Program-made: the position numbers and the translations under genes
Shown here: positions 1 to 64,000 of the stretch, piece by piece
How the letters are laid out: each line of letters begins with the position of its first letter
Position numbering within the stretch: position 1 is the first letter of the stretch
The notes under the pieces: model-generated
Told to the model about the DNA's origin: nothing
Seen by the model: only the letters and a program-made list of their open reading frames with translations
The model's database searches: none
Assembly: GCA_043806015.1 (NCBI GenBank)
Contig: JAZDHH010000007.1
Coordinates: 115,698-179,697, forward strand
DNA from: Nanobdellota archaeon
GTDB lineage: Archaea; Nanobdellota; Nanobdellia; Woesearchaeales; JAHIVG01
Length of the DNA stretch: 64,000 nucleotides
Direction of reading: 5' to 3'

Positions 1-807
1 TATGAGCGTCTTGAGGAGCTGCTCGTTTTTCGCGGCTGTCGCCTTGACGACTTTGCCTTTCTTGAATTCGAGCCGCACGTCCTGCACCTCGCGGCCGCCG
101 TAGATAGCCGGGAAGGTGTACCGGATGTGGCCTTCAGTCTTTGTCTCGACCGGCCCCATGAAGACCTCGCCGTCCGGGACGTTGTGCCGGCCAGAGGAAT
201 TGATCGCTGTCCTGCCGGTGATGTCGAGCCAGATGTCCGTGTCCTCGCCAACGATGTGCACTTCCTTGCCCCTGTCGAGGATGCGCTTGAGCGGCTCATA
301 CTTCTTCGCGTGCGCGGCCCAGTCGATGTTCGTCGCCTTGAAGACGAAGTCGGTGTACTCCTCGAGCGACATGTCCGCCTCCTGCGCCAGAGCGTCGCTG
401 GGGAAGTTGAACAAGACCCACCTCGTCTTCTGCACGCGCCAATCTGATATCTCCTTGACGACCTTGCGCCTGAGCCCGATGAGGCTCGGCGCCGTGTTCG
501 ACAGTTCGCGTGTGTTCTCTGGCGCGTTGAGGTAGATGATGCAGTCTGTGCGCTTGATCTCGAAGAATTCCTCTTCAGGGAAATCCATGATCTGCGGCTT
601 CTTCGCGAGGGTATAATAGAGGAAAGCGGCGCCAGGAAGCGAGGTCCTTATCTTAGGGATCGCCCCTGCGAGCAGGCAGCGCTTGTAGCAGGCGAGCGCG
701 AGGTCCTTCGCGGCGATGTCGGTGGAGATGATGACACGCTCGCCCTTCACGACCTTGCAGCTCTGCTTCACCAGGATGTCGGCTGCCTTCTCGATCCTCG
801 GGTCCAT
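1..807 (-). CDS. M29-family aminopeptidase (AmpS/PepS-like); 5' part in the window, the rest runs off the left edge
   Basis: Minus-strand reading frame from an ATG at 805-807 to the window edge. It is not in the ORF track because it is edge-truncated. Translation begins MDPRIEKAADILVKQSCKVVKGERVII and continues ...GRHNVPDGEVFMGPVE...FKKGKVV, which matches the thermophilic metalloprotease M29 pattern. Confidence 0.6.
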   Translation of the reverse strand, partial: MDPRIEKAADILVKQSCKVVKGERVIISTDIAAKDLALACYKRCLLAGAIPKIRTSLPGAAFLYYTLAKKPQIMDFPEEEFFEIKRTDCIIYLNAPENTRELSNTAPSLIGLRRKVVKEISDWRVQKTRWVLFNFPSDALAQEADMSLEEYTDFVFKATNIDWAAHAKKYEPLKRILDRGKEVHIVGEDTDIWLDITGRTAINSSGRHNVPDGEVFMGPVETKTEGHIRYTFPAIYGGREVQDVRLEFKKGKVVKATAAKNEQLLKTLI

Positions 808-885
808 AGGATTTTATTTGGAAATGCTGTATTTAAAGGTTTGGATTCGCAAAGATTTAATAAACACGCCTTCGTCCCTATCGAC

Positions 886-1596
886 ATGCTCCCCAAATCC
901 CAGGCGCACACGCTGCGCGAGAAGGACATGGCCTTCACGAGGAAGGCCCTCATCGATTCCGTGACACCGGACCAGCTCATCATCCAGGCCTTGTACAGCG
1001 CTGACGAGCTCGCCAAGGCGCTCAACGCGCTGGCCGGTCGCGTCCGTGGCTGGTACTGCCTCGCCCATCCTGAGCTCGAGCACGACGTAGAGGACAACGA
1101 GGCGTTCCTCAAGGCCCTGCTCGACGACCATAAGAAGAGCCAGATGGGCGCGACGCTCGCGGAGCACGACCTGAAAGAGGTCAGGGCGCTGGCCAAGGAC
1201 TGCCTGCAGCTCTTCGCCCGACTGAATTCGCTACAGCAGTACATCGAGCAGATGATGGCCAAGCACCTTCCCAACGCCACTATCATTGCCGGTGCCACCA
1301 TCGGCGCCAGGCTCCTCGCCCAGGCAGGCTCGCTCAAGAGCCTCGCCATGATGCCCGCGAACACCATCCAGCTACTCGGCGCTGAGAAAGCCCTGTTCCG
1401 GCACATGCGCAACAAGCGCGCGCTGCCGCCGAAGTACGGCATCCTGCATGAGCATCCGCTCATCCAGAAGTCCAGGGTGAAGGGAAAAACAGCCCGCATG
1501 ATCGCTGACAAGCTGGCTATCGCCGCCAAGGTCGACTATTTCAAGGGAGAGCCCATCGGGGCCAAGCTGCTCAAGGAGATCGAGGCGCGATCATGA
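886..1596 (+). CDS. Nop5/Nop56/58 family protein, NOP domain only (short form)
   Basis: The C-terminal NOP-domain motifs are present: ...IAGATIGARLLAQAGSLKSLAMMPANTIQLLGAEKALFRH...KYGILHEHPLIQ. The ORF track starts at a TTG at 841; the first in-frame ATG is at 886, about 55 nt downstream of a TATA-like tatttaaa. Its stop overlaps the fibrillarin start as ATGA at 1593. Confidence 0.75.
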   Translation: MLPKSQAHTLREKDMAFTRKALIDSVTPDQLIIQALYSADELAKALNALAGRVRGWYCLAHPELEHDVEDNEAFLKALLDDHKKSQMGATLAEHDLKEVRALAKDCLQLFARLNSLQQYIEQMMAKHLPNATIIAGATIGARLLAQAGSLKSLAMMPANTIQLLGAEKALFRHMRNKRALPPKYGILHEHPLIQKSRVKGKTARMIADKLAIAAKVDYFKGEPIGAKLLKEIEARS

Positions 1597-2516
1597 ACCA
1601 GCGGTTCGAAAGGGGAAGGAAGACGTACCATCGCGCTCATGAGTCCCGTCGTGTTCCGTTTTCGGCTCGGCCATCCTCACCGTCGGCTCGCCCACGCCAG
1701 GAGTCTGAATCCCGCAGCGGACGGCCAGAGAGGTTTGTGCCTCGCGACCGTGTTCCGAGTGGTGTTATGGCTTCACACAGAGCCACGCCTCCAGGCCCTG
1801 ACCGAGGGTGGCCTCGATCGAGCCCGAACTCCGCGATGCCGGAGCGGTCATTCCTCCGCCAGCGCTCCCAGGCCATCTTTCAGGACGGCCGCCGCCTTTT
1901 CACCAGAAGCATCATCCCTGAAGGCATCCAGCGGGAGGGCATGTGGCTCCGCGATTGGGACCCTCGGCACAGCAAGCTCGCTGCCGCTATCCTGAAGGGA
2001 GCGGAGCAGATCGGCCTGCGCGAGCATGACATTGTGTTGTACCTCGGTGCGTCCACAGGCACGACGGCTTCCCATGTCTCCGACATCGTCGGCAACCGCG
2101 GCTTCGTCTTCGCCCTGGACTGCGCCCCGCGAGTCATCCGAGACCTGGTCTTCGTCTGTGAAAGGCGGAAGAACATGACACCGATCCTTGCGGATGCTGC
2201 CCAGCCGGACACCTTTGCCGAGCGCGTCACCATGGTCGACTATGTGTACCAGGACATCGCCCAGCGCGACCAGGCGCGCATCTTTCTCCTGAACTGCAGC
2301 CGCTTCCTCGAGATAGGCGGCTTCGCCGCGCTCTGCGTCAAGGCCCGCTCCATCGACGTGGCGCGGCATCCGAGGGAGATCTTCCTCGAGACCCGCAAGC
2401 TGCTCGAGGAGCACCTCACCATCGTCGACAGCCGCGAGCTGGAGCCATTTGAGCGGGACCACTGCATCTTCTTCTGCAAGAAGACGAGAGCTTTCACGAT
2501 AGGAACCTTTATATAG
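1593..2516 (+). CDS. flpA: Fibrillarin (rRNA/tRNA 2'-O-methyltransferase) with an N-terminal extension of about 85 aa rich in Arg/Ser/Pro
   Basis: The core reads ...LFTRSIIPEGIQREGMWLRDWDPRHSKLAAAILKG...IVLYLGASTGTTASHVSDIVG...FALDCAPR...ILADAAQP. The ATG overlaps the nop5 stop. An alternative internal ATG lies at about 1836. Confidence 0.9.
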   Translation: MNQRFERGRKTYHRAHESRRVPFSARPSSPSARPRQESESRSGRPERFVPRDRVPSGVMASHRATPPGPDRGWPRSSPNSAMPERSFLRQRSQAIFQDGRRLFTRSIIPEGIQREGMWLRDWDPRHSKLAAAILKGAEQIGLREHDIVLYLGASTGTTASHVSDIVGNRGFVFALDCAPRVIRDLVFVCERRKNMTPILADAAQPDTFAERVTMVDYVYQDIAQRDQARIFLLNCSRFLEIGGFAALCVKARSIDVARHPREIFLETRKLLEEHLTIVDSRELEPFERDHCIFFCKKTRAFTIGTFI

Positions 2517-2535
2517 TAATTAGCACTATTAAGGA

Positions 2536-3387
2536 GTGAAAATGGTTGACGTGCAATCAAGATATTTAAATGCGATCCAGGCAGTAATGATCGATGTATT
2601 AAAGCTCGGAGCGCCTGAAATAAAACAGGTATATCGGGAATTGAAGGCTAATCCCGCGCTTCGCCATGCTAATCGCATGGAATTAGTGACCGATTGCGAA
2701 GACAGGGTGAACAATATTCTATTTGGTGAGTTCAGACAAAGGTTGCCTGACCTGTCTATCGTCTCTGAGCACGGGAACCCGTATAAAGTTGATGGCAGTG
2801 GGATGATCACCTTTGATCCCATCGATGGCACGAAAAACCTCGAGGAAAGGACGACGCCCTTTGTAATGGGAGCATCTTATGCTCAAAACTCTGTGCCATT
2901 GGCAGGAGTCATCCTCAATCCCATGAACGGGGATCTTATGACCGCAATCAGGAATGAGGGGGCATTTTTCAATGGTGTTAGGATTCGTGTCACTGATTCT
3001 GACGATTTTTCCAAATTTCAAGTGCATTATCATCTGCCTGAAACCGACACGGAGGCTCGTGAACTTACTCGCATGGTTATTGAGCACTTTCCCTGGCGGG
3101 CGAGTAGGGCCATGGGATCGAGCTTGTCTTCCTTGATGAAGATAGCTTGCGGATCGAATATCATTTATGTAACCTTCCGTATCAAACCCCACGATTGTGA
3201 AGCAGGTGTTGTGGGTGTTTGGGAAGCGGGGGGTTTTTGCAAGAACGCCTATCAGGAGGAGTGGTCACGTGAGAATAGGACCTTGTTCGCTGGCCCCGTG
3301 GTTTCTGCAATCATGAACCGCCTTTTAACGAGAGTCCACGATGTTGTCCTTTATCAATCTTCCTATGGCGACGGACAGCGGACATGA
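2536..3387 (+). CDS. Inositol monophosphatase / FBPase family protein
   Basis: Contains a DPIDGT motif and a WEAGG motif. The gene sits in a low-GC islet (about 45% GC) between genes of about 62% GC. Confidence 0.8.
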   Translation: MKMVDVQSRYLNAIQAVMIDVLKLGAPEIKQVYRELKANPALRHANRMELVTDCEDRVNNILFGEFRQRLPDLSIVSEHGNPYKVDGSGMITFDPIDGTKNLEERTTPFVMGASYAQNSVPLAGVILNPMNGDLMTAIRNEGAFFNGVRIRVTDSDDFSKFQVHYHLPETDTEARELTRMVIEHFPWRASRAMGSSLSSLMKIACGSNIIYVTFRIKPHDCEAGVVGVWEAGGFCKNAYQEEWSRENRTLFAGPVVSAIMNRLLTRVHDVVLYQSSYGDGQRT

Positions 3388-3436
3388 GGGCTTAAAATCA
3401 GAAGCCTAATAAACCAGAGTCATGCATTAGGCCGTC

Positions 3437-4702
3437 ATGGATTTGTTCCATCATCTGAACCGCAACCACGGCCTGCTCAAGCACACGCTCGTGCTCTCGG
3501 TCACCTCGGTCATCGGCCTGCTGTTCAATTATCTCTTCTACGCCTTCATCGGCCGCAGTCTCAGCCCCGAGGATTATAGCGTCTTCGCCTCGCTCCAGTC
3601 CTTCTTCTTCATCTTCTTCGTCCTCGGCACCATCATGAACGTTGTCCTCATACAGTTCATTTCCTACTTCGAGAGCAGGCAGCAGCAGGGCAAGACCAGG
3701 CAGCTGTTCCAGTACATCCTGCGCGCCTCCATCCTGATCGGCATCGCCATCATCCTCGTCTTCGCCTTCGCCAGCCACTGGATCGCCCAGGCCCTGGACC
3801 TGCCGACTTCCTCCGTCTTGCCGATCTTCTTCCTCGGCCTGCAGATCGCGACCTATCTGCTGCTCTCCGGCATCTACGGCATGATGATGGCATTGCAGCG
3901 CTTCCTGCACCTCGGCATCAACCGCATCCTGGTCTCGGTGTTCGTGCTTCTTGTCGGCATCGCCTTCCTCGGACTCGGCCTTTCGGTCACGGGCATCATG
4001 CTCGCATTTGTCCTCGGCAACCTGGTCGGCACACCTTCGGGAATGCGCTTCCTCAAGCCGGTGTTCGCGGTCAAGCACATGCCCATAGGCGCAGTCAACA
4101 TCCGCAAGGCTGTGTGGATGGGCGTGCTGTTCTCCCTGAGCATCGGCGTGCTGGCGAACATCGATGTCATCCTGGCCAAGCTGTTCCTGCCTATCACTCA
4201 GGCAGGATATTATGCCGCAGCCGCCTTCATGGGCAAGGTCGTCTTCTTCATCTCCATGTCCCTCGCTGTCGTGATGTTCCCCAAGGTCGCGGGCCTCATG
4301 AATGAAGGAAAGCCGAGCACGCATCTCCTCAAGGAGACCCTCAAGTACATGGCCATCATCTCCCTGCCCCTCATCCTCATCGCCTTCTTGTTCCCCTACG
4401 AGATGGGCCGCATCCTGTTCGGCGCCGAGTTCGCGATCGCGCCGTTCATGGGGCTGTCGCTGCTCGCCTTCTCGCTCCTGGCCTTCAGCAGCATCGTGCT
4501 GCTCTACCTGCTCGCCATCGGCATCCACTCGGCCTGGAAGCGGCTGCTCGGCGCCATCGTCCTCGAAGCGCTGCTCATCTCGCTGTTCCATGGCTCGGAA
4601 GCCATGATCCTCCTCGACGTTGTCGCCGCGAACGTGGTGCTCCTCTTCGCGCTTGTGCACAAGAACTGGCCGATATTCGTGCAGACGTTCAAGCGGGATT
4701 AG
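3437..4702 (+). CDS. Polysaccharide biosynthesis / oligosaccharide flippase (PST/Wzx, MATE-like) membrane protein
   Basis: A 421-aa protein that is hydrophobic throughout, consistent with a 12+ TM flippase-like topology. Confidence 0.55.
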   Translation: MDLFHHLNRNHGLLKHTLVLSVTSVIGLLFNYLFYAFIGRSLSPEDYSVFASLQSFFFIFFVLGTIMNVVLIQFISYFESRQQQGKTRQLFQYILRASILIGIAIILVFAFASHWIAQALDLPTSSVLPIFFLGLQIATYLLLSGIYGMMMALQRFLHLGINRILVSVFVLLVGIAFLGLGLSVTGIMLAFVLGNLVGTPSGMRFLKPVFAVKHMPIGAVNIRKAVWMGVLFSLSIGVLANIDVILAKLFLPITQAGYYAAAAFMGKVVFFISMSLAVVMFPKVAGLMNEGKPSTHLLKETLKYMAIISLPLILIAFLFPYEMGRILFGAEFAIAPFMGLSLLAFSLLAFSSIVLLYLLAIGIHSAWKRLLGAIVLEALLISLFHGSEAMILLDVVAANVVLLFALVHKNWPIFVQTFKRD

Positions 4703-5736
4703 ACCTTCTTCAATTCCTCATCTATGATCGTCTGGAACGTGCGGAACGGCTTCGGCCCGGTGACCTTGCGGCCGTTGATGAAGAAGGTGGGGGTGCCTTG
4801 CACGCCGGCGTGCACGCCCATGAGGGTGTCCGCCTCGACCGCGGCCTTGTATCTCTGGCTCGCCATGCATTCCCCGAACCGGGCGGTGTCGAGGCCGGCC
4901 TGCTGCGCTAAAGCCAGGAACGAGCTGTTGGTGAGCGTTTCAAGGTTCTGGAACAGGAGCTTCGCGAACGCTTCAAACTTTCCCTGCTCGTTCGCGCAGT
5001 CGGAGGCGAGCGAGCTCTCGTAGCTCAGCGCGTGGTTGGGGATGAAGAAGGTCTTGAACTGCAGGTTGACCTTGCCGCTATAATGCGCGAGCACCTCTGC
5101 TATCACCGGCTCTGCCTTCTTGGTCCATTCGCAGCTGAAGCAGCCGAACTCGATGATGGTGAGCCTTGCCTGCGGATCGCCGACGATCGGGTCGTCAGCT
5201 TCCAGCCGCGGCAAGGTGAAGTTGTAGCCGGCCTGCGAGTCGAGGGGGAATTGGTCCTGGTCGCAGGTCGAGATGCCGCTCTGCTCGCCCAGGGGATCGA
5301 AGATGCAGATGCCGTTGCTGTCCGGGCCATTGCAGTTGCCATATTCGATATAGTTATAGATGCCGATGCCGCTCCATACGATGCTTCCCAGGAAGAGCAG
5401 GAAGAACGCCCAGGAGAAGGCTTTGTAGTTCCTGAAGAAGAACCCGCCCACTTTGGGGCTGAAGCGGAAGATCTTGCCCGTGAGGTTCGCCTTGATGCGG
5501 TCGTCCAGCTTGGCGCCGCAGGGCTTGAACTGCACGGTGCTGAAGAGGCAGTCCAGCGCGTCAATGGTCAGCTGCCGGTACCTGATGCTGAAGATGCTCA
5601 GCAGCGCGAAGACCGGCAATGCGATGAGGCAGAGGACCATGCCCAGTGCTGTGACGATAAGGTATTTAAAGATTGCTTTTGTTTCCAGCAGCGTTGCAGC
5701 AACGCTTATTAAGAAGCGGGCGCGGCATGGCAGCAA
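4699..5736 (-). CDS. Membrane-anchored DsbA-like thioredoxin-fold protein
   Basis: N-terminal TM helices followed by a CxxC motif (FGCFSCEW) and a ...GVQGTPTFFINGRKV signature typical of the DsbA family. The true start may be an internal Met near 5640. Confidence 0.7.
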   Translation of the reverse strand: MLPCRARFLISVAATLLETKAIFKYLIVTALGMVLCLIALPVFALLSIFSIRYRQLTIDALDCLFSTVQFKPCGAKLDDRIKANLTGKIFRFSPKVGGFFFRNYKAFSWAFFLLFLGSIVWSGIGIYNYIEYGNCNGPDSNGICIFDPLGEQSGISTCDQDQFPLDSQAGYNFTLPRLEADDPIVGDPQARLTIIEFGCFSCEWTKKAEPVIAEVLAHYSGKVNLQFKTFFIPNHALSYESSLASDCANEQGKFEAFAKLLFQNLETLTNSSFLALAQQAGLDTARFGECMASQRYKAAVEADTLMGVHAGVQGTPTFFINGRKVTGPKPFRTFQTIIDEELKKV

Positions 5737-6134
5737 TGAGAACGGAGCGCCTCTTCCTCGCCTTCACCGTCGCCCTCGCCTGGGTCGTCATCGCCCGGGA
5801 CTGGTACGACTACGGCTGGGGCCCTGCAGGGATCCTTTTCCCGCTCCTCGCCTGGAGCGCCTGCCTTTTCCTGCTTAGCTTCGGCCTGCACCTCAGACTC
5901 AGGCCGTGGCCTAGGATGGCCGTGATCTTCCTTTGCTACTGGATCCTTCTTATCGGGATTGAGACCTTTGGCTATCATGCGCTCGGCGTAAGGAACCTGC
6001 GCACCATCGGATATCCAGGCCTGCCGCTCTGCGACTGCCTGCACGCTCCGCTGTTCATGCAAGCCGCCTACTTTGCGCTCGGCCCTGCCTATATCCTACT
6101 GCTCCACATCGCCGAACCCAAAAACCTTAAATAA
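5727..6134 (+). CDS. Small multi-pass membrane protein, unknown function
   Basis: ORF with hydrophobic segments. The start was chosen at MAAMR to avoid overlap with the upstream gene. Confidence 0.35.
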   Translation: MAAMRTERLFLAFTVALAWVVIARDWYDYGWGPAGILFPLLAWSACLFLLSFGLHLRLRPWPRMAVIFLCYWILLIGIETFGYHALGVRNLRTIGYPGLPLCDCLHAPLFMQAAYFALGPAYILLLHIAEPKNLK

Positions 6135-6143
6135 CCGAGAGCC

Positions 6144-7544
6144 GTGACAGAAGCCATGGCGCTGCAGTTCTTCAACACGCTCACCCGGAAAAAGGAGGAG
6201 TTCAAGCCGCTGCATGCCGGCAAGGTCTCCATCTACAGCTGCGGCCCGACCGTCTACAACCTGCCGCACATCGGCAACTGGCGCTCCTTCCTGTTCGCGG
6301 ACCTCCTGCGCCGCTACCTGGCCTGGAAGGGCCTCAAGGTGACGCAGGTCATGAACCTCACAGACGTCGACGATAAGAGCATCGCGAACTCGAAGAAAGA
6401 GGGTATTCCCCTTGCTGAGTTCACGAAGCGGTACGCTGACGCCTTCTTCAAGGACGCCAATGCCCTGAACATCCTTCCTGCTGACCGCTATCCTCGGGCG
6501 ACCGAGCACATCAAGGAAATGCAGGCGTTGATACAGAAGCTGCTTGACCATGGCTTTGCGTACAAGAGCGACGATGGCTCGGTCTATTTTTCTATCATAA
6601 AATTCAAGGAATACGGCAGGCTTGCACATCTCAACCGGGAAGCCCTGAAGCCGGGCGGCCGCGTGCTCAAGGACGAGTATGAGAAGGGGCATGCCCATGA
6701 TTTCGCCCTGTGGAAGGCCGCGGGAGACGGCGACGTCGCCTGGGACGCCCCGTTCGGCAAGGGCAGGCCGGGCTGGCACATCGAGTGCAGCGCCATGAGC
6801 CAGAAATACCTCGGCGACAGCTTCGACATCCACACCGGCGGCGTTGACCTCATCTTCCCTCATCATGAGAACGAGATCGCCCAGAGCGAGGCCGCGACAG
6901 GCAAACGCTTTGTGAGATACTGGCTCCACAGCGAGCACCTCCTTGTCGACGGCAAGAAGATGGCAAAAAGCCTGGGCAACTTCTACACGCTCGAGGATGT
7001 CATGGCAAAGGGCTATGGCGCCAAGGCGGTGCGCTATTTCCTGCTCGCCACCCACTACCGGCAGCAGCTCAACTTCACCTTCTCCGGCCTCGACGCCGCA
7101 AAGAACACGGTCGCCAAGCTCGAGGACTTCATGCGCCGTCTCAAAGAGCAGGCAGGCCCGGGCAAAGCATCTGCGAAGGTGATCGGCCTCATCGCCAAGG
7201 CAAAGGAAGGATTCTCGGCATGCATGGACGACGACCTCGGCGTCAGCGAGGCGCTCGCGGCAGTGTTCGCGTTCATCTCGCAAGTCAACAGCCTCGAGCT
7301 TTCGCCGGGCGATGCGAAGGCGGCGCTGGAATTCATGCACAGCCTCGACCAGGTGCTCGGCGTTCTTTCAGTCGAGGAGAGTGAGGAGCTTCCGAAGGAG
7401 ATCGAGCATCTCATCAAGGAGCGCGAGCTCGCGAGGAAGAAGGGCGATTTCAAGACTTCTGACTTGCTGCGAGCCAAGCTGCTCGAGAAGGGCATCCGGG
7501 TGGATGACACCAAGCAAGGCACGCGGTGGAAGCGGGTTTCTTAG
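6144..7544 (+). CDS. cysS: Cysteinyl-tRNA synthetase
   Basis: Contains the HIGN (HIGH-type) motif, ...WHIECSAM..., the KMAKS (KMSKS-type) motif and PTVYN. Confidence 0.95.
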   Translation: MTEAMALQFFNTLTRKKEEFKPLHAGKVSIYSCGPTVYNLPHIGNWRSFLFADLLRRYLAWKGLKVTQVMNLTDVDDKSIANSKKEGIPLAEFTKRYADAFFKDANALNILPADRYPRATEHIKEMQALIQKLLDHGFAYKSDDGSVYFSIIKFKEYGRLAHLNREALKPGGRVLKDEYEKGHAHDFALWKAAGDGDVAWDAPFGKGRPGWHIECSAMSQKYLGDSFDIHTGGVDLIFPHHENEIAQSEAATGKRFVRYWLHSEHLLVDGKKMAKSLGNFYTLEDVMAKGYGAKAVRYFLLATHYRQQLNFTFSGLDAAKNTVAKLEDFMRRLKEQAGPGKASAKVIGLIAKAKEGFSACMDDDLGVSEALAAVFAFISQVNSLELSPGDAKAALEFMHSLDQVLGVLSVEESEELPKEIEHLIKERELARKKGDFKTSDLLRAKLLEKGIRVDDTKQGTRWKRVS

Positions 7545-7563
7545 TTGCTCAAGCGGTGAATAG

Positions 7564-8232
7564 CTAATGCTGTAGATGCTCGAGGAGATGCCCTTCATCT
7601 CTCAAAGGATCATCTCGATAGCCGCCAGACAAGACGTTGCGTTCGACATCTTTCCCCACGCGCCAACCAACTTGATGTGAGCCGGAGCCTGTGTTTGCCA
7701 AAGCGTACTCAACTAATGCAGGAGCGATTCCCGAAGCAATGAGCGCTTGCCTCAGTCTTGCGGTTCCAGGAAGCTTGGGCGTCGGAGTGTAGCCGACTGG
7801 CTCGAGGGAGGGGTGCATGCCGAGCGCCATTGCTTGCGCCTCAGCGAATGTTTGCTCGACAACATCCGAGACTTCATCTCTTCGCGGGGTTATTCCTTCT
7901 TCTGTTCTTATTGTCCAGAGAGCCTGCATAAGGGCGCTGGTTTCCTGTTGTTCGATTAGCCTGAAAAGGGTACCATAGTGAGCCACGGATAGAAGGTCCA
8001 TCGCGTCGTCAGCTGAGAAGTCCGGATGGCCTGCGTGCCGCATGCGGGTATAGAGGCGAACAGCCTGAGAGGCGACGTCTGGATGCAGTTGCTCGAATCG
8101 GCTCCTTGCGGCGCCAGGATCAGTTCCTGAGGCGAGGAACCTGTTGATGTAGCCTGGAGCGATAAAGCCGTATCGTTCTGCGTTGACAGATTGCCCGGGA
8201 AACGCGCCCAAATCTTGGTTTGGAATACCCAT
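7564..8232 (-). CDS. Hypothetical protein
   Basis: Intact 222-aa ORF with no recognisable motif. Confidence 0.35.
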   Translation of the reverse strand: MGIPNQDLGAFPGQSVNAERYGFIAPGYINRFLASGTDPGAARSRFEQLHPDVASQAVRLYTRMRHAGHPDFSADDAMDLLSVAHYGTLFRLIEQQETSALMQALWTIRTEEGITPRRDEVSDVVEQTFAEAQAMALGMHPSLEPVGYTPTPKLPGTARLRQALIASGIAPALVEYALANTGSGSHQVGWRVGKDVERNVLSGGYRDDPLRDEGHLLEHLQH

Positions 8233-8299
8233 CTTTCACTTCACCCCTCATCGAGGACAATTATATAAACTATAAAGATTTTAGAGTAGCCGCACCTAT

Positions 8300-9304
8300 T
8301 TAAGCCTTGCGAATTTTCGCCATCTCGAGAGACACCTTGGTGAGCGTCTTCATACCGAGGACAACATCGTCCTCCAGCCGGATGCCGAAGCCTTTCGTGT
8401 AATAGCCCGGCTCGACGGCGAGGGTCATGCCTTCCTTGAGCCGCTCCTTGCTCTTGCCGCCCAGCCGCGGCGCCTCATGCACCTCTAAGCCGATGCCGTG
8501 CCCAAGACTGTGGATGAGATGTTTGCCGAGCCGCTGCTTGGCGTGGAGGTAAGGCTCAGCAGCTTTGCGATTTGGCGTCAGCATGGCCTTGCTTTCCTCG
8601 AGCACACTGCGGACAATCGAATATGCCTCTCGCTCTTTTTTCCCGACCGCGCCGACAAAGGCCGTCCGGGTCATGTCCGAGCAGTAGCCTTTGTGCCGCA
8701 CGCCGAAGTCGAGGATGCAAGGGCCATTGAGCAGCTTGCCGCTGCCTTCGTAATGCGGAAGCCTCCCATGCCAGCCTGACGCCACAATGGGCTCGAAGCT
8801 CGGGACGCATCCTTGCTCGTAGATCTTCTCCACAATCTCTGCCTTGAGCTCTGCTTCGTCATCGAAATCGTCCGCGAGGATCTCTTCATAGACATTGTCG
8901 CCGACCCTGCAAGCCTTCGCGATTCGGGAAATCTCTTCCTCGGTCTTTGTGGACCTGAGCTCTTGGATGATCTTGCTGACGTCGACGAACCGTGCCTTTG
9001 TCTTTTTCCTGAGGCGACGCGATGCTCCGATAGGCACTGTTGAGAAGTTCAGGCCGATGACCTTTGCGTGTGGCAGATCATCAAAGAACCCTCGTTTCAT
9101 GAGCACAGGCTTGATTCTCGCTTTCTGCGCGCGTGCCAGCTCCATCTCAGAAACACGCAGCCACGCATCCTTCGCCTGGACGCAGACGAGCGCGGCTTCT
9201 GCGGAGAAATCAGAAAAATAGCGGACTGCAGGGTCTTGGCCGAAGAAGAGGCAGCAGCCGATGCCTTTTTCCTTCATCACCTTCTGTAATTCGAGGAGTC
9301 TCAT
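8300..9304 (-). CDS. M24-family Xaa-Pro aminopeptidase/dipeptidase
   Basis: Contains the HSLGHGIGLEVHE metal-binding motif of the M24 'pita-bread' fold. Confidence 0.85.
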   Translation of the reverse strand: MRLLELQKVMKEKGIGCCLFFGQDPAVRYFSDFSAEAALVCVQAKDAWLRVSEMELARAQKARIKPVLMKRGFFDDLPHAKVIGLNFSTVPIGASRRLRKKTKARFVDVSKIIQELRSTKTEEEISRIAKACRVGDNVYEEILADDFDDEAELKAEIVEKIYEQGCVPSFEPIVASGWHGRLPHYEGSGKLLNGPCILDFGVRHKGYCSDMTRTAFVGAVGKKEREAYSIVRSVLEESKAMLTPNRKAAEPYLHAKQRLGKHLIHSLGHGIGLEVHEAPRLGGKSKERLKEGMTLAVEPGYYTKGFGIRLEDDVVLGMKTLTKVSLEMAKIRKA

Positions 9305-10005
9305 ATGATTGTGTAGTACAGTCTTCGGTTGTCCTTTCCCTTGTTCTCGGCGCCGATGATCTGCACCTTGCCGATCTCGCCGGTGTTCTTCACATGCGTC
9401 CCACCGCAGGCCTGCTTGTCGAAGCCCTCGATGTCGATGATGCGGATCATCCTGATGTGCTCGGGCAGCAGCATGCGCAGCTTCACCAGGGCTGGGATCT
9501 GGAATGCTTCCTCCCGGGGAAGCTCGTAGATCTTCACGGGCATGGCCGCGGTGATGAGGCCGTTTACCTTTTCATCATAGGCTTTCAGCTGCTCGCGGTT
9601 AAAATTTTCGAGCGAGAAGTCGATCCTGCTCTTGTCCAGGCCGAGCTGGTTGCCGGTAATGTCCGCGCCAGTCTCCTTGTTGATGACGCCGGAAAACAGG
9701 TGCGCTGCCGTGTGCATGCGCATGAGCCGGAAGCGCCGCTCCCGGTCGATCTCCCCGCGGACTTCATCGCCGGCCTGCAGTCCTTCGCGGTCGACGAGGT
9801 GCAGCGTCCTGCCTGACTGCTTGACCGTGTCTAGGACCTTGAAGCTTTCCTGGCCGCGCTGCAGCATGCCGAAGTCGCCGGGCTGCCCGCCGGAGTTCGG
9901 GTAGAACGCCGATTGATCGAGCTCGACCTTGGTCCCTTCCACCGCCACGACCTTCGCGGGGAACTCCTTGAGGTAGCAGTTGTCGAGATAGAGGGCCTGG
10001 GTCAT
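9301..10005 (-). CDS. alaX: AlaX-type alanyl-tRNA editing protein (Ser-tRNA(Ala) deacylase)
   Basis: Contains the HTAAHL and CGGTHV zinc motifs of the tRNA_SAD/AlaX editing domain. It overlaps the downstream gene by 4 nt. Confidence 0.8.
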   Translation of the reverse strand: MTQALYLDNCYLKEFPAKVVAVEGTKVELDQSAFYPNSGGQPGDFGMLQRGQESFKVLDTVKQSGRTLHLVDREGLQAGDEVRGEIDRERRFRLMRMHTAAHLFSGVINKETGADITGNQLGLDKSRIDFSLENFNREQLKAYDEKVNGLITAAMPVKIYELPREEAFQIPALVKLRMLLPEHIRMIRIIDIEGFDKQACGGTHVKNTGEIGKVQIIGAENKGKDNRRLYYTII

Positions 10006-10050
10006 AGCGATTCTTGCTGGAGTGGATTTAATAAACTTAATGGAAAAAAT

Positions 10051-10476
10051 CTAACCCTTTTGCAGGACATATCTCGGGCCCCATAATCTATTCCAGGTGA
10101 AGTTATTATTATAATGAGGATCAATATCCACCTTTATCGCCCTTACCTGTGAACCTGGTTCCAAAAAGACCATAGGCAACTTTCCCTCCCACGCCGGTCG
10201 TTCATCCATTATTGACTGAGCATCCAAACGGTTATTCTCATACTTGTCTTCAGAGAGGAACGCTGCTGAGGCGATGACGACGGCAGAACCGCCGCGGTCC
10301 TCTCTCGATCCTCCGTGGCGCCGATTGCCTCTCTGGACCCAGCACAACCCAACAGACGCTATCTCCGCGAGCTCTTCCAGAGATATCTCTCCGCTGTCAT
10401 CAAGTTCACGGAATGGGACGCTCACGACCCCGTGGCGCTCATACCGTTCAAGCTGGCTCATAAGGAAGGCATACAT
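10051..10476 (-). CDS. Hypothetical protein
   Basis: 141-aa ORF with no motif recognised. Confidence 0.3.
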   Translation of the reverse strand: MYAFLMSQLERYERHGVVSVPFRELDDSGEISLEELAEIASVGLCWVQRGNRRHGGSREDRGGSAVVIASAAFLSEDKYENNRLDAQSIMDERPAWEGKLPMVFLEPGSQVRAIKVDIDPHYNNNFTWNRLWGPRYVLQKG

Positions 10477-10534
10477 ATAACTCCGGAAAAGTAGTTAATT
10501 TATTAACTTTTCGTTTTGATCGTCGGCAGGGCGT

Positions 10535-11416
10535 TTAAATGTTCCCTGCCGGCTTCCTCGAGACGAACGCGCCCTTCACGCTCTCTTCGGTGAAGCCCTG
10601 CGGGATCCTGCCGGTGTCCGCGTACTCATACAGCGCCGCGTTGAACACGTTGTTCATCACGCCGAACAGTATGAAGACGGCGAGGAAATAAAGGCCTGCC
10701 ACGAGGAGGGCGACGATGATGCCTGCTATCCCGAGAGGGAACAGGACGAAGAACAGCGCGATGGACAGCGCGATGCCGATGAGGATGAAGATGAACTGGG
10801 TTATGCCGAGGCCGATGGCGCGCACCAGGCTCTCGCCCCAGGTCTTCTTGAGGACTCCGACTGATTTCTTTATGGCCGCGAACGGCGTCAGGTTATTGTA
10901 GACCATGCCAGGCACCACGAAGATGGTGACCATGCCCCAGGCCGCGCCCAGGATCCATCGGGTGATGCCTAAGATCAGCCTGCCGATGCCGCCCGCGCGC
11001 TCGGCCATCTGGTCGAGGATGTGGAGGATGAGGCCGACGGTCGCTGAGACCAGTCCCCAATAGAAAATGAGGTGGAATTTGGAGAAAGCGAACTTTATGC
11101 TCTGGCCGAAGGTCGCGTTGCCGCCGCTGAAGCGCACCTTCGCTGTGAAGACGACGCAGACGTTGAAGAACGTCGCGATGATGGCGAGGCCGAGATAGGT
11201 GAGGAAGACCAACACATAGGTCAGCGCCGTGAACTCAGGTCTCAATCCCGCGACCAGGGCGGCGATGACGCTCGGGAAGAGCATCGCCAGTATGAAGGCG
11301 ATCGAGAATACCCCTGCGAGCATCGGGAAGAGCAGCAGCTCCTTGTCCTTGGTGATGACGTTCCAGCACAGCTTCGAGATGTCCCAGCTCCGTGAAAAGA
11401 CGTTTGCCATGGCCAT
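10535..11416 (-). CDS. Integral membrane protein (DUF-type, about 7 TM)
   Basis: Hydrophobic throughout. The start was placed at MAMANVF because a TATA-like tatttaaaca lies about 35 nt upstream. Confidence 0.5.
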   Translation of the reverse strand: MAMANVFSRSWDISKLCWNVITKDKELLLFPMLAGVFSIAFILAMLFPSVIAALVAGLRPEFTALTYVLVFLTYLGLAIIATFFNVCVVFTAKVRFSGGNATFGQSIKFAFSKFHLIFYWGLVSATVGLILHILDQMAERAGGIGRLILGITRWILGAAWGMVTIFVVPGMVYNNLTPFAAIKKSVGVLKKTWGESLVRAIGLGITQFIFILIGIALSIALFFVLFPLGIAGIIVALLVAGLYFLAVFILFGVMNNVFNAALYEYADTGRIPQGFTEESVKGAFVSRKPAGNI

Positions 11417-11478
11417 GTGCAATCGCCGCGAGCATAAAAAGGTTATGTTTAAATACACCTCCGGCCACTCGACGAGGT

Positions 11479-11787
11479 ATGCCAGTGATCGCTGTTTACA
11501 TCACCTGCAAGGACGAAAAAGAGGCGAAGGCGATAGCCTTGCACCTCCTCAACGAGAAGCTCATCGCGTGCGCCAACGCCAGCGAGCACAAGGCGTTCTA
11601 CACCTGGAAAGGCAGGCTCGTGCAGGAAAGGGAATGGCACATCCTGGCCAAGAGCAGGCGCGAGCTCTTCCCCCGCATCGCCTCGGCGGTGAAGAAGCTG
11701 CACAGCGCCGAGCTGCCCTGCATCGTCTGCTGGGACATCGACGGCGACAAGGAGTACCTCACCTGGATACAATCAGAGACGACGTGA
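11479..11787 (+). CDS. cutA: CutA1 divalent-cation tolerance protein
   Basis: The sequence MPVIAVYITCKDEKEAKAIALHLLNEKLIACAN... fits the CutA family and its typical length of about 100 aa. Confidence 0.7.
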   Translation: MPVIAVYITCKDEKEAKAIALHLLNEKLIACANASEHKAFYTWKGRLVQEREWHILAKSRRELFPRIASAVKKLHSAELPCIVCWDIDGDKEYLTWIQSETT

Positions 11788-11795
11788 GAATACCC

Positions 11796-12044
11796 ATGGG
11801 AATCCATCACCTGGTTACAGAAGGGGATCGCGAGTGGTGCTTCAAGTGCGGCCGAAAGCTCGAGCCGCCCTGGGAATCCGCTTTCGACGCGGACAAGCAC
11901 TACAAGATGAAGGAGTGCGAGTGCGGCTACCTGCATTCCGTGCGCATCGACTTCCACGGCTCAGGGCATGACACCTGGGACGGCACGCCCGCGATGGCGA
12001 GCACAGTCAGGAAGCTGGAGCGCCAGCATCACCGGAAGATATAG
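11796..12044 (+). CDS. Small zinc-ribbon-like protein
   Basis: Cys pairs CFKCG...CECG in an 82-aa protein that follows cutA. Confidence 0.35.
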   Translation: MGIHHLVTEGDREWCFKCGRKLEPPWESAFDADKHYKMKECECGYLHSVRIDFHGSGHDTWDGTPAMASTVRKLERQHHRKI

Positions 12045-12079
12045 CTCCAGAATAATATTCATTTAATAGTAGTAACATA

Positions 12080-12847
12080 ATGGAAAGTTTTATAAAGAGT
12101 GTTTGCTTATGCGCGGGTATGACCGATATTCGATTAGAATACAGAATTGCCAAGACACATTTGGGAAAGGGATTGATCGAATCGCCGAACGTGGTCGTGC
12201 ATGTTCACGATCCTTACTGGAGCTATGCGAGACATTTGCCGGCGGAGTGGGATTTCTTAAAGAGCGAACGAAGGACGTCTGTCGCACCACGGCTATTGGA
12301 TAACCTGGAACGGATGGGGAAGACCCAAGAGATGGACGTGGGCCCGTTAAGGGACGACCAAAGAGTGTCTGGCATCGTTTACGGCAATAATCCCTTGCAA
12401 AACATGTTTGAGTTGATTCGGCGTTATGCTCAAAGATTTCCAGATCACGAATTTTACGGTAAATGGGGCGGCGGCCATCATGAACTGGAAGGCAAGGGAT
12501 TTGCCCTGTATGTTGAAGATGAGCAAGATGCACGACGGGTGTTGCAGAGATTGTCAGTTCTTGCACATGAAATGAAAATCCCGATAGCCGCCAGTCATCA
12601 GTATGGAATTCTTGGTTATCAAGATTTTGTGACCATTGATGAAAGATTAAGAAGTGACGTGAGGGATGTTGAAGGATTCAAGGAACTTCTCGAAAGCCTG
12701 AGCGATTATCCCCATTTTTTTCATGAATTATTTTTTACTGACGAGTTCATTGATACATCATGTTCTCGTAAAATATCACTACCGTCTCGATTGAAAATGA
12801 GGGTCAAGAAAATCCTTACCGGCCGAACCTTCGCTCCCTCGCCTTGA
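12080..12847 (+). CDS. Hypothetical protein in a low-GC islet
   Basis: 255-aa intact ORF at about 45% GC. Its 3' end overlaps uppS convergently by about 30 nt. Confidence 0.4.
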   Translation: MESFIKSVCLCAGMTDIRLEYRIAKTHLGKGLIESPNVVVHVHDPYWSYARHLPAEWDFLKSERRTSVAPRLLDNLERMGKTQEMDVGPLRDDQRVSGIVYGNNPLQNMFELIRRYAQRFPDHEFYGKWGGGHHELEGKGFALYVEDEQDARRVLQRLSVLAHEMKIPIAASHQYGILGYQDFVTIDERLRSDVRDVEGFKELLESLSDYPHFFHELFFTDEFIDTSCSRKISLPSRLKMRVKKILTGRTFAPSP

Positions 12848-13496
12848 AGTCCTCGATCGCCTTCGCGACGTCCTCTTTGGAGATCTCGGGCCACATCTTG
12901 TCCATGAAGGCCCATTCGCTGTAGGCGCCCTGCCAGGGCAGGAAGTTGGACGTCCTCATCGCACCGCCGGTCCTGATGATGAGGTCAGGCTCGTCCACCA
13001 TGTAGAGGTTCTCTGCGACAACCTTCTCGTCGATGTCCTCGGCGTCGAGCTTTCCGTCCTTGACCTGCCGCGCCACCTTGCGGACCATGTCTAGGATCTC
13101 TGTCCGGCCGCCGTAGCCGAGGGCGAAGTTGACCGTTCCTTTCTTTACGTTCCCCCGTGTCTTCTCCACGAGCTCAGCGATCCTCTTCTGCAAATCCGCG
13201 GGAAGCAGAGATATCCTGCCGATCACCCGGATGCGCAGGTCCTTCAGCCGTTCATCTTTCGAGAAGTCAGCGAACTTCTTGCGGAACAGGTTCATGAGGT
13301 GGCCGACCTCGTCCGGAGACCGCTTGAAATTCTCGGTCGAGAAGGCGTAGACAGTGAGCTCCTTGATGCCGAGGTCTGGACACCAGGAGATGATCTCCTC
13401 CACTTTCCTGACGCCCGCCTCGTGGCCGGCCATGACGGAAAGGCCATGCTGCTTCGCCCAGCGCCGGTTGCCGTCCATGATGATGCCGAGATGCAT
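12816..13496 (-). CDS. uppS: cis-prenyltransferase (undecaprenyl-diphosphate synthase family)
   Basis: Contains the IIMDGNRRWA and RTSNFLPWQ motifs. Confidence 0.9.
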   Translation of the reverse strand: MHLGIIMDGNRRWAKQHGLSVMAGHEAGVRKVEEIISWCPDLGIKELTVYAFSTENFKRSPDEVGHLMNLFRKKFADFSKDERLKDLRIRVIGRISLLPADLQKRIAELVEKTRGNVKKGTVNFALGYGGRTEILDMVRKVARQVKDGKLDAEDIDEKVVAENLYMVDEPDLIIRTGGAMRTSNFLPWQGAYSEWAFMDKMWPEISKEDVAKAIEDFKARERRFGR

Positions 13497-13532
13497 GGCT
13501 CAGGACAACGTGGCCTCCTATAAAAAGATTGC

Positions 13533-13823
13533 CTAAAGCTCCTTCTCCAGCCTGACGATGAGGCGCCGCAGCGTGCCAAGGTGGACTTTCGCCTCCGTGC
13601 GCATGGCCTTCAGCTGCTTGTGCGCTTCGACCTCGGCCTTGCGCTGGATCTCCTTCTGCTGCTTGGCGCTCAGGTGCGTGACGTCGTGCAGCAGCTTCTC
13701 GCCGTGCTGCTTGGTGATCTCTCCTTCCTGGATCATCGCGTTCACGCGCTTCCTGGCGTCGTTTGCTGCGAGCGATGCAAGGCCAAAGCCGACCAGGAGG
13801 CCTTTGCGGAAATGCTTTTCCAT
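13533..13823 (-). CDS. Small hypothetical protein with a hydrophobic N-terminal segment
   Basis: 96-aa ORF that is coupled to the kinase gene upstream of it. Confidence 0.35.
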   Translation of the reverse strand: MEKHFRKGLLVGFGLASLAANDARKRVNAMIQEGEITKQHGEKLLHDVTHLSAKQQKEIQRKAEVEAHKQLKAMRTEAKVHLGTLRRLIVRLEKEL

Positions 13824-13827
13824 TGTT

Positions 13828-15465
13828 TCACCTCGGTTCGCTTAATACAGATATCGTGAGCATGAGGAGGAACAGGGCCGCGAGCAGGAAGCAGAGCGCG
13901 CTGTAGAGTGGCAGCCTGAAGAGCAGCGGCTGCTCCAGGGCGAGGATGAGGGCGCCCGCGATGATTAAGCCGGCGCAGAGGAGCGAAAGGCAGACGCGCT
14001 CGCTCGTCTTCTCCAGCTCTACCGTCAGCCCCTTCAGGTCCTGGTTGATCTCATTGAAGTAGCGGTCTCCCTCGCGCGCCCGGATCATGAGCTCGTCGAA
14101 CTGCCGTGGCAGCTTGAACAGCGCGTTCTTGAGGAAGCCTGCCTGGTGGATTGTGGTGCGGAGCACGTGCAAGGGGCTGGCGCGTCGGAGGAGCAGCCGC
14201 TCCACGTACGGCTTGGAGAAGGCGACGAGGTTGAAGTCTGGATCGACGGACTTTGCGAAGCCCTCCACCGTCACCACGGCCTTCCCGAGCAGGATGAAAT
14301 CAGTGGGCAGGACGATATGCTGCTCGTTGCAGAAGCGCAGCAGGGAATGGAACACGCTCTCGATCTCGATGTTCTCCAGCTTGAGACGGTAGTATTCGCC
14401 GAACGATTCCCGGAGGCCGTGCTTGAGCTTCATGGGGTCCATGGTCGAATCCACGACCCCGAGCTGGTACAGCGCGTCCGAGATGCCGTCCACATCGCCC
14501 CGGATGAGGGAGATGAAGAGGAAGGTGATGCTGTCCCGCGTCTCCTCTTCCAGCGTCCCCATGATGCCGAAGTCGACGAAGGCGATGCGGTTCTTGGGCA
14601 GGACGATGATGTTACCCGGGTGCGGGTCCGCGTGGAAGAAGCCATGCTCGAAGACCTGCTTGTACAGGACGCGCACAACCCTCTCGACGAGTATCTTCGG
14701 CGCCGTGCTGCCTTTGATGCTCGAGGCTTTCTTTCCAGGCAGGTAATCCATGGTGAGTACCCGCTGCGTGGTCAGCTCCCAGCAGACCTTTGGGACGACG
14801 ACTTCAGGGTCCTCGCGGAAGTCGAAGGCGAAGCGGTCGATGTTCTTCCCCTCGAGCACGTAGTCGGTCTCGTGCTGGGTGTAGCGCTCGAACTCCTTGA
14901 CGATCTCGACCGGGTTGAACAGCTTGGGCTTGTAATGACGCTGGATGAAGCGGGCGAGGGCGTACAGGATGTCGACGTCGGCGTCGATCTTCGCTTTGAT
15001 GCCTGGCCGCTGGACCTTGACGGCCACCATCTTCCCGGTCTTGAGCCGGCCGAGGTGCACCTGGCCGATGGACGCGGAGGCGAGCGGCTGCTTCGAGAAC
15101 GAGGCGAACGCGGACGTCAGCGGCTTGCCGAGCTCCTGCTCCACGACTTTCTTGACCTCATCGTAGGCGACCGGTGGCACCTGGTCCTGCAGCTTGATGA
15201 ACGCGTCGCAGTACTCGCGGGGTAGAAGGTCCGGCCTTATGCTTAGCAGCTGGCCGAGCTTGATGAAGGTTCCGCCGAGCTCCTCGAACATGGTCAGCAG
15301 CATATCGGGAGAAACAACACGGATCTTCGGTTTCCGGTGCCAGAAGGGCATATGCAAGGCTCTGATGAGCGGCCCGAGCTCGTTGCGCAGGAGCACGTTG
15401 AGGATGTCCCGCAGCCGGTTGATGTCGCGTACCTCTTTTTCTATCAGCATACGGCATTTTTTCAT
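13828..15465 (-). CDS. ABC1/UbiB-family atypical protein kinase
   Basis: Contains the ASIGQVH and FHADPHPGNI motifs. It ends in a C-terminal TM segment. Confidence 0.85.
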   Translation of the reverse strand: MKKCRMLIEKEVRDINRLRDILNVLLRNELGPLIRALHMPFWHRKPKIRVVSPDMLLTMFEELGGTFIKLGQLLSIRPDLLPREYCDAFIKLQDQVPPVAYDEVKKVVEQELGKPLTSAFASFSKQPLASASIGQVHLGRLKTGKMVAVKVQRPGIKAKIDADVDILYALARFIQRHYKPKLFNPVEIVKEFERYTQHETDYVLEGKNIDRFAFDFREDPEVVVPKVCWELTTQRVLTMDYLPGKKASSIKGSTAPKILVERVVRVLYKQVFEHGFFHADPHPGNIIVLPKNRIAFVDFGIMGTLEEETRDSITFLFISLIRGDVDGISDALYQLGVVDSTMDPMKLKHGLRESFGEYYRLKLENIEIESVFHSLLRFCNEQHIVLPTDFILLGKAVVTVEGFAKSVDPDFNLVAFSKPYVERLLLRRASPLHVLRTTIHQAGFLKNALFKLPRQFDELMIRAREGDRYFNEINQDLKGLTVELEKTSERVCLSLLCAGLIIAGALILALEQPLLFRLPLYSALCFLLAALFLLMLTISVLSEPR

Positions 15466-15523
15466 TTGAGAATATTTAAAGGTATTGGAACTGGATTTGA
15501 TGTTTTTGAGGGATGACGAAATG

Positions 15524-15671
15524 GCGCCCGCCTTCTCGGCGGTGGACGGTCAACGCTTTGCGTTGCCCTTCTCGCCACCCCGACGGGGGCGCAGTCACTC
15601 CATTACATTTCGTTCGGCGGTTGTAGCCGAGCTACAACCATCCCCCGGCTCGCCACGCCGAGGCGGGCGCC
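15524..15671. ncRNA. Candidate structured RNA or MITE-like element with a terminal helix of about 18 bp
   Basis: 5' GGCGCCCGCC-T-TCTCGGCG pairs with CGCCGAG-GCGGGCGCC at the 3' end. Internal perfect hairpins are GGTTGTAG-ccgag-CTACAACC and CAACGC-ttt-GCGTTG. It lies in a divergent 320-bp intergenic region. Confidence 0.3.
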
Positions 15672-15786
15672 TTTAGGATAGGGTCAAGATTCTGAAAAGG
15701 GTGGGGGTGGGGCCGGATGGCGGGATCATTATTTCTTTTCGCCGAACCATTTTTCCGAAATCCATTTAAGCAAGCGGGCCGCAGGA

Positions 15787-16296
15787 ATGGTTATGCCCAC
15801 CGCAGTGACGCATGTGCTGCTGACCATCATCGCCGTCGATATCCTGCGCGACTATGTCTTCAAGCACAAGCACCTCCTCAACATGAAGGTGCTCCTCTTC
15901 GCCGGGGTGATGGGGCTGGCGCCGGACATCGACATCCCGCTCTACTGGCTGCTGAAGAACATCCTTGGCCTGGACATCGGGTGGTTCCACCGCACCTTCA
16001 CGCATTCAGTCTTCATCCCACTCATCTTCCTCGCGCTCGCGCTCATATACAGTAAGCGGCATAAGGTGATGGTGCTCTTCGCGGTCGCGTCGTTCGCCTG
16101 GACATTCCACATAGGCCTTGACATGGTGTTCGCCGGCTATGCCATGCCCTTCTGGCCCCTGTCGACGACGGCAGTAGGCCTCGACATCCTCGGGAGGCTC
16201 GGCTGGCCTGACCTGATGGAAGGCCTTGACGCGCTGCTGCTCCTCGGCTGGCTCCTGCACGAGGAGATCAGGCACAAGATCTCGGATTTCATTTAG
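15787..16296 (+). CDS. Membrane-bound metal-dependent hydrolase (DUF457/YdjM-like)
   Basis: Contains an HRTFTHS motif and several TM helices. Confidence 0.55.
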   Translation: MVMPTAVTHVLLTIIAVDILRDYVFKHKHLLNMKVLLFAGVMGLAPDIDIPLYWLLKNILGLDIGWFHRTFTHSVFIPLIFLALALIYSKRHKVMVLFAVASFAWTFHIGLDMVFAGYAMPFWPLSTTAVGLDILGRLGWPDLMEGLDALLLLGWLLHEEIRHKISDFI

Positions 16297-16300
16297 CAGA

Positions 16301-16696
16301 ATGGCGCGCATCCCTATCGTGGACACGGTCATTGAGAAGCGAGGCAGGATTCTTTTTGTGCGGCGCGAGTTCGAGCCAGTAGGAAAACTCGATCTGCCTG
16401 GCGGTTTTGTGAACAAGGGTGAATCGCTCGAGGATGCTTCGCGGCGCGAGGTTCTCGAGGAGACCGGCCTAAAAGTCAGGCTTCGGGGAAGCCTCGGCGC
16501 CTTTGACTATGATGACCGGGGCAGCAAGACCGCGCACGTCTTCGTCGGCGAAATCACAGGGGGAAAACTGGCTGCCTCTCCGGAAGGCGAGCCTGAATGG
16601 ATCGATCCCCAACACATCGACCCAAGAGACCTCGCCTTCCCGCAAAAGGATGTCAGAATTCTTCAGGCATATGGTGAATGGAAGAAGAAACGCTAG
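16301..16696 (+). CDS. NUDIX hydrolase
   Basis: The Nudix box GGFVNKGESLEDASRREVLEETGL is present. The ATG is at 16301, just after the upstream stop. Confidence 0.85.
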   Translation: MARIPIVDTVIEKRGRILFVRREFEPVGKLDLPGGFVNKGESLEDASRREVLEETGLKVRLRGSLGAFDYDDRGSKTAHVFVGEITGGKLAASPEGEPEWIDPQHIDPRDLAFPQKDVRILQAYGEWKKKR

Positions 16697-17367
16697 TTGA
16701 CGACGGTTCCCTCGACCGCCTTTCCTTGGAGCGCCGCCTCGAGCCGCTCCAGCCTGTTCCCGTTGATGATGGCAAGGTGCAGCCCTGCCTTCTTCGCCTC
16801 CTTCACCGCGATCGGGTCGAAAGGCATGTTCAATCTCGGGGTCCACTCCGTGCCGACGAGCTGCTGAAGCCCGTCCCAGGACAGCTTCTTCAACGGCTTC
16901 GCCTCCTTGAACTGCCGCGGATTCTTGTCATAGACATAGTCCACATTAGTGAGATTGATGATGCCGGCGCCGAAATGCTTGGCGAGCATCACAGCGTCCC
17001 AGTCTGTGGAGAAGCCAGGCTTATATCCTGACGCAACAAGGATGGGCTTGTCTGTTGCAGGGACTTGCAGCGGATTAGTGATGATGTCTTCATAGGCGAG
17101 TTCGCCGAACATGGTCTTGACCAGCGTCGCGTTCACCCTCGTGACCGCTATGCCGAGCCAGTCGAGGTTCGTGTCGCTGGGCTCGCAGAGCCCTTTCGCG
17201 GCCGCGTTGTAGAGCCTGTTGAGGCCGCCGCCGCCGGTGACGATGACCACGCGGTTGCCCTTGCGGACATGGTCGAGGACGACCTTCTTGAACCTCTTCA
17301 GGTAGTCGATGCGCAAGGCAGAGTCGAAGATCATGCTGCCGGAGAGCGAGATGACAGAAATCATGAT
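16693..17367 (-). CDS. pyrH: Uridylate (UMP) kinase, archaeal type
   Basis: The sequence ...ISLSGS...VVIVTGGGG...GYKPGFSTD... fits the amino-acid-kinase fold. Confidence 0.85.
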   Translation of the reverse strand: MMISVISLSGSMIFDSALRIDYLKRFKKVVLDHVRKGNRVVIVTGGGGLNRLYNAAAKGLCEPSDTNLDWLGIAVTRVNATLVKTMFGELAYEDIITNPLQVPATDKPILVASGYKPGFSTDWDAVMLAKHFGAGIINLTNVDYVYDKNPRQFKEAKPLKKLSWDGLQQLVGTEWTPRLNMPFDPIAVKEAKKAGLHLAIINGNRLERLEAALQGKAVEGTVVN

Positions 17368-17711
17368 CCTAGCCCTATCGCAGCTACCCCGAGGAGGATG
17401 AGGCCGATGCCAGCCCACTTCCAGGGGTTCATCTTCTCGTTGAGGAACCGGATGGACAGCAGGCTCACCCAGACATAGGTCGTTGCCACGAAGGGATACA
17501 AAACCGAAAGCTCCCCGTAGCGGAGCGCCGGGACGAAGATGACTGTAGAGATCCCGTAGAGCAGCACCGCGAAGATGAGCGCCTTGTTCTTCAGTATCTT
17601 CCTGATGTTGAACGTGAAATCATGGGAAGCCTTCTTCATCAGGATGGAGGCGAACGCGCCGAGCACGCAGGCGATGAGCACGGCGATGATGGAGCCGGGG
17701 GAAGTAGTCAT
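17361..17711 (-). CDS. 4-TM SMR/EamA-like small transporter subunit (ArnE/ArnF-like), paralog 2
   Basis: 116-aa protein with four hydrophobic helices. It overlaps both the upstream paralog and pyrH. Confidence 0.55.
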   Translation of the reverse strand: MTTSPGSIIAVLIACVLGAFASILMKKASHDFTFNIRKILKNKALIFAVLLYGISTVIFVPALRYGELSVLYPFVATTYVWVSLLSIRFLNEKMNPWKWAGIGLILLGVAAIGLGS

Positions 17712-18064
17712 TTGGTGCTCCCCCAGCCGATGCAGCTGACGCCGAGCATGATACAGACGATGCCGGCCCACTTCCAGGCGTGGATGGCCTCGTGGAACAG
17801 CGCGGAAGACACGAGCGTCACCCAGATGTAGCTCGTGGCGACAAAGGGATACAGCACGGACAGCTCGCCGCCCTTGAGGGCGAACAGAAGCACGACCGCG
17901 CTCGTGAGGTAGACGGCCGCGCCGATGATGAGCCAATGATTGGTGATGATGGCGAGGAAATTGAATTCAAGCTGGTCAGCGCCGAGTTTGTAGAACACTT
18001 GGCCGGCGGTTGTCAAGGCTGTCGCGAGAAGGACGAGACCTATTGCCCAGGGCTTGGTCGGCAT
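17708..18064 (-). CDS. 4-TM SMR/EamA-like small transporter subunit, paralog 1
   Basis: Paralogous to the protein at 17361-17711; the shared segments are GELSVLYPFVAT and WKWAGI. Confidence 0.55.
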   Translation of the reverse strand: MPTKPWAIGLVLLATALTTAGQVFYKLGADQLEFNFLAIITNHWLIIGAAVYLTSAVVLLFALKGGELSVLYPFVATSYIWVTLVSSALFHEAIHAWKWAGIVCIMLGVSCIGWGSTK

Positions 18065-18184
18065 AAGAAAAACATTCCGAACTGCGTATAAAAAGGTTTC
18101 TACTCTCTGGCAAAGGACACGTCCAATGCTCAGATTGGCCAGGGGATATCTTTCCTGAGCAAGGTTAAGCAGGAAGGTATTTTA

Positions 18185-18433
18185 TTACCCGTCCATCAGT
18201 AAGCTTCCCCAGCGATGATAAGGAACCCTAAGCTCATCGAACCGGGCGCATACTTTCTGAAAATCGTTGGGATCAGGGCTTTCGTCTAGTGGCTTAGAAA
18301 ACATGGCATCCAGTTTAGAAGGTGTCATTGCATGAATCCCTTCCGCGTTGCGTATCAAGATTTCAGTCAGCTTCGACGGGTCATGGTAGGGAGGCTCAGC
18401 TTCTCCAGGTGGATGTCCAGGGATCATGGGCAA
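18185..18433 (-). CDS. Small hypothetical protein
   Basis: 82-aa ORF in a lower-GC stretch. Confidence 0.25.
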   Translation of the reverse strand: MPMIPGHPPGEAEPPYHDPSKLTEILIRNAEGIHAMTPSKLDAMFSKPLDESPDPNDFQKVCARFDELRVPYHRWGSLLMDG

Positions 18434-18502
18434 GGAAGATGATCCTCAGTTTAATAATGTATTGTTTGTTGCCGATGAAGCATGCCAATGTTCCTTCGCT
18501 GG

Positions 18503-20236
18503 TTACTTCTTCAGCAGCCTTTCCACGACTGCCGCGAATGCCGGCCGCGTGATGAGGACGCCGATGGTGACCGCGAGGATTGTCGTTACCGCGAAGCCCT
18601 TCAGCAGGCCCGCGCCAGCGAACCAGAGCGGGAGCATGGCCACCACAGTGGCGAAATAAGCAGAGAAAATGATAAAGAACGCCTGCTTGATGCGCTGCTT
18701 CCAGCTGATGAAACTTGACGCTTTCTCGCCCTGGATGATCTCGTCCGTGATGACGATCTGGTCGTTCACGCCCGTGCCGAGCGCGACGATGATGCCAGCG
18801 ATCGCGGCAAGGTCAAGGTTCCAGCCGATGAGCGCAGCCAAGCCGAGCACGATCCAGGTCTCGGCGAACATGGTGAAGATGATGCCGACTGAGATGGCCA
18901 CCTTGCGGTAGCGGAAGAAGATGATGAGGGCGACGGCCAATGCGGCGAGCACGCCGATGAGCAGCGCGTTCTGCATGAACTCCGAGCCGAGCGCGGGCGA
19001 GATGTTGTCCGCCTTGACGATGCCTATCTTGACCGGCAGGCTGCCGGTGATGAGGATGGTCTGGAGCCGTTTCATCTCCTGGAGCGAGTTGGTGACGGCT
19101 TCCTGCTCTGTGGTGCCGACGCCGCTGCCCGAGATGGCGATGTCCGTTGTGGGAACGCCCTTGAGGTCAGCCCCGATGTTGAGCGAGTCCACGAGCTGGT
19201 CATCCAGGAAGAGGTCAATCTTTTCAGAGAGGTACTTGGTCCCGTCCTGGGATACGATCTCGAGGTCGCGGGTGAGGTCTGCCTGGCGCCTCGCCGCTTC
19301 AGGGGTGAGGGTGATGGCGAACTGGAAGCGGCATACCCAGGTCGCGCCATCCGCTGCCCTTCCACAGCCGACCTGCGGGTCGATGCCGGAGCATTCCGCG
19401 CTCCTGCACACATAGGTGATGTCCTCGCCGCCGCGGAAGACGGTCTGGTTCTTGATGCGGCTCTCGAACTTGCCCTGCCTGCCGAGCAACTCCTTGACCT
19501 CCTCCTCGTTGGCTCCGGCAATCTCCACGGAGATGTATTGGTTGCCGGACAGGTCGCCGGACTGCCTCACCACGACGTCGCTCAGGCCGAAGACGTTGAG
19601 GCGCTGCTTGAGGTTCTCGATGATGGTGTCCATCTGGTCCTGGGTGACTTTCTCCTCAGGCGCCATGAGGACCCTGGACCCGCCCTGCAGGTCGAGGCCT
19701 TTGCGCAGGTTTGAGTCAGGGGCAAGGTATAGCCGCAGCCCGATGTCCTCGGTGCCGATGACCTCCTCGAGAATCTTGGGCATTTCCTTGGTGACATTGT
19801 AGGGGATGAGCCTTGATTCAACCGTACCGTTCTCGGTCGTGACGTTCTCCTCGCGGTATTCGGTCACGGTCCTGAGCTCGGTCTCGTTGAGGGCAGTCCG
19901 CCGGAGGAGCGGCTTGGTGGTGAGCCGATACAAGGTCTTGGTCGTCTTGATGGTGAAGCTGCGCTCCGGTTCGAGGGTGGTGACGAAGGCCCGGTATTCC
20001 TCGACCGTGTTCACTGGCCGGTTGTTGATGGCCAGGACCCGCTCCCTGCTGCGCGGCGCGGTCGCCGGATTCGGGACCTGGATCCCTGCGATGGACGCGG
20101 AGCTGTTCATGGCCACGCCGCCGATGAGCAGGCCCTTGGTCTCGATGGCCGGATTTATGGCCACGAGGGCGAGCAGCATGACCACTAGCAGGATGATGAC
20201 CCTGAAGTTCGTGAATATCGCTTTAAGTTTTCCCAT
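18503..20236 (-). CDS. secD: Protein-export membrane protein SecD
   Basis: A large extracytoplasmic domain followed by a C-terminal 6-TM block (...IGVLAALAVALIIFF...GTGVNDQIVITDE). Confidence 0.85.
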   Translation of the reverse strand: MGKLKAIFTNFRVIILLVVMLLALVAINPAIETKGLLIGGVAMNSSASIAGIQVPNPATAPRSRERVLAINNRPVNTVEEYRAFVTTLEPERSFTIKTTKTLYRLTTKPLLRRTALNETELRTVTEYREENVTTENGTVESRLIPYNVTKEMPKILEEVIGTEDIGLRLYLAPDSNLRKGLDLQGGSRVLMAPEEKVTQDQMDTIIENLKQRLNVFGLSDVVVRQSGDLSGNQYISVEIAGANEEEVKELLGRQGKFESRIKNQTVFRGGEDITYVCRSAECSGIDPQVGCGRAADGATWVCRFQFAITLTPEAARRQADLTRDLEIVSQDGTKYLSEKIDLFLDDQLVDSLNIGADLKGVPTTDIAISGSGVGTTEQEAVTNSLQEMKRLQTILITGSLPVKIGIVKADNISPALGSEFMQNALLIGVLAALAVALIIFFRYRKVAISVGIIFTMFAETWIVLGLAALIGWNLDLAAIAGIIVALGTGVNDQIVITDEIIQGEKASSFISWKQRIKQAFFIIFSAYFATVVAMLPLWFAGAGLLKGFAVTTILAVTIGVLITRPAFAAVVERLLKK

Positions 20237-21209
20237 GTTTCTCGAGGTACCAGCGCAGGATGCCTGCGTTCTGCAGCCAGGTGTTCAGGATGTCGAACAC
20301 CAGGCCGATGGTGATGATAAGGAAGATCTGCGATAATGTTGAGGACTTGCTCAGGATGAGGCCGATGACGGTCGCGACCAAGGCTGTCAGCGTCATGGTG
20401 ATGCCGGTCTTCATGGCATTGAGGGTGCGGTCAAGCACCGTGCCGCCCTCGCGCTTGAGCACGCGCGTGGTGAGCAGGATGTCTGTGTCGATCGAATAGC
20501 CGATGAGCATGATGAAGGCCGCGATGCCGGCGGTCGAGATCTTGATGCCGAGGAGTTGGGTCAGGGCGAAGGTGCAGACGATGTCAGAGAACGCCGCCAG
20601 GATGACGAAGAGGCTCGGCACGAGGTTGCGGAAGGTGATGAGCACGATGATGGACATGAACAGGAAGGCGAGGAGCAGCGCGATGCCGGTCTCCCGTAAG
20701 AAGCTCTTGCCCAGGGAGGATCCCATGATCTCGACGCTGAGCTGTTCCTTGGTGAGCTTGCCGAACAGGGCCTCTGCTGTGGAGCGCAGCTCTCCCTCGA
20801 TGAGCTCTCCGGTCTCGATGATATAGCCTTTCTGATCGCCTGAGCTGAACTTGCGGACGGTGAACTCCTTGCCCGTGTGCCTTCCCGAGAAGAAGTCTTG
20901 CACCTCTTTCAAGGGCAGGTCCTTTTCGGAGAGCACGGTGATGGAGATGCCTCCGGCGAGGCTGATGTCCTTGTTGATCCAGACTCCGGTCATGGCGTAC
21001 TTGATGCCGATGAAGCCGAGCGAGGCGAAGAGGAGGAACAGGGTGAAGAGCATGAGGACCTTGTAGTGCTTACTATAGGTCTCGTAGAAAAAACCGTGCT
21101 TTTTCCCTTCGTGTCTGGGCTGCTCCGCAGTGACGGCCTCAGAGGGCGCTGCCTCCTCTTTCCGCAACTTTCGCCAAAGCAGCCGTTTCCTTCGTGAGCG
21201 TTTCCCCAT
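20223..21209 (-). CDS. secF: Protein-export membrane protein SecF
   Basis: SecF-like TM block, located upstream of secD and overlapping it. Confidence 0.85.
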   Translation of the reverse strand: MGKRSRRKRLLWRKLRKEEAAPSEAVTAEQPRHEGKKHGFFYETYSKHYKVLMLFTLFLLFASLGFIGIKYAMTGVWINKDISLAGGISITVLSEKDLPLKEVQDFFSGRHTGKEFTVRKFSSGDQKGYIIETGELIEGELRSTAEALFGKLTKEQLSVEIMGSSLGKSFLRETGIALLLAFLFMSIIVLITFRNLVPSLFVILAAFSDIVCTFALTQLLGIKISTAGIAAFIMLIGYSIDTDILLTTRVLKREGGTVLDRTLNAMKTGITMTLTALVATVIGLILSKSSTLSQIFLIITIGLVFDILNTWLQNAGILRWYLEKHGKT

Positions 21210-21298
21210 ACCCGGTGCCCTGAACCGCGGTCGCTTTTTAAATCTTGCGATGGTTTCTGAGGAAAAACATTATAAAGCCGAAACCCTGCATCCTCGCC

Positions 21299-21562
21299 AT
21301 GGCGCAGCCAAGGACACATTATTTCCTGAACCTCGGCATGGCCATCGCCTTTCTGCTCTGTTTCCTGACAGGTCTCGTGAAATTCCCAGGGCTGCTTCTC
21401 TGGCTGGGCATCAATCCGGGTTCCATGCCCCTGTGGCAGATCAGCAGGATCCATGACTGGAGCGGCATCGCCCTCGGCGCCTTTGTCGCGGTTCATCTCA
21501 TCCTCCACGCCCGCTGGATCGCGGCCATGACCAAGAAAGTGTTCGGAGGCAAGGGCTCTTGA
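21299..21562 (+). CDS. Small membrane protein
   Basis: Has hydrophobic helices. It is coupled to the next gene through an ATGA overlap. Confidence 0.4.
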   Translation: MAQPRTHYFLNLGMAIAFLLCFLTGLVKFPGLLLWLGINPGSMPLWQISRIHDWSGIALGAFVAVHLILHARWIAAMTKKVFGGKGS

Positions 21563-21759
21563 GGCCGCTTATTATGCTGGTGATTGTGGCGCTCCTGTGG
21601 GGCTGCTCATCGGAGCACCAGGAGGGCGACACGATCACAGGCGAGTCAATCGCTGAGGCACCCGATTGCCCTTCCGGCCTCGTCAATGACCCCTATCCCG
21701 GCAGCTGCGGCAGCTATGTCGATGCGGACAAGGACAGCATCTGCGATCATTCCCAATGA
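21559..21759 (+). CDS. Small secreted/lipoprotein-like Cys-containing protein
   Basis: A signal peptide with the lipobox-like LWGCSS, then a polar 40-aa tail with four Cys residues. Confidence 0.35.
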   Translation: MRPLIMLVIVALLWGCSSEHQEGDTITGESIAEAPDCPSGLVNDPYPGSCGSYVDADKDSICDHSQ

Positions 21760-22460
21760 GCGAAAAAGAGGTTGAGGAGGAAGAGGGAAGCGAGGACGAG
21801 AGTGATGAGGGCGGAAAAGAGGGCAAGCGCCCGCGCAGGCCGCCCTGGCGCATCATCCTGGTTTTTTTCATCATCATCGTCGCCATTTTTCTCAAGCTGC
21901 CCGTCGTGACGCAGGAGCATCATCCCGAGGAGTTTCCGGTGAATGTCACGGTCACCATGGTCGAGGTGCGGCAGGAGAACACGACGCAATGCCAGCCGAG
22001 GGATTACAACTGGACCTATCGTTGGGATGGCTGGGATCCTCAGTTGGGTGATGTCATCTCACCGCGTTTTTTCCTGAGGAACGGCATGGACCTTTCCGGG
22101 GAGTACGAGGTGCAGTTCGCCTTCTTCGACGACAGGGTGTACCGCTTCGAGGACTATTCGACGAAGGAGACGACTTCTGAGACGCTCCCCTGGGGCGCAT
22201 CCGCCATGTCCAGCGCCCGGACCAGGGTCTTGGTGGGGCCTTCTGAAGAGGTGAGGGTGGCCATCCCCACCCAGAAGAAAGACCCGACGAGCACCTACTG
22301 GACCTATGCGGACGTGGTCGCGCCGAAGTATGACTTCTGCGGGCCGCTCACCATCGCCAGGAACATGACCGTGCAGAAGGACGTCGTCAAGTACATCACG
22401 GTCAACCAGTCCACGTGCACCGTCAGGTATGAGTATTGGTGGCGGCGAGCATTTAATTAA
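21756..22460 (+). CDS. Single-pass membrane protein with an acidic N-terminus and an N-glycosylation-sequon-rich ectodomain
   Basis: Acidic N-terminal stretch, one TM helix and several N-x-S/T sequons. Confidence 0.45.
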   Translation: MSEKEVEEEEGSEDESDEGGKEGKRPRRPPWRIILVFFIIIVAIFLKLPVVTQEHHPEEFPVNVTVTMVEVRQENTTQCQPRDYNWTYRWDGWDPQLGDVISPRFFLRNGMDLSGEYEVQFAFFDDRVYRFEDYSTKETTSETLPWGASAMSSARTRVLVGPSEEVRVAIPTQKKDPTSTYWTYADVVAPKYDFCGPLTIARNMTVQKDVVKYITVNQSTCTVRYEYWWRRAFN

Positions 22461-22538
22461 TTCTAACAAGGAGACTTTCAAGAAAAGAATCAGAATCCTG
22501 AAAAAGTATTAATAGGACTGTCATTTATTAACACCACC

Positions 22539-23012
22539 ATGCTAGAGATTCCTGACCTCGAAACGCAGGCGAGGGGAAACCTCCCACAAGAAGAATCGAT
22601 CGCGGAAGCATATCTAAAAAGGCGTACTAATCTTCTTAACGTGCTTGAGGCTGCGACACAAGAGCTTGCCCCACTTTTCCCTGGAGAATTGCGTGTTGGA
22701 ATTTCTGATGCAGGGGCGTCCGGAACAACCTGCGCATACATTCAACACAGGGGGTCAGGGCTGAGAAAGTTGGAAGTGGCCGTTTTTGATTTTCTTGGAC
22801 CAACAGACTATCCACACGGCCTTCTTTGTGCCATCGAATGCACTTCAGAGAATCTCGATCAGTTGCGAGGCAGGGTTTATGATTGGAAAGCAAAACCTGT
22901 TGTTTCTCGTCTCTTTCATGAATATGCCTTTAAAATGCAGATTCCAGGATATCTCCAGGGGGGATGGCCATCATATTCCGTTCCCTTGCCATCCCCTGAA
23001 TCACCTTCCTAA
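22539..23012 (+). CDS. Hypothetical protein in a low-GC islet
   Basis: 157-aa ORF at about 47% GC. Confidence 0.3.
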   Translation: MLEIPDLETQARGNLPQEESIAEAYLKRRTNLLNVLEAATQELAPLFPGELRVGISDAGASGTTCAYIQHRGSGLRKLEVAVFDFLGPTDYPHGLLCAIECTSENLDQLRGRVYDWKAKPVVSRLFHEYAFKMQIPGYLQGGWPSYSVPLPSPESPS

Positions 23013-23042
23013 TCAGAAAAAGATATCGTTTTCTTTTTGCCC

Positions 23043-24755
23043 TTAGCCTTTATACTTCATCGCCGCCGCGACAAGGCCGTCGAACAGGGGGTGCGACGAC
23101 AGCGGCCTTGACGTGAATTCCGGATGGAACTGCGTGCCGACGAAATAAGGGTGCTTCGGCAGCTCGAGGACCTGCATGATCTGCTTGCCCTCGGCCCACC
23201 CGGAAAAGGCCATGCCCTGCTTCTCTAGACTATCTATATAGGCAGGGTTGCATTCATAGCGGTGCCGGAAGCGCTCACGAACCGTCTCCTTCTTGCCGTA
23301 CAGCTCCCAGGCCTTGCTTCCCGGCCTGAGGATGACGTCCCTTCCGCCAAGCCGCATGTTTCCGCCCAGGCTCTGGATGTATTTCTGCTCAGGCAGGATG
23401 TCGATGACAGGGTGCGGCGTTGCGGTGTCGACCTCGGTCGTGTTGGCTCCGCCGAGTGAGCAGACGTTGCGCGCGAACTCGATGACCGCCATCTGGAAGC
23501 CGAAGCATAGGCCAAGGTAGGGCATGTTGTGCTCGCGCGCGTAGGTGATGCAGGCGATCTTGCCTTCTGTGCCTCTTTTGCCGAAGCCGCCCGGCACGAT
23601 GATGCCCGAGATTTCTTCCATCGCCTTCTCGACCGTCAGGGTCCCCTTCTCGATCTCGGTGGTCTCGATCCACTTGAGCCGGATCTTGGCTTTCGCCTTC
23701 CCGCCGGCGTGCTCGAGCGCCTTGATGATGCTCGCGTAGCTGTCCCTGACCCAGGTGTACTTGCCGGTGATGCCGATGACCAGCTCCCGGTCAGGATGCA
23801 GGATGTTGTCCGCGAGCCCTGCCCATTCCTTGAGATGCTTCTCCCCGTTGGTGACGCGGTCGCGCAGCGACAGGATGTCGAGGACAGCCTCGTCGAGCTT
23901 CGCTTCATGCAAGGACAGGGGCAGGAGGTAGATGCTCTTGACGTCGTGCGAGGAGAACACGCGCTCGATGGGCACGTTGGAGAAGATGGAGATCTTCTCG
24001 CGGACCTTCTCGGTCACCGGGTTCTCGGCCCTGCAGGCGATGATGTGCGGCTGGATGCCCATGGACAATAGGTTTTTTATGCCGAGCTGCGCGGCCTTGC
24101 TCTTCTGCTCGCCCAGGAATCCTGGCTCGAGGATGTACGTCAAGGTGACGAAGCAGACGTTGCCCGGCCCTTCCTCGTAGTTGAGCTCGCGCATTGCCTC
24201 GAGGTAATAGGAATTCTCGATATCGCCGACCGTTCCTCCGATCTCGACGATGACCACGTCCGCCTTGTTCTTCATGGCGAGCGATCGCAGGACGCGCTTG
24301 ACCTCGCCCGTGACATGGGGGACGAACTGCACATCCCTCCCCAGGTATTGGCCTTTCCGCTCGCGCTCCAGGATGTTGGAGAAGAGCCTGCCCGCTGTGA
24401 GGAAGTTTTCCTTGCTCAGCTGCAGGTTGAGGAAGCGCTCATAGGTGCCTAAATCCATGTCGCACTCGGTGCCGTCGTCGAGGACGAAGACCTCGCCGTG
24501 CCGGAACGGATTGAGGGTTCCAGAATCGATGTTGAGGTAGCCCTCGAGCTTTATCGGCGCCACAGTGAGGCCTTTCGCCTGCAGGAGCTGCGCCAGGCTC
24601 GATGAAAAGATGCCCTTGCCCAGGCCGGACATCACGGTTCCTGTCGTGATGATGAACTTTGTCTTGCCGCGCTCGTAGCCTGCCGGGATGTCATGAAAGA
24701 ATTCATGCTCATCAGACTGCTTCGCGATGCTTGAAAGGATGCTCAACGATCCCAC
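23043..24755 (-). CDS. pyrG: CTP synthase
   Basis: Contains ...TGTVMSGLGKG... with a C-terminal glutamine amidotransferase domain (GICLGMQ-type). The ORF begins at a GTG and carries an N-terminal extension of about 28 aa. Confidence 0.95.
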   Translation of the reverse strand: MGSLSILSSIAKQSDEHEFFHDIPAGYERGKTKFIITTGTVMSGLGKGIFSSSLAQLLQAKGLTVAPIKLEGYLNIDSGTLNPFRHGEVFVLDDGTECDMDLGTYERFLNLQLSKENFLTAGRLFSNILERERKGQYLGRDVQFVPHVTGEVKRVLRSLAMKNKADVVIVEIGGTVGDIENSYYLEAMRELNYEEGPGNVCFVTLTYILEPGFLGEQKSKAAQLGIKNLLSMGIQPHIIACRAENPVTEKVREKISIFSNVPIERVFSSHDVKSIYLLPLSLHEAKLDEAVLDILSLRDRVTNGEKHLKEWAGLADNILHPDRELVIGITGKYTWVRDSYASIIKALEHAGGKAKAKIRLKWIETTEIEKGTLTVEKAMEEISGIIVPGGFGKRGTEGKIACITYAREHNMPYLGLCFGFQMAVIEFARNVCSLGGANTTEVDTATPHPVIDILPEQKYIQSLGGNMRLGGRDVILRPGSKAWELYGKKETVRERFRHRYECNPAYIDSLEKQGMAFSGWAEGKQIMQVLELPKHPYFVGTQFHPEFTSRPLSSHPLFDGLVAAAMKYKG

Positions 24756-24841
24756 CCCAGAAGTGTTGGTTGCACCGCTTGGGAGTGCCTGCGGGCTTTT
24801 TATGTTTTGCGGTGAGGGAAGAGATGCTGCCTCAGTCCATC

Positions 24842-25417
24842 TCAGAAAAACGTCTTGATCAAGCCCGAGTAGACCGTCCAGCCGTCGAACATGGGGATGG
24901 GCAGCATGTTGAAGATGAACAGGAACATGTTGATGTTCCGGGTCAGCCGAACGAAGAGCCGGTGCTTCGGCCTCACCGCGCCTGATTTCTCATACAGCAG
25001 CAGCCCTAGCCAGAGCACCAGGTTCACGCCGGGGCCGGCGAAGGCGACGAGGCTGAACTGGACCGGAGATGCGCTTCCCATGATGCTCGTGAACGCAGGC
25101 ACGAAGAAGATGAATCCGAAGTTGATGAGCTTGAGGAACAGGCCGATGGCCAGCCACAGGTACGCTGCCTGGAAGGTCGCGTGCATGCCATAGCCGAGGG
25201 CCATGAACTTGTGGCCGAGCTCGTGCAGGATGATGGCCGGCGCCGTGACCATGGCCGCGAACCAGAAGGCATTGAGCTTCGGCCCGCGCTTGGTGTAGTA
25301 GGCGACCGGGTCGTGCGCGTGGTACCTCGGCTGCGGGAAGGCGTCCTTGAAGATGTAGCCCACGAACGCCGTCATGATGACGATGTCCACGATTTCCATG
25401 AAGGTGAAGAGGGGCAT
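24842..25417 (-). CDS. M50-family (site-2 protease-like) membrane zinc metalloprotease
   Basis: Contains an HELGH motif within a polytopic membrane protein. Confidence 0.7.
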   Translation of the reverse strand: MPLFTFMEIVDIVIMTAFVGYIFKDAFPQPRYHAHDPVAYYTKRGPKLNAFWFAAMVTAPAIILHELGHKFMALGYGMHATFQAAYLWLAIGLFLKLINFGFIFFVPAFTSIMGSASPVQFSLVAFAGPGVNLVLWLGLLLYEKSGAVRPKHRLFVRLTRNINMFLFIFNMLPIPMFDGWTVYSGLIKTFF

Positions 25418-25458
25418 GGAGAGGCAAAGAGGATGTGCTTATAAAAAGGTTGCGGAAT

Positions 25459-26220
25459 TCAGTTCGGCCCCTCAGCCGCGATCTGCACGATGTTCCCGCG
25501 GACGAGAGGGATGAGCGGGGTACCGAATCCGACATGGGATAGGGCGAAGGGGATGAATGCCTGTGCAGGAATGGAGCCATGCTCATCCAGATAAGCGATC
25601 GCCTGGGGGAAACGGGAATACGGCTCTTCGAGTTCTGCCTGGTGCGCCAAAACTTGTTGCCTGAGCTCAAGCTCATGTTCGAGTTCGCGATACAACTCAG
25701 CAAAGTCTGGACTCTGCGGGTCACGGTCGTGGAGCGGGACAGGCTCCAGCCCTGTCGAGGTGACAAGCCGGTCTAGGGTTGCCTCGAGTTGCAGAGGAAG
25801 CTTCTGTAATCCGCTTGCGACAGCGAGGACGGATCCGGATTTCCTCTCCCGGCTATGGTAAATGCCGGAGATAAGGCACCCTGTTCCTTGATCATATCCC
25901 TGAAACCCGTAGGTCATCACATCCATCATGAAAACCCCTCCTTCGAACAACCACTTGGGGATAAGGGCGCAACCGAGCCTTCCGGGAGTGTCGGGTTCAG
26001 CAGGGTTCCAAAGAACTGAGGCATCATAATCATGCACTTCCGAATGATAGGGCAAGCCGCCCGTAGTACGATCGCAGGGAGGGATTCGTATGTCTCTTGC
26101 CATCCTTAATGCAAAAGCCCTGAAGCTCGTGAACGGTTCCTGCATGTCGACAAGGAGGATGGCGAAGCTGGATGCCGCTCCTTCAACACGATAAACCCGG
26201 GGTTGATAGTATTCTACCAT
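25459..26220 (-). CDS. Hypothetical protein
   Basis: 253-aa ORF. Confidence 0.35.
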   Translation of the reverse strand: MVEYYQPRVYRVEGAASSFAILLVDMQEPFTSFRAFALRMARDIRIPPCDRTTGGLPYHSEVHDYDASVLWNPAEPDTPGRLGCALIPKWLFEGGVFMMDVMTYGFQGYDQGTGCLISGIYHSRERKSGSVLAVASGLQKLPLQLEATLDRLVTSTGLEPVPLHDRDPQSPDFAELYRELEHELELRQQVLAHQAELEEPYSRFPQAIAYLDEHGSIPAQAFIPFALSHVGFGTPLIPLVRGNIVQIAAEGPN

Positions 26221-26320
26221 GGGAGTTCATCAGGGTGTTTCATTTGCCTTTTAATATTTTTTCAGGAGAAGCGAGCGGTTCAGGAAAGACAAAATACATA
26301 AAAACTGTTCTTCGTTTCCC

Positions 26321-26677
26321 TTGCGCATGACCGAGCTCATCGCCTGCCTGTCGTCAGGAAAGGGCACCTGGGCGGAAGTCGCCCACATCATGCAGGCGGA
26401 GTCCTGGGACGCCGTCTACCTCGTCAGCGACGAGTTCGGCCGCGAGAAGTTCCAGGGCAAGGCCGAGTTCGTGCTCATCAACGACAACATGCCGATCACC
26501 ATGATGTCTCGGATCATCCGGGAGCAGCTCCAGAACAGGATCAAGGGCACCGAGGTGGCGGTCAACTTCTCCTCAGGATCAGGCAAGGAGCACATGGCGA
26601 TGCTCAGCGCCGTGCTGCAGCTCGGCGTCGGCCTCCGCTTCGTGGCGATGACGGAGCGCGGGATCGTGACATTATAA
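26321..26677 (+). CDS. Hypothetical protein
   Basis: 118-aa ORF. Confidence 0.35.
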   Translation: MRMTELIACLSSGKGTWAEVAHIMQAESWDAVYLVSDEFGREKFQGKAEFVLINDNMPITMMSRIIREQLQNRIKGTEVAVNFSSGSGKEHMAMLSAVLQLGVGLRFVAMTERGIVTL

Positions 26678-26698
26678 TTCCATTGCGTTGAGAATATC

Positions 26699-27289
26699 CT
26701 ATTCGTGTCGGCTCAGATACACATGATACCCGGCCTTCTTCGCGATTGTCGTCACATTGCCAAAACTGTCCTGCATCGCGGCCATCAGCGCCTTGCCGCC
26801 CTTGTTGTGCCGCACGACGATCTGCAGGCTGCCGCCGGCGGGCAGATGCCCCGTCGCCTCGGCGATGATGCGCAGGCAGATGTCCTTGCCTGCTGACTGC
26901 GGCGGGTTGCAGACGATCGCGGAGAACGAGCCGAGGCCCGTGTACAGGTCGCCGTCCTTCACCTCGACGTTCTGCGCCTTGTTGCGCCTCGCGTTCAGCT
27001 TCGCGCATGAAACCGCGCGCCGGTTCACGTCGACGAGGACGAAAGCCAGCGCAGGATGCGCCCTCGCGAGCGCGATCCCCACAGCGCCGTAGCCGCAGCC
27101 GAGGTCAAGGACGCTGCCCTGCTGCGGCAGCTCCGCCGCCTCGATGAGCAGCCTGCTGCCGGGGTCGATGCGCGTGAGAGAGAACATGCCGGAGTCAGTG
27201 ACGAAGGTGAGCCGGCTGCCGAGCAGCGTGGCCGAGATCTCCTGCTCCTTGCTCGCGCTCGTCTGCTTTTCCGAAAAGTAGTGGGGCAT
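26699..27289 (-). CDS. Class I SAM-dependent methyltransferase ('methyltransferase small domain', RsmC/METTL5-like)
   Basis: Starts MPHYFSE..., carries VLDLGCGYG (motif I) and CNPPQ (motif IV). The longer ORF in the track (ending at 27664) is probably an over-extension. Confidence 0.7.
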   Translation of the reverse strand: MPHYFSEKQTSASKEQEISATLLGSRLTFVTDSGMFSLTRIDPGSRLLIEAAELPQQGSVLDLGCGYGAVGIALARAHPALAFVLVDVNRRAVSCAKLNARRNKAQNVEVKDGDLYTGLGSFSAIVCNPPQSAGKDICLRIIAEATGHLPAGGSLQIVVRHNKGGKALMAAMQDSFGNVTTIAKKAGYHVYLSRHE

Positions 27290-27342
27290 GGGCAATCCAG
27301 GGAACAAGGGGTTTATTAGGCCTTCGAATTTAACAGAGATCC

Positions 27343-27437
27343 TGAGTTCCATCCCGCCACTGGCGCCGGCCGACCGGGGGCTGTCCCTTACGGGGTGGTC
27401 GGCAGGACAAACACGAAGCGTTTGGCCGTCGGCCGCC
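27343..27437. other. GC-rich nested-helix element, candidate structured RNA
   Basis: CCCGCCACT at the 5' end pairs with AGTGGCGGG at the 3' end. An inner GCCGACC/GGTCGGC helix encloses a small CCC-ttac-GGG hairpin. It lies between a T-rich terminator and the methyltransferase start codon. Confidence 0.2.
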
Positions 27438-27495
27438 ATTAGTGGCGGGATGAAAAAGAAGATAAAAAAAATTGAGAATGGGCAGGTCGAAATAT

Positions 27496-27711
27496 TCACT
27501 TCTTGAACTTGTACTCGAACACTTTCCTTTTGCCCGCCTTCTTGCTCTCGCGCTTCTTGATGCGGAACTGCACCTGCTTGCTCTCCCGGAGGCGCTTGAG
27601 GCTTGTGGTGACTGAGCCGATGGAGGCGCGCAGCCCGCGTGCTATCTCCTTCGAGAGGAACCACGTGATCTTGTGCTTCCGCAGAAAGCTGTAGACGTCC
27701 TGCTGTCCCAT
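27496..27711 (-). CDS. Small winged-helix DNA-binding protein
   Basis: 71-aa basic protein with an HTH-like core. A TATA (tttatatcc) lies upstream and a T8 tract downstream. Confidence 0.45.
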   Translation of the reverse strand: MGQQDVYSFLRKHKITWFLSKEIARGLRASIGSVTTSLKRLRESKQVQFRIKKRESKKAGKRKVFEYKFKK

Positions 27712-27762
27712 AAGGTGTTTTTCTGCAAGGAGAGGATATAAACCTTTCGGTTTAAAAAGAGC

Positions 27763-28443
27763 TCACGGCAGCATCACGCCGTACAGCACCAGGGCAAAAC
27801 GGTCAGCGGCCTTGACCAGGCCCTTCTGGTTGCCCTCGATGATGGCGCAGTTGCCCTGCAGCAGCACCCGCGGCTCAGGCGCGGTCCTGAAGTAGAACAC
27901 CGAGGTGTTGAGGTCGCAGCCGCCGATGGTGATGTTCGAGCACCCTCCATCGTCCGGCTTGGTGCAGGCCTGCTTCAGCCGCACGTTGAAAGCCTGCGTC
28001 AGGGTGACGCCGAGCTCGCCCCAGGCAAGGGTGACATAGCCGAGCTGCGGGTCGTCGGGGTCGAAGGTCATGGTGAAAGAGTCGGAGTAGCCGAAGTCTG
28101 GGCTGAGCTTGCCCTCGATGGCTACGTCAGAGAGGTTCCGGGGGCCATAGTGCAGCGGCACCGAGAACTGCTTGTTGCCACTCCTTATCTGGGTGAACCA
28201 CAGGCCATTCGCCTGCACGAAGGAGAATCCGTTGTAGATATAGCCCTGGTCCGGCTTGAGCTTGCCCTGCAGGTTGAGGGCGTGCAGCTCCTCGATAGTC
28301 TTGGGCGGCTCCTGCTTCGCGCGGAACAGGAAGAAGAGGGAGAAGAAGACGACGAGCATGATGGCGACGGCGATGCCGAGGTAGAGCCAGCTCCTGGCGC
28401 CCTCCTTGCCGTTCTCTGTATCCTCAGCTTCACGCGGTGGCAT
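27763..28443 (-). CDS. Single-pass membrane protein with a Cys-containing ectodomain, tandem paralog A
   Basis: N-terminal TM helix followed by an ectodomain. It is paralogous to the upstream gene, sharing segments such as ...CxxIxxG.QKGL..A.DR....Y.... Confidence 0.45.
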   Translation of the reverse strand: MPPREAEDTENGKEGARSWLYLGIAVAIMLVVFFSLFFLFRAKQEPPKTIEELHALNLQGKLKPDQGYIYNGFSFVQANGLWFTQIRSGNKQFSVPLHYGPRNLSDVAIEGKLSPDFGYSDSFTMTFDPDDPQLGYVTLAWGELGVTLTQAFNVRLKQACTKPDDGGCSNITIGGCDLNTSVFYFRTAPEPRVLLQGNCAIIEGNQKGLVKAADRFALVLYGVMLP

Positions 28444-29014
28444 TCAGGATCCCCAGGTATGTATAATAGAGCCTGTCCTTGGCGATTGCCAGGCCTTGCT
28501 TGTCCCCTTGGAGGATGATGCAGCCGTCCTGGGCGGTAACGCTGACGTTGCCGGTGTCCTTGAGGTAGAGCACGGGCATATAGGAGGTGGCGTTCTGGCA
28601 GGTGACTTCTGGAAGGAGCAGATTGGAGTTGTTCGTGACCCCCATGACCACATAGGTACCGAACAGGGCAGGCATTTCCTTGGACATCTCCAGGCGCAGG
28701 AGGTCGACGGTCGCGCCATCCTCGGCCCCGGGCTCGAAAGTGATCATGACAGCCCTGGCTTGCATCAGCTGGGCCATGACCTCTTTGTCAAGCGGAATCT
28801 CCTGGAGCTTGTCAGGATAGTAGCGGAACTTCAGCCAGGTGCTGTTCACCTGGGTGTAGATGCCGTCCTCCCGGACGGTGAAGCTGTAGCGGCCGTAGCG
28901 CTTCTTCTCGGTCATCTCGTCCGTGAAGTAGCCGGCGATGCTCGTCACCATGATGATGGCGATAGCGACCGTCAGCCAGACAATAGTCTTATTCTTCTTC
29001 TGGCGCCTGACCAT
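28430..29014 (-). CDS. Single-pass membrane protein, tandem paralog B
   Basis: The start was chosen at MVRRQKK because a TATA (tatttaaaccc) lies about 30 nt upstream. Confidence 0.45.
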   Translation of the reverse strand: MVRRQKKNKTIVWLTVAIAIIMVTSIAGYFTDEMTEKKRYGRYSFTVREDGIYTQVNSTWLKFRYYPDKLQEIPLDKEVMAQLMQARAVMITFEPGAEDGATVDLLRLEMSKEMPALFGTYVVMGVTNNSNLLLPEVTCQNATSYMPVLYLKDTGNVSVTAQDGCIILQGDKQGLAIAKDRLYYTYLGILNATA

Positions 29015-29155
29015 GGCTGCCGGACGTCCGGGGGGGTTTAAATAGTTTGCCATGGAATGCCACCGAAATGCGGCCATCGCAAGGCTTAAATACCTCCCCA
29101 TTCAACCTATCGATACCGATATATCGTAAAAGACATATCGATGACGATAGTTTCC

Positions 29156-29659
29156 ATGCACCAAACGCACCTCAAGCTCTACCTCCTGCACTGCCTGAGC
29201 GAGGCTCCGCTCTCGGGCTATGGCCTCATGGCCATGGTCCAGAGGCATTCCGGCAACAGGCCGAGCCCGGGCACCATCTATCCCCTCCTCGCCGAGCTGG
29301 AGAAGGAGGGGCTGATCACGGTGAAGGAGCAAGGAAAGCGGAGGATCAACACCGTCACGCCGGCCGGAAGGAAGGCCTTCCGCAGGGCACTGCTCGAGAA
29401 GAAAGCCCTTTTCGACCGCCTGATCAAGGACGTTCGCCTCGTCGGCCTACTCTGCCCTGACGACGAGACCGTCAACTATTTCATAGAATACATCCGCAAG
29501 ACCCAGGAGGGCAAGGATCCGCTGGGCAAATCAGCGCCGATCGTCTTCACGTTCCGCCACACGCTGCTCAGGACCATCCTCCGCGAGGACTTCCCGTGCA
29601 TCGCCCCCAAATTGAAGCGGATCCTCACAGACGCGACCGCGGAGCTGAACCGCCTATGA
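29156..29659 (+). CDS. PadR-family transcriptional regulator
   Basis: Contains ...SGYGL...SPGTIYPLLAELEKEGLI. Palindromes lie immediately upstream. Confidence 0.85.
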   Translation: MHQTHLKLYLLHCLSEAPLSGYGLMAMVQRHSGNRPSPGTIYPLLAELEKEGLITVKEQGKRRINTVTPAGRKAFRRALLEKKALFDRLIKDVRLVGLLCPDDETVNYFIEYIRKTQEGKDPLGKSAPIVFTFRHTLLRTILREDFPCIAPKLKRILTDATAELNRL

Positions 29660-30375
29660 AAGAGCACAAGAGCCAGGTCAACAAGACCATCATCGAGCTG
29701 CGCGACGTCTGGAAGATCTACCGCATGGGCGAGGTCGAGGTCACCGCCCTCGCAGGCCTCACCCTGAAGGTCGACCGCGGCGAGTTCGTCGCCATCATGG
29801 GGCCTTCCGGCAGCGGCAAGTCGACAGCCATGAACATGGTCGGCTGCCTGGACATCCCAACCAAGGGCGCCATCCTCCTTGACGGGCATGACATCTCGCG
29901 CATGTCCGAGAGCCAGCTCGCCCAGATCCGGGGCAAGAAGATCGGCTTCATCTTCCAGCAATTCAATCTCATCAATACCATGACCGCGATGGAGAACGTC
30001 ATGCTGCCCATGATGTTCCAAGGCCTTTCGCGAGGCGATCGGGAGGCCAGGGCCAAGGCCCTGCTCGAGCTGGTCGAGCTGCAGGACCGCATGCACCACC
30101 GGCCGACTGAGCTGTCAGGAGGCCAGCAGCAGCGCGTCGCCATCGCGCGCTCCCTCGCCAACGACCCGGAGCTCATCCTCGCTGACGAGCCGACCGGCAA
30201 CCTGGACTCGCGGACCGGCACCAATGTCCTCGAGTTCCTCAAGAAGCTCAACCGCGAGCAGAAGAAGACCATCGTCATGGTCACGCACGACAGCGAGCTC
30301 GCGAAGCACGCCGAGCGCATCGAATTCCTCAAAGACGGGAAAATAATCACCAAGCAGAGAGGTGGAACACCATGA
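29656..30375 (+). CDS. ABC transporter ATP-binding protein (MacB/LolD-type)
   Basis: Walker A motif GPSGSGKST, ABC signature LSGGQQQRVAIARSL and Walker B motif ILADEPTGNLD. Confidence 0.9.
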   Translation: MKEHKSQVNKTIIELRDVWKIYRMGEVEVTALAGLTLKVDRGEFVAIMGPSGSGKSTAMNMVGCLDIPTKGAILLDGHDISRMSESQLAQIRGKKIGFIFQQFNLINTMTAMENVMLPMMFQGLSRGDREARAKALLELVELQDRMHHRPTELSGGQQQRVAIARSLANDPELILADEPTGNLDSRTGTNVLEFLKKLNREQKKTIVMVTHDSELAKHAERIEFLKDGKIITKQRGGTP

Positions 30376-31628
30376 GACCGACCATCGTATACATCCTGGC
30401 GCTCCTGTTGCTGGCCGCGCCAGCCCTTGCCGCGACGCTGCCAGGCGTTGACATCACCGCTACGTTCCTGAACCAGGATCCTGATCCTGTCGGGCCGAAC
30501 CGCTACGTCGACCTCCGCTGGCGGATCGAGAACCTCGGCTCTGACGCCGCGCCAAACATCGACGTGGAGATCCTGCCGCAGTACCCCTTCTCCCTCGAGC
30601 CTGGCGAGAGCGGGGTGAAGGCCATCGGCACGATGCTCGGCCGCCAGATGGGCGACCTCGGTGTCGTGGTGAAATACCGTCTCTATGTGGACTCCAATGC
30701 CGTCCCAGGGACGGACACCATCAAGCTCCGCTACCGCACCAACGGCGGCAACTGGGAGGAATTCCCGGAATTCGCGGTGAGCGTGGAATCGCAGGAGTCC
30801 ATCCTCGCCATCGACCAGGTCGAGATGACGCCGCAGAGCGTCGAGCCTGGCCAGACGGTCCAGGTGAGCATCAAGGTGAGGAACATCGCCGACGCCTTGC
30901 TGCGCAACATAAAGGTCAACCTCGATATCAAGGCCCTGCTCCAGACTGCCACCAGCATCACCTATGAGGAGCTGCCCTTCACGCCCGTGGATTCCACGAA
31001 TGAGAAGGTGGTCAAGAGCCTCAAGGCCGGCGAGCAGACCGCGGTGGTCTTCTCACTCATGGTCGATCCCACCGCGTCGCCCAAGGTCTACAAGCTGCCG
31101 ATCGTGGTGCATTACACCGACGACTATGGCCGGAACACCTCGCGCACCTTCTACACCAGCATGGTGGTCACCAGCAAGCCTTCCCTCGCCATCCAGCTCG
31201 AGAAGGCAGACCTGCTCACCGCCAACAGCAAGGGCAAGGTGATCGTCAAGTTCATCAACAAGGGCCTGAACCGGGTCAAGTTCCTCGACGCCACGATCGG
31301 CACGCAGAGCAACTACGACCTGCTCTCCGCCAAGGAGAGCTACATCGGCAACATCGACTCGGACGACTATGAGACGCTCGAGATCGAGCTCTTCGTAAAG
31401 CCGGACGGCGACAAGCTCGTCATCCCGGTCGCGGTGAGCTATATGGACGAGAACAATAATGCCTACCAGCAGAGCAAGGACATCGAGGTCCGCCTCTACA
31501 CCGCGGAGGAGATCGGGAAGCTCGGGCTCAAGCCGAAAAGCAGCCTGCCCGTCGTGCTTATCGTCATCGCCCTGGTGGTGGTCGGCATCATCATCTTCCG
31601 TCTGACCCGGCGGAAAAAGCGCTCATGA
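30372..31628 (+). CDS. Secreted, C-terminally TM-anchored beta-rich protein (COG1361/DUF11-like ABC-associated component)
   Basis: Signal peptide, then an ectodomain of about 380 aa, then a C-terminal TM helix followed by RRKKRS. Confidence 0.55.
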   Translation: MRPTIVYILALLLLAAPALAATLPGVDITATFLNQDPDPVGPNRYVDLRWRIENLGSDAAPNIDVEILPQYPFSLEPGESGVKAIGTMLGRQMGDLGVVVKYRLYVDSNAVPGTDTIKLRYRTNGGNWEEFPEFAVSVESQESILAIDQVEMTPQSVEPGQTVQVSIKVRNIADALLRNIKVNLDIKALLQTATSITYEELPFTPVDSTNEKVVKSLKAGEQTAVVFSLMVDPTASPKVYKLPIVVHYTDDYGRNTSRTFYTSMVVTSKPSLAIQLEKADLLTANSKGKVIVKFINKGLNRVKFLDATIGTQSNYDLLSAKESYIGNIDSDDYETLEIELFVKPDGDKLVIPVAVSYMDENNNAYQQSKDIEVRLYTAEEIGKLGLKPKSSLPVVLIVIALVVVGIIIFRLTRRKKRS

Positions 31629-32845
31629 TCAGGGATTTCTTTCTTTTTTCCATCCAGAACCTCAGGGAGCGCAAGGTCCGCTCCTGGCTGACCATGATAG
31701 GCGTCTTCATCGGCATCACCGCCGTGGTAGCCATCATCAGCCTCGGCCAGGGTCTACAGGTGGCCATCGACGAGCAGTTCGCGACGCTCGGCACTGACAA
31801 GATATTCATCACCCCGGGGAGCGATTTCTTCAGCGGCTCCAGCACGTCCGTGAAGCTCACCGAGAAGGATCGCAAGGTGATAGAGCGGGTTCCTGGTGTC
31901 AGGGACACGCTCGCCTTCTCCTACAAGAGCGGCAAGGTCGATTACAAGGACCAGGAAGCGTATGTCCTTGTCATGGGCGTTTCGCTTGACCAGGGTGAAG
32001 CGGTCTGGAAGGACACCTGGGGCAAGGATGTCGTGGAAGGGCGGCTTTTGGAAAAGGGGGATAGCACGAAAGTGTACTTAACCTATGATTATACAAATGA
32101 CAAGAAGGTCTTCGACCACCGGGTGAAGCTCTATGACAATGTAGTGGTCAACGGCCAGCAGTTCCAGGTGGTCGGCTTCCAGAAGCAGGTCGGCAACTCG
32201 GGGGATGATCAGACAGCTTATCTCACGGCCGGCGCCTACCAGCGCGTCTTCGGGGAGAGGATGGAGGACGACTACAAGCAGCTTCTCGTCCGCACCCAGG
32301 AGGGCGTCGATCCCGCCGCTGTGGCGGAAAGGCTCCGCAAGGACCTCCGCGACTACCGCGGCCTCAAGGAAGGCGACGAGGACTTCACGCTCCAGACAGC
32401 GGAGCAGCTCATGGATAGCTTCAACGCCATCTTCCTGATCGTGCAGGTGGTCATCATCGGCATCGCCGCCATCTCGCTCGTCGTCGGCGGCATCGGAATC
32501 ATGAACACCATGTACACGGCCGTGCTGCAGCGCACCCGGGAGATCGGCGTCATGAAGGCAATCGGAGCCACGAATCGGAATATCATGACCCTGTTCCTCA
32601 TCGAGTCCGGGATGCTCGGCCTGGTGGGCGGCATCATCGGCGTCGCCTTCGGCTTGGGCATCGCGAAGCTGACCGAGGTCGGTGGCACGCTCACCATCGG
32701 CACACCCTACCTGCGCGCCTGGTGGAGCTGGTCCCTGATCCTTGGAGCCCTTGCCTTCGGCTTCCTGGTCGGCGCCTTGTCCGGGCTCCTCCCGGCCATC
32801 CAGGCGTCGCGGCAGCAGCCGGTCGAAGCCCTGAGGTATGAGTGA
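31625..32845 (+). CDS. ABC transporter permease, FtsX/MacB family
   Basis: An N-terminal TM helix, a large periplasmic loop and a C-terminal FtsX 3-TM block (...GGIGIMNTMYTAVLQRTREIGVMKAIGAT...). Confidence 0.85.
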   Translation: MIRDFFLFSIQNLRERKVRSWLTMIGVFIGITAVVAIISLGQGLQVAIDEQFATLGTDKIFITPGSDFFSGSSTSVKLTEKDRKVIERVPGVRDTLAFSYKSGKVDYKDQEAYVLVMGVSLDQGEAVWKDTWGKDVVEGRLLEKGDSTKVYLTYDYTNDKKVFDHRVKLYDNVVVNGQQFQVVGFQKQVGNSGDDQTAYLTAGAYQRVFGERMEDDYKQLLVRTQEGVDPAAVAERLRKDLRDYRGLKEGDEDFTLQTAEQLMDSFNAIFLIVQVVIIGIAAISLVVGGIGIMNTMYTAVLQRTREIGVMKAIGATNRNIMTLFLIESGMLGLVGGIIGVAFGLGIAKLTEVGGTLTIGTPYLRAWWSWSLILGALAFGFLVGALSGLLPAIQASRQQPVEALRYE

Positions 32846-34080
32846 TGATCCGCGACTATCTCCAGGTGGCCATGCAGAGCCTGATGCACCGGAGGCTCCG
32901 CTCCTGGCTGACCATGATCGGCATCTTCATCGGCATCGCTGCCGTCGTGTCCCTCATCTCGCTCGGCCAGGGCATGCAGTACGCGATTGAGAACCAGTTC
33001 TTCCAGCTCGGGGCGGACAAGCTCACCATCCAGACGAAGGGCGTCGCTACCGGCCCGCCGGGGAGCAATTCGGGCGTCACCCTCGGGAAAGGCGACCTCC
33101 AGGTCGTGCGCCGTGCCACTGGAGTGAAGGTCGCGACCGGAAGGCTCATCGAATCGATCTCTGTCAAGTTCAATGACAAGACGCGCTTCCTCTACCTCGC
33201 CTCCTTGCCCCAGGACTCCGCGGAGCGGGCCATGGTGACGCAGGTGGCCAACGTCGAGGAGGGAGATATAGCCTACGGCAGGTCCTTGCGCCCCGATGAC
33301 CAGCGGAAGGTCATCATGAGCGTGGATTACTACAACGACCCGAAGTTCGGCGGAAAGGCGCTGCGCGTGGGGGACAAGATCCTGGTCAACGACCAGCCTG
33401 TCGATGTCGTCGGCTTCTTCAAGAAGACAGGCAACCCCTTTGTGGACATGTCCTTCGTGATGAACGAGGAACCGCTGCGCAAGCTCCTCAACATCCCTGA
33501 TCGCATCGGCTTGATCGTCGCGCAGGTCGAGCCTGGAGCGGACATGGACGTCGTCGCCCAGGCCGTGGAGAAGGACCTCAGGAGATACCGGGGCGTCAAG
33601 GAGGGCAAGGAGGACTTCGAGGTCCGGAGCGCCAAAGAGACGCTCGACACCTTCAAGACCGTCCTCAACATCGTCACCGCCGTGCTCATCGGCATCGCTT
33701 CCATCTCGCTCATCGTCGGCGGCATCGGCATCATGAACACCATGTACACGTCGGTGCTCGAGCGCACCAAGGAGATCGGCATCATGAAGGCCATCGGCGC
33801 AACGAACAGGGACATCCTGCTCATCTTCCTCTTCGAGTCCGGCCTGCTGGGGATGGCCGGCGGCGCGATCGGCATCGCCATCGGCATCGGCCTCAGCAAG
33901 GCGGTGGAGGTCATCGCCCGGGCGCAGCTCGGCACCAGCCTCATCCAGGCGCATTTCCCGCTCTACCTTGTCCTCGGGTCATTGGCTTTTTCCTTCGGTA
34001 TCGGGACGCTCGCCGGCGTGCTTCCCGCTCGGCAGGCCGCGAACCTGCAGCCGGTCCAGGCCTTGCGATCGACGAAGTAG
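32842..34080 (+). CDS. ABC transporter permease, FtsX/MacB family (second copy)
   Basis: Paralogous to the permease at 31625-32845. Confidence 0.85.
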   Translation: MMIRDYLQVAMQSLMHRRLRSWLTMIGIFIGIAAVVSLISLGQGMQYAIENQFFQLGADKLTIQTKGVATGPPGSNSGVTLGKGDLQVVRRATGVKVATGRLIESISVKFNDKTRFLYLASLPQDSAERAMVTQVANVEEGDIAYGRSLRPDDQRKVIMSVDYYNDPKFGGKALRVGDKILVNDQPVDVVGFFKKTGNPFVDMSFVMNEEPLRKLLNIPDRIGLIVAQVEPGADMDVVAQAVEKDLRRYRGVKEGKEDFEVRSAKETLDTFKTVLNIVTAVLIGIASISLIVGGIGIMNTMYTSVLERTKEIGIMKAIGATNRDILLIFLFESGLLGMAGGAIGIAIGIGLSKAVEVIARAQLGTSLIQAHFPLYLVLGSLAFSFGIGTLAGVLPARQAANLQPVQALRSTK

Positions 34081-34117
34081 CAAAAAGAATAAATAATCAG
34101 ACGTTTTATCCCCCACC

Positions 34118-34534
34118 ATGGTTGACGGATCCCCCGAGACGGGCGCCCTTAATATCGGCGTTGTCATCAGCGCTATCGTGGTGTTGCTGCTCATCGGGAC
34201 CTATGCCTACTACGCGCTCGAGGGCTGGAGTGTCATCGACTGCTTCTATTTCTCTGCGACGACGCTGACGACGGTCGGCTACGGCGACCTGCATCCGACC
34301 CATAACGCCACCAAGATATTCACTGCTGTCTTTGCCATCTTCGGGGTCGGGGTGATGCTCACGTCCGCGACATACCTCGCCCACAAGTACCTCCTCGGCC
34401 AGCATGTGCTCTTCCATCGGCGGATCGTCAAGACGACGAACCGGGTGACCCATAAGGTGGAGAAGTCGATGAAGCGCTTGGATCATCTGAGAAAAGATAA
34501 GAATATCATGGGCAAGATCATCCCGAGGAAGTAG
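34118..34534 (+). CDS. Two-TM potassium channel
   Basis: Contains the TTVGYGD selectivity filter. Confidence 0.8.
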   Translation: MVDGSPETGALNIGVVISAIVVLLLIGTYAYYALEGWSVIDCFYFSATTLTTVGYGDLHPTHNATKIFTAVFAIFGVGVMLTSATYLAHKYLLGQHVLFHRRIVKTTNRVTHKVEKSMKRLDHLRKDKNIMGKIIPRK

Positions 34535-34535
34535 T

Positions 34536-34856
34536 ATGCACGAGACCGCCATCGCCGTGGGCATCATCAGGGAGGCCGAGCGCCACGGCAGAGTGCTCGA
34601 ACTGGATCTTGAGATCGGCGAGCTCGCCCACGTCCCGGCCCATGAGCTGGTCGAGGCTCTGCGGCGCATGATTCCCTGGAAGGTGCATCACACGGAAAAG
34701 CCTGCCCGGGTGCGCTGCGCCTGCGGCTTCATTGGCCATCCCACGGTCCTCGAGCGTGGCCATGACGCCTTCCTCATCGAATGTCCGGACTGCAAGGCCA
34801 TCCCCGACATCGTCGACGGCACGGACATCAAGATCGTCAAGGTGAGGGTCGCCTGA
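34536..34856 (+). CDS. hypA: Hydrogenase nickel-incorporation protein HypA
   Basis: N-terminal MHETAIA... and C-terminal CxxC...CxxC (CACGF...CPDC). Confidence 0.85.
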   Translation: MHETAIAVGIIREAERHGRVLELDLEIGELAHVPAHELVEALRRMIPWKVHHTEKPARVRCACGFIGHPTVLERGHDAFLIECPDCKAIPDIVDGTDIKIVKVRVA

Positions 34857-35071
34857 TGTGCCTCGCCGTTCCCGGGAGGGTTGTCAAGGTGCAGGAGGAT
34901 GCTGTCGTGGTTGATTACGGCAGCGAGCAGCGCGTCGGCAGGCTCATCGAAGGGGAGGTTGCTGTTGGTGACTTTGTTCTCATCCAGGGTGGCATCATCG
35001 TCGAGAAGGTCGACCCTGGGGAAGCGAGGGAAGCCCTCAGGCTCTATCAGCAAGCGTGTTCATCACGCTGA
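34856..35071 (+). CDS. hypC: Hydrogenase assembly chaperone HypC/HupF
   Basis: N-terminal MCLAVPG. Confidence 0.85.
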   Translation: MCLAVPGRVVKVQEDAVVVDYGSEQRVGRLIEGEVAVGDFVLIQGGIIVEKVDPGEAREALRLYQQACSSR

Positions 35072-35768
35072 ATATTTTCTGCGTGTATTTCTTCAGGTTT
35101 GAGAGCTGGCCCTCCGAGAGCACAAGCGGCGCGAAGCCCCAATGCATCGCCACGGTGTCGCCGGCCTTGACATGAGGCATCATGGCCGGCAGGAAGACCG
35201 CTGTCCGAACCTCTTCCTCGCCGAGGGAAAAAAGATTGTCCTCGCGGATGAGCTGCCTTCGCTTGACCAGGAGCTGCGCTTCCTGCACTGAGATCACCTT
35301 TCCCGCGCTGATACGGCAATGGTCCATGGTCTGCAGGGTGGTGGGGACTGCCTTGGTCGTGTTGCCCACGCCGACGTAGAAGACGTTGAAGTCGTGGTGC
35401 GGCACGAAGCCGTCCGGCAGGTTACCGATGAGGCGTGTCGCGAGGCGCTCGGGGAGCCCGCGCTGCTGCAGCTGCCTGATGATGGCGCGCATGTCCTCCA
35501 CTGTGAATCCTTCGAGAAGCCGGTTGCCGAGCCAGTACGCTTCGACAACGTCAGGATCCGTGAAGGCCTTCCCCGCCTTCGCCGCGATCGCGGAAAGGTA
35601 CGGGTAAAGCGCTTCGAAGCGCCTCAGCTTCTCCTCGACCTGGGCCGCGGATTCATGGCCGTGACTGCCAAGGTAGCTTAGGAACGCCGCTTCCGCATCT
35701 TTCGGCCCGCAGAAGCGCAGCTGGTTGGTGATGTACGAGAAGCGGACCGCGAGCTCAAGCCCGTCCAT
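35037..35768 (-). CDS. Conserved hypothetical protein
   Basis: 243-aa ORF that lies within the hydrogenase neighbourhood. Confidence 0.4.
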   Translation of the reverse strand: MDGLELAVRFSYITNQLRFCGPKDAEAAFLSYLGSHGHESAAQVEEKLRRFEALYPYLSAIAAKAGKAFTDPDVVEAYWLGNRLLEGFTVEDMRAIIRQLQQRGLPERLATRLIGNLPDGFVPHHDFNVFYVGVGNTTKAVPTTLQTMDHCRISAGKVISVQEAQLLVKRRQLIREDNLFSLGEEEVRTAVFLPAMMPHVKAGDTVAMHWGFAPLVLSEGQLSNLKKYTQKIFSVMNTLADRA

Positions 35769-36654
35769 CCTGCAGCGCCAGCTTTCCGGTCGAGCCCGCG
35801 AAGACCACCGCGCCCACGCCGGCGATGATGAGGAGCATGCCCACGGCGTCGACTGCGCTCACTGCCGCGCCATTGAACACGGCATGCAGCAGGGTTGTTA
35901 TCGGCAGCCCGAGACTGAGGATGCATGCCGCGGTGCTCACCGGGATGTGGCTGATGCCGTTGTAGAACGTGAGGACATATGCCAGCAGGAAAACGCCGGT
36001 CACCAGGATCCAGGAGAGCTGCGTCGAGGTGAACGTGGTGAGCAGCGCCGCCTTGCCCGAGATCGCGAGGTAGGCGAGGAGGAAAAGCGAGCCGAAGAGC
36101 ATCCTGCCGAAGGCGACGATGGTGCCGCACATGCCCTGCACAGCGTACTTGGCGATGACGTTCTCCATGGCCCAGAGCAGCACAGCGCCGAGGATGAGCA
36201 GATGCTCAGGGGCGAACGCGAATGCCGGCCTGATGAGGGCCGCGCTTCCCAGGAGGATGAGCAGGCTGCCGAGGAAAAAGCCTTTGCTCAGCCGCTCTTT
36301 GAGGAACAGCACCGCGAAAAGGCCGACAAAGAGGAACAGGGTCTTGTGCAGGAACGCGCCGGTCATGCCACTCGTCATCCTGAGCCCTTCGAAGAAGAGG
36401 ATGAATGGTATCGAGCCTCCCACCAGGCCGATGAGGGCGAGCGTCAGCCATTCCCTCCGGCTGAGGGAGCGCAGCTGTTCCCATTGGCCTATGCCGATGA
36501 TGAGCGCTCCGAGGAGGGTGGCGACGAGCGCGACCTTCGCGAAGGCGAAGACCGCTGCGTCGAATTCCTTGACCCCGTAGCTGTTGATGAAGATCGAGAA
36601 GCCGGAGATGACCGCGGTCATCAGGACAAGGCTGTAGCCCTTGTTCAGAGCCAT
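35755..36654 (-). CDS. EamA-family (DMT superfamily) transporter
   Basis: 10-TM protein with duplicated EamA halves. Confidence 0.8.
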   Translation of the reverse strand: MALNKGYSLVLMTAVISGFSIFINSYGVKEFDAAVFAFAKVALVATLLGALIIGIGQWEQLRSLSRREWLTLALIGLVGGSIPFILFFEGLRMTSGMTGAFLHKTLFLFVGLFAVLFLKERLSKGFFLGSLLILLGSAALIRPAFAFAPEHLLILGAVLLWAMENVIAKYAVQGMCGTIVAFGRMLFGSLFLLAYLAISGKAALLTTFTSTQLSWILVTGVFLLAYVLTFYNGISHIPVSTAACILSLGLPITTLLHAVFNGAAVSAVDAVGMLLIIAGVGAVVFAGSTGKLALQDGRA

Positions 36655-37010
36655 GCTCTCACCTTGGTGGCGATCGCAGCGGCGTTGCCCTGCTCCGGGA
36701 TGCCGATGATCCTCACTTTCTTCTCCTGGCCCATGTTTGCCATGAGGGAGAGGAAATAGCCGAGGTCCATGTCGTGCGTCGTCGTGATCGGCCGGGTCCT
36801 GACCTGCCGGATGTCGTCTATGATGACCGGCTCCACAGCGCCCCTGACGATGTCGAGCACGAGGATCTCCTCCTCGCCCTCTTCAAGCAGCTGGTCGGGA
36901 GAGCGGCAGAACACCGTGTCCGCGTGCTCCCGCAGGTGATGCGCGACGCTGTGCGCCATGCTGTCGTGGGGCAGGTACTCGTTCCCGAAGACGAAGAGCT
37001 TTCTCATCAA
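36645..37010 (-). CDS. Hydrogenase maturation endopeptidase (HycI/HybD-like)
   Basis: Sequence LFVFGNEYLPHDSMAH... in a gene of the expected size located next to the hydrogenase large subunit. Confidence 0.5.
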   Translation of the reverse strand: MMRKLFVFGNEYLPHDSMAHSVAHHLREHADTVFCRSPDQLLEEGEEEILVLDIVRGAVEPVIIDDIRQVRTRPITTTHDMDLGYFLSLMANMGQEKKVRIIGIPEQGNAAAIATKVRAWL

Positions 37011-37873
37011 GGCCTCACCGACCGCAATAATGCGAGGGAGGTTAAAAACGTTCCGGCCATGCCGATGGTCGCGACGAGCATCGACGCTGCTATCCCGGTC
37101 AAGCCGAGAAAGGCGTAGCCTTCAAAAGGCGTCACCCAGAGCCTGGTCGCATGGTTAGAGAACCCGAAGCGGAGGGAGACGCTGTCCAGGCCGTCCGGAA
37201 GCGTCGAGGCGAACGGCACTGCAAGCACTGTGATGGCGCCGCCGACCAGGAGAACCTGCTTCCAGGAGATGCGTTTGGGGGAGAGGATCGCGAAGCCGCT
37301 GAGCGCTGCGATTGAGAAGAGCGTTATCATGGCTTCTCCGATGCCGATGAAGAAATGCGTCGAGGCCATCGCACTGAGGACCGGGAGCAAGGCCATCCCG
37401 CTGCCCAACCAAAGGCCGACGCTGCAGCTCACCGCCGCCGCGACGACGCTCGCGAGGGAAGCCAGGAACCTGCTGGCGTTCGACTTCCGCAGGGAGAGGA
37501 AAACGATGTGTGTGGTGAAGCTTCCCACAACCGCCATGTTGAACACGTTGAAGCCGAAGGCGAGGGTGCCGCCATCTCCGAACGCGAACGCCTGCACGCC
37601 GAGAACAAGCGCGATGGCGACCGTCGCGGCATACGGGCCGTAGAGGAGCGTGATCAGGGCGGCGCCGACAAAATGGCCTGACGTTCCGGGATTGATGGGG
37701 AAGTTGAGCATCTGGAGGCCGAACACGAGGGCGCTGATGGCGGCGATGCCGAGGAGCCGCTCTTTGGTGAGCGTGCGCCTGAGCTTCAGGACCGAAAAGG
37801 AGGTGATGCCTCCGGCGAGGAGGAGATACAGGATACAGACCCAGCTGGTGATGAATCCGTCAGGAGTGTGCAT
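37007..37873 (-). CDS. CbiM/NikM-family substrate-capture component of an ECF-type Ni/Co transporter
   Basis: The N-terminal MHTPDGF signature and a polytopic membrane topology. Confidence 0.65.
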   Translation of the reverse strand: MHTPDGFITSWVCILYLLLAGGITSFSVLKLRRTLTKERLLGIAAISALVFGLQMLNFPINPGTSGHFVGAALITLLYGPYAATVAIALVLGVQAFAFGDGGTLAFGFNVFNMAVVGSFTTHIVFLSLRKSNASRFLASLASVVAAAVSCSVGLWLGSGMALLPVLSAMASTHFFIGIGEAMITLFSIAALSGFAILSPKRISWKQVLLVGGAITVLAVPFASTLPDGLDSVSLRFGFSNHATRLWVTPFEGYAFLGLTGIAASMLVATIGMAGTFLTSLALLRSVRP

Positions 37874-37882
37874 GGTAACACC

Positions 37883-39157
37883 TCATATCCACTTCACCTC
37901 GAGGAAATGCGCTGAGCAGGAGAAGCAGGGGTCATAGCTTCGGATCAGCTTCTCGATCTCCAGGATGATCTCCTGCTGCTTGAGGTCGAGCAGTTCCGGG
38001 ATGAACTCCCGGATGTCCTCCTGGATGTTCAGCATGTTCTGTGCGGTCGGCGTGATGATGTTGGCCTTGCGGATGACGCCATTGCCGTCGAGGGTGTACT
38101 CGTGCCAGAGGGTCCCTCGCGGCACCTCGATGGCGCCGACGCCGATGCCTCGCTTCATCGTGAGCTTCTCCAGCTTCTCTTCCCGGATCCTGAGCGAGCC
38201 GATGAGGTCGACGGCGTGGTCGATGCAGTGCACCGTCTCGATGGCCTGCGCCAGGGTGTTGTGGAAGGGGTTGGCGCTGGGGAGCCTGAGCTTCGCGGCG
38301 TGCAGCTGCTGCCGCGCGCTGTTCGACAGCTGCGCAGAGTTATTGTTGAGCCGGGCGAGGGCGCTGACCATGTAGCGGTGGTCCTTCTTGACCACGAAGT
38401 TGGCTGTGGAGTAGGGCTCATGGTATTCCTTGATGAACTCGCGGTACTGGTGCCTGGTGAAGCGGTGGCTCGGCGAGGCCAGCACGCCGTCGAGCATGGC
38501 GTACTCCCGCTTGTCAGACAGCGAGAACCATTCGCCCTGGCTCTCGAATGTCTTGTAGTCCAGGGAGAAGAAGAGCTCGCATGTCGCGAGGGAGTCTTCC
38601 TTGACCGCGAGCAGCTCCTTGCGCATCCCGTCCAGCTGCTCCTGGCTCGGCAGCTTGAGCCAGCCGCCGGGAGTTGCAGAGACCGGATGCAGGTCGCGTG
38701 CAGCCAGCGTCTTGAGCACGCTGTTGCCGGCCTTCATGAGGTTGAGGGCCTGCTGGAGCTGCGGCTTGTACTTCTTGGCCATGGCGAGCGCGGATTCGTA
38801 GCCGAGGTAATCGGGGAGCGCGAGGAAGTAGAGGTGCGTGGCATGGCTCCTGATGCGTTCGCCCAGCGTGAGGAGCTTGCGCAGGGCGACGGTCTGCTCG
38901 CTCGGCTGGTAGCCCAGCGCATCCTCGACAGCCTTGATGGCCGCGATGACATGCGCGCAGCTGCAGATGCCGCAGATGCGCGAGGTGATCTCGTGCGCCT
39001 CGTTGAACTTCCGGCCCACGACCATGCCTTCGAAGTAGCGGGCCCCCTCAACGGCTCCGAGCTCGCACCGCGTCACCTCGCCGGCGTCGATGCCAATCGT
39101 GAGCGAGGCATGGCCTTCGATCTTCGTGATGTGGTTAAGGGTTATTGTTTTTGCCAT
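37883..39157 (-). CDS. hydA: [NiFe] hydrogenase large (alpha) subunit, group 3 (sulfhydrogenase-type)
   Basis: N-terminal RICGICS and C-terminal DPCFSCSAH nickel-binding motifs. Confidence 0.9.
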   Translation of the reverse strand: MAKTITLNHITKIEGHASLTIGIDAGEVTRCELGAVEGARYFEGMVVGRKFNEAHEITSRICGICSCAHVIAAIKAVEDALGYQPSEQTVALRKLLTLGERIRSHATHLYFLALPDYLGYESALAMAKKYKPQLQQALNLMKAGNSVLKTLAARDLHPVSATPGGWLKLPSQEQLDGMRKELLAVKEDSLATCELFFSLDYKTFESQGEWFSLSDKREYAMLDGVLASPSHRFTRHQYREFIKEYHEPYSTANFVVKKDHRYMVSALARLNNNSAQLSNSARQQLHAAKLRLPSANPFHNTLAQAIETVHCIDHAVDLIGSLRIREEKLEKLTMKRGIGVGAIEVPRGTLWHEYTLDGNGVIRKANIITPTAQNMLNIQEDIREFIPELLDLKQQEIILEIEKLIRSYDPCFSCSAHFLEVKWI

Positions 39158-39953
39158 AGAGCTTCTCCAGCATGGGCAGCTTCAGCCCGGCGAAGGTCCG
39201 CATTCGTTCCCTGATTGCGTCGTCGCTGAAGCCCTTCTTCTTGAGCAGGGCGATCATGGTGTCGAGGTTCATGTCCGCTGTCGGGCCGCGGCATCCCCAG
39301 CACTCGAAGCCGCCGTTGACGCAGACCGCGTGGCAGCCGCCTGCCGTGACGGGGCCGAGGCACAGCCGGTCCTGCTCGAGCAGGCAGGCGTTGTTGTTCT
39401 GCCGGCATTCCTTGCAGACCGGGTCGTCGGGCAGCCTCGGGCTCAGGCCAAGGAGGGCTTGCTTGATGAAGTGCAGGATCTGCTTCTTGTCAGGGGGGCA
39501 GCCGGGAATCCAGAAGTCGACCGCGACATGCATGTCGATGGGCGTCGGCTCCAGATCCTCGATCTCCTCACGCTTCTTGTAGAGCAGGTGCTCGTAGTTC
39601 TCCTTGAGAGTGTAATGCCGGTACGCGGGGATGCAACCAGTGCAGGCGCATGCCCCCAGGGCGACGATTGCCTTTGCGTTCTTTCGCAGCCTCTGCAGCA
39701 CGGCGAGGTCGCCCTTGCTGGCCACCAGGCCTTCGACAAAGACGATGTCGAAGCTGTCCTCAGGGTTGACTTCCTTGATGAAGGGGAACGCCTTCAGGTC
39801 GACGAGCTGCACCAGGTCGAGGATCTCGTCCTCGTTGAAGATGACCGACAGCAGGCAGCCTGCGCAGCCCGTGAGGCCATACAGGCCGACCGTCGGCTTC
39901 TTTGCCATGGGTTTTGAGGGATTAGTCATTCTTGAAATCCTTGACTTCGTCAT
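39135..39953 (-). CDS. hydD: [NiFe] hydrogenase small (delta) subunit
   Basis: Contains GCAGC and several Cys clusters. Confidence 0.8.
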   Translation of the reverse strand: MTKSRISRMTNPSKPMAKKPTVGLYGLTGCAGCLLSVIFNEDEILDLVQLVDLKAFPFIKEVNPEDSFDIVFVEGLVASKGDLAVLQRLRKNAKAIVALGACACTGCIPAYRHYTLKENYEHLLYKKREEIEDLEPTPIDMHVAVDFWIPGCPPDKKQILHFIKQALLGLSPRLPDDPVCKECRQNNNACLLEQDRLCLGPVTAGGCHAVCVNGGFECWGCRGPTADMNLDTMIALLKKKGFSDDAIRERMRTFAGLKLPMLEKLYGKNNNP

Positions 39954-40722
39954 ACCTGAACACCGGGCCGTCGCGGCAGGTGTACTTTCCCCGGATCATG
40001 CAGTGGCAGCAGACGCCGACGGCGCAGTACATGAGGCGCTCGGCGCTGATGAAGATCTGGTCGTCATGGAACCCCTTGCGCTTGAGCTCATCGATGACCG
40101 TCTTCATCATGATGGGCGGGCCGCAGACGAAGGCGACCTTGCCCTCGTTGGTGAAGTCCGCCTGCTTCAGGGCCTCGGCGACGAACATGATCTTCGCGGT
40201 TGTGCAGGACTGGCCTTGCGGCACCTTGTCGACAGTGACCTGCATGTGATACTGCTTCTGCCACTCAGCCATCTCGCGGCTGAAGATGACGTCGTTCGGC
40301 GAGCGGTAGCCGAGGAAGAGCATGACCTCCCTGAAGTCGTCGCGGCGATGATCGACATAGTCGATGATGCCCTTCAGGGGGGCGACGCCGCAGCCGCCGC
40401 CGATGATGAGCAGGCTGTTGCCTTTGAGCTGCTCCATGGGGTATCCTTTCCCGTACGGGCCGCGGATGAGGAGCGTGTCACCTTTCTTGAGCCTGGCCAA
40501 GGACTTGGTGACATGGCCGACTTCGCGGACATTGAGCTTGAGGAATCGCTCTGATGCTGAGCAGATGGAGATGGGCGCCTCGCCGATGCCTGGCAAGGAT
40601 ACCTGGACGAACTGGCCCGGGTCATGCTTGACCTTCATGTCGACCGTGATCGTGAACGTGTCCTGGGTCTCCCTGAAGAAGTCCAGGACCGTGTACAACC
40701 GGGGGAGGTAAGGGTTATCCAT
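39922..40722 (-). CDS. hydG: Hydrogenase gamma subunit (FAD/NAD(P)-binding, 2Fe-2S oxidoreductase)
   Basis: Ferredoxin-NADP reductase-like fold (RGPYG, GGGCGVAP) with a C-terminal Cys cluster. Confidence 0.8.
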   Translation of the reverse strand: MDNPYLPRLYTVLDFFRETQDTFTITVDMKVKHDPGQFVQVSLPGIGEAPISICSASERFLKLNVREVGHVTKSLARLKKGDTLLIRGPYGKGYPMEQLKGNSLLIIGGGCGVAPLKGIIDYVDHRRDDFREVMLFLGYRSPNDVIFSREMAEWQKQYHMQVTVDKVPQGQSCTTAKIMFVAEALKQADFTNEGKVAFVCGPPIMMKTVIDELKRKGFHDDQIFISAERLMYCAVGVCCHCMIRGKYTCRDGPVFRYDEVKDFKND

Positions 40723-41686
40723 GGCGCATCCCGTTGATGATCCCGACGAAGTCTATCCTGGTGGGGCAGCCTTCGATGCAGCGGCCGCAGCCGACGCACA
40801 AGTTGGTGCCGTAGCGCTCCTTGAAGTACTGGAGCTGGTGGTAGATGCGGTGCTTGAAGCGCTGGTCGCGCTCCTTGCGGAAGACGCTGTTGCCAGCCAC
40901 CCTGGAGAACTCTTGCAGCTGGCAGCTGCTCCACTCCCTGCGGCGCACGCCTTTCTTGAGGTCTGCCATGCTCGGCTCATCATGCAGGCTGAAGCAGTAG
41001 CAGCTTGGGCACAGCGCGGTGCAGGCGGTGCAGCTCAGGCAGAGGTCCACGCCCTTCTTCCAGTCCGGGTGCTCGTAGAGCTGCTTGATATCTTTTATCT
41101 TGAGACGGTCTGCGTCTTTGATGACCTTCTGTTCAGGTGTGATGGTCTCTTGGGTGCTGCTGAAGAAGGCCTTGTGCTTGCTCACAAGGGCTTCGCCCTT
41201 CGTGGATCCCACTTCGACCAGGTAATGGTCGCTGCGGTCATGGTAGTTGAGGTCGAAGTAATCAACGAGGTCAAGTGAACCGCAGAAGCAGTAGGTCATC
41301 GGCTCCTTGCAGTGTAGGCCGATGAGCACCGTGTTCTTGCGGGCGGCCGTGTAGTATGGGTCTTTCGCGTCCTCGAGATAGACCATGTCCTGGTGCCTGA
41401 TCGCGTTGAGGTCGCAGCGCCGCAGCCCGAAGAAGGCCCGCGGCGGGCTCTCCAGCAGCGGCACTCGCATGCTGTTGCCGTCGAAGTGGAACAACACCTC
41501 ATGCTTCTTGAAGAAATGCTCCTTGATCGGGAAGAAGGCGTTGCGCTCGAGGAAGATGTCCTTCGGGTCCTTGACCTGGAGGAAGCGCACGACATCGCAC
41601 TCGACCGGCGCGATGAGCTCATAGCTACCCATGAGCTCTTTCAGGAACCCGTAAAACCTCTTTTTTTCCTGCCTGAAGACGTGCAT
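40715..41686 (-). CDS. hydB: Hydrogenase beta subunit (4Fe-4S protein)
   Basis: Carries CxxCxxCxxxCP-type motifs. It is the first gene of the hydBGDA order. Confidence 0.75.
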   Translation of the reverse strand: MHVFRQEKKRFYGFLKELMGSYELIAPVECDVVRFLQVKDPKDIFLERNAFFPIKEHFFKKHEVLFHFDGNSMRVPLLESPPRAFFGLRRCDLNAIRHQDMVYLEDAKDPYYTAARKNTVLIGLHCKEPMTYCFCGSLDLVDYFDLNYHDRSDHYLVEVGSTKGEALVSKHKAFFSSTQETITPEQKVIKDADRLKIKDIKQLYEHPDWKKGVDLCLSCTACTALCPSCYCFSLHDEPSMADLKKGVRRREWSSCQLQEFSRVAGNSVFRKERDQRFKHRIYHQLQYFKERYGTNLCVGCGRCIEGCPTRIDFVGIINGMRHG

Positions 41687-41820
41687 ACCTATTGTTCCGG
41701 GAGAGCAATGCCCTATTTAAATGTATTGCTTGCCTATGAAAAGACAAGAATAACGCATAACCCCTAAATAAGCCATAGCTTATGGAAACCTGCTGGAAAG
41801 TTTTAATAAGGTAGCCCAAT

Positions 41821-41915
41821 CACCCCGCCTTTTGACTATGGATGACATGCAAAAGGCACCCAAAAACTTCCGGTCAAAACCTATTTTCCTGCGAGACTTC
41901 ATGCGTTGCTTATGT
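41821..41915 (+). repeat. Copy A of an inverted repeat of about 95 bp (its partner is at 54841-54935)
   Basis: A core ttttgactatggatgacatgcaaaaggcacccaaaaacttccggtcaaaacctatttt is about 90% identical to the reverse complement of the 54841-54935 region. Confidence 0.8.
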
Positions 41916-41995
41916 CGCACGATATTTGAGAAAGATTTATATATATTTCGCACGTATATTAGTTAAAGTTTGCATTATTTTTACAAAAGAAGTCG

Positions 41996-44533
41996 ATGGA
42001 TGTGATAAAAAAGGCGAGGTTTATAATGAACATAAAACTTTGGATAGCATTAATTGCGTTGACATTGGTTGTTTTTGTTGTTTTAGGGGCGGTAAAAGTG
42101 CGGGACCTCGTGGGTGTGAGTCTCTCTTCACCGACAGGCGCCCAGAACATTTACATCGACGATTCGTTCACCATGACGTGCAGCCCTACGTATTCAGGCA
42201 ACGGCGGGCTTCCGGCCATAATCTACACGGCGCAGTGGTGCGACAATTCTGGCTGCTCAGCTAACGTGTACACCATCCAGGTCGGGACACCGACCTCCGA
42301 CCCGATATCATTAGTGACCGGCGCGGTCAATCCGAAGCAAATACTGGATTCCACGCCCTGGAGCTACTCTGTGTATGGGAGGAATAGCGGGACAGCGTAC
42401 ATAAGATGCAAGGCACAGGGCGGCAGCACCTGCAGCGGCGGATGCTACAGCACGATTAGGCAGGTCACGGTCCAAGAGGCCGGCGACCTACCCCCCACTA
42501 CAACATTAACTTCTCCAGCAGACCAGAGCCGGGTGTTGAATAGTTCTGTGACCTTCCAATGCGGCGCCAGTGACGACAACGGCCTGCAGAGCATGAGCCT
42601 GTATGGCGGCTGGGGCAGCGGATGGCACCTCGAGGAGACAAAGGCATTGAGCGGCTCATCGGACTCAGCCCAGTTCACCGTTTCGGGATTGGCAGACGGC
42701 ACCTACACATGGAACTGCGAGGCCAAGGACACGGCAAACCAGACGGATTTTGCGAACAGCAACTGGACGGTCAACATCGGCATGTTGAACAAGGATGACA
42801 TAATGATCAGCAGCGACTTCGAGATGGGCAACCTCATCAATGTCCAGCATGTTGAGGACCAGCAAGTCCCCTATAGGTATTATACTGCCCAGATCAACTA
42901 TTCAACGCAGTGGTTCTCCGACAAGCACTGGTGGTTCTCATTCTCCCTCGACAATGCCACTCAAAAGAGGGTGCACTTGGAGATCACGAATTGCAATAAC
43001 GCTGATGACACCCGCTTCGCGCACCTCATACCGGTGATCAGCTACACGGGCTTGCCAGGCGACTGGGTCAGGCTCCAGGGCAGCGAGTACAGCTATGATA
43101 GCGACAATAATAAGTACACGATAGATTTCACACCGACCGCCTCACCGGTTTACGTCGCGCCCATCCCCCATTACACCAACGCGATGTTGGCAAGCTATCT
43201 TTCCTCGAAGGCAAGCAGCCCTTATATGGAGACTTCCACGATTTCGGTGACACCTGAGGGAAGGAACGTCACCCTGGTCACCATCACCGACTCGAGCGTC
43301 AGCGACGAGGGCAAGTTCAAGGTCTTCCTCTTGGGAGGGGACCTGAATTCCGGAGAGCAGCAGAGCTCGTTCTATGCCCGGGGTTCCATTGAGTTTTTGC
43401 TTGATGAGTCCGACGAGACAGCGGCGGTCATTAGGAAGAACTACATCTTCCGCGTGGTGCCGGTGCAGAACCCGGACAGCACATATCATGGCATCTCCAG
43501 GTACACGCCTGTGAGGGACGGCATGCAGCACGATCTCAACAGGAACTGGGAGTCGGCCGAGCCGTACAAGCAGCCGGAAGTATGGGGTGGGATAAGATCA
43601 GCCATCGCTGACTGGCCTGCCGACGTCTTCATATCATACCATGGGGCGGTATTGGCTGACACGCAGTACTTCCTCTATCCCGGCGAATTGAGCTCTCAGG
43701 AGACGGCCCTGATGGACAGCATAGCCCAATACTGGAACGAGACCAGTGCCAGACTTTCCGGCTCGACCGTTGGCCTGAACTATGTCGAGATGGCCAACGC
43801 GGGCATCCTCTCACTGCTAATAGAGGTTTCGCCCAACCGGATCGTGCCGGGCGGTAACATCATAGACGAGCTGTATTGGATGGACAGCGGCAAGGATTTC
43901 GTCCTCGGCATATACAACTATCTCGGCGTTAACGACTCTGACCCGCCGTTGGTCGACGTTGTCGAGCCTTTGAACGGCAGCATTGTGAACATGACGGTGG
44001 CCATCAAGGCGGACGCCTCAGACGGGGGCAGCGGCATTCAAGGCGTTGAGTACAGGATCGATTCAGACAGCTATGTGCCGGTGGCTTATGTCGACCCGTA
44101 TTATGAAGCGGCATGGGACACAACCGCCGAGAGCAATGGCTTGCACACGATCACTGTGAGAGCGACCGACAACGAGAACAACATCAACACGGACTCGGTG
44201 CAGGTGAACGTGCAGAACTCGGTCCCCGATCTGAACGTCACCGTGGTGACGGACAAGTCCCAATACACGAGCGGAGAATGGGTGTCTTCCATCACGACGG
44301 TGAGAGACGGCCAGGGCAACCCGGTGTTCGGCGCAGACCTGACGGTTGTGATATACCGTTCGGATCTAACACAAGCCAAGGCATGCATCGGGACGACGCT
44401 GGGAGACGGCACCTACGAATGCCGCTACAGGATCGGCAGGAGCGATCCCCTAGGCACGTGGACAGTCGAGTCGGACGCAACCGAGACAGGCTATGGCCCT
44501 GGCCACGGCGAGACTACCTTCCAGGTAGTCTGA
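41996..44533 (+). CDS. Secreted multidomain protein with Ig-like (Big-type) domains flanking an M14 carboxypeptidase-like domain
   Basis: A signal/TM N-terminus, then ...VVPVQNPDS..., DLNRNW and ...ISYHGAV... (M14 landmarks), then C-terminal Ig-like domains. An alternative start is at 42026. Confidence 0.6.
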   Translation: MDVIKKARFIMNIKLWIALIALTLVVFVVLGAVKVRDLVGVSLSSPTGAQNIYIDDSFTMTCSPTYSGNGGLPAIIYTAQWCDNSGCSANVYTIQVGTPTSDPISLVTGAVNPKQILDSTPWSYSVYGRNSGTAYIRCKAQGGSTCSGGCYSTIRQVTVQEAGDLPPTTTLTSPADQSRVLNSSVTFQCGASDDNGLQSMSLYGGWGSGWHLEETKALSGSSDSAQFTVSGLADGTYTWNCEAKDTANQTDFANSNWTVNIGMLNKDDIMISSDFEMGNLINVQHVEDQQVPYRYYTAQINYSTQWFSDKHWWFSFSLDNATQKRVHLEITNCNNADDTRFAHLIPVISYTGLPGDWVRLQGSEYSYDSDNNKYTIDFTPTASPVYVAPIPHYTNAMLASYLSSKASSPYMETSTISVTPEGRNVTLVTITDSSVSDEGKFKVFLLGGDLNSGEQQSSFYARGSIEFLLDESDETAAVIRKNYIFRVVPVQNPDSTYHGISRYTPVRDGMQHDLNRNWESAEPYKQPEVWGGIRSAIADWPADVFISYHGAVLADTQYFLYPGELSSQETALMDSIAQYWNETSARLSGSTVGLNYVEMANAGILSLLIEVSPNRIVPGGNIIDELYWMDSGKDFVLGIYNYLGVNDSDPPLVDVVEPLNGSIVNMTVAIKADASDGGSGIQGVEYRIDSDSYVPVAYVDPYYEAAWDTTAESNGLHTITVRATDNENNINTDSVQVNVQNSVPDLNVTVVTDKSQYTSGEWVSSITTVRDGQGNPVFGADLTVVIYRSDLTQAKACIGTTLGDGTYECRYRIGRSDPLGTWTVESDATETGYGPGHGETTFQVV

Positions 44534-44566
44534 TTTTTTCTTTTTTATTCCATTTTTTATTCTCTC
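44534..44566 (+). terminator. T-rich archaeal-type terminator
   Basis: tgattttttcttttttattccattttttatt immediately after the stop codon. Confidence 0.45.
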
Positions 44567-45185
44567 AGCGACTTAAGGGGATCATTCCCATAATGGATCA
44601 ATGCTTATTCCTAATCCTGGAAGCTTCAACGCCGAGGGAAAAGCCCTGCGGCCCCCCTATCGCCTTTGCAGCTGCATTTACCGTCAGCGAGCCGATGCAA
44701 TCTTCCCGGCCAAAAAGCAGGCATGGAGACCGGCCTTACAGCAGGGTGTATGCGAAGGCGAGAGATGGCGATGCGGCCCATCGCCCCTAAGGTTCACAGG
44801 AGGGTAAGCTTGCAGATCATGCGCGAAGAACATTCCACTGAGAGGTTAGAGCCAGAATTCCCGCAAAGCAATGGGCGTGAAAAGTGGTGATCGCGCCATA
44901 AAAAAATACCAAGAACTTGGGTAAAGGGATGGCATGCATAATCAGGCTCTATTGAAGGTCTCGGGTCCTATCAACTAGCCCGTGTTCTGGATTAAGGGCC
45001 TATTGCGTGAGACTCTATCCCTCACAAGATGCCGACTTCCTTCGTAGAAGCATTGAAAAGGGCAGATTATGCCCGAACAACATCGGCGCAACAGGCCGGC
45101 AGCGCCTTTACCCCTCCATAACTTGACCGCACACCCATAATCCGAATCCGCCTGATTACCCATGATCTGCTCTCCCGCAGCCATG

Positions 45186-45250
45186 AAGGACCCAAAAAAA
45201 AAGAGGGAAGAGGAAAGGCACGCGCATCCCACCACCCGGCAGCGATGCCT
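45186..45250 (-). terminator. Hairpin plus T9 terminator after the minus-strand secreted-protein operon
   Basis: On the minus strand, GGAAGGCA...TGCCTTTCC is followed by tcttccctcttttttttt. Confidence 0.4.
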
Positions 45251-45255
45251 TCCCC

Positions 45256-47226
45256 TCAGGTACAACAGCATTTCACAGCTTCATCATATCCTACAGGGAA
45301 CTCTTCATTACAGGTGGTTATGGCAACCGGGCCACTAGGAGATTCTGCACAGTTGTCGTAAAAATAATAAATTCCGGCAGTCAGCACGCTTCCATAATCA
45401 AAATCGTAACATCCTTCCACGCAAGTCAACCCAAAGCCTGAACAGATTTCATCACAGTCCCATTCAGCGCCAACATCAACACAATCTGTCAACCTGCCCA
45501 TTCTTGGCGTGCTCTCGATAAAAGAGTCCGCCTGCTCAACAATGTCATCATAATACAGGCTGTAATTCTCCCAGAAGAAAGACCAATTATAAAGCGGGCT
45601 CATAAAGGTGAAAGCATCGCCGGCAGTCAGATAATTGAAAGCCCATGCCTGACTTGAAGGGGAATAAGCGACCCTATCGAACCGGCCATTTGACATGACA
45701 CCATCAGCCATGACTGTGTCGACGACCGTGTCATTATAGATGAACAGGTCATAACCCGTGCTCAAAATGCCCTCAACAATAGCCACCCTCGCCTCAGCCT
45801 CATCCGTCACGCCATACGTATACCACACCTTAAGCAAAACCTTGCCCTTGGAAGTAACGCCATAAGAAGCCTCCCAAATCTGGCCTGCCTCATACAAGGA
45901 ATCATCCCTCATCGCGATAAAATAGCTCAGATTCTCGCGGACACTCCGGGTAGCATTCAAAGCAGCGGAATCCGAAAGATCATCAGCCAACACAACCCAA
46001 GCATCACAAGGATAATTATACCCGCAAGCATCCTCCCAAATCACACTCGCACCTGTGTTGTGACCATCATCCCAATCACCAGCACTGGTCCCCGGACCGG
46101 CATTAAGCCCGTTGCCATCCTCAACTACCTCATTGCAACCTGAAAAGAATCTGTCCCTCCACTCAGAGGGCTGCGAATCCGCAACAGTGACAACATCCAA
46201 AAAAATCGACACGTTAGTCACATTAGCATCCTCAGGCAGCGAAGACAGGTTAAAAGTGAAAAAACCGCGCTTCTCAACGCCACTGCCACTCACATTTCTG
46301 CCCACGAGAGCATTAGTGTTATAATAAGCCTCATAATAATAAGAAAAACCCGTACTGACCTTCTTGATATAGCCTGACCGCTGCCCAGTATAATCAACCG
46401 TCACCTCACCAGCTAAAGCAGCGTCAATCCACCACATGCGAACAACCTCAGTGCCACTCCAGCCGCTGGGAGCAACGCCATCATTCATCGCGGCCATCAC
46501 CAACACGTCACCATCACCCTCATACCGCAGCCTCAGCACGTCCTCGCCGAACACGAAATGGCCTCGCTTAGAAACAGAGTCCCTTATGAATATCTGCGTC
46601 ACGCCATCAACCTCGAACTCCTCTGTGCTGTCAAGAAAGAAAGTGTCGCAAGACTCCACTCCACCATCCAAAAAGCAGTAGAAAACCTCGTCAACAACCG
46701 TGTCATTCTCAATCTGGACATCATCAAACTCCCAAACGTACCATAATGCATTATGGAACGAAAAAGCCCTGTCAGAAGAAACAAAAAAGCTGTTTTCCAT
46801 GTACCGATCAAACCTTTCCTGGCCGCGAAGCCAGCCAAAACACGGCCCGAAATCACAGTTTACGACACTCTGGTTCCAGAAGGTCAGGTTATCGCTCTGG
46901 ACACTGAGATTATAATCATCCAGCACACTCTCGCTAAAATAGGTGAAATGGCCACCCGCATTGTAATACGCAAGGCCAAACCGGTGAGTCAGCCACTGGG
47001 CGCGCCCCTTCGCATCATCCAAGTCAAAACCGTTGAAAAACTGCGAATAGCCGCTCGCAGCATCCTGCCAGATGTTGGCGCGGTCAGCGCCGTCAGGATT
47101 CCCATTCCACGTGTGGAGGTAATCGCCATCATCAACAAACTCAAAGCCCACAGGCGAAGTCGCAACAACAACAGGCAGCAACAACACCAGCAACAAACCC
47201 GTAATAGCGTGTCTCATCATCATCAC
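45256..47226 (-). CDS. Secreted protein with a Cys-rich C-terminal domain
   Basis: Signal peptide MMMMRHAITGLLLVLLLP, a 656-aa protein ending ...CNEEFPVGYDEAVKCCCT. Confidence 0.5.
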   Translation of the reverse strand: MMMMRHAITGLLLVLLLPVVVATSPVGFEFVDDGDYLHTWNGNPDGADRANIWQDAASGYSQFFNGFDLDDAKGRAQWLTHRFGLAYYNAGGHFTYFSESVLDDYNLSVQSDNLTFWNQSVVNCDFGPCFGWLRGQERFDRYMENSFFVSSDRAFSFHNALWYVWEFDDVQIENDTVVDEVFYCFLDGGVESCDTFFLDSTEEFEVDGVTQIFIRDSVSKRGHFVFGEDVLRLRYEGDGDVLVMAAMNDGVAPSGWSGTEVVRMWWIDAALAGEVTVDYTGQRSGYIKKVSTGFSYYYEAYYNTNALVGRNVSGSGVEKRGFFTFNLSSLPEDANVTNVSIFLDVVTVADSQPSEWRDRFFSGCNEVVEDGNGLNAGPGTSAGDWDDGHNTGASVIWEDACGYNYPCDAWVVLADDLSDSAALNATRSVRENLSYFIAMRDDSLYEAGQIWEASYGVTSKGKVLLKVWYTYGVTDEAEARVAIVEGILSTGYDLFIYNDTVVDTVMADGVMSNGRFDRVAYSPSSQAWAFNYLTAGDAFTFMSPLYNWSFFWENYSLYYDDIVEQADSFIESTPRMGRLTDCVDVGAEWDCDEICSGFGLTCVEGCYDFDYGSVLTAGIYYFYDNCAESPSGPVAITTCNEEFPVGYDEAVKCCCT

Positions 47227-47232
47227 CCCCTC

Positions 47233-50200
47233 CTAAGAAGACACTGAGACCGAAATGGTCTCAGCATCCTCATAATCATCATTCCAAGCTCGGGCAGTAA
47301 CATTATAGTATCCGTCAACAGAATAATTCGTGACCACGTACACGAGCCTTGTGCTGTTGGCAGGCAGGTCAAAATCAGTTATGCCGGTGTCCAAGGTGAC
47401 GCGCAAAAAAGGATGCTGGGTGTCATAATAAGACTCCTTGGAACGCGTCGAGACATAATCACCGGCGTTATCGGCATTCGACTCCGTAACGACATAAATC
47501 GAGAGATTGTTGGTGCCAAGCTCAACCTCAGCCTTCAGCATGTCAACGACCGAAAAGTTCAACGCCGACGGCGCGTCGCCGTCATCATACCTCAACCAAG
47601 AACCATAACCGGACAAAGAATATCCTACGGGATATAGCGGCCTGTTGTCCCACGTCACCGACGACTCATTCCATTCCGAACCGCTGATATTATACTCGGG
47701 GAAAGGATAAACCCTGTAAGGCGTCAGATTAACCCACTCACCCGCCTCCAAATTGTCCTCATAGGCATACAAGAAAAGCTCAGCAGCCACGATATCATCT
47801 CCATCATCAACAAAATCATAAAGGCTGGAAATGTCAAACTTGTACATGCCCCTTCGATCATTACCGCTATACGCCCCGAAATGCGCATAAGGCTCGCTGC
47901 CAAAATTGCCGCTCGAATCCGCCGACTTCACCATCGCGTCATCAGACGGCAAAAAAGTCAAGTACTTCGAGACAAGCTTCTCATCAGTATCCAGGCTCCA
48001 CTTCACGCCATCAACACTCTCATTGCCATCATTAACAATCCTGAACGAAAAAACGACCCGTTCGTTCCCCCTATTTTCCACTTCCCACAAATCGCGGACA
48101 TCAGGAAGATTGGCATAAAAATAACCCGACATGTTCACCAAAGTGCCATTGGAATGATGGACCCAGAAAGTGAAATTATGCCTGCCTGAATCTGTAGGGA
48201 CGAACCCATTATAATAGATATCAGTATTAGAAGGATTGGATTCCAAATTCAGCAAGGTGCTATAGTTCCTCCTGGAAGAATCAGGAGGCGAACTCACCTC
48301 GACGACAACCTCATCAACTCTCGCCGGACAAGGCCAAGAAGGCGGCGAGACATTGACAGAGAGATTCACTATTCCCCCCTCAAGATCGCCGTGATGAGAC
48401 GCATTGACACTATTGATCACCGCAGAACGGCTCTTATTCAGGCAGACATAGGAATAATAAACCTCGCGGTCAGCGTGCGTCCAGATATAATCCAGCGTTG
48501 TATTGGGATACTCGATCATCGCAGGATTGCTGTCATCCGCGGCATGATTTGTCAACCTCGAATGATCCCAATAAGTATTAACACCATCATTAGGATTTGT
48601 CGAATTTGAATGCACAATCTCATTGTTCCCATATGCCTCATCCTGGCCATCCGCATAATACATCAGATGGATATTGCTAGCCCGATCATAAGAAGCCTGA
48701 ACACGCCAAGCATCATAATCCCAATCTTCCTTGTATAAGTAAATCGCGCCACCTGGGCGCCAAGTTTCGCCGTAATCAGACGAATTGGTAAACCAGATAT
48801 AGTATCCATGGTTGGGGTTCATTTTTTTGTGCCATGCAACAACAAGGTGGTCGGGAGAATTTGGATCGATCGCCAAAGATGGCCGATAAGCGTCAGTAGC
48901 GGTAGTAACATCCTCCGAAATCGCTTCCTCATCCGACCACACATTCCCCTCATCTTCAGATTTGATGAACATTATCCGGTGATGGCCTCCAGATTGCAAA
49001 TAATCATCCACATCTTCATAGGCTGCATATAACAAAAACGCATCCCTGTCAGCAGCGATTGTGGGCGCATAATCCGAAAAGACATCATCAGTCAAGTTTT
49101 CCCACTCGTGATACCAATGAGTACCATGAGACTGGGACCCCCTGAATAGGATCTCAGCGCTATCAGTCTCCAAAGGCGGGTAAGGCCACCGGGCGATGAC
49201 ACTCATCATAACACTAGATACTGACAATGAAGGCCACCAGAGATTAGAGCTGTCGTTAGTCCTATTCCAATCGCTATAACCGTCCTCCCAATCACTGTGA
49301 TACGTACCATTCAGGGTGCAGGCCACCAGGAGGTCAACGCCATTTGTGCCTAAAGCCGGAAAAAGACAAACCTGCGTTTCAGGAGCAATGTCAGGATCCT
49401 CAATCTTCTGCACAGTCCAGCTGCCGCCATTATCAAGCGAATAGGCATGGAAACCCTCAGCACCAATGTCGTCAAATCCCCCCTTGGAACAGTTGGAAAA
49501 AACCGCGTGCACATTCCCATTACCATCCCGGACAATGCTCCGCTTGGCGTTATAATTGGTCATGTTATCACAATAAGTATAACTGGTATAAAGCTCCCTC
49601 ACCTTCGACTTCAGATAGATGTCCAGAAAAGGCCTCTGATCCCTATAATCAGTTTCCTTCGAGCGCGTCTTCACAAGATCAGTGGAACTCATACTCCCCG
49701 CGGCCGTGAAGGCCTTCACAAGAACAGACAGGTTGTCATCACCATCACCGACCTCATCTTTCACCATGTCAGTAACATTAAAACTCATCCAAAAAGGCGT
49801 TTGCCCATCAGCAGTGTCCCCGCCAGCTATAACCCAGCTATCCTCAGCAACACCATTGTATTCGTGATCAGAATCATCAGGCCTATTATTCCAGGTCACC
49901 GACGAATCATCCCACTCCAAATCGCTGACATTATAATCCGGATAAGAATACACGTGATGCGCATCCAAACGGATAGCCTCATCATCCGCCAAAGTGTCAT
50001 CATAAGCCCACAAATTGAGCTCGGCATACACGACATCGTCCTCATCAGCGCCGAAAATGCCATCCACCTGCGCCAGGTCAAACTTATACATGCCAAAATA
50101 CCTTGACGAGTCAGCTGTAACAGAGCAATAATTAATATAAGCCTCCCCACCATAATTTACGTAAGGAGCATCCTCATAAAGCAGACTATCATCCATGACC

Positions 50201-50925
50201 TCCCCGGCAAAAGAACCGTATTCGGCAAGCTGCAGGCGATGCCTCGCGACCGTGGGATCATCAACAGTGACAAGCAGATAAGGTTTGCCGGACATGCCAG
50301 TTTCCGATGAACGCGTTTTCACATAATTATCATAATCCGGGCTCCCGGAATCAGTCACGGCCTTGACAAGGAAACTGACATTACGGTCATCTTGAAGCAT
50401 TTCCTCAACAACCGCGCCAGTAACAGTGAAATTCATCCACTGCCTGCCATCACCATTACTATAAACCCAGCTGTCCAAAACACTGCTGTGCTCAGACTCA
50501 AAATCAGGGCGGTTAAGCCAATTGACACGAATCCCATTCCACTCAACACCATCAACAGAATAATCAGGATAAGAATACACGTGATACGCATTCAACTCGA
50601 CAGCCTCGCCGATGTCCAAAGTCTCATCATAAGCATAGATAAAAAGAACAGCCTCCGTCACATCAGCCGGATCAGCATCCAGCCCTGTCAAATCAAACTT
50701 GTACATGCCGTAACGCTGATGTTCCTCAGCAGGACAATAATGGATAAAGGCTGACTCGTAAAAACTGGTGCCAGGCTCATCCTCCTTCAGCATGGTATCA
50801 TCCAAAACATCGTCACGCAGCGGAATAGAATACACCGCACCACAAACAGAGCCAACACCGGACAGCAGGAAAACAACCAGCACAAAAAACATCAGAAACC
50901 TATAGAGAACCCTAGACGTCGCCAT
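47233..50925 (-). CDS. Secreted 1230-aa mosaic protein with three DNRLRE/CBM96-like modules and BNR (Asp-box) repeats
   Basis: Signal peptide. Three repeats of ...GMYKFD(L/I)...(V/I)(N/T)W.NRP.... BNR motifs SLDNGGSW, SEDEGNVW and SSDYGETW. Confidence 0.6.
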   Translation of the reverse strand: MATSRVLYRFLMFFVLVVFLLSGVGSVCGAVYSIPLRDDVLDDTMLKEDEPGTSFYESAFIHYCPAEEHQRYGMYKFDLTGLDADPADVTEAVLFIYAYDETLDIGEAVELNAYHVYSYPDYSVDGVEWNGIRVNWLNRPDFESEHSSVLDSWVYSNGDGRQWMNFTVTGAVVEEMLQDDRNVSFLVKAVTDSGSPDYDNYVKTRSSETGMSGKPYLLVTVDDPTVARHRLQLAEYGSFAGEVMDDSLLYEDAPYVNYGGEAYINYCSVTADSSRYFGMYKFDLAQVDGIFGADEDDVVYAELNLWAYDDTLADDEAIRLDAHHVYSYPDYNVSDLEWDDSSVTWNNRPDDSDHEYNGVAEDSWVIAGGDTADGQTPFWMSFNVTDMVKDEVGDGDDNLSVLVKAFTAAGSMSSTDLVKTRSKETDYRDQRPFLDIYLKSKVRELYTSYTYCDNMTNYNAKRSIVRDGNGNVHAVFSNCSKGGFDDIGAEGFHAYSLDNGGSWTVQKIEDPDIAPETQVCLFPALGTNGVDLLVACTLNGTYHSDWEDGYSDWNRTNDSSNLWWPSLSVSSVMMSVIARWPYPPLETDSAEILFRGSQSHGTHWYHEWENLTDDVFSDYAPTIAADRDAFLLYAAYEDVDDYLQSGGHHRIMFIKSEDEGNVWSDEEAISEDVTTATDAYRPSLAIDPNSPDHLVVAWHKKMNPNHGYYIWFTNSSDYGETWRPGGAIYLYKEDWDYDAWRVQASYDRASNIHLMYYADGQDEAYGNNEIVHSNSTNPNDGVNTYWDHSRLTNHAADDSNPAMIEYPNTTLDYIWTHADREVYYSYVCLNKSRSAVINSVNASHHGDLEGGIVNLSVNVSPPSWPCPARVDEVVVEVSSPPDSSRRNYSTLLNLESNPSNTDIYYNGFVPTDSGRHNFTFWVHHSNGTLVNMSGYFYANLPDVRDLWEVENRGNERVVFSFRIVNDGNESVDGVKWSLDTDEKLVSKYLTFLPSDDAMVKSADSSGNFGSEPYAHFGAYSGNDRRGMYKFDISSLYDFVDDGDDIVAAELFLYAYEDNLEAGEWVNLTPYRVYPFPEYNISGSEWNESSVTWDNRPLYPVGYSLSGYGSWLRYDDGDAPSALNFSVVDMLKAEVELGTNNLSIYVVTESNADNAGDYVSTRSKESYYDTQHPFLRVTLDTGITDFDLPANSTRLVYVVTNYSVDGYYNVTARAWNDDYEDAETISVSVSS

Positions 50926-51031
50926 GATACCATCCTCCCCCCCTTTTTTTATAAAAAACCAAGAGAGGTTTCATCATTCCGCAAGTAATATAAAAACCTT
51001 TCGAAAAAAGAACAAGGGAAAAAAAAAGGAA

Positions 51032-51589
51032 TCACCTATACAAAGCCTTGATCGCGCCCCAACTGTCGGACTGCAGGGGAGTGGACCCGGTCACAGACTG
51101 CAACTCAACCCTCAGGCCGCCGTGCAGCAACGCGTCAATGATCCGGACGAGGTCTTCCGGGATCACTTCATCACTATTCACGCCGTTGAGGTAAACGCTT
51201 TGCACAGGAACAGGGCTGTTGCCGAATGCCCCGGTCTCCAGGATTTTCTGTTCCGATGGCTGGTTCACGCTTACATGGCTAAAAGGATAGGCCATCAGCC
51301 CGGGGTTGAGGTCCTGCCTCAGCTGGACCCCCAAGCATTCCACGAGGCCGCCTGCGCCTTGGTCCCTGAACAGGTACGTGAAGCCGCTGTTGTGCTCGAC
51401 GGGCTCCAGCCCATATGCACCGAGCGCTTCATAGAGGCTCGCAAGCAGATCATGCTGCTCCATCATGGCCCCTGCGACTGAAGTTGTGGGCTTCACCCCA
51501 GAACCTTCAACTGCTGCAGCACCTACAGGCGCCGCTGCCAAAAGTCCGGTCAAAGCCAAATGTTTCATCATAGGTTTCATTCTGACCAA
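51032..51589 (-). CDS. Small secreted protein
   Basis: Signal peptide, 185 aa. Its start overlaps the stop of the upstream paralog. Confidence 0.4.
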   Translation of the reverse strand: MVRMKPMMKHLALTGLLAAAPVGAAAVEGSGVKPTTSVAGAMMEQHDLLASLYEALGAYGLEPVEHNSGFTYLFRDQGAGGLVECLGVQLRQDLNPGLMAYPFSHVSVNQPSEQKILETGAFGNSPVPVQSVYLNGVNSDEVIPEDLVRIIDALLHGGLRVELQSVTGSTPLQSDSWGAIKALYR

Positions 51590-52656
51590 CCTCCCTCTAC
51601 CATCGAAGTCAAGATCTTCCCGCCGCCACCGGACGGCGGAATGACTAGGCCTCCCACATGAACATGCAGATCCCTGATGTTGTTGCTCTCATCATACTCG
51701 TCGATGAGATCCTCATAGTCAACGAAGACCTCTGGAAAGTAATCGCCCGAGGCAGGATAGCTCCAGAGCTCGTACACCGTCATGAAATCGCCAGCAGCCA
51801 GGGAAATCGGCTGGTTATTGTACAGATAGGCGGGCTCACCCTGCGTGGCGACCTTGTAATAGATGTCCTCGAGGTCTTCATCGCCGAGGTTGCTGAGCCT
51901 GAACTGGAACAGGATGTCATCGCCGGCAACAGGGTTTTGGGGATAGACCGCGCTGAAATCGGTCACCGCAACATCGCTGCCAGAGCCCTGATAATGTATC
52001 CGGAGTAATGGGCGCTGGTCATCGTGGATGGACTCCTTCGAGCGGGTCTTCAAATAGTCGCCGGAGCTGTGGCCGCTGATCTGATCGGTGACTATGAAGA
52101 CAGACAGGTTGTGGTCGCCCTCCATGAACTCTGTCTTGACCATGTCGGTGACATCGAAAGGAAGCCAGACATCCGGAGAGTTATTCCCGCAGAACACAGT
52201 GGAATCCGAAGGGGCCGTGTCATATTCTGAAGAGGACGCCGGCCTGTTGCCCCACGTCACCGAATACTCGTCCCACTCGAGGCCGCCGATCTGATAGGCC
52301 GGATAGGAATAGATGTGATGGGAGGACATGGTGACGCACTCGTCATCCCTGTCCAAGGTCTCATAGTAGGCATACAGGTTAAGCTCGGCGCTGATGATGT
52401 CATCGGCATTGCCAATCGCGGTGTACAGTTGGGACAGGTCGAATTTGAAAAGCGCCTGCCTCTGCGAATAAAAAGCGGAGCAGAAATGGACAAAGGTCTC
52501 ATGCCCGTAATTGGCGTCGGGATACCTCGCCCATAGCTGCGCATCGTCCAGGTTCTCTGTGTCAGCGTCCTGCAGCACCAGCGTCCCGGCAACAGCGATG
52601 CCTGAACAGGACAGCAACGCCGCCACCATCACCACAAACACCGCGTAAGCATTCAT
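51577..52656 (-). CDS. Secreted DNRLRE-like plus CARDB-domain surface protein, paralog 1
   Basis: Signal peptide, a YKFDLSQLY...VTWGNRP...KTRSKESIHDDQRPLL module, a CARDB-like stretch (...SNLG...E.DESNN...) and a C-terminal GGGGKILTSMVEGGWSE tail. Confidence 0.6.
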   Translation of the reverse strand: MNAYAVFVVMVAALLSCSGIAVAGTLVLQDADTENLDDAQLWARYPDANYGHETFVHFCSAFYSQRQALFKFDLSQLYTAIGNADDIISAELNLYAYYETLDRDDECVTMSSHHIYSYPAYQIGGLEWDEYSVTWGNRPASSSEYDTAPSDSTVFCGNNSPDVWLPFDVTDMVKTEFMEGDHNLSVFIVTDQISGHSSGDYLKTRSKESIHDDQRPLLRIHYQGSGSDVAVTDFSAVYPQNPVAGDDILFQFRLSNLGDEDLEDIYYKVATQGEPAYLYNNQPISLAAGDFMTVYELWSYPASGDYFPEVFVDYEDLIDEYDESNNIRDLHVHVGGLVIPPSGGGGKILTSMVEGGWSE

Positions 52657-53720
52657 TCGGAACCACCTTCCATCATGGTAAACAATTTTCCGCCGTGATG
52701 GTGGAAAGGCAGGACGCTCCCGACCTGCACCATCAGATTCCGGTAGTTGTTCGACTCATTGAACTCGGCAATGGTGTCCCCGTAGTCCGCGACAACCTCC
52801 GGATAAAAGATCCCCGGGTTGGAATAGCGCCAATTCTCATAGACGATGATGAAATCGCCCGCATCCAAAGAGATCGGCTGGGAATTATAAAGATGGGGAG
52901 GCTCGCCGCGGGTGGCTACCCGGTAATACACGTTTTCAAGGTCTTCAGTGCCAAGGTTGCTGAGCCTGAACTCGAAAAGGATGTTATTGCCCACGACAGG
53001 ATTGCTGGGATACACCTTGCTGAAATCGGTCACCGCAACATCATTGCCGCCGGCCTCATAGGTGATGAGCAGAAAGGGCCGCACGTCGGAAAAATAGGAT
53101 TCCTTTGACCGAACCCTCAAAAGGTCGTCAGGGCTCGTGCCTTCGATTTCAGATGTCATCATGTAGATGGAGACGTTCATGTCACCCTCCGAGAATTCCT
53201 GCCTCACCATTCCGGTCACGTTGAACGGCAGCCACTCATTCAATGCCATGCCGTCGCAAAAGAGGCCTGTGTCTTCAGCAGCGGGATTGTACTCAGAAGG
53301 CAGGACTGGCCGGTTCCCCCATGTCACGGAAAGCTCGTCCCACTCGAGGCCCTCGACCTGGTATGAGGGGTAGGAGTAGGCGTGGTGGGCGGACATCTCG
53401 ACGCACTCATTCTCTTCGAAAGTCTCCTCGTATGCGTAGAGGTAAAGCTCGGCGCTGCCTATCTGGAAGGCATCGTCTATGAGGGGATAAAGCTGTGACA
53501 GGTCGAACTTGTACATGCCGAACCTCTGATAGTCCGGGGAAGAGCTGAAGAGGATATACGGCTCAGTGCCGTAGTTCTCATCAGGGGTCCACTCCCTGAG
53601 CATTGTGTCAGCAAAGGTCTCTGTGTCGGCGTCCTGCAGGGCCAGGGTGTAGGTGAAAGCCAACGCTGGAGCGGTGCACACCATGAGGACAATCATGAAT
53701 AAGACAGACTTTTCCGTCAT
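52653..53720 (-). CDS. Secreted DNRLRE-like plus CARDB-domain surface protein, paralog 2
   Basis: Same architecture as paralog 1, with a HHGGKLFTMMEGGSE tail. Confidence 0.6.
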   Translation of the reverse strand: MTEKSVLFMIVLMVCTAPALAFTYTLALQDADTETFADTMLREWTPDENYGTEPYILFSSSPDYQRFGMYKFDLSQLYPLIDDAFQIGSAELYLYAYEETFEENECVEMSAHHAYSYPSYQVEGLEWDELSVTWGNRPVLPSEYNPAAEDTGLFCDGMALNEWLPFNVTGMVRQEFSEGDMNVSIYMMTSEIEGTSPDDLLRVRSKESYFSDVRPFLLITYEAGGNDVAVTDFSKVYPSNPVVGNNILFEFRLSNLGTEDLENVYYRVATRGEPPHLYNSQPISLDAGDFIIVYENWRYSNPGIFYPEVVADYGDTIAEFNESNNYRNLMVQVGSVLPFHHHGGKLFTMMEGGSE

Positions 53721-54766
53721 ATAGACTCACCCCCATCCATAACAGAATGATACTTGCCGCCGCCATGCAGGGGTGGCGGAGGAACAGCCGTACCGATGAG
53801 GACTGGCAAGCGTCTCATGTTGTTGGTCACATTGAGGTCCTCATAGTCGACGATGACCTCAGGCATGAAAGATCCAGCCGAGCCGTAGCTCCAGAGCTCA
53901 TACACATCCACGAAATCGCCCACCGCCAGAGAGATAGGCTCTGTGTTGGAGAAAAAAGGGGGCTCACCCCTCGTGTTCACCTGATAATAGATGCCCTCAA
54001 GGCCAGTTGTGCCAAGGTTGCTGAGCCTGAACCGGAACAGGATGTCATCGCCGACAACAGGGTTTTGGGGATAGACCGCGCTGAAATCGGTCACGGCCAC
54101 ATCGCCGCCGCCGCCCTCATAGGTTATCAATAGATAAGGACGCTGGTCCTCATGGATGGACTCCTTCGAGCGGGTCTTCACATAGTCGCCGGAGCTGTGG
54201 CCAATGAACTCGTCAGTGGCTATGTAGATGGATACATTCTTGTCTCCTTGCAGGAACTCTTGCTTGACCATGCCGGTCACATTGAAAGGCAGCCACACCT
54301 CAGAAGGCATGCGATTACAGAACAGGATCATGTCTTCAGGAGCAGGATTGATGGCGGATGATACCGGCTTGGTGTCCCAAGTCACAAGCATCTCCTCCCA
54401 CTCGCTGCCGTTGACCTGGTAGAAGGGATAAGAATAGACGTGATGGGCGAACATGTTGACGCACTCGTCATCGTCCAAGGTCTCATTGTAGGCATAGAGC
54501 AAGAGCTCCGCGCTGAGGATATCATCGGCATCATCAACAAGGCCGTAAAGGTACGCCAGGCCGAACTTGTAAATCCCCTGTCTCTGCGAAGAGGGGGCAG
54601 AGCAGTAATTCACGAACGGCTCGCTCCCATAATTCTGACTGTGATACTGCTCTCTTACCTGCACATCTCCGAGGTCCACTCTGTCGACATACTGCAGCCC
54701 ATAAGCAGGCGCAAATCCCGCGCAGGCAAATGCACAAATCAATAGCATAATAGCCCGTATATTCAT
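53717..54766 (-). CDS. Secreted DNRLRE-like plus CARDB-domain surface protein, paralog 3
   Basis: Starts at MNIRAIMLLICAF; the longer track ORF that begins at 54916 runs through the repeat element. Carries a HGGGKYHSVMDGGESI tail. Confidence 0.6.
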   Translation of the reverse strand: MNIRAIMLLICAFACAGFAPAYGLQYVDRVDLGDVQVREQYHSQNYGSEPFVNYCSAPSSQRQGIYKFGLAYLYGLVDDADDILSAELLLYAYNETLDDDECVNMFAHHVYSYPFYQVNGSEWEEMLVTWDTKPVSSAINPAPEDMILFCNRMPSEVWLPFNVTGMVKQEFLQGDKNVSIYIATDEFIGHSSGDYVKTRSKESIHEDQRPYLLITYEGGGGDVAVTDFSAVYPQNPVVGDDILFRFRLSNLGTTGLEGIYYQVNTRGEPPFFSNTEPISLAVGDFVDVYELWSYGSAGSFMPEVIVDYEDLNVTNNMRRLPVLIGTAVPPPPLHGGGKYHSVMDGGESI

Positions 54767-54840
54767 TGTATCAACCCGATTATACCTATTAAGTGATGAA
54801 AAAGTAAGACTCCTTAATAAATGTTTTGTTGAAGAAGGTA

Positions 54841-54935
54841 GCGAGATGGGTAATGCGTGAGGTTTCGCATAAAAATAGGTTCTGACCGGAAGTTTTTGGT
54901 GCCTTTTGCAGGTCATCCATAGTCAAAAAGCGGTG
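54841..54935 (-). repeat. Copy B of the inverted repeat of about 95 bp
   Basis: Reverse complement of the 41821-41915 element. It lies in the upstream leader of paralog 3. Confidence 0.8.
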
Positions 54936-55377
54936 TGATGAGATTACAAGGGGCATAGCGTTCCAGCTGGTTTCCATAAGCTTGAGTTCACAAGTTGCAA
55001 TGGCAGGTATTCCACGTTTATACAGAGTACGTACTCAGCGAATAAAACGCTTGTTCGCCTCGCATAACCTCTTGTGCGGGTAGTCCTTTGAGATGCTGTA
55101 GGTTCTCCTTCATCAACAAGGTTGGTCGTCCGCTCCGCTTGTGCATCGGGAGCGGCAAGCCGCTCTTTTGACGCTGAATCCAAAGAAAACAGCCGGCTGA
55201 ATGCAATCGACGAGATTCGCGATCCCTTGCTTCTTTTTGCCAGGTGCCCATTTGTTCACAGCTACGAACTCACTTTTACGCAACCGCCTCGGCCCTGACG
55301 CTTCATCTTCCTGATCGAGAAGAGGGATATTAAAAAGCTTCAAAACATTTATAATCCCTAGGCCTATAAAACTCGCT

Positions 55378-56619
55378 ATGAAAAGGGGCGCGAACCAGGT
55401 CGACTGGGCCATCAGCATGTTCATCTTCCTCCTGTACCTCTTCTGGTTCTTCCTGCTCATCCAGCCGAGGATCAACCCAACGAAGGACGTCAACACCGTC
55501 TTGTCATTCGTCAAGGAGGGCTTCCTCGATGACACCCAATGGGAAGTGCAGAAAGCGCCGATCATCATCCGAGCCAATGATTCCGAGGTCAACGTTCCCA
55601 TCAGGGTCGCTGCACCGAACTGGACCCTCGCTCAGATGTCGCTGAACCCGACGGTCTTCCTCGCCTTGGACGAGGCCGAGCTGGTCTTCATCGGCAACAT
55701 CAGCCCAAGCAAGAGCTATGCCCTGGTGCATTCGGCAGCAGAATATGGCAACCCGTATCCCTTGCCGGCGGTCATCGCCGACGACCTGGACGTCACCGTG
55801 CCTGGCCAGGGCGTCAAGGCCTCTATGAACAGCTCCCTGCCAGGGGTCATCTCCTACAACGGCACCCGGCTGTACAGCCTCGACCTGCTCCAGAACAACC
55901 AACCCGTACCCCGGACGGAGAGCGAGATGAACATCACGCCGATCTTCGCCAAGTACAAGCTCATCGAGGACGGCTGGAACATCAGCACCTATTTCTACAT
56001 GCAGCGCCGCGAGGTTTGGTTCACGCTGCGCTACGGCACCGCCCGGCCGAGGCTCACCCTCACCGCCCAGCTCTATCCGTATCCGGACTATTTCGCCAAC
56101 AACCGCGACCAGGGCAGTCTCAACTATACCGAGGAGACCTGCGCCAACCTGTCCACAGACAGCATCGATCTCTACGGCGGATCTGGGTTCCAGCTCCTTT
56201 TCGACCGGGAAGTGAACATCTCCCTCTGCGCTGAGAACTCCTCTCGCCTGTTCGTCAACGCCACGTTCTTCAACGTGAGCGAGTTCCGCTTCATCATGCA
56301 TGAAGGCGATTATCAGAATCGCGAGACCAGGCTGCACAAGCATGTCGCCCTGCTCGGCTCCTTCGAGACCCTGACCGGCGTCCGGTGGGAGAATGTTTCC
56401 GCCGTGAACGCGACAAGCCATACGGCCCTCAAGCAGCGCTGGTCCATCCCACTCGAGCGGGACTTCTCTTTCATCATCAAGAATGCCTCGCAGACCTTTG
56501 TGGAGCACAACATGACCTCTCCCCCGAAGACGCAGGTCTACGCGGTCACCGAGCCGCTCCTGGTCCTCGGGCAAGATGCAAGCACCAACAGCACATCAAT
56601 CACCTATCGCGCATGGTAA
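55378..56619 (+). CDS. Archaeal type IV pilin-like surface protein, heavily N-glycosylation-sequon-rich
   Basis: N-terminal MKRGANQVDWAISMFIFLLYLF resembles a class III (prepilin) signal peptide. The 413-aa protein has about 18 N-x-S/T sequons. Confidence 0.5.
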   Translation: MKRGANQVDWAISMFIFLLYLFWFFLLIQPRINPTKDVNTVLSFVKEGFLDDTQWEVQKAPIIIRANDSEVNVPIRVAAPNWTLAQMSLNPTVFLALDEAELVFIGNISPSKSYALVHSAAEYGNPYPLPAVIADDLDVTVPGQGVKASMNSSLPGVISYNGTRLYSLDLLQNNQPVPRTESEMNITPIFAKYKLIEDGWNISTYFYMQRREVWFTLRYGTARPRLTLTAQLYPYPDYFANNRDQGSLNYTEETCANLSTDSIDLYGGSGFQLLFDREVNISLCAENSSRLFVNATFFNVSEFRFIMHEGDYQNRETRLHKHVALLGSFETLTGVRWENVSAVNATSHTALKQRWSIPLERDFSFIIKNASQTFVEHNMTSPPKTQVYAVTEPLLVLGQDASTNSTSITYRAW

Positions 56620-56978
56620 AAGGCTTTATCCGGACCTTGGAAGCGTTCATTGCCATAGCTTTCAGCTTCATGGCCTTGGTGTATCTTTTCCCAGCGACCC
56701 AGGAATCCGCCAAAGAAGTCCCCTCCGTGCTGCCCAACCTGCTCCACGACAGCCAATTCCGCGCGTGTGTCATCGCTGACAACAAGACCTGCGTCGAGGG
56801 CATCGTGAGGCCGCTCCTGCCTTCCTCAGAGAGTTTCCTCGTCAACCTCACGACTGACGCTTCGGTGGCTCCGGCAGGGCTACCTGACTCGAGGGTCGAC
56901 ACAGAAACTCTTTTCATCGCGGGCAATGACTCGCTGCTCCAGCCGAGGATTGTCCGCCTCTATCGCTGGGTCAGTTAG
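56613..56978 (+). CDS. Archaeal type IV pilin-like protein
   Basis: N-terminal MVKGFIRTLEAFIAIAFSFMALVYLF resembles a class III signal peptide. Its ATG overlaps the upstream stop codon. Confidence 0.5.
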   Translation: MVKGFIRTLEAFIAIAFSFMALVYLFPATQESAKEVPSVLPNLLHDSQFRACVIADNKTCVEGIVRPLLPSSESFLVNLTTDASVAPAGLPDSRVDTETLFIAGNDSLLQPRIVRLYRWVS

Positions 56979-57183
56979 GGGCCCGCATGAGGAGGGTTCT
57001 GTGGTTAAGCAGCCATCCCGTGCCGCTCGGCAACGGGCGTGCAACCCTGAACCCCGGCACTGCAAGACTGCAGAAGAAGCGTGATCATCGGGACGGAAAA
57101 AAATAAATTTTCCAATTTTTACTTCTTTATAAGAGTAACAATTCTGCACAAAGCATAAATAGTCCCTTGCGCACGCCAAAAGC

Positions 57184-57474
57184 ATGCGCATCATCATCGA
57201 CACCGAACGCGACTCCATGGAGGAGATGGAGGAAGCCATCGCCTACATCCAGGGCAGGCTGCAATCCAGGGGCCAGCCCGTGGTCGTGGCCAATGACACC
57301 CAACCTGCACAAGAGAGCATAGTTGAGCAGAAGCCGGCGGAACAGAAAGCGACGGACCAGAAGGCGGAATTCACAGACATCACCCATGTGGTCGGCAAGG
57401 ACCTCTTCGGCAACGACATCCAGGAGGAGGAAGAGGACCATCCAATAATAGAGATTGTGAAGTACGATTTCTGA
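57184..57474 (+). CDS. Small acidic hypothetical protein
   Basis: 96-aa ORF with a TATA-like ctttataag about 35 nt upstream. Confidence 0.35.
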   Translation: MRIIIDTERDSMEEMEEAIAYIQGRLQSRGQPVVVANDTQPAQESIVEQKPAEQKATDQKAEFTDITHVVGKDLFGNDIQEEEEDHPIIEIVKYDF

Positions 57475-57512
57475 GGAAAGCTTTTTTAAAGTCTGCCCGC
57501 CTCCTCCGAAGC

Positions 57513-57914
57513 ATGAAATACCGCTTCCTTGACCATACCGCTGACATCAAGCTGCAGGCGTTCGGCAAGGACAAGCAGGAGGCTTTCGCCAACGCTGCCC
57601 TGGCGCTCGCGCATCTCATCTGCGAGAAGCCTGTGCGGGCCATCGAGCTCCGAACGGTCGAAGCCACAGGCCATGACGACAAGCAGCTGCTCTACGCCTG
57701 GCTCGAGCAGGTGCTGCTGCTGCAGCAGACCGAAAAGTTCCTGCTGGCCGAGGTCAAGGAGCTTTCCATCGAGGGGAACGCCCTCTCAGCGACCGTCCTC
57801 GGCGACAACGCCTCCAGCTACGCCCTCGACGAGGACGTCAAGGCGATTACCTATCATGACATGGAGATCAAGAAAGAGCAGGAATGGACCGTCCAGGTGG
57901 TGGTTGATATATGA
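57513..57914 (+). CDS. Archease (RtcB activator)
   Basis: N-terminal MKYRFLDHTADIKLQAFG signature. Confidence 0.85.
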   Translation: MKYRFLDHTADIKLQAFGKDKQEAFANAALALAHLICEKPVRAIELRTVEATGHDDKQLLYAWLEQVLLLQQTEKFLLAEVKELSIEGNALSATVLGDNASSYALDEDVKAITYHDMEIKKEQEWTVQVVVDI

Positions 57915-59326
57915 TCAAGCAAATCGCGAAGAACGTCTGGCAGATCCCGCAGGAAGGCAAGATGCTCGTCCCGGCGCGGGTGTTCGCATCGGACATCCTC
58001 ATGGAGAAGATCCAGGCTGACAAGACGCTTGAGCAGGTCAAGAACGTCGCCTGCCTTCCAGGCATCCAGAAATTCTCCCTCGCCATGCCTGACGCCCATC
58101 AGGGCTACGGCTTCTCCATCGGGGGGGTAGCAGCCTTTGACATCGATAAGGGCGTCATCTCGCCCGGGGGCGTCGGTTACGACATCAACTGCTCGGTGCG
58201 CCTGCTCAGGACAAGCTGGGAAGAAGCCGACATTCGGGGAAAGAGCCAGGAGCTTCTTGACGCGCTTTCCAAGGCAGTGCCCGCCGGCGTCGGCAGGGAC
58301 GGCACGCGCAAACTCTCGAGGGACGAGCTTGACGAGGTGCTCTCCACTGGCGCGGAATGGGCTCTCAAGAACGGTTACGGCATCAAGGCGGACCTCGAGC
58401 ATCTCGAGGAGCAGGGCGTGATGAAGGGCAACCCCGCGAAGGTCTCTGACCTCGCGAAGAAGCGCGGCCTGCCGCAGATTGGCACGCTCGGCTCGGGGAA
58501 CCATTTCCTAGAGATCCAAAAAGTTGACAAGATTGTGCTTCCTGATGTGGCGAAAAGGTTCGGCATCACGCATGCCGGCCAGGTCATGGTCATGGTGCAC
58601 TGCGGGAGCCGCGGCCTCGGCCATCAGGTCGCTTCCGATTACATCAAGCTAATGGAGGATCATTACGGCGTCGCCAATCTCCCTGACCGTGAGCTCATCA
58701 ACGCGCCGATCAAGTCCAAGCTCGGTCAGGATTATTACGAGGCCATGTGCGCCGCGGCCAACTTCGGCTTCGCCAACCGCCAGATGATCGTGCATTGGAC
58801 CAGGGAATCCTTCGAGAAGGTCATGGGCTCGAGCGCCGGCATGGAGACCTTGTACGAGGTCTGCCACAACATGGCCAAGATGGAGGACCATTACATCGAC
58901 AACGAGTGGAAGCATGTCTGCGTGCACCGCAAGGGCGCGACCAGGTCTTTCGGCCCTGGCAAGCGTGAGATCCCGGAGGATTACCAAGCGGTCGGCCAGC
59001 CAGTCATCATCCCGGGCAGCATGGGCACCGCGTCCTACGTGCTCGTCGGCACCAAGCAAGCCGAAGAGGTGTCGTTCGCCTCGACAGCGCACGGCGCCGG
59101 CAGGGTCGCGTCACGATCTGAAGCTTTGCGCACCGTCCGCGGCGAGGATGTCAAGCGATCGCTCGCCGAGAAGGGCATCACGGTGAAGGGCTTTTCCATG
59201 AAGGGCCTGGCAGAGGAGGCTCCCCAATTCTACAAGGACATCGACGAGGTCGTCAGGGTCAGCGACGAGCTCGGCATCGGCAAGACAGTGGCGCGCTTAG
59301 TGCCGATCGCGGTGATGAAGGGGTAA
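57911..59326 (+). CDS. rtcB: RtcB RNA-splicing ligase
   Basis: Contains ...MPDAHQGYGFSIGGVAAFD... and GSGNHFLEIQ. Confidence 0.95.
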   Translation: MIKQIAKNVWQIPQEGKMLVPARVFASDILMEKIQADKTLEQVKNVACLPGIQKFSLAMPDAHQGYGFSIGGVAAFDIDKGVISPGGVGYDINCSVRLLRTSWEEADIRGKSQELLDALSKAVPAGVGRDGTRKLSRDELDEVLSTGAEWALKNGYGIKADLEHLEEQGVMKGNPAKVSDLAKKRGLPQIGTLGSGNHFLEIQKVDKIVLPDVAKRFGITHAGQVMVMVHCGSRGLGHQVASDYIKLMEDHYGVANLPDRELINAPIKSKLGQDYYEAMCAAANFGFANRQMIVHWTRESFEKVMGSSAGMETLYEVCHNMAKMEDHYIDNEWKHVCVHRKGATRSFGPGKREIPEDYQAVGQPVIIPGSMGTASYVLVGTKQAEEVSFASTAHGAGRVASRSEALRTVRGEDVKRSLAEKGITVKGFSMKGLAEEAPQFYKDIDEVVRVSDELGIGKTVARLVPIAVMKG

Positions 59327-59328
59327 GC

Positions 59329-59595
59329 TTAGCCGTATATTCGGTCGTGATGGCCGAAGTCGAGGATCTTAACTGTTCTCGCCACTTCGTCAATCTCATA
59401 GGTAAGAACGAAAGACTTCATGATATGGACTCTTCGGATGCCGTGCATGTCGCCGCGAAGGGGCTTGAAGTGGTAGGGGTTGAATACGATCTCTCGCATT
59501 TTTACATGGAGAGCATGGAGGAGAACATGATTCTTTTTCTTAAGCTTTCGAAGAGTATGCTGGATTGATGGAGAAATCTCCAATTGATATTCCAT
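59329..59595 (-). CDS. RelE/ParE-family type II toxin
   Basis: ...KPLRGDMHGIRRVHIMKSFVLTYEIDEVARTVKILDFGHHDRIYG, located in a low-GC islet. Confidence 0.65.
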   Translation of the reverse strand: MEYQLEISPSIQHTLRKLKKKNHVLLHALHVKMREIVFNPYHFKPLRGDMHGIRRVHIMKSFVLTYEIDEVARTVKILDFGHHDRIYG

Positions 59596-59666
59596 AAGAG
59601 GGGTTTGCGATGAGAGAGATTAAATGATTGAATAGGAGAAATCCGGAAATTTTCCATTGATTGACA

Positions 59667-59900
59667 TTATAATTTCGAAAAATACTCTTCGAGGTTATTA
59701 ACCCGGATAAAAGGCCCTTTCCGGATCCTCTCCAGCTTCGCAAGGTATTCTTTCCTGACTTTCGGCTCCTTGTCGACCATGGAGCGTATGAAGAACTCGA
59801 CCTGCTTGCTCATGCTGATGCCGTTCGCCTTGCAGAGCGCAGAGAAGCGGCGATAGACGCTTTCTTCAATGTTGAAGGTTTTCAGGGCCATGGGTCTCAC
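59667..59900 (-). CDS. Ribbon-helix-helix (CopG-like) antitoxin candidate
   Basis: KTFNIEESVYRRFSALCKANGISMSKQVEFFIR fits the RHH pattern (a beta strand followed by two helices). It sits upstream of the toxin on the same strand. Confidence 0.45.
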   Translation of the reverse strand: MRPMALKTFNIEESVYRRFSALCKANGISMSKQVEFFIRSMVDKEPKVRKEYLAKLERIRKGPFIRVNNLEEYFSKL

Positions 59901-60025
59901 TTTATTGAATGTTAAATAAGATTATTTAATACTATTTAAATTTATCGTTTGCAGATGACGACGAATTTCGGGAAGTCCGAAATAATCCATAAGAGAAGCG
60001 GCATTACGAAGAAGAACAAGAGTGA

Positions 60026-60628
60026 TTAAACATCAAAAACCTTCGCCGTCTTCGCAACGTTGATGACCTTGGTCTTGCCGATCATCTCTTCCAGGCCGGC
60101 GGCTTCGTGCACGTGGCTGCAGAGCACGATATCCGGCTTGAAGGTCTCGATGGCCTTGCGCACGGATTCGCTGCCGGGCACGAAGCTCGAGAATTTCTCC
60201 ATCATGCTGCCCGCGGGATGCACGTGCGTCACCATAATCTTCTTCTTGAGGCCCTTCAGCTTGCTGTAGCCTTGCGAAAGCAGCTTCATGATGTAGTCGT
60301 CGGTGATGGGGAACGGCCCGATGTCAGCTCCCCCCGCTCCGAAGAAGCCGATGTCCTTGAACCGGAGCGAGTAGCCGTGCAGGTTGGTGATGCCGTACAC
60401 CTCGGCGAGGAAATCCGCGGTCGCGACAGTCTCGTGGTTGCCCGGGATGATGACGACCTTCTTGCCCTTGGCCAGGAACGGGCCGATTATGCCCTGGGTC
60501 TTCTCCTCGGACTGAGTCAGGTCGCCGGTCAACACCACTAAGTCGACCTTCTCCTTCTCCGCCTTCTCGGCGAGCTTCTTGGCAAGGCTGGTGTCGCCGT
60601 GCAGGTCTCCGGACGCGAGGATCCTCAT
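60026..60628 (-). CDS. Calcineurin-like metallophosphoesterase
   Basis: Contains the GDLHGD, GDL and GNHE motifs. Confidence 0.8.
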   Translation of the reverse strand: MRILASGDLHGDTSLAKKLAEKAEKEKVDLVVLTGDLTQSEEKTQGIIGPFLAKGKKVVIIPGNHETVATADFLAEVYGITNLHGYSLRFKDIGFFGAGGADIGPFPITDDYIMKLLSQGYSKLKGLKKKIMVTHVHPAGSMMEKFSSFVPGSESVRKAIETFKPDIVLCSHVHEAAGLEEMIGKTKVINVAKTAKVFDV

Positions 60629-60734
60629 GAGTGAACGAATGGCTGCTGCCTATAAAAACGTTTCGGGAGCTTTTTCATGCCCCGGGGACAGGGCCTCCTC
60701 AAGATTTAAATACCCGGCCTGCGCAAGGCTGTGC

Positions 60735-61124
60735 ATGGCAATCACCATCAACCCTCTCGCACTCCTCGCCGCCGCGGCCATCATGAACCTCATCGGCTTC
60801 CTGTGGTACTCGCCCTGGCTGTTCGCCAAGCGGTGGGAGAAGCTCGCAGGCGTCAAGATGAAAAGCTCGAAGCGCGCTCATATCGTCAACTTCTGCGCGA
60901 GCCTCATCATGAGCTACGTGCTCGCCTACGGCGTCGCCTACGTGCAGGCAAAGACCTTCACGCAGGGCATGGCCGTCGGCTTCTTCGCCTGGCTCGGCTT
61001 CATCGCCACGACAAGCCTCGGCCTCGTCCTCTGGGAGCGGAAGCCGGTCGCGCTCTACGTCCTCAATAACATGTATTATCTAATATCGCTTATGCTCATG
61101 GCAGGCCTGTTCGCGGTGTGGTGA
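60735..61124 (+). CDS. DUF1761-like small membrane protein
   Basis: Four hydrophobic helices, 129 aa. Confidence 0.45.
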   Translation: MAITINPLALLAAAAIMNLIGFLWYSPWLFAKRWEKLAGVKMKSSKRAHIVNFCASLIMSYVLAYGVAYVQAKTFTQGMAVGFFAWLGFIATTSLGLVLWERKPVALYVLNNMYYLISLMLMAGLFAVW

Positions 61125-61125
61125 G

Positions 61126-62004
61126 ATGCGCGTTGATGAGAAGCTCCTGGAGCGGATCCGCCGGCTCGGGCTGCCCGAAGGCAAGCCCGAGAACAACGAA
61201 TACCTCCTCCTGAAAGTGCAGGGCGACGGCATCAGGGCAGACCCGAAATTCAACGTCAAGGTCTACCGCGGCAAGGAAGGCCTCAAGATCTCCACCAACG
61301 ACGAGCACACCCTCCGCTGCCTGATCGATAACATTCCTATGCGGCCGTCGAAGGTCGCGAGGACGCTGAGCATCGACGACAGCGGCGTCGGCTTCCTGCT
61401 CGGAGGCGTGCTCTGCGGCCTGCACGATTCCCTGACCGACCGCATCTACACCGTCGAGGTGCCTACCCGCTTCTTCCAGAGGGAGTCTCGGCTGAAGCAG
61501 CTCTATCTCGAAGCCTATGCCCGGTCGGCAGTCTCCCTGGTTGAGCACCTGCACCCGGACAAGGCCACGACCCTCATCCGCATCTGCACCGGGCATGTGA
61601 ACACCAAGGCCAAGGACGCGCTCCGGAAGCTTGGCTATTTCGTCGAGGTCGCCGAGATCAAGGGCAAGCTCCAGGACAACCTCGAGGCCATGCACAAGGA
61701 GTATGTCTGGAAGACCTTCGGCTATGACGGCTATGTCGATCCCAAGCACTGCACCAGCAGAGAATTGGCCATCGAGTTCTCGAGGCTCAGGAAATGGGTG
61801 CAGAACCGCGGCTTGCAGCGCTTCTGCAAGGAAGGCTGGGGCCTGGAAAGCGCAAACCATTTAAAGCAGGGAGAGCGGAAAAAGCAGCATGGACCGCTTC
61901 CTCAAGGCAGCGCTCGCGGAGGCCAGGAAAGGCCTGCGCAGCGGCGGCATCCCCATCGGCTCCGTCCTGGTCAGGCAAGGCCGGATTATCGGCCGCGGCC
62001 ATAA
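61126..62004 (+). CDS. Conserved hypothetical protein (the last ~45 aa are probably spurious or frameshifted)
   Basis: The ORF overlaps the start of the deaminase gene by 116 nt, and its tail is low-complexity Pro/Arg/Gln. Confidence 0.4.
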   Translation: MRVDEKLLERIRRLGLPEGKPENNEYLLLKVQGDGIRADPKFNVKVYRGKEGLKISTNDEHTLRCLIDNIPMRPSKVARTLSIDDSGVGFLLGGVLCGLHDSLTDRIYTVEVPTRFFQRESRLKQLYLEAYARSAVSLVEHLHPDKATTLIRICTGHVNTKAKDALRKLGYFVEVAEIKGKLQDNLEAMHKEYVWKTFGYDGYVDPKHCTSRELAIEFSRLRKWVQNRGLQRFCKEGWGLESANHLKQGERKKQHGPLPQGSARGGQERPAQRRHPHRLRPGQARPDYRPRP

Positions 62005-62320
62005 CCTGCGCGTGCAGAAGGGCGACCCCGTCGCTCATGCAGAGATCACCTGCCTCCAAAACGCGGGCCGCATCGGCTCCTACAAGGGCTGCACCCTCTA
62101 CTCGACCCTGATGCCCTGCTACCTTTGCGCCGGTGCCATCGTGCAGTTCGGCATCAGGAAAGTCGTCGCCGGCGAATCAAAAACATTCCTGGGAGCCAAG
62201 GCCTTCATGCGGCAGCATGGCGTCGCTGTGAAGGACGCCAAGAACAAGGAATGCGTCGCGCTCATGCGTGAGTTCATCAAGAGGCAGCCGAAGCTCTGGT
62301 TCGAGGACATCGGGAAATAG
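61889..62320 (+). CDS. Cytidine/deoxycytidylate-deaminase-fold nucleoside/tRNA deaminase
   Basis: Contains the HAE zinc motif and ...PCYLCAGAI.... Confidence 0.8.
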   Translation: MDRFLKAALAEARKGLRSGGIPIGSVLVRQGRIIGRGHNLRVQKGDPVAHAEITCLQNAGRIGSYKGCTLYSTLMPCYLCAGAIVQFGIRKVVAGESKTFLGAKAFMRQHGVAVKDAKNKECVALMREFIKRQPKLWFEDIGK

Positions 62321-62321
62321 G

Positions 62322-62708
62322 TTAAAGCTCTGCCAATTTCTTCTCAAGCGCGACGACATCCACCGACCGGCTTTTGAGAAGCTGAAGCTTTTTTTGGCAG
62401 GACGACGCAAGGCTGGCGAACGAATCCGGAAACACGGCCTTCTCGAAAGAGGCGATCTTGGAAAATTCTTGGATGAGCATTCGGACGTCCTCGAGCGCCC
62501 GGTCGTCGGCGCCGTTCATGAAGTGGCTTGCGAACGCCTTGCCGAGCTCCTTCCATCGCAATAGGACATCAGGCCGGGCCTGCGCGTAGCCGAGCGATGC
62601 CTTCGTCTCCTCTTCTGTAAACCCGAGGCGCTGCGCCGAGGTCAAGAGCGCATCGACCAAGCCGCCGATGTGCTGCTGGCGCAGGAACCCGATCTTCTGG
62701 TCGTCCAT
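62322..62708 (-). CDS. Hypothetical protein
   Basis: 128-aa ORF. Confidence 0.35.
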   Translation of the reverse strand: MDDQKIGFLRQQHIGGLVDALLTSAQRLGFTEEETKASLGYAQARPDVLLRWKELGKAFASHFMNGADDRALEDVRMLIQEFSKIASFEKAVFPDSFASLASSCQKKLQLLKSRSVDVVALEKKLAEL

Positions 62709-62782
62709 GTGCGCAGTGAGGACAGCAGGCTATTTAAGCATTACGGGAAAAATTTAAGAACGTCCCTGGTTATCATAAACGC

Positions 62783-63556
62783 ATGATCCTCACCGTGCTT
62801 GATGATAATCGACAAGGCCCTTGCCCGGCGGAGCACGGCCTCAGCTTTCTCATTCAGGATGACAGCACTATCCTGTTCGACGTGGGACCGTCAGACATCA
62901 TCCTGAAGAACGCCAAGGCGCTCAACATCGACCTGGACAAGGTCGACACCATCGTGCTGAGCCATGGCCACGGCGACCATGGCGACGGCCTCGCGCACCT
63001 GTCAGGCAAGACGCTCATCTGCCATCCCAGCTGCTTCCAGAAACGTTATCGCAAGCGGGACAGCTCCTACATCGGGCTTCCCCTCACCGAGGAGCAGGCG
63101 AGGCGGAAGTTCAAGTTGGTGCTCTCAAAAAAGCCGTACAAGGTCAGCGGCAACATCACATTCCTCGGCGAGATACCCCGGCTGAACGATTTTGAGGCGA
63201 AGGCCACGACCTTTTATGATGATAAACAGCAGGACGATTTCATCCTGGACGATTCCGCGATCGCGATACGCTCGCCGAAGGGCCTCATCATTGTCGCGGG
63301 ATGCTCGCACGCCGGCATCTGCAACATCATCGAGCACGCGAAAAGAGTCACCAACGTGAAAAAGGTTCATGCGGTGATCGGCGGTTTTCACCTCAGGGAG
63401 ATCGATGAGGTCACGCTGAAGACTGTCTCCTTCTTTCAGAAGCAGGTTGTCGAGCGATGCTTTCCGTCCCACTGCACCTCAGATATGGTCATCGAGAGAT
63501 TCGTTGAGGCTTGCGGGGCAGAAAAACTCAGGTCAGGGGACGTCGTGCGTTTCTGA
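62783..63556 (+). CDS. Metallo-beta-lactamase-fold hydrolase
   Basis: HGHGDH motif (HxHxDH). Confidence 0.75.
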   Translation: MILTVLDDNRQGPCPAEHGLSFLIQDDSTILFDVGPSDIILKNAKALNIDLDKVDTIVLSHGHGDHGDGLAHLSGKTLICHPSCFQKRYRKRDSSYIGLPLTEEQARRKFKLVLSKKPYKVSGNITFLGEIPRLNDFEAKATTFYDDKQQDDFILDDSAIAIRSPKGLIIVAGCSHAGICNIIEHAKRVTNVKKVHAVIGGFHLREIDEVTLKTVSFFQKQVVERCFPSHCTSDMVIERFVEACGAEKLRSGDVVRF

Positions 63557-63559
63557 TGC

Positions 63560-64000
63560 TTACCGCTTCCGGATGCTCGGCTTCTGCCCGGTGAGGTTGA
63601 TGATGTCGGAAGCCTTGCCTGGCTTCTCGCCCTCGTAGATCAAGAAGTCCATGCCGTTCCGTATCTTGCTGTCGATGTCCTCCGCGGACGTCATGAAGTT
63701 CCTGCCTGTGACATTGGCGGAAGTGGTGATGATCGGCCTGCCGAGCTCCTCGACGATCTTCTGGGCCGGATGGCTGACCAGCCGCACGCCCAGGGTGCCG
63801 TTGCCCAGGTTGACGGAAGGCGCGATGCATGTTTTGTCCTTGAGCTTGAAGATGAGGGTCATGGGTCCGGGCAGCTTCCGCAGCCAGCCTTCATTGCCTT
63901 TGGTCTCGCAGTGCTGGTGGATCCAGTCCTTGCTGGGCGCGAGCACGGAGAATGGCCTGGTGGTCTGCTCCTTGAGCTTCCTCAGGCGCTGCACAGCCTT
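63560..64000 (-). CDS. L-threonylcarbamoyladenylate synthase (Sua5/YrdC/TsaC family); C-terminal part, the N-terminus runs past the window end
   Basis: Contains ...PIITTSANVTG... (the SAN motif). The reading frame is still open at the 3' edge of the window. Confidence 0.7.
   Translation of the reverse strand, partial: KAVQRLRKLKEQTTRPFSVLAPSKDWIHQHCETKGNEGWLRKLPGPMTLIFKLKDKTCIAPSVNLGNGTLGVRLVSHPAQKIVEELGRPIITTSANVTGRNFMTSAEDIDSKIRNGMDFLIYEGEKPGKASDIINLTGQKPSIRKR

Follow-up and report, generated by a model that had tools for sequence, protein, structure and literature searches.

What is the GC-rich palindromic sequence that lies in the 320-bp spacer between two divergent genes of this Nanobdellota archaeon? 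The whole stretch of DNA that we analyzed, referred to here as the window, is 64 kb long, and a first-pass annotation of it, made from the sequence alone, had read this spacer sequence as either a candidate structured noncoding RNA or a MITE-like relic. It had named the neighbors correctly: the spacer of 320 bp separates an ABC1/UbiB kinase gene (minus strand) from a gene for a YdjM-family protein (plus strand), and the two are divergent. The kinase is identical (100%) to that in a metagenome-assembled genome labeled "Nanoarchaeota archaeon," and the next best relative shares 53% identity. We found that the genome holds at least two homologous copies of the sequence, in opposite orientation, together with one arm fragment. 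On balance, we consider the copy in the kinase/YdjM spacer, called E1, to be probably a member of a small, lineage-specific family of noncoding, GC-rich foldback repeats that is nonautonomous and of the MITE or REPIN kind.

E1 is a foldback element of 149 nt (15523..15671) with a GC content of 69%, recognized by the z-score of its fold and by a score of 189.6 bits against its own model. It is given here on the plus strand, which is the orientation homologous to the minus strand of the second copy and says nothing about which strand is functional. The element described earlier as starting at 15524 is real, but its true start is one base earlier, at 15523. Its 5′ arm (15523..15541, plus strand) consists of GGCGCCCGCC, a TTC bulge, and TCGGCG and pairs with 15656-15671, where an inverted-repeat search placed the 3′ arm (15656..15671, plus strand), CGCCGA followed by GGCGGGCGCC. 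Read from the sequence, the outermost helix is perfect over 10 bp (GGCGCCCGCC at 15523-15532 with GGCGGGCGCC at 15662-15671), and inward of the 3-nt bulge TTC (15533-35), TCGGCG (15536-41) pairs with CGCCGA (15656-61) over another 6 bp. The arms are thus complementary on recount, but the closing helix totals 16 bp with a bulge rather than the 18-bp terminal helix or 19-bp terminal inverted repeat first proposed, in which G15662 had been counted twice. The longest gapless inverted repeat of the arms is 14 nt at 93%.

Inside the closing helix, GGTGG (15541-45) pairs with CCACC (15575-79) and encloses CAACGC-ttt-GCGTTG (15551-65), exactly as had been noticed at first reading. With an imperfect extension, the latter makes up hairpin A (15545..15571, plus strand), which is kept in the second copy. 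Hairpin B, GGTTGTAGC-cga-GCTACAACC (15619..15639, plus strand), lies within a 48-nt segment that is private to E1 and is missing from the second copy in the model alignment. It had been reported as a perfect 8-bp hairpin, GGTTGTAG with CTACAACC; it is indeed perfect, but it has 9 bp and a loop of 3 nt (15619-27/15631-39). The two internal hairpins are unrelated to each other. All 36 bp of the named E1 helices are Watson-Crick pairs, with no G-U, and every loop measures 3 nt. The 5′ arm has three alternative 3′ partners, at 15585-92, 15662-71, and 15716-24 (GATGGCGGG).

The exact 149-nt E1 folds with −75.8 kcal/mol on the plus strand (z = −4.72) and with −80.2 kcal/mol on the minus strand (z = −4.00), values that none of 200 dinucleotide shuffles equaled on either strand, and its closing helix is present in both the minimum-energy and the centroid structures. 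Among 6385 stretches of 149 nt across the 64 kb, E1 ranked 5th on the minus strand and 134th on the plus strand after correction for GC content. E1 is among the most structured spots of the window, without being unique. The nested complementarity exceeds chance in the fold, which beats the shuffles, but inverted-repeat length alone is ordinary: the window contains about 40 inverted repeats of at least 10 nt within 250 nt, so the 10 to 14 nt of E1 is a common length. When E1 was folded with 300 nt of context, the closing helix was lost and z rose to −0.9, because the 5′ arm has other nearby partners. The most structured minus-strand stretch in the minimum-free-energy scan was 29000-29250, where a 223-aa gene (28430-29101, minus strand) and a PadR-family regulator gene (29141-29659, plus strand) diverge, their 5′ ends 39 nt apart; its palindromes include CGATATATCG and ATCGATA and may be a PadR operator. 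Further top outliers in the GC-corrected folding-energy scans were at 56850-57040, 62833, 6303, and 38613.

The search for a known RNA family, which had been proposed as a check on the structured-RNA reading, matched no family. Rfam gave zero matches at the gathering threshold in the whole 64 kb, and in E-value mode it returned only noise at both loci, the best being dauA with 21.4 bits (threshold, 45) besides miRNA-hairpin noise; ARAGORN found zero tRNAs. The exclusion of tRNA, 5S rRNA, SRP RNA, RNase P RNA, and C/D and H/ACA sRNAs made from the sequence alone is borne out by these blank searches and by motifs that are wrong on inspection. Strings such as CCGAAC-like, GAUGA, and CUGA motifs exist in the wrong structural context for 5S, SRP, RNase P, or C/D RNAs. 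As for H/ACA RNA, the sole free ACA (15605-07) lies 13 nt past the stem instead of adjoining it, the internal loops are one-sided (0 + 13 nt and 3 + 1 nt) and form no two-sided pseudouridylation pocket, and inspection revealed neither a K-turn nor tandem G-A motifs. The window does encode a fibrillarin (1593-2516, plus strand; 307 aa, with a long N-terminal extension and the domain only at residues 113-297) and an RtcB RNA ligase (57911-59326, plus strand), from which C/D-box sRNAs and RNA splicing or circularization would be expected; even so, the searches of the 64 kb brought up neither a C/D sRNA nor a tRNA.

A scan of genome contigs with the 19-mer of the 5′ arm gave at least 120 chance matches in high-GC bacteria (actinobacteria), with only 21 to 29 nt in common, and no DPANN contig was among the matches listed. 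In a scan of metagenome contigs with the 21-mer of hairpin B, 29 of 30 contigs belonged to one unrelated transposon-end repeat family whose flanks are unlike E1, and we regard this match as a coincidence. In those contigs (L122-L151; JGI Ga0307509-Ga0307517), an abundant transposon-like repeat ending in CTACAACCttggcacgagta has the exact 21-mer GGTTGTAGCCGAGCTACAACC as its subterminal hairpin; this repeat often occurs as inverted pairs 400 to 700 nt apart and also at contig ends, in DNA of 41 to 54% GC. Pattern scans of viral contigs and blastn against phage and plasmid sequences gave no match. CRISPR, integron attC, retron, replication origin, and dif site were also considered and rejected, as there is no array, no cassettes, no reverse transcriptase, and no orc1 context.

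A further observation came from the search for additional copies, which, it had been suggested, would favor a MITE. Blastn was blank, and both blastn and nhmmer with E1 against the window missed the second copy, yet a covariance model and Smith-Waterman alignment found it about 12 kb away. This copy, E2 (27350..27452, minus strand), is 103 nt long with a GC content of 70%; its outer helix is perfect over 12 bp, and its 28-nt arms, 82% complementary, make up the longest inverted repeat in the window. The model built from E1 only, run unfiltered on the window, detected E2 at 29.7 bits (E of about 0.002), and a model of the two sequences gave it 107.5 bits. In a structure-free Smith-Waterman comparison of the first 70 nt of E1 with 6390 stretches of 120 nt on both strands, E2 was the best non-self match, with a score of 42 against 18.2 ± 3.5 (maximum, 33) in GC-rich stretches, and the global alignment of E1 and E2 was bettered by none of 300 shuffles. 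The fold of E2 has a z-score of −4.3 on both strands. E2 corresponds to E1 minus the 48-nt segment with hairpin B, the length difference being 46 nt, and the two copies share about 70% of their sequence in opposite orientation.

Outside the elements, the flanks of E1 and E2 show no significant likeness, and the left flanks differ (..GTATTGG at E1, ..TTTCGA at E2). The neighbors of E2 are a 71-aa gene and a gene for an RsmC-like methyltransferase, whose start at 27289 (196 aa) equals NCBI protein P0124. Searched with the model of both copies, neither the window nor about 74 kb of DNA from relatives yielded a third one, and there are no other arm-like sequence pairs in the window; the two copies and the fragment known to us all come from the 64 kb searched.

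Comparison with relatives showed both spacers to be much shorter elsewhere. The divergent YdjM/ABC1 pair is kept in relatives, with a spacer of 78 bp in L001, 90 bp in L154 and L155, and 67 bp in L160 against 320 bp here. The spacer that holds E2 measures 206 bp here against 44 bp in L158, the methyltransferase of which is 83% identical, and 4 bp in L159 and L160. Relative to L001, about 250 extra nt (15489..15738, without assigned strand) lie in the kinase/YdjM spacer between the shared GTATTGG and TCGCCG(G)AACC, boundaries that are approximate at a protein identity of 53% with L001. At the other locus, 162 nt (27329..27490, minus strand) between the 71-aa gene and the methyltransferase gene are missing from L158, with clean alignment on both sides that covers the stop-codon region and the CTAATAAACC TATA box. 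The element is absent from the same spacer in syntenic relatives, which favors a repeat. Since two unrelated loci gained homologous DNA that is missing in relatives, it follows that the sequence was copied within the lineage.

A duplication of the target site is doubtful. TTCGA occurs on either side of the 158-nt E2 insert, at 27487-91 and 27324-28, but outer parts of 38 and 21 nt separate these repeats from the arms of E2, and E1 has no counterpart of those parts. Neither copy has a direct repeat immediately beside its arms, and no target duplication was found at E1.

The two copies have diverged without losing their pairing. The long terminal stem and hairpin A are complementary in both copies despite about 30% divergence. 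In an alignment fitted to the model, which leans towards structure, 91.5% of the cells are paired, compared with 34 to 52% in slid controls, a level reached by 1 of 500 shuffles, and nine pairs, in helices 1, 2, and 3, have both sides changed. In the register based on sequence, in which CCCGCC/GGCGGG is identical, the outer three pairs are doubly changed (GGCG/CGCC versus CAT/ATG), and helices 2 and 3 contain one double change each. Hairpin A went from CAACGC/GCGTTG in E1 to CAAACGC-ttc-GTGTTTG in E2, with one base pair inserted and one G-C replaced by G-U; the G-U gained amounts to one pair in each orientation. Homologous strands are the more stable ones in the two copies: minus in E1 and plus in E2. 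The label "relic" is therefore not quite apt, as pairing has been actively preserved between E1 and E2, and because of this preservation a young family of RNA genes must still be counted as a rival explanation. The termini bound by a transposase are usually the most conserved part of an element. Here, the outermost 3 to 4 bp differ yet stay complementary, which looks more like selection on the stem.

E1 is a rearranged, longer version of the element, with a 48-nt insert that carries hairpin B, a repeat with a 78-nt period, and a neighboring solo arm. The direct-repeat search showed that unit A (15536..15592, plus strand), which consists of TCGGCGGT, 22 unrelated nt, and a 27-nt block, recurs in exact register 78 nt downstream as unit B (15614..15670, plus strand). 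Accordingly, TCGGCGGT occurs twice in E1 (15536-43 and 15614-21), and the 27-nt blocks (15566-92 and 15644-70) are identical at 22 of 27 positions, which none of 1000 shuffles reached. The 22-nt middles of the two units are dissimilar, each holding its own perfect hairpin, and the ends of both 27-nt blocks are complementary to the 5′ arm of E1. TRF reported no tandem array at E1, because the middle of the 78-nt repeat is unrelated. About 40 nt past E1 lies GGCCGGATGGCGGGATC (15709..15727, plus strand), which resembles the 3′ end of E2, GGCCGG(CGCCAG)TGGCGGGATG. The 9-mer TGGCGGGAT has three sites in the 64 kb, namely, both E2 arms and 15718-26, 47 nt downstream of E1; judged by this likeness, the last of these sites appears to be a lone fragment of an arm.

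The stretch from E1 to the solo arm includes a G-tract, GGGTGGGGGTGGGG (15698-15711), whose complement occurs in two C-rich stretches of E1, CCACCCC (15575-81) and CCCCC (15642-46), and which, read on the plus strand, has the form of a G-quadruplex motif. Other direct repeats of the window belong to tandem paralogues: three to five CBM96/CARDB-domain surface-type proteins beside a 1230-aa open reading frame (ORF) at 47500-54900, with repeats about 1060 nt apart, and three ORFs of about 410 aa at 30370-34080, with direct repeats about 1220 to 1230 nt apart.

The arrangement of promoters bears on whether E1 could belong to a transcript of its neighbors. In about 15 upstream regions of genes that head a unit (13400-63600), a TATA box of the form (A/C)TTTAAATA ends about 22 nt (21 to 26 nt) before the ATG, which implies that most mRNAs are leaderless. 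By this rule, the kinase would start at 15450 rather than at 15465, with TTTAAATA on the minus strand at 15480-15473, and the YdjM-family gene would start at 15787 or 15793, probably the latter, with ATTTAAGC at 15764-71. Both promoters lie between E1 and their own gene, and E1 is therefore predicted to be outside either mRNA. Several TATA boxes are nearly palindromic and could fire in both directions.

E1 is also unlikely to encode a protein. The 51-aa ORF that crosses it (ATG at 15521 to TAG at 15676) has a codon log-likelihood of −0.56 bits per codon, against +0.41 in genes, and its GC content hardly varies with codon position (0.71/0.67/0.65, against 0.56/0.40/0.75 in genes). The ORF, at lengths of 51 to 63 aa, has no Pfam match, and phmmer against 1.8 billion proteins gave three low-complexity matches to long proteins and no homologue. 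GC-rich, stop-free palindromes give rise to spurious ORFs, such as one of 321 aa (26699-27664, minus strand) through E2 and one of 63 aa (15485-15676, plus strand) across E1, and they also inflate screens for structured RNA.

The foldback-repeat reading can be compared with several known systems. MITEs are multicopy elements with terminal inverted repeats and target-site duplications (PMC10969869). Like them, E1 and E2 are small (103 to 149 nt), noncoding, and intergenic in AT-rich sites, have terminal inverted repeats that fold into a long hairpin (10 + 6 bp in E1, a 12-bp helix in E2), occur more than once per genome (at least two copies in 64 kb), and are present in one genome and absent from related ones. 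Unlike MITEs, they have no clear target-site duplication adjoining the inverted repeats, their outermost arm bases differ, and the window yielded neither a parent insertion sequence nor a transposase. Of the two readings first offered, the MITE-like one thus gains from the second copy and the empty sites, whereas neither a clear target duplication beside the inverted repeats nor, in the window, a partner transposase was found. No transposase, integrase, RAYT, or TnpB domain was found in about 46 ORFs of the window that were checked.

REPINs and BIMEs are doublets of REP sequences in bacteria that form hairpins and are mobilized by RAYT tyrosine transposases. To our knowledge, they have been described in bacteria but not in DPANN archaea. 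REPINs consist of inverted arms and a spacer that form hairpins, compensatory changes are common in them, and they occur in clustered arrangements (PMC3116915). E1 and E2 likewise have GC-rich inverted arms and a spacer and form a hairpin of about 100 nt that is kept by compensatory changes, and E1 resembles one of the clusters in which tandem forms and solo remnants are found (PMC3116915). The differences are that the arms of REPINs are nearly invariant 16-mers, whereas those of the two copies compared here share only CCCGCC/GGCGGG; that REPINs reach tens to hundreds of copies, against two known here; and that no RAYT or IS200-like gene was found among the ORFs scanned in the window.

The IS200/IS605-derived PATEs and orphan omega-RNA modules are a third possible counterpart, being nonautonomous, with hairpins near their ends and no obligatory target duplication. 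In archaea, such elements can reportedly be transcribed into structured small RNAs. PATEs differ from E1 and E2 in lacking terminal inverted repeats that pair end to end and in inserting beside a fixed target of 4 to 5 nt, whereas the left flanks of E1 and E2 differ; furthermore, no TnpA or TnpB was found in the window, and Rfam gave no match to related motifs.

If E1 and E2 are foldback repeats, an enzyme encoded elsewhere in the genome would move them in trans, recognizing either the paired arms or the hairpin that these form in single-stranded DNA. The maintained pairing might then exist because the enzyme would recognize these structures. Copies would survive only in AT-rich spacers beside TATA boxes, where genes are spared. 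Features common in repeat DNA are the internal duplication, the solo arm, stems built wholly of Watson-Crick pairs with loops of 3 nt, and TTCGA to either side of the E2 insert. As the copies are about 70% identical, any mobility cannot be recent.

The main rival would make E1 and E2 paralogs that each encode a lineage-specific, structured small RNA of about 100 to 150 nt, closed by the terminal helix and transcribed either independently or from the nearly palindromic TATA boxes. We regard this as possible but rather improbable. It would account for the very stable folds at both loci, for the compensatory changes, which include the outermost base pairs and one G-U pair, for a GC content of 69 to 70% in AT-rich spacers of a genome with 57% GC (the value for the window), and for the homology of the more stable strand in the two copies; in the shared orientation, moreover, an AATATTT box lies about 36 to 42 nt upstream, at 15472-81 for E1 and, for E2, around the stop codon of the 71-aa gene. 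The overall plan also recalls archaeal 5S, SRP, and double-hairpin H/ACA RNAs, which measure 100 to 150 nt and have paired 5′ and 3′ ends and several internal hairpins, but E1 differs from these: it matched no covariance model, has neither an ACA box beside a stem nor a pseudouridylation pocket nor a K-turn, and is not conserved in relatives. Against such genes stand the blank Rfam search and the absence of the sequence from both syntenic spacers, even at a protein identity of 83%, and from 74 kb of relatives' DNA. Unlike the genes of this window, neither copy has a consensus TATA box about 22 nt before a helix end. The 36 bp of the named E1 helices contain no G-U, and the loops are of 3 nt instead of being stable tetraloops; a length difference of 46 nt, an internal duplication, and a solo arm would likewise be unusual in a functional RNA. 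Nor would heat explain a GC-rich RNA, since the growth temperature estimated from the proteome is about 39°C. A bolder version of either reading, in which the element would be either a new kind of self-propagating gene for a structured small RNA in this DPANN archaeon or the first archaeal hairpin replicator comparable to REPIN/RAYT systems, seems unlikely to us. Under either form, function would center on the terminal stem and hairpin A, transcription would come from hijacked, nearly palindromic TATA boxes, and the three 3′ partners available to the one 5′ arm of E1 would act as a structural switch.

That E1 acts in cis on its neighbors, be it through alternative pairings in a 5′ leader or attenuator or through several palindromic protein-binding sites that control the divergent kinase and YdjM promoters, appears very improbable. 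Its position between two promoters would suit such a role, and the three partners of the 5′ arm mean that mutually exclusive structures exist. However, each flanking gene has its own TATA box about 22 nt before the ATG on the gene side of E1, with leaderless mRNAs predicted, E2 adjoins unrelated genes (those for the 71-aa protein and the methyltransferase), and relatives run the same gene pairs without the element. The spacing of the CGCC...GGCG palindrome also varies (2, 3, and 5 nt), which is ill suited to one protein site. We give hardly any credence to the view that E1 is a chance structure in neutral spacer DNA without a history as a unit, or a short coding gene of 51 aa. An inverted repeat of 10 to 14 nt is by itself common in the window, the plus-strand fold ranks only 134th of 6385, and an ATG with GAGG 8 nt before it stands right at the 5′ arm; but the homologous second copy, the internal repeat (0 of 1000 shuffles), and the fold (0 of 200) argue against chance, and codon usage like that of an off-frame sequence, the lack of a Pfam match, and three low-complexity protein matches argue against a gene. 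We therefore return to the nonautonomous foldback repeat as the reading that we favor.

DPANN archaea have small, gene-dense genomes, and we know of few descriptions of repeats or noncoding RNAs in them. As it stands, the finding is modest and restricted to one lineage. A hairpin repeat that preserves its pairing in two promoter-proximal spacers would show that miniature mobile DNA persists in reduced genomes, where such elements may reshape promoter and terminator regions; if transcribed, E1 and E2 would constitute a new family of archaeal small RNAs.

Follow-up and report, generated by a model that had tools for sequence, protein, structure and literature searches.

Inverted copies of an upstream DNA module, possibly cis-regulatory, border a 13-kb island of secreted-protein genes in a DPANN archaeon

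An imperfect inverted repeat, present in two copies in the 64-kb window (the whole stretch of DNA that was analysed), lies upstream of the predicted promoters of two convergent units encoding signal-peptide proteins. Judged from the sequence, there is about an even chance that this repeat represents a cis-regulatory DNA module that has been duplicated and that combines a 22-bp block with a 69-bp core. Because the copies precede both of the inward-facing units, they are best read as having a regulatory role in common. The two-copy upstream module is real but fairly ordinary.

The two copies, at 41777–41918 on the plus strand (copy A) and 54982–54841 on the minus strand (copy B), were aligned by blastn over 143 nt with 79% identity (E 7.5e-29). 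Each consists of an outer block, a spacer, a core and a decayed tail, in that order running inward to the gene. The outer block of copy A (AGCTTATGGAAACCTGCTGGAA, 41777–41798) is identical in 21 of 22 positions to the reverse complement of its counterpart in copy B (54961–54982, minus strand), and has two matches in the window against none in shuffled sequences. The spacers (41799–41818 in copy A; 54940–54960, 21 nt, in copy B) agree at 6–8 of 20 positions, which is the chance level. The conserved core, 69 nt in copy A (41819–41887) and 68 nt in copy B (54872–54939, minus strand), is identical at 64 of 68 positions and includes one 1-nt indel at 41861 (GGCACC[C]AAAAA), giving 92.8% identity over 69 columns. 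The substitutions between the copies are C/A, C/T, A/C and A/G, and exact identity extends over 17 nt at most. The window contains two occurrences of each of the strings TTTTGACTATGGATGAC[A/C]TGCAAAAGGCACC and AAAAACTTCCGGTCA[A/G]AACCTATTTT, one per strand, where shuffles predict none. In the 33-nt tail (41888–41920 in copy A; 54839–54871, minus strand, in copy B) only 21 of 33 positions (64%) are identical and transitions account for eight of the 12 differences. Further inward the copies are no longer alike except for a BRE/TATA element at a near-equal distance. The first-pass annotation had correctly located the inverted repeat, and the core that it claimed proved exact. The decay that it described was borne out on the inward side but not on the outward side, where the second block lies beyond the spacer. 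The search for other copies that it proposed found only these two in the window, both at these two promoters, and no matches in public genome, metagenome and viral collections.

Conservation along the repeat is uneven. The core is significantly more conserved than the tail (64/68 versus 21/33, Fisher p 2e-4) and the spacer (64/68 versus 8/20, Fisher p 7e-7), and the best 68-nt window was significant in a permutation test (p = 0.00035). Identity in the core (94%) also exceeds that at codon positions 1 and 2 (68–75%) and position 3 (49–60%) of the adjacent paralogues. Conservation so far above that of its own tail and of paralogue codon positions 1 and 2 points to constraint or to gene conversion. 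The indel breaks every ORF that crosses the core, so that no reading frame survives, and the ORFs beginning MTCKRH (41842–42264, plus strand, and 53717–54916, minus strand) diverge past it, in keeping with the earlier view that it is the nucleotides, not a coding sequence, that are conserved. The motif TATGGA[AT][AG][AC]C is found once in each block, four matches against 0.5 expected, and with two copies it is inseparable from shared ancestry. A dyad, GCCTTTTG-N15-CAAAAGGC, is also present within the module and is weaker in copy B, in a comparison of two copies only. With only two copies a binding motif is not definable.

Promoters were predicted using a matrix trained on 13 other, non-island genes of the window. 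Its top scores fell at 41931 on the plus strand (17.0) and 54826 on the minus strand (17.4), each between the repeat and a start codon. The first of these, AAAGATTTATATAT (41931–41944), is the BRE/TATA of a secreted peptidase gene; it scores within the range of the training promoters and has a predicted start at about 41966. The second, AAACATTTATTAAG (54813–54826, minus strand), belongs to the minus-strand unit and has a predicted start at about 54791. Both are near consensus and they lie 44 nt (copy A) and 46 nt (copy B) inward of the core. The AT-rich TATA stretch followed by an inward-reading signal-peptide gene that had been described after each copy was thus recovered in both cases, as a BRE/TATA element and a gene product with a signal-like N-terminus. 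Across the 64 kb, 28 sites on the two strands scored at least 14, and the eight positions scoring at least 12 within 41600–55400 were all intergenic, two of them overlapping at 41796/41797. In the leaderless genes of the window, the promoter 14-mer starts mostly 35 nt before the ATG (range −33 to −40). Archaeal TATA elements are centred 26/27 bp before the transcription start, and the sites of activators are usually found upstream of the BRE (PMC5512572). As a near-consensus BRE/TATA sits between the repeat and the gene at each end, the repeat spans roughly −79 to −189 relative to the predicted start, and the core of copy A roughly −79 to −147. It is therefore predicted to be upstream promoter DNA that is untranscribed, and not a leader. 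Of the regulatory leader proposed in the first-pass annotation, the shared regulatory role stands, in that the copies precede both inward units, and the term leader does not, both predicted starts being downstream of the repeat.

The plus-strand unit encodes a secreted M14 carboxypeptidase-like protein with Big_7 (Ig-like) and MG2 domains (41996–44533, alternative start 42026; MFH1133429.1), identified from Pfam, its signal-like N-terminus and its identity to the NCBI record. Archaeal transcription ends at oligo-T tracts, and direct reading revealed three T6 runs at 44534–44560, the terminator of this unit, and a T9 run at 45194–45202 on the minus strand, past the stop of a 656-aa gene, as the terminator of the minus-strand units. 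At the head of the minus-strand unit are three tandem paralogues (359, 355 and 349 aa; 51577–54766), each with a signal peptide and DNRLRE/CBM96 domain, that form direct repeats with a spacing of approximately 1060 nt and share 55–58% amino-acid identity. CARDB was found by Pfam in only the 359- and 355-aa members. They are followed on the same strand by a 185-aa ORF from the ORF scan with a signal-like N-terminus and no family (51032–51589), a 1230-aa secreted protein with three DNRLRE/CBM96 modules by Pfam (47233–50925; MFH1133431.1) and the 656-aa secreted protein, which has no Pfam family (45256–47226). An internal BRE/TATA, AAAGGTTTTTATAT (50988–51001, minus strand, score 15.9), lies ahead of the 1230-aa gene, and a Shine-Dalgarno-like run, GGGGGAGG, is found 5′ of its ATG at 50925. 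The first genes of the two units, encoding an M14 peptidase and a DNRLRE/CBM96 protein, are unrelated.

All of the island products have N-terminal hydrophobic signal-like segments. An exhaustive HMMER search found no close homologues, the only proteins above 43% identity being paralogues on the same contig. The GC content of the island is 51.8%, compared with 61.4% in the left flank and 57.7% in the right; an island of distinct composition was therefore correctly recognised at first, although the figures of about 50% and 62% given for it were not accurate. The GC content at third codon positions is 0.51–0.74 in the island genes, compared with 0.855 and 0.843 in the genes that border it. It is uneven within the island, with two genes (those for the 656- and 1230-aa proteins) at 0.53 and 0.51 and the other five at 0.66–0.74. 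Because the shift from about 0.85 to 0.74 or less falls exactly at both copies of the repeat, the copies bound a 13-kb region of a DPANN (Nanoarchaeota/Woesearchaeota-like) archaeon that, on composition and gene content, is an accessory island encoding secreted proteins specific to the lineage. One flank is a sulfhydrogenase (hyd) operon and the other contains a sequon-rich membrane protein of native composition followed by archease and RtcB. The island is absent from relatives that carry the hyd operon; this says little, because their proteins are only 41–60% identical and all synteny is lost beyond the operon.

If the repeat is a regulatory module, one or more putative DNA-binding proteins, presumably a transcription regulator and possibly multimeric or DNA-bending, would recognise both blocks, and the M14 peptidase unit and the DNRLRE/CBM96 adhesin-like operon would be switched together. 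The inverted layout would merely follow from the units facing each other. The module may have come to lie at both promoters through an old duplication of regulatory DNA, which is suggested by the unrelated first genes. The regulatory module is supported by the strong homology of the copies (E 7.5e-29), the inward promoters, the uneven and non-coding conservation, the candidate internal motifs and the lack of an RNA signal, and by the similarity of the products, which in both units are signal-peptide proteins from the same compositional island. Against it, a poorly conserved stretch of 44–46 bp separates the core from the BRE, 69 contiguous conserved bases are long for a simple operator, and gene conversion between the copies could imitate constraint. 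The promoters and starts are themselves predictions. Archaeal activators usually go with weak promoters (PMC5512572), unlike the near-consensus ones here. Neither the neighbourhood of the island nor the scanned ORFs of the window yielded a recognisable regulator gene.

It is rather unlikely that the repeat has no present function and is left over from an ancient duplication that placed promoter DNA in inverted orientation as the island was assembled, its blocks being homogenised by occasional gene conversion. The island is indeed a patchwork, with its two levels of third-codon GC and its tandem paralogues; the tail has decayed to 64% identity mostly through transitions, and the unrelated first genes imply that the regulatory DNA was copied separately. 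However, two conserved blocks around a 20-nt spacer at chance level would be hard to obtain through conversion tracts, and a longest identity of 17 nt makes a poor recombination substrate. The core also outdoes the coding positions of neighbouring paralogues that are of similar or greater age.

We consider it quite unlikely that the core functions as a transcribed RNA, either as a long structured 5′ leader common to both units or as a small RNA gene in two copies. An unbroken stretch of 69 conserved nt fits an RNA better than an operator. Of the four substitutions in the core, two (C/T at 41829 and A/G at 41877) fall in alternative helices where G-U pairs would be tolerated on the gene-sense strand, but we estimate that two such wobble-compatible transitions would arise by chance about 1 time in 4. 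The spacer of copy A carries a promoter-like site (41796–41809, score 14.4) from which a transcript would begin where the core does. In copy B no site scores above 6 in sense orientation upstream of the core, the matching place in the spacer included, or above 5.9 in antisense orientation. An antisense promoter-like site at 41948 is likewise found in copy A only. A small RNA gene was rejected, as it would have no promoter of its own at a conserved position. The best promoters are downstream of the repeat, and the predicted starts are at least 79 nt downstream of the core. The core helix proposed in the first-pass annotation, TTTTGAC...GTCA[A/G]AA, is present as sequence, but only in copy B is it the fold of minimum energy, and it has a competitor in GCCUUUUG-N15-CAAAAGGC. 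Its role as a functional RNA helix was not supported: fold z-scores for the whole unit and the core on both strands were −1.5 to 0, indicating no significant fold, and Rfam gave no match at the gathering score in the whole window, nor at E ≤ 1 for either region. RNAalifold recovered only a 9-pair hairpin with no compensatory changes, from two sequences and hence with low power, and the G-U change that had been suggested as possibly compensatory was not supported in this comparison.

It is very unlikely that the copies are sites of recombination or mobility, whether as the two ends of a segment that can invert or as terminal inverted repeats belonging to a non-autonomous cassette that brought in the island. 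The inverted copies do coincide exactly with the shift in third-codon GC, the island genes have no close homologue and hyd-operon relatives lack the island, but these relatives are too diverged for its absence to say much. No transposase, integrase, recombinase or invertase family was found by Pfam among the scanned ORFs of approximately 25–35.7 and 39.9–63.6 kb; the two ORFs at 37007–39157 were covered by NCBIfam only. The reported absence of a transposase or integrase from the island was thereby confirmed. There is no target-site duplication outside the outer blocks (flanks AAGCCAT on the left and TGAGTTC on the right), and conservation is not greatest at the tips but peaks 40–110 nt farther in, interrupted by the variable spacer. 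As each promoter lies inside the repeats with its genes, inversion would move them together and switch nothing. The lack of a target-site duplication speaks against a transposon or MITE; no transposase was found among the scanned ORFs, and two copies were counted within the 64-kb window. A diversity-generating retroelement pair was rejected on the core differences, which are not confined to adenines of one copy, the intergenic position of both copies and the lack of a reverse transcriptase.

There is only a slim prospect that the core and block form an undescribed DPANN element, either an RNA (a leader or small RNA with alternative GCCUUUUG/CAAAAGGC and UUUUGAC/GUCARAA helices) or a site recognised by a recombinase whose gene lies elsewhere and which inverts or exchanges the 13-kb cassette.

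If the regulatory module is confirmed, an uncultured DPANN archaeon would co-control unrelated secreted proteins, a peptidase and a glycan-binding adhesin-like set, through a copied upstream region. The island proteins probably act at the cell surface, the site of host contact for such organisms. To our knowledge, almost nothing is known of transcription regulation in these DPANN lineages, and the conserved upstream block could therefore serve as bait for its binding protein. The wider significance of the block is limited for the present, as this is one case, known in two copies and lacking relatives.

Among known systems, cis-regulatory RNA leaders and riboswitches (Rfam) share a conserved non-coding block before genes and possible alternative helices, but here the block is upstream of the predicted promoter, with no Rfam match, significant fold or covariation. 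The Hin/Gin/Cin systems and Bacteroides invertons likewise have inverted repeats around DNA linked to surface proteins. Their repeats are 14–30 bp and near-perfect, whereas this one is 143 bp and imperfect. Inversion in those systems changes expression, since what the repeats enclose is a promoter or 3′ gene portions, and the recombinase gene is adjacent; here promoters and genes lie together inside and no recombinase was found. The island itself resembles flexible surface-protein islands in its 13 kb of atypical composition, housekeeping flanks and signal-peptide proteins, which carry modules for adhesion or glycan binding and lack close homologues. Such islands are not usually edged by an inverted promoter-upstream pair, and the borders here are not tRNA genes or att sites but putative regulatory DNA.

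The nearest parallels to the repeat are the sites of EarA (Methanococcus maripaludis fla) and Ptr2 (Methanocaldococcus jannaschii rb2) and the Sulfolobus ara-box (PMC5512572). EarA boxes are 6 bp and known operators approximately 20 bp, abutting the BRE, whereas the 69-bp block ends 44–46 bp from it. The repeat further differs in the second block some 20 bp farther out and in the near-consensus promoters, and its regulator and binding are putative. Like these sites, it is non-coding and lies upstream of the BRE/TATA of surface-structure or regulated genes, and it is one sequence, with candidate short internal repeats, common to promoters that are co-regulated (PMC5512572), here putatively so.

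The inverted repeat reported in the first-pass annotation at the edges of the island, a lower-GC stretch of about 13 kb encoding secreted proteins, is present. Gapped blastn alignment of 41777–41918 (copy A, at the left edge on the plus strand) with the reverse complement of 54841–54982 (copy B, its inverted counterpart at the right edge) covered 143 columns with 79% identity (E 7.5e-29). The core was recovered as proposed, but the unit is longer than the 95 bp originally assigned to it and includes an additional outer block. From outside inward, the outer block (22 nt; 41777–41798 in copy A) is identical to copy B at 21 of 22 positions, the spacer (20–21 nt; 41799–41818) at 6 of 20, which is the chance level, the core (41819–41887) at 64 of 68 with a 1-nt indel at 41861, and the tail (41888–41920) at 21 of 33, with differences that are mostly transitions. 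Over 69 columns the identity of the core (41819–41887 versus 54939–54872) is 92.8%. Each half of the core has exactly two occurrences in the 64 kb of the window, one on each strand, and none in shuffled sequence. A BLASTN search for further copies had been recommended; sensitive blastn with both copies as queries, run on the window and 19 related loci, matched only copies A and B and detected no third or partial copy in the window. Searched for as an exact sequence, the core's first half had no match in the GTDB species genomes, JGI metagenomes or IMG/VR, and its second half had none in the JGI metagenomes or IMG/VR. An assembly artefact is excluded because the longest exact stretch common to the two copies is 17 nt, which is shorter than any assembler k-mer and cannot mislead an assembler.

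Conservation is uneven across the unit, with the core differing from both the tail (Fisher p = 2e-4) and the spacer (p = 7e-7); a permutation test of the best 68-nt window gave p = 0.00035. The identity of the tail (64%) is near that of third codon positions in the adjacent tandem paralogues (49–60%) and resembles neutral decay, while that of the core (94%) exceeds the first and second codon positions of the same genes (68–75%). This pattern indicates that both blocks have been subject to purifying selection or to gene conversion. A functionless duplication with copies kept alike by conversion is one way to account for it, but we consider this unlikely, as the chance-level 20-nt spacer between the blocks and the 17-nt limit on exact identity make conversion the less economical explanation for two blocks. 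The conservation is at the nucleotide level and non-coding, as first proposed, because the indel shifts the frame of every ORF crossing the core, including those beginning MDD(M/L)QKAP and MTCKRH and one on the reverse strand. Small conserved ORFs across the repeat were rejected on the same grounds.

A group-3b sulfhydrogenase operon (37883–41686, minus strand) lies to the left of copy A with hydB nearest to it, and the flanks also encode archaeal SecD, CTP synthase, CysRS, archease and RtcB. Three NCBI proteins described as 'MAG: ... [Nanoarchaeota archaeon]' (MFH1133429.1, MFH1133431.1 and MFH1133435.1) are identical to island proteins. Among GTDB species representatives, the nearest HydB relatives were three sequences with 60% identity, one from a Candidatus Woesearchaeota MAG and two from MAGs labelled as bacteria, and the remaining matches were mostly from Woesearchaeota/Nanoarchaeota or from MAGs labelled uncultured Methanosarcinales. 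Taken together, the protein matches of the flanks, the island and HydB indicate that the window is archaeal, and archaeal promoter rules therefore apply. The relatives of hydB (41–60% identity) retain only the hyd operon and are too distant for the absence of the island to be informative. The GC content of the window is 57%, versus 27–52% in the loci where the closest relatives of HydB are encoded, many of them in Woesearchaeota/Nanoarchaeota MAGs; for its group the source organism seems unusually rich in GC, and it has a complete sulfhydrogenase operon.

Genes of the window have an A-rich BRE and a TTTAWATA sequence beginning 28–33 nt ahead of the ATG, from which most mRNAs of the window are predicted to be leaderless. 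A 14-column BRE/TATA matrix, refined on 13 promoters outside the island (training sites scoring 10–19), reached a score of at least 14 at only 28 positions on the two strands of the whole window, and all sites scoring at least 12 within 41600–55400 were intergenic and sensibly placed. The predicted promoters were those of hydB (41726, minus strand, 17.3), the M14 gene heading the plus-strand unit of the island (41931, plus, 17.0), the minus-strand unit (54826, minus, 17.4) and the gene at 55378 (55343, plus, 16.0), as well as an internal promoter before the gene for a 1230-aa protein (51001, minus, 15.9). Copy A also contains two overlapping promoter-like sites in its spacer (41796 and 41797, plus, 14.4 and 14.1), the former (41796–41809) pointing into the core, and one antisense to the M14 promoter (41948, minus, 14.4) that points outward through the repeat from 41935–41948. 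The matrix scan found no counterpart of either in copy B. The distance from copy A to the hydB promoter is just 51 nt. A scanner for sigma-70 promoters and hairpin terminators was uninformative for an archaeon.

On the copy A side, the inward promoter lies 44 nt inward of the core and 65 nt ahead of the ATG at 41996; on the copy B side these distances are 46 and 60 nt, the ATG being that at 54766. The centre of the archaeal TATA box is 26/27 bp ahead of the transcription start (PMC5512572), and in leaderless genes of the window the matrix 14-mer begins at about −35 (range −33 to −40). These spacings predict starts near 41966 and 54791, relative to which the core would span about −79 to −147 and the outer block about −168 to −189. 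Accordingly, the repeat is predicted to be upstream promoter DNA rather than a leader, and the proposal that it forms the 5′ leader is not supported because both predicted starts fall inward of the copies. Three island promoters (41931–41996, 50925–51001 and 54766–54826) are 60–76 nt before their ATGs, implying leaders of 25–41 nt, and a GGGGGAGG run precedes the ATG of the 1230-aa gene.

The position upstream of the predicted starts also argues against the repeat being an RNA element, which seems quite improbable. No Rfam match was found at the gathering score in the window or at E ≤1 in either repeat region, and ARAGORN found no tRNA in the window. Folding z-scores ranged from −1.5 to 0 for the 144-nt unit and the 81-nt core on both strands of both copies. 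RNAalifold keeps only GCCUUUUG.C/G-CAAAAGGC, with one G-U and no compensatory pair. The UUUUGAC/GUCARAA helix noted earlier is the optimum fold in copy B only, competes for the U-run of the RNAalifold hairpin and likewise has no compensatory pair, so that a leader or RNA helix reading is not supported. A small RNA gene would require its own promoter; copy A has candidates at 41796 (plus) and 41948 (minus), and copy B has none at either place. Partial matches by eye to a C/D-box sRNA, a group II intron end, an ORB-like origin box and a dif-type recombinase site, each in one copy, were set aside.

Between the copies are one plus-strand and seven minus-strand genes, in two convergent units. The plus-strand gene (41996–44533) encodes an M14 carboxypeptidase-like protein with Big_7 and MG2 domains. 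The minus strand carries three tandem DNRLRE/CBM96 paralogues (54766 down to 51577), with CARDB found by Pfam in two of the three, followed by a 185-aa ORF (51589–51032), the 1230-aa protein with three CBM96 modules (50925–47233) and a 656-aa protein without known family (47226–45256). All island proteins have N-terminal hydrophobic, signal-like segments, and the DNRLRE domain was originally described from cell-surface proteins of archaea (PMC2447325). In NCBI, MFH1133429.1 (811 aa) and MFH1133435.1 (320 aa) are each modelled from an internal GTG and lack the signal-like segment, which is regained with the ATGs at 41996/42026 and 54766, respectively. The tandem paralogues (51577–54766) share 55–58% amino-acid identity, and the same module is found three times in the 1230-aa protein (47233–50925), and the module also gives weak Pfam matches to TGF-beta propeptide; the family is a local expansion otherwise almost absent from public data. 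Oligo-T runs follow the plus-strand (44534–44560) and minus-strand (45194–45202) units, and the gap separating these terminators (44565–45190, about 626 nt, about 55% GC) contained no convincing ORF, promoter-like site, Rfam match or similarity elsewhere in the window. A further 360 non-coding nucleotides (54983–55342), from copy B up to the promoter that serves the gene at 55378, had no third-position GC signal, Rfam match or similarity elsewhere, and neither gap contained pseudogene remnants.

A word-indexed search with the 349-aa protein, the paralogue at the head of the minus-strand unit, returned only its two paralogues, and the 1230-aa protein returned only itself. An exhaustive HMMER search of 1.84 billion representatives gave 185 matches to the 349-aa protein, and the best of those from outside the contig had 32–43% identity. 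For the M14 protein there was a partial protein of 60% identity, encoded on a contig of 1.9 kb that ends inside the gene and includes no upstream DNA, and one further match of 36% identity; other M14 matches span only about 12% of the protein. Judged by sequence, the island proteins are lineage-specific.

The island is indeed lower in GC (51.8%), though the flanks are 61.4% (left) and 57.7% (right), and the original figures of 50 and 62% were not exact. Third-codon GC was 0.736, 0.533, 0.508, 0.672, 0.717, 0.716 and 0.660 in seven island genes (M14 and six on the minus strand), versus 0.855 in hydB and 0.843 in the gene at 55378–56619, and together these shifts place a compositional break exactly at both repeat copies. 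While this coincidence is suggestive of a recombination or mobility site, such a role is very unlikely, as no transposase, integrase (as had been noted) or recombinase family was matched in the island or its neighbours, the flanking sequences (AAGCCAT and TGAGTTC) show no target-site duplication, the most conserved stretch is internal to the ends and not at their tips, and inversion would carry each promoter along with its own genes and switch nothing. The product of 55378–56619, just outside the island, is a membrane-anchored protein with no Pfam family, native third-codon GC (0.84) and 4.4 N-X-S/T sequons per 100 residues, the densest among the proteins examined. Low third-codon GC (0.40–0.56) was also seen at 12080–12847, 22539–23012, 7564–8232, 10051–10476 and 2536–3387, four of these genes having no Pfam family and the fifth being a member of the inositol monophosphatase family. 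Against native genes that are mostly at about 0.8–0.9, these resemble additional small accessory insertions. The longest ORF at 32707–33954 (minus strand) has a GC of 0.87 at first and 0.62 at third codon positions and matched no family, and the true gene is probably in another frame or on the opposite strand.

The best-supported reading, retained from the first-pass annotation, is that the repeat is a regulatory element shared by both units, with its copies bordering an accessory island and lying upstream of both unit promoters. One or more putative DNA-binding proteins would recognise both blocks and thereby link the promoters, placing the unit of the peptidase and the operon for adhesin-like proteins under joint regulation. 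TATGGA[AT][AG][AC]C is found once in each block (4 occurrences versus 0.5 expected) and the module includes a dyad, GCCTTTTG-N15-CAAAAGGC. These could be recognition elements, though with two copies only they are inseparable from shared ancestry. The repeat is of modest interest, which would change if transcripts or reads were to show an RNA or an inversion. The distance of 44–46 bp to the BRE, the closeness of both promoters to consensus and the length of the core count against a classical archaeal activator site (PMC5512572), and for this reason we hold co-regulation through the two blocks, proposed from sequence, to be about evenly balanced. So read, the repeat is a lineage-specific case of a familiar type of feature: control DNA that lies upstream of co-regulated promoters and is common to them.

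Follow-up and report, generated by a model that had tools for sequence, protein, structure and literature searches.

A foreign-looking island in a DPANN archaeon encodes exported proteins carrying a lineage-specific CBM96/DNRLRE module and possibly binding glycans

Binding of alginate and of chondroitin sulfate is known for solved CBM96 modules (PMC9971899; PDB 8WAB title), among them TM6-N4, part of the alginate lyase Dp0100 (PDB 7VBO), and a chondroitinase module that binds chondroitin sulfate (PDB 8WAB). TGF-beta prodomains have been reported as fold neighbours of the founding CBM96 (PMC9971899). The first description of the DNRLRE domain came from archaeal surface proteins (PMC2447325), and DNRLRE and disaggregatase-related proteins of Methanosarcina are exported and repeat a DNRLRE unit of ~200 aa (Adindla et al. 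2004, PMC2447325). Among Nanoarchaeota, cell-surface proteins are the variable class, and the 'hypothetical external' surface proteins of Nanoarchaeota/DPANN are thought to mediate host contact (PMC6142677).

Here, we describe a locus within a window of 64,000 nucleotides, the whole stretch of DNA that was analysed, from the chromosome of a DPANN archaeon (a MAG with the NCBI label 'Nanoarchaeota archaeon'). The host is a small symbiotic-type archaeon. A 13.2-kb segment of atypical composition, 41777-54982, encodes seven exported-type, very acidic proteins in convergent units (Table 1). Six of the ORFs form a minus-strand array (45256-54766) that is as tightly packed and overlapping as a first-pass annotation had described.

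Table 1. Features of the island, in window coordinates
Feature	Position	Strand	Evidence or scores
Inverted repeat, left arm	41777..41925	+	repeat search and pairwise alignment
845-aa exported-type protein, convergent with the array	41996..44533	+	Pfam
656-aa protein, MFH1133430.1 (NCBI: 653 aa from ATG 47217)	45256..47226	-	ORF
1230-aa protein, MFH1133431.1 'DNRLRE domain-containing protein'	47233..50925	-	NF033679 151, PF24517 87.5 bits
Module 3, aa 995-1181	47383..47943	-	HMM i-Evalue 2e-54
Asp-box/BNR repeat region, aa ~455-830	48436..49563	-	SxDxGxxW motifs
Module 2, aa 242-438	49612..50202	-	paralog-derived HMM i-Evalue 4e-58
Module 1, aa 40-221	50263..50808	-	paralog-derived HMM i-Evalue 3e-43
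Probable terminator and internal promoter, 106-nt gap	50926..51031	-	motifs in sequence
182-aa exported-type ORFan	51032..51580	-	ATG 51580 (185 aa from TTG, 51032-51589)
Paralog 3, 359 aa	51577..52656	-	NF033679 74.1, PF24517 56.2, PF07705 36.6 bits
Paralog 2, 355 aa, MFH1133434.1	52653..53720	-	NF033679 58.3, PF24517 48.8, PF07705 37.7 bits
Paralog 1, 349 aa	53717..54766	-	NF033679 52.7, PF24517 45.3 bits
Inverted repeat, right arm	54835..54982	-	repeat search and pairwise alignment

Consecutive genes at the head of the array share 4-nt ATGA overlaps at 53717-53720 and 52653-52656, with a third at 51577-51580 if ATG 51580 is taken as the start of the 185-aa gene. This ATG, which overlaps the paralog 3 stop and has GGAGG upstream, is the better start. 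The 1230-aa and 656-aa genes are separated by 6 nt containing GGAGG, and the 185-aa and 1230-aa genes by a 106-nt gap that holds an oligo-T run, AAAGGTTTTTATATTA (BRE/TATA-like), another box rich in T/A, and GGAGG at a distance of 8 nt from the ATG that follows. Because this gap combines a T-run and a ribosome-binding site with a BRE/TATA-like element, the array, earlier regarded as one operon-like set of six genes, probably comprises two transcription units.

A module of ~200 aa occurs in exactly six copies, of which the 1230-aa protein holds three and the three tandem ~355-aa paralogs one apiece. The four motifs by which the first-pass annotation recognised it, thought to recur about six times, are each present six times in identical order and are absent from every other six-frame ORF of the window. 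A module HMM found six strong copies in four proteins (i-Evalue 1e-43 to 1e-122) and none beyond them in a scan of the window. The proposal that all six array proteins are built from the module holds by sequence for four of them, and fails for the 185-aa and 656-aa proteins. The suggested DNRLRE/CBM96 identity was borne out by profiles and by structure. The same four proteins exceed the curated cut-offs of both NF033679 (NCBIfam DNRLRE; 34 bits) and PF24517 (Pfam CBM96; 26 bits), each profile matching the 1230-aa protein in three stretches, and the AF2 model of module 3 (pLDDT 70-90) has as its best structural match the solved CBM96 8WAB (Foldseek E 3.5e-7, TM 0.71). Its next Foldseek neighbours are TGF-beta prodomains, a likeness to TM6-N4 seen in the one island module that was modelled. 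The modules share with CBM96/DNRLRE the hydrophobic core motifs xKFDLS, VTWxNRP and xRSKE...P.L, and by sequence they resemble the solved members only weakly (profile E 5e-4 and 1e-3; in the structural match, 20% of residues are identical). The NCBI annotation already calls the module-bearing proteins 'DNRLRE domain-containing'.

In a NJ tree the six modules form one clade against their nearest outside relatives (bootstrap 0.99), within which the modules of the three paralogs group together (0.965) and modules 1 and 2 of the 1230-aa protein are sisters (0.86). They constitute a lineage-specific branch of the CBM96/DNRLRE beta-sandwich, and differ from solved CBM96 members in being strongly acidic, in forming their own clade, in their DPANN host and in having almost no public relatives: among 5.8 billion proteins, species-representative genomes and metagenome contigs, only three module relatives were found, all remote (26-36% identity), and the cluster was not found conserved elsewhere. 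The paralogs, 55-58% identical pairwise and visible as DNA repeats with a period of 1061-1067 nt, share the architecture of paralog 3, in which a signal-like N-terminus is followed by DNRLRE/CBM96 (aa 25-224), CARDB (aa 226-340) and a conserved Gly-rich C-terminal tail. The NCBI version of paralog 1 (320 aa) lacks the signal-like N-terminus; that of the 349-aa version aligns with the N-termini of paralogs 2 and 3. A CARDB domain had been predicted in each paralog, and two pass the PF07705 gathering score of 22.7 bits; the third, paralog 1, falls under it at 12.1 bits and is a close homologue, 63-68% identical to the others in this region. Compared with archaeal and bacterial CARDB adhesin-like proteins, CARDB here lies C-terminal to a single CBM96 in proteins of ~355 aa that have a Gly-rich tail and no anchor. 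With dS of 0.85-1.6 and dN/dS of 0.22-0.37 between pairs, the paralogs are old (dS ~1) and under purifying selection, which contradicts the earlier view of a rapidly diversifying set of recent tandem duplicates. These data show that one ancestral module copy gave rise to the set by tandem gene triplication and intragenic duplication, with purifying selection since.

The 185-aa protein lacks the module and has no match in Pfam, NCBIfam, PHROGs or PDB; the GC3 of its gene is 0.67, against 0.59 for the plus-strand mirror ORF. NCBI accession numbering has room for one annotated gene at this locus. The 845-aa protein comprises an N-terminal hydrophobic segment, Big_7 Ig domains (61.8 bits), an M14 carboxypeptidase-like core (Peptidase_M14 34.4 bits, partial) with its N-domain (Pepdidase_M14_N 24.1 bits), and a C-terminal MG2 (41.1 bits).

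With about even confidence, we read the segment as an acquired, foreign-looking island of exported, multivalent glycan-binding surface proteins, lectins or adhesins. The 656-aa protein adds to the inventory of folds. Behind a signal-like N-terminus, AF2 models (pLDDT 70-90 over aa 24-470) place a galactose-mutarotase-like beta-supersandwich at aa ~24-280, with YidC-P1, alpha-mannosidase and GH36 N-domains as Foldseek neighbours (E 1e-6 to 1e-4), and a remote CBM96-like beta-sandwich at aa ~285-470, which matches 8WAB (E 6e-4, TM 0.61) and a phage CBM96 protein (E 3e-4). A ~100-aa domain follows (aa 470-573), which is C-terminal in >130 other proteins, and an 83-aa Cys-rich tail ends the protein. 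Lectin domains, e.g. Laminin_G_3, occur in proteins that share this ~100-aa domain. There are no Pfam or NCBIfam matches, and profile-profile comparison with the module gave no signal; the module is absent by sequence, and the modelled CBM96-like fold is only remote. An exhaustive search found 15 relatives with E<1e-30 (32-42% identity), located in Woesearchaeota/Nanoarchaeota MAGs; relatives of this protein have no DNRLRE neighbour. The carbohydrate-related folds of this protein count for the glycan-binding reading.

A role in secreted polysaccharide degradation, for acquiring nutrients or breaching a partner's envelope, is possible, and we hold it rather unlikely. Here the Asp-box region of the 1230-aa protein would be a sialidase-like glycosidase targeted by three CBM96 modules, and the 656-aa protein and the three small CBM96-CARDB proteins would be accessory binders. 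CBM96 was defined in lyases (PMC9971899), lyases of alginate, hyaluronate and pectate as well as PL8 enzymes of haloarchaea contain DNRLRE (PMC9971899, PMC13260240), and galactose-mutarotase-like supersandwiches are typically found as accessory domains in glycoside hydrolases and lyases. The 1230-aa protein runs from a signal-like N-terminus through modules 1-2, the Asp-box (BNR) region and Ig-like segments to module 3, which appears to be flanked by two putative Ig-like domain halves (aa ~940-985 and 1185-1230); joined, these match PKD at E 0.014 and nothing else. Its canonical SxDxGxxW motifs at aa 496, 656 and 715 and degenerate ones at 597 and 777, spaced ~59 aa, suggest that the region is probably a six-bladed beta-propeller. 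Similarity to Pfam BNR_2 (18.3 bits, cut-off 31.4) and to a sialidase, the best PDB sequence match (E 0.14), is weak but also fits this role. Against it, the sialidase match is confined to the Asp-boxes and not collinear, the region is modelled only at pLDDT ~30, and Asp-box propellers are often non-catalytic. No catalytic family exceeds any Pfam or NCBIfam threshold, a candidate catalytic domain is absent from five of the seven island proteins, and, unlike in solved CBM96 members, the modules here have no recognisable lyase or hydrolase domain attached. The Disaggr_repeat score of paralog 3 (PF06848, 30.2 bits), just under the cut-off of 33.9, speaks for the degradation role; the island, although archaeal, exported and built on repeated ~200-aa DNRLRE like the Methanosarcina proteins, has no disaggregatase catalytic region and different layouts (DNRLRE with CARDB, and three DNRLRE with the Asp-box region).

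An improbable alternative is that these are structural envelope proteins, S-layer-associated or matrix, whose DNRLRE and CARDB domains would serve as scaffold and have no specific ligand on another cell. The sequences are highly acidic (pI 4.0-4.4, with 4.4 for the 845-aa protein and 4.95 for the 185-aa ORFan, against 7-9 for the window's housekeeping proteins) and glycosylation-prone, and archaeal envelope proteins often contain CARDB and Ig-like domains. The first proteins in which DNRLRE was noted were S-layer and surface proteins of Methanosarcina (PMC2447325, PMC9971899). Each of the six array proteins begins with a hydrophobic segment and lacks any further TM-like one, which counts for the lectin/adhesin reading, as do the low pI and the sequon enrichment; on that reading the island proteins would leave the cell by Sec. 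No recognisable membrane or cell-wall anchor was found in the array proteins, so surface attachment is an assumption. The claim that all the proteins are rich in sequons is right for the 656-aa protein (13, against 4.3 in shuffles) and the 1230-aa protein (31, against 11.4), which alone show a ~3-fold enrichment and would be N-glycosylated, and wrong for the 185-aa protein (0) and the paralogs (2-5 each, near expectation). Three small paralogs with neither sequon enrichment nor an anchor argue against an envelope scaffold, and foreign codon usage and absence from relatives are unexpected for a core envelope component.

That foreign character, proposed earlier from low GC, is real. GC is 0.47-0.52 in the array genes against ~0.60, and GC3 is 0.51-0.74 within the island (0.51-0.72 in the six array genes, 0.51 in the 1230-aa gene, 0.74 in the 845-aa gene) against 0.80-0.90 outside; the paralogs (0.66-0.72) are intermediate between the host level and the ~0.5 of the two large genes of the island. 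In genome and metagenome scans, the closest relatives of the module and those of the 656-aa protein sit on contigs of 29-33% GC. An imperfect inverted repeat (77.5% over 148 nt, core 81-91%) bounds the segment, its three sub-blocks each occurring exactly twice in 64 kb with none expected. Strongly atypical codon composition, relatives on ~30% GC contigs and the bounding repeat together support acquisition, and the source was probably low-GC DPANN relatives, from which the island would have been taken up. The left arm stops ~70 nt 5' of the 845-aa gene start, before an A/T-rich TATA-like stretch, and the right arm ~70 nt 5' of the paralog 1 start; no ORF is common to both arms (1-nt indel) and no RNA-structure signal was detected in the repeat. 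Lying 5' of both inward-facing units, the arms may co-regulate them. That the genes are inert, decaying cargo of a defunct mobile segment, as atypical GC3, terminal repeats and unconserved synteny might suggest, is hardly credible given seven intact ORFs out of seven (one of 1230 codons), dN/dS well below 1, preserved start/stop overlaps and ribosome-binding sites, and an intermediate paralog GC3 that would fit long residence.

The glycan-binding reading must also accommodate the ligand surface. In alignment, the alginate-groove residues Lys10/22/25/27/31 of the founding CBM96 are replaced by D/A/H/gap/A, so that compared with TM6-N4 the lysine cluster is absent and only Arg36 and Tyr159 are kept, the latter in four of the six modules; net charge per module is -20 to -32 (pI ~4.1). 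Given the lost lysines and the acidic modules, 'carbohydrate-binding' comes from the family name and not from conserved ligand contacts, and the ligand is probably no polyanion held as the founding CBM96 holds alginate. Like the 'hypothetical external' proteins (PMC6142677), the island proteins are from DPANN, exported, lineage-specific and organised as a local paralog expansion. Amino-acid variation at the population level defines that class, whereas the island is seen in one genome and its paralogs are under purifying selection. The CBM96 island proteins are a tidy yet rather unremarkable example of a known domain family, which together would work extracellularly as a multivalent glycan-binding lectin/adhesin set of diverged specificities, with polysaccharide of a partner cell or of the surrounding matrix as their target.

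The six minus-strand open reading frames lie at 45256-54766, as the first-pass annotation had placed them, and the module repeated among them is assigned by sequence and by predicted fold to the CBM96/DNRLRE family. A hidden Markov model built from the three paralogs detects six strong copies, three within the 1230-aa protein (aa 40-221, 242-438, and 995-1181; modules 1 to 3) and one in each paralog. The same model finds no copy in the 656-aa and 185-aa proteins, nor anywhere else among the six-frame ORFs of the window, so that the earlier description of all six proteins as module-built holds for four of them only. The four motifs originally listed occur six times each in the window, in the same order, and are confined to the modules. 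Identity between modules is 34-57% and between full-length paralogs 55-58%, and the paralogs are visible as DNA repeats with a period of 1061-1067 nt. The DNRLRE model NF033679 scores 151.1, 74.1, 58.3, and 52.7 bits against the 1230-aa protein and paralogs 3, 2, and 1 (cut-off 34), and the CBM96 model PF24517 scores 87.5, 56.2, 48.8, and 45.3 bits against the same four proteins (cut-off 26), with three separate stretches matched within the 1230-aa protein. A profile of the six copies reaches solved family members weakly (7VBO, E 5.5e-4; 8WAB, E 1.2e-3). The AlphaFold model of aa 439-1230 of the 1230-aa protein is confident for module 3 only (pLDDT 70-90), the one copy of the six that was modelled, and its top PDB match is 8WAB (E 3.5e-7, TM 0.71, 20% identity). 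The next structural matches are the TGF-beta, BMP9, and activin prodomains, which are also given as fold neighbours of the founding CBM96, TM6-N4 (7VBO) (PMC9971899).

The CARDB model (PF07705; gathering score 22.7) is passed by the 359-aa and 355-aa paralogs (36.6 and 37.7 bits). The corresponding region of the 349-aa paralog scores 12.1 bits, yet is 63-68% identical to the CARDB domain of the other two, and by sequence we count all three paralogs as CARDB members. These scores, with those for NF033679 and PF24517 and the match of module 3 to 8WAB, bear out the DNRLRE/CBM96 and CARDB identities that the first-pass annotation had proposed. After CARDB, the C-termini of all three paralogs carry a conserved, non-hydrophobic, Gly-rich tail, PP..[HG]GGK....M.[ED]GG.S[EI], that has no likeness to any known sorting signal and might serve as a docking peptide. 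The NCBI version of paralog 1 (P0003; 320 aa, start MDLGDVQV) is without 29 N-terminal residues. As these residues line up with the signal-like N-terminal stretches of paralogs 2 and 3, the ATG at 54766 is the better predicted start.

Paralogs 1 to 3 and the 185-aa gene are joined by 4-nt overlaps, and the 1230-aa and 656-aa genes by a GGAGG that spans the stop codon. The 106-nt gap between these two groups contains an oligo-T run, a AAAGGTTTTTATATTA element, and a ribosome-binding site, motifs which suggest that the array is probably two transcription units rather than the single operon-like set of six first described. Pfam, NCBIfam, PHROGs, and PDB contain no relative of the 185-aa ORF, and neither four alternative starts of it nor its mirror ORF are present in the protein collection. 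Its likely start, ATG 51580, overlaps the stop codon of the upstream paralog and has a GGAGG ahead of it, its GC pattern by codon position is a better fit than the mirror ORF's, and the NCBI accession numbering has room for one gene at the locus; we accept it as a gene and assign it no role. All six array proteins possess an N-terminal hydrophobic segment and no other transmembrane-like segment, and no anchor signal was found in the island proteins. Sequons, at first thought abundant in every protein, are about 3-fold enriched over shuffles in the 656-aa and 1230-aa proteins only; the paralogs contain 2-5 and the 185-aa protein 0.

The 656-aa protein has no Pfam or NCBIfam match. An exhaustive search returned 15 relatives with E<1e-30 and 32-42% identity over aa 11-470, indicating by sequence that it is not an orphan, and a separate genome scan located three relatives in Woesearchaeota/Nanoarchaeota MAGs of 29-33% GC. 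AlphaFold, run on a 14-sequence alignment, models aa 24-470 at pLDDT 70-90. The first domain of the model resembles galactose-mutarotase-like supersandwiches (YidC P1, alpha-mannosidase, and GH36 N-domains; E 1e-6 to 1e-4). Foldseek matches the second (aa ~285-470) to 8WAB (E 6e-4, TM 0.61-0.63), and this domain also matches a phage CBM96 protein (E 3e-4). Since there is no profile-profile signal to the module, the modelled likeness to CBM96 is at the level of fold only, and is suggestive, not decisive; as a carrier of the module by sequence, the protein was rejected (module HMM E 0.54, hhalign probability 0.4%).

Amino acids 470-573 of the 656-aa protein constitute a domain of ~100 aa with the motifs ANExEGRxAIEEGI ... 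WAFNY ... VWEN, for which there is no Pfam model. It is found in more than 130 representative proteins, at the C-terminal end in 132 of 143 instances, and the lectin-type heads of its partners vary: Laminin_G_3 is present in 10 of 60, and DUF2341, Big_7, and one CBM96 also occur. In the 656-aa protein, an unusual Cys-rich tail of 83 aa comes after it. No DNRLRE gene lies beside the relatives of the 656-aa protein at the three loci L002-L004. At L004, in a Woesearchaeota MAG, the relative directly follows a gene for a 1148-aa FG-GAP propeller protein, which parallels the pairing of a large probable propeller protein with the 656-aa protein in the array. The relative at L002 carries Laminin_G_3 and adjoins a NiFe hydrogenase large subunit with 37% identity to that of the window.

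The founding CBM96, TM6-N4, contacts alginate through Lys10, 22, 25, 27, and 31, Arg36, and Tyr159 (PMC9971899), residues that mark alginate specificity and not family membership. In a profile alignment to 7VBO the five lysines of the CHARACTERISED CBM96 are not shared by the island modules, whose corresponding positions hold D, A, H, a gap, and A. Arg36 is retained as the conserved R preceding G[MIL]YKF, and Tyr159, the Y of DYVKTRSKE, is kept in four of the six modules. Net charge per module ranges from -20 to -32, with pI near 4.1, and the island proteins as a whole have pI 4.0-4.4, apart from the 185-aa ORFan at 4.95. The pI of housekeeping proteins encoded in this window is 7-9, which rules out a halophile origin of the acidity. 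The absence of the lysines together with the strong acidity makes it unlikely that the island modules would bind polyanions in the manner of the founding member. In contrast to characterised CBM96 proteins, the island branch is unusually acidic and lineage-specific, and has neither their basic groove nor a recognisable catalytic partner.

The array lies within a 13.2-kb island that also includes a convergent gene for an 845-aa exported-type protein. Twelve genes outside the island have a GC content at third codon positions (GC3) of 0.80-0.90. Within it, the two large genes have 0.51-0.53, the paralogs and the 185-aa gene reach 0.66-0.72, and the 845-aa gene 0.74. An imperfect inverted repeat brackets exactly the low-GC3 genes and coincides with the GC3 boundary.

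Positions of the island, its components, and features nearby or on other contigs
Feature	Position	Strand	Description
Island	41777-54982		13.2 kb
Inverted repeat, arm 1	41777-41925	+	148 nt, imperfect, 77.5% identity, core 81-91%
845-aa gene	41996-44533	+	exported-type; two Big_7, partial M14 carboxypeptidase core + N-domain, MG2; pI 4.4
Spacer between convergent 845-aa and 656-aa genes	44534-45255		720 nt, short implausible ORFs only
~100-aa domain of 656-aa protein	45508-45819	-	aa 470-573
Paralog 3	51577-52656	-	359 aa
Paralog 2	52653-53720	-	355 aa
Paralog 1	53717-54766	-	349 aa
Inverted repeat, arm 2	54835-54982	-	pairs with arm 1
413-aa gene	55378-56619	+	just outside island
121-aa ORF	56613-56978	+	overlaps 413-aa gene
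ABC ATPase, CARDB protein, permeases	29596-34080	+	genes in a row
Nearest outside module relative (P0005)	L001, 4363-5235		Cys-rich N-terminal region
Relative of 656-aa protein with Laminin_G_3	L002, 680-4969		adjoins hydrogenase gene
Propeller protein and relative of 656-aa protein	L004, 6264-11824		Woesearchaeota MAG

Both arms are upstream of a first gene that points into the island, and each stops ~70 nt short of that gene, immediately ahead of an A/T-rich, TATA-like stretch. The sub-blocks of the repeat occur in two copies only in the window. The repeat was rejected as a structured RNA (z-scores from -0.2 to -1.5; nothing matched in Rfam even at E<=1) and as a small ORF (frame broken by an indel), and was not found in viral contigs. 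The 20 nt just outside the two arms share no direct repeat, hence no target-site duplication; Pfam and NCBIfam detect no transposase, integrase, or Cas1 domain in any island ORF, and no tRNA or integrase lies at the island edges, where the neighbours are hydrogenase and surface-protein genes. The repeat may derive from duplication of an upstream regulatory region, or may represent what is left of the ends of a cargo segment. The spacer between the convergent genes has no Rfam match; it contains a hairpin and T-run after the 845-aa gene and a T-run after the 656-aa gene.

The surrounding DNA is ordinary chromosome, encoding CysRS, CTP synthase, SecD/F, RtcB, and a NiFe hydrogenase operon with CbiM; scans of the window for tRNA genes and Rfam families returned nothing. 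NCBI labels the MAG 'Nanoarchaeota archaeon' (locus tags V1735_02990 to V1735_03020) and annotates the 1230-aa protein and the three paralogs as 'DNRLRE domain-containing protein' and the 656-aa protein as 'hypothetical'. The 413-aa protein encoded just outside the island has 18 sequons (4.2 expected), and a fragment at least 90% identical to it is present in a JGI metagenome (P0157). The overlapping 121-aa ORF begins with MVKGFIRTLEAFIAIAFSFMALVYLF, a sequence that resembles an archaeal type IV pilin signal; neither protein has a Pfam match. Elsewhere in the window, an ABC ATPase, a 418-aa CARDB protein (just above threshold), and two MacB/FtsX-type permeases are encoded in a row by genes of host-typical GC3 (0.84-0.90) that may form a second surface-related unit.

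Searches for relatives of the module were nearly empty. Among 5.8 billion proteins, word-indexed searches for close homologues of the paralogs and of the six-module profile gave proteins of the same contig and, beyond these, P0005 (26% identity) only. The paralog alignment had no match in species-representative genomes, and the module alignment found two remote loci in metagenome contigs. P0005 resides on L001, a 36-kb contig of 31% GC with same-strand, mostly unannotated genes that could be viral or DPANN. In a neighbour-joining tree built with three outside relatives, all that were found, the six modules form one clade (bootstrap 0.99), as do the paralogs (0.965), and module 1 is sister to module 2 (0.86), which with these three outgroups argues for a local expansion. 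Because the module relatives located on contigs and the 656-aa relatives from the genome scan lie on DNA of ~30% GC, we take the 13.2-kb segment to have come from DPANN relatives of low GC, in keeping with the acquired, low-GC character proposed at first and with the GC3 step at the inverted repeat. Two further parts of that proposal, rapid diversification and a recent tandem duplication, do not agree with pairwise dN/dS of 0.22-0.37 and dS of 0.85-1.6 among the paralogs: the duplications are old and under purifying selection, although pairwise averages leave room for a few selected sites.

The island is of foreign composition. Its proteins are strongly acidic, carry export-type N-termini, and between them contain six CBM96 modules, CARDB, and other carbohydrate-type folds (in the 656-aa protein, a predicted fold); two are enriched in sequons, and the paralogs are under purifying selection. 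On the reading we favour, to which we give about even credence, the island proteins would be exported by Sec, the two large sequon-enriched proteins would be N-glycosylated, and the set would act outside the cell as multivalent glycan-binding lectins or adhesins. The main rival, a polysaccharide-degrading system, is rather unlikely. The sole candidate for its catalytic part is the Asp-box region of the 1230-aa protein, with canonical S-x-D-x-G-x-T-W motifs at aa 496, 656, and 715 and degenerate ones at aa 597 and 777. We predict that this region is probably a BNR-type propeller, with catalysis putative. The BNR models remain below cut-off there (BNR_2, 18.3 bits against 31.4; BNR, 13.5 against 27). 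The match to the sialidase 1EUR in PDB (E 0.14) is non-collinear and on the Asp-boxes only, and AF2 without homologues gives pLDDT ~30. Against a degrading system, no catalytic carbohydrate-active family scores above threshold in the island proteins in Pfam or NCBIfam. In the same protein, a CARDB domain split by module 3 is conjecture; the joined halves match PKD only (E 0.014). A structural role in the envelope is improbable, and inert cargo, for genes whose paralogs are under purifying selection, is scarcely credible.

Public sources already cover the domain family, its presence in surface proteins of archaea (PMC2447325), and the annotation of these proteins, and the island implies no new mechanism. 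Two things deserve recording beyond family membership: an island bounded by an inverted repeat and, in the 656-aa protein, an unnamed C-terminal domain. The island modules also extend CBM96 to a strongly acidic branch without the basic groove of characterised members, which suggests that the ligand range of the family is probably wider than uronic-acid polymers. DPANN archaea rely on contact with other cells, and to our knowledge very little has been learned of the surface proteins that make this contact. A compact, apparently acquired set made almost wholly of lectin-type folds (six CBM96 modules, a CBM96-like domain, a galactose-mutarotase-like supersandwich, CARDB, and the Asp-box region) is a reasonable candidate for such a function. 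A more specific proposal, and a quite improbable one, is that the island is a discrete, exchangeable DPANN 'adhesin cassette', marked by the inverted repeat and moved from a low-GC Woesearchaeota-like donor to the present high-GC genome, whose acidic modules would recognise an envelope heteropolysaccharide of the partner, such as a methanochondroitin-like polymer of methanogens. This proposal draws on the first sighting of DNRLRE in disaggregatase-related proteins (PMC2447325), on the binding of chondroitin sulfate by one solved CBM96 (PDB 8WAB), and on the co-occurrence of Woesearchaeota with methanogens (PMC5994134). If it were true, the island would be a host-range determinant.
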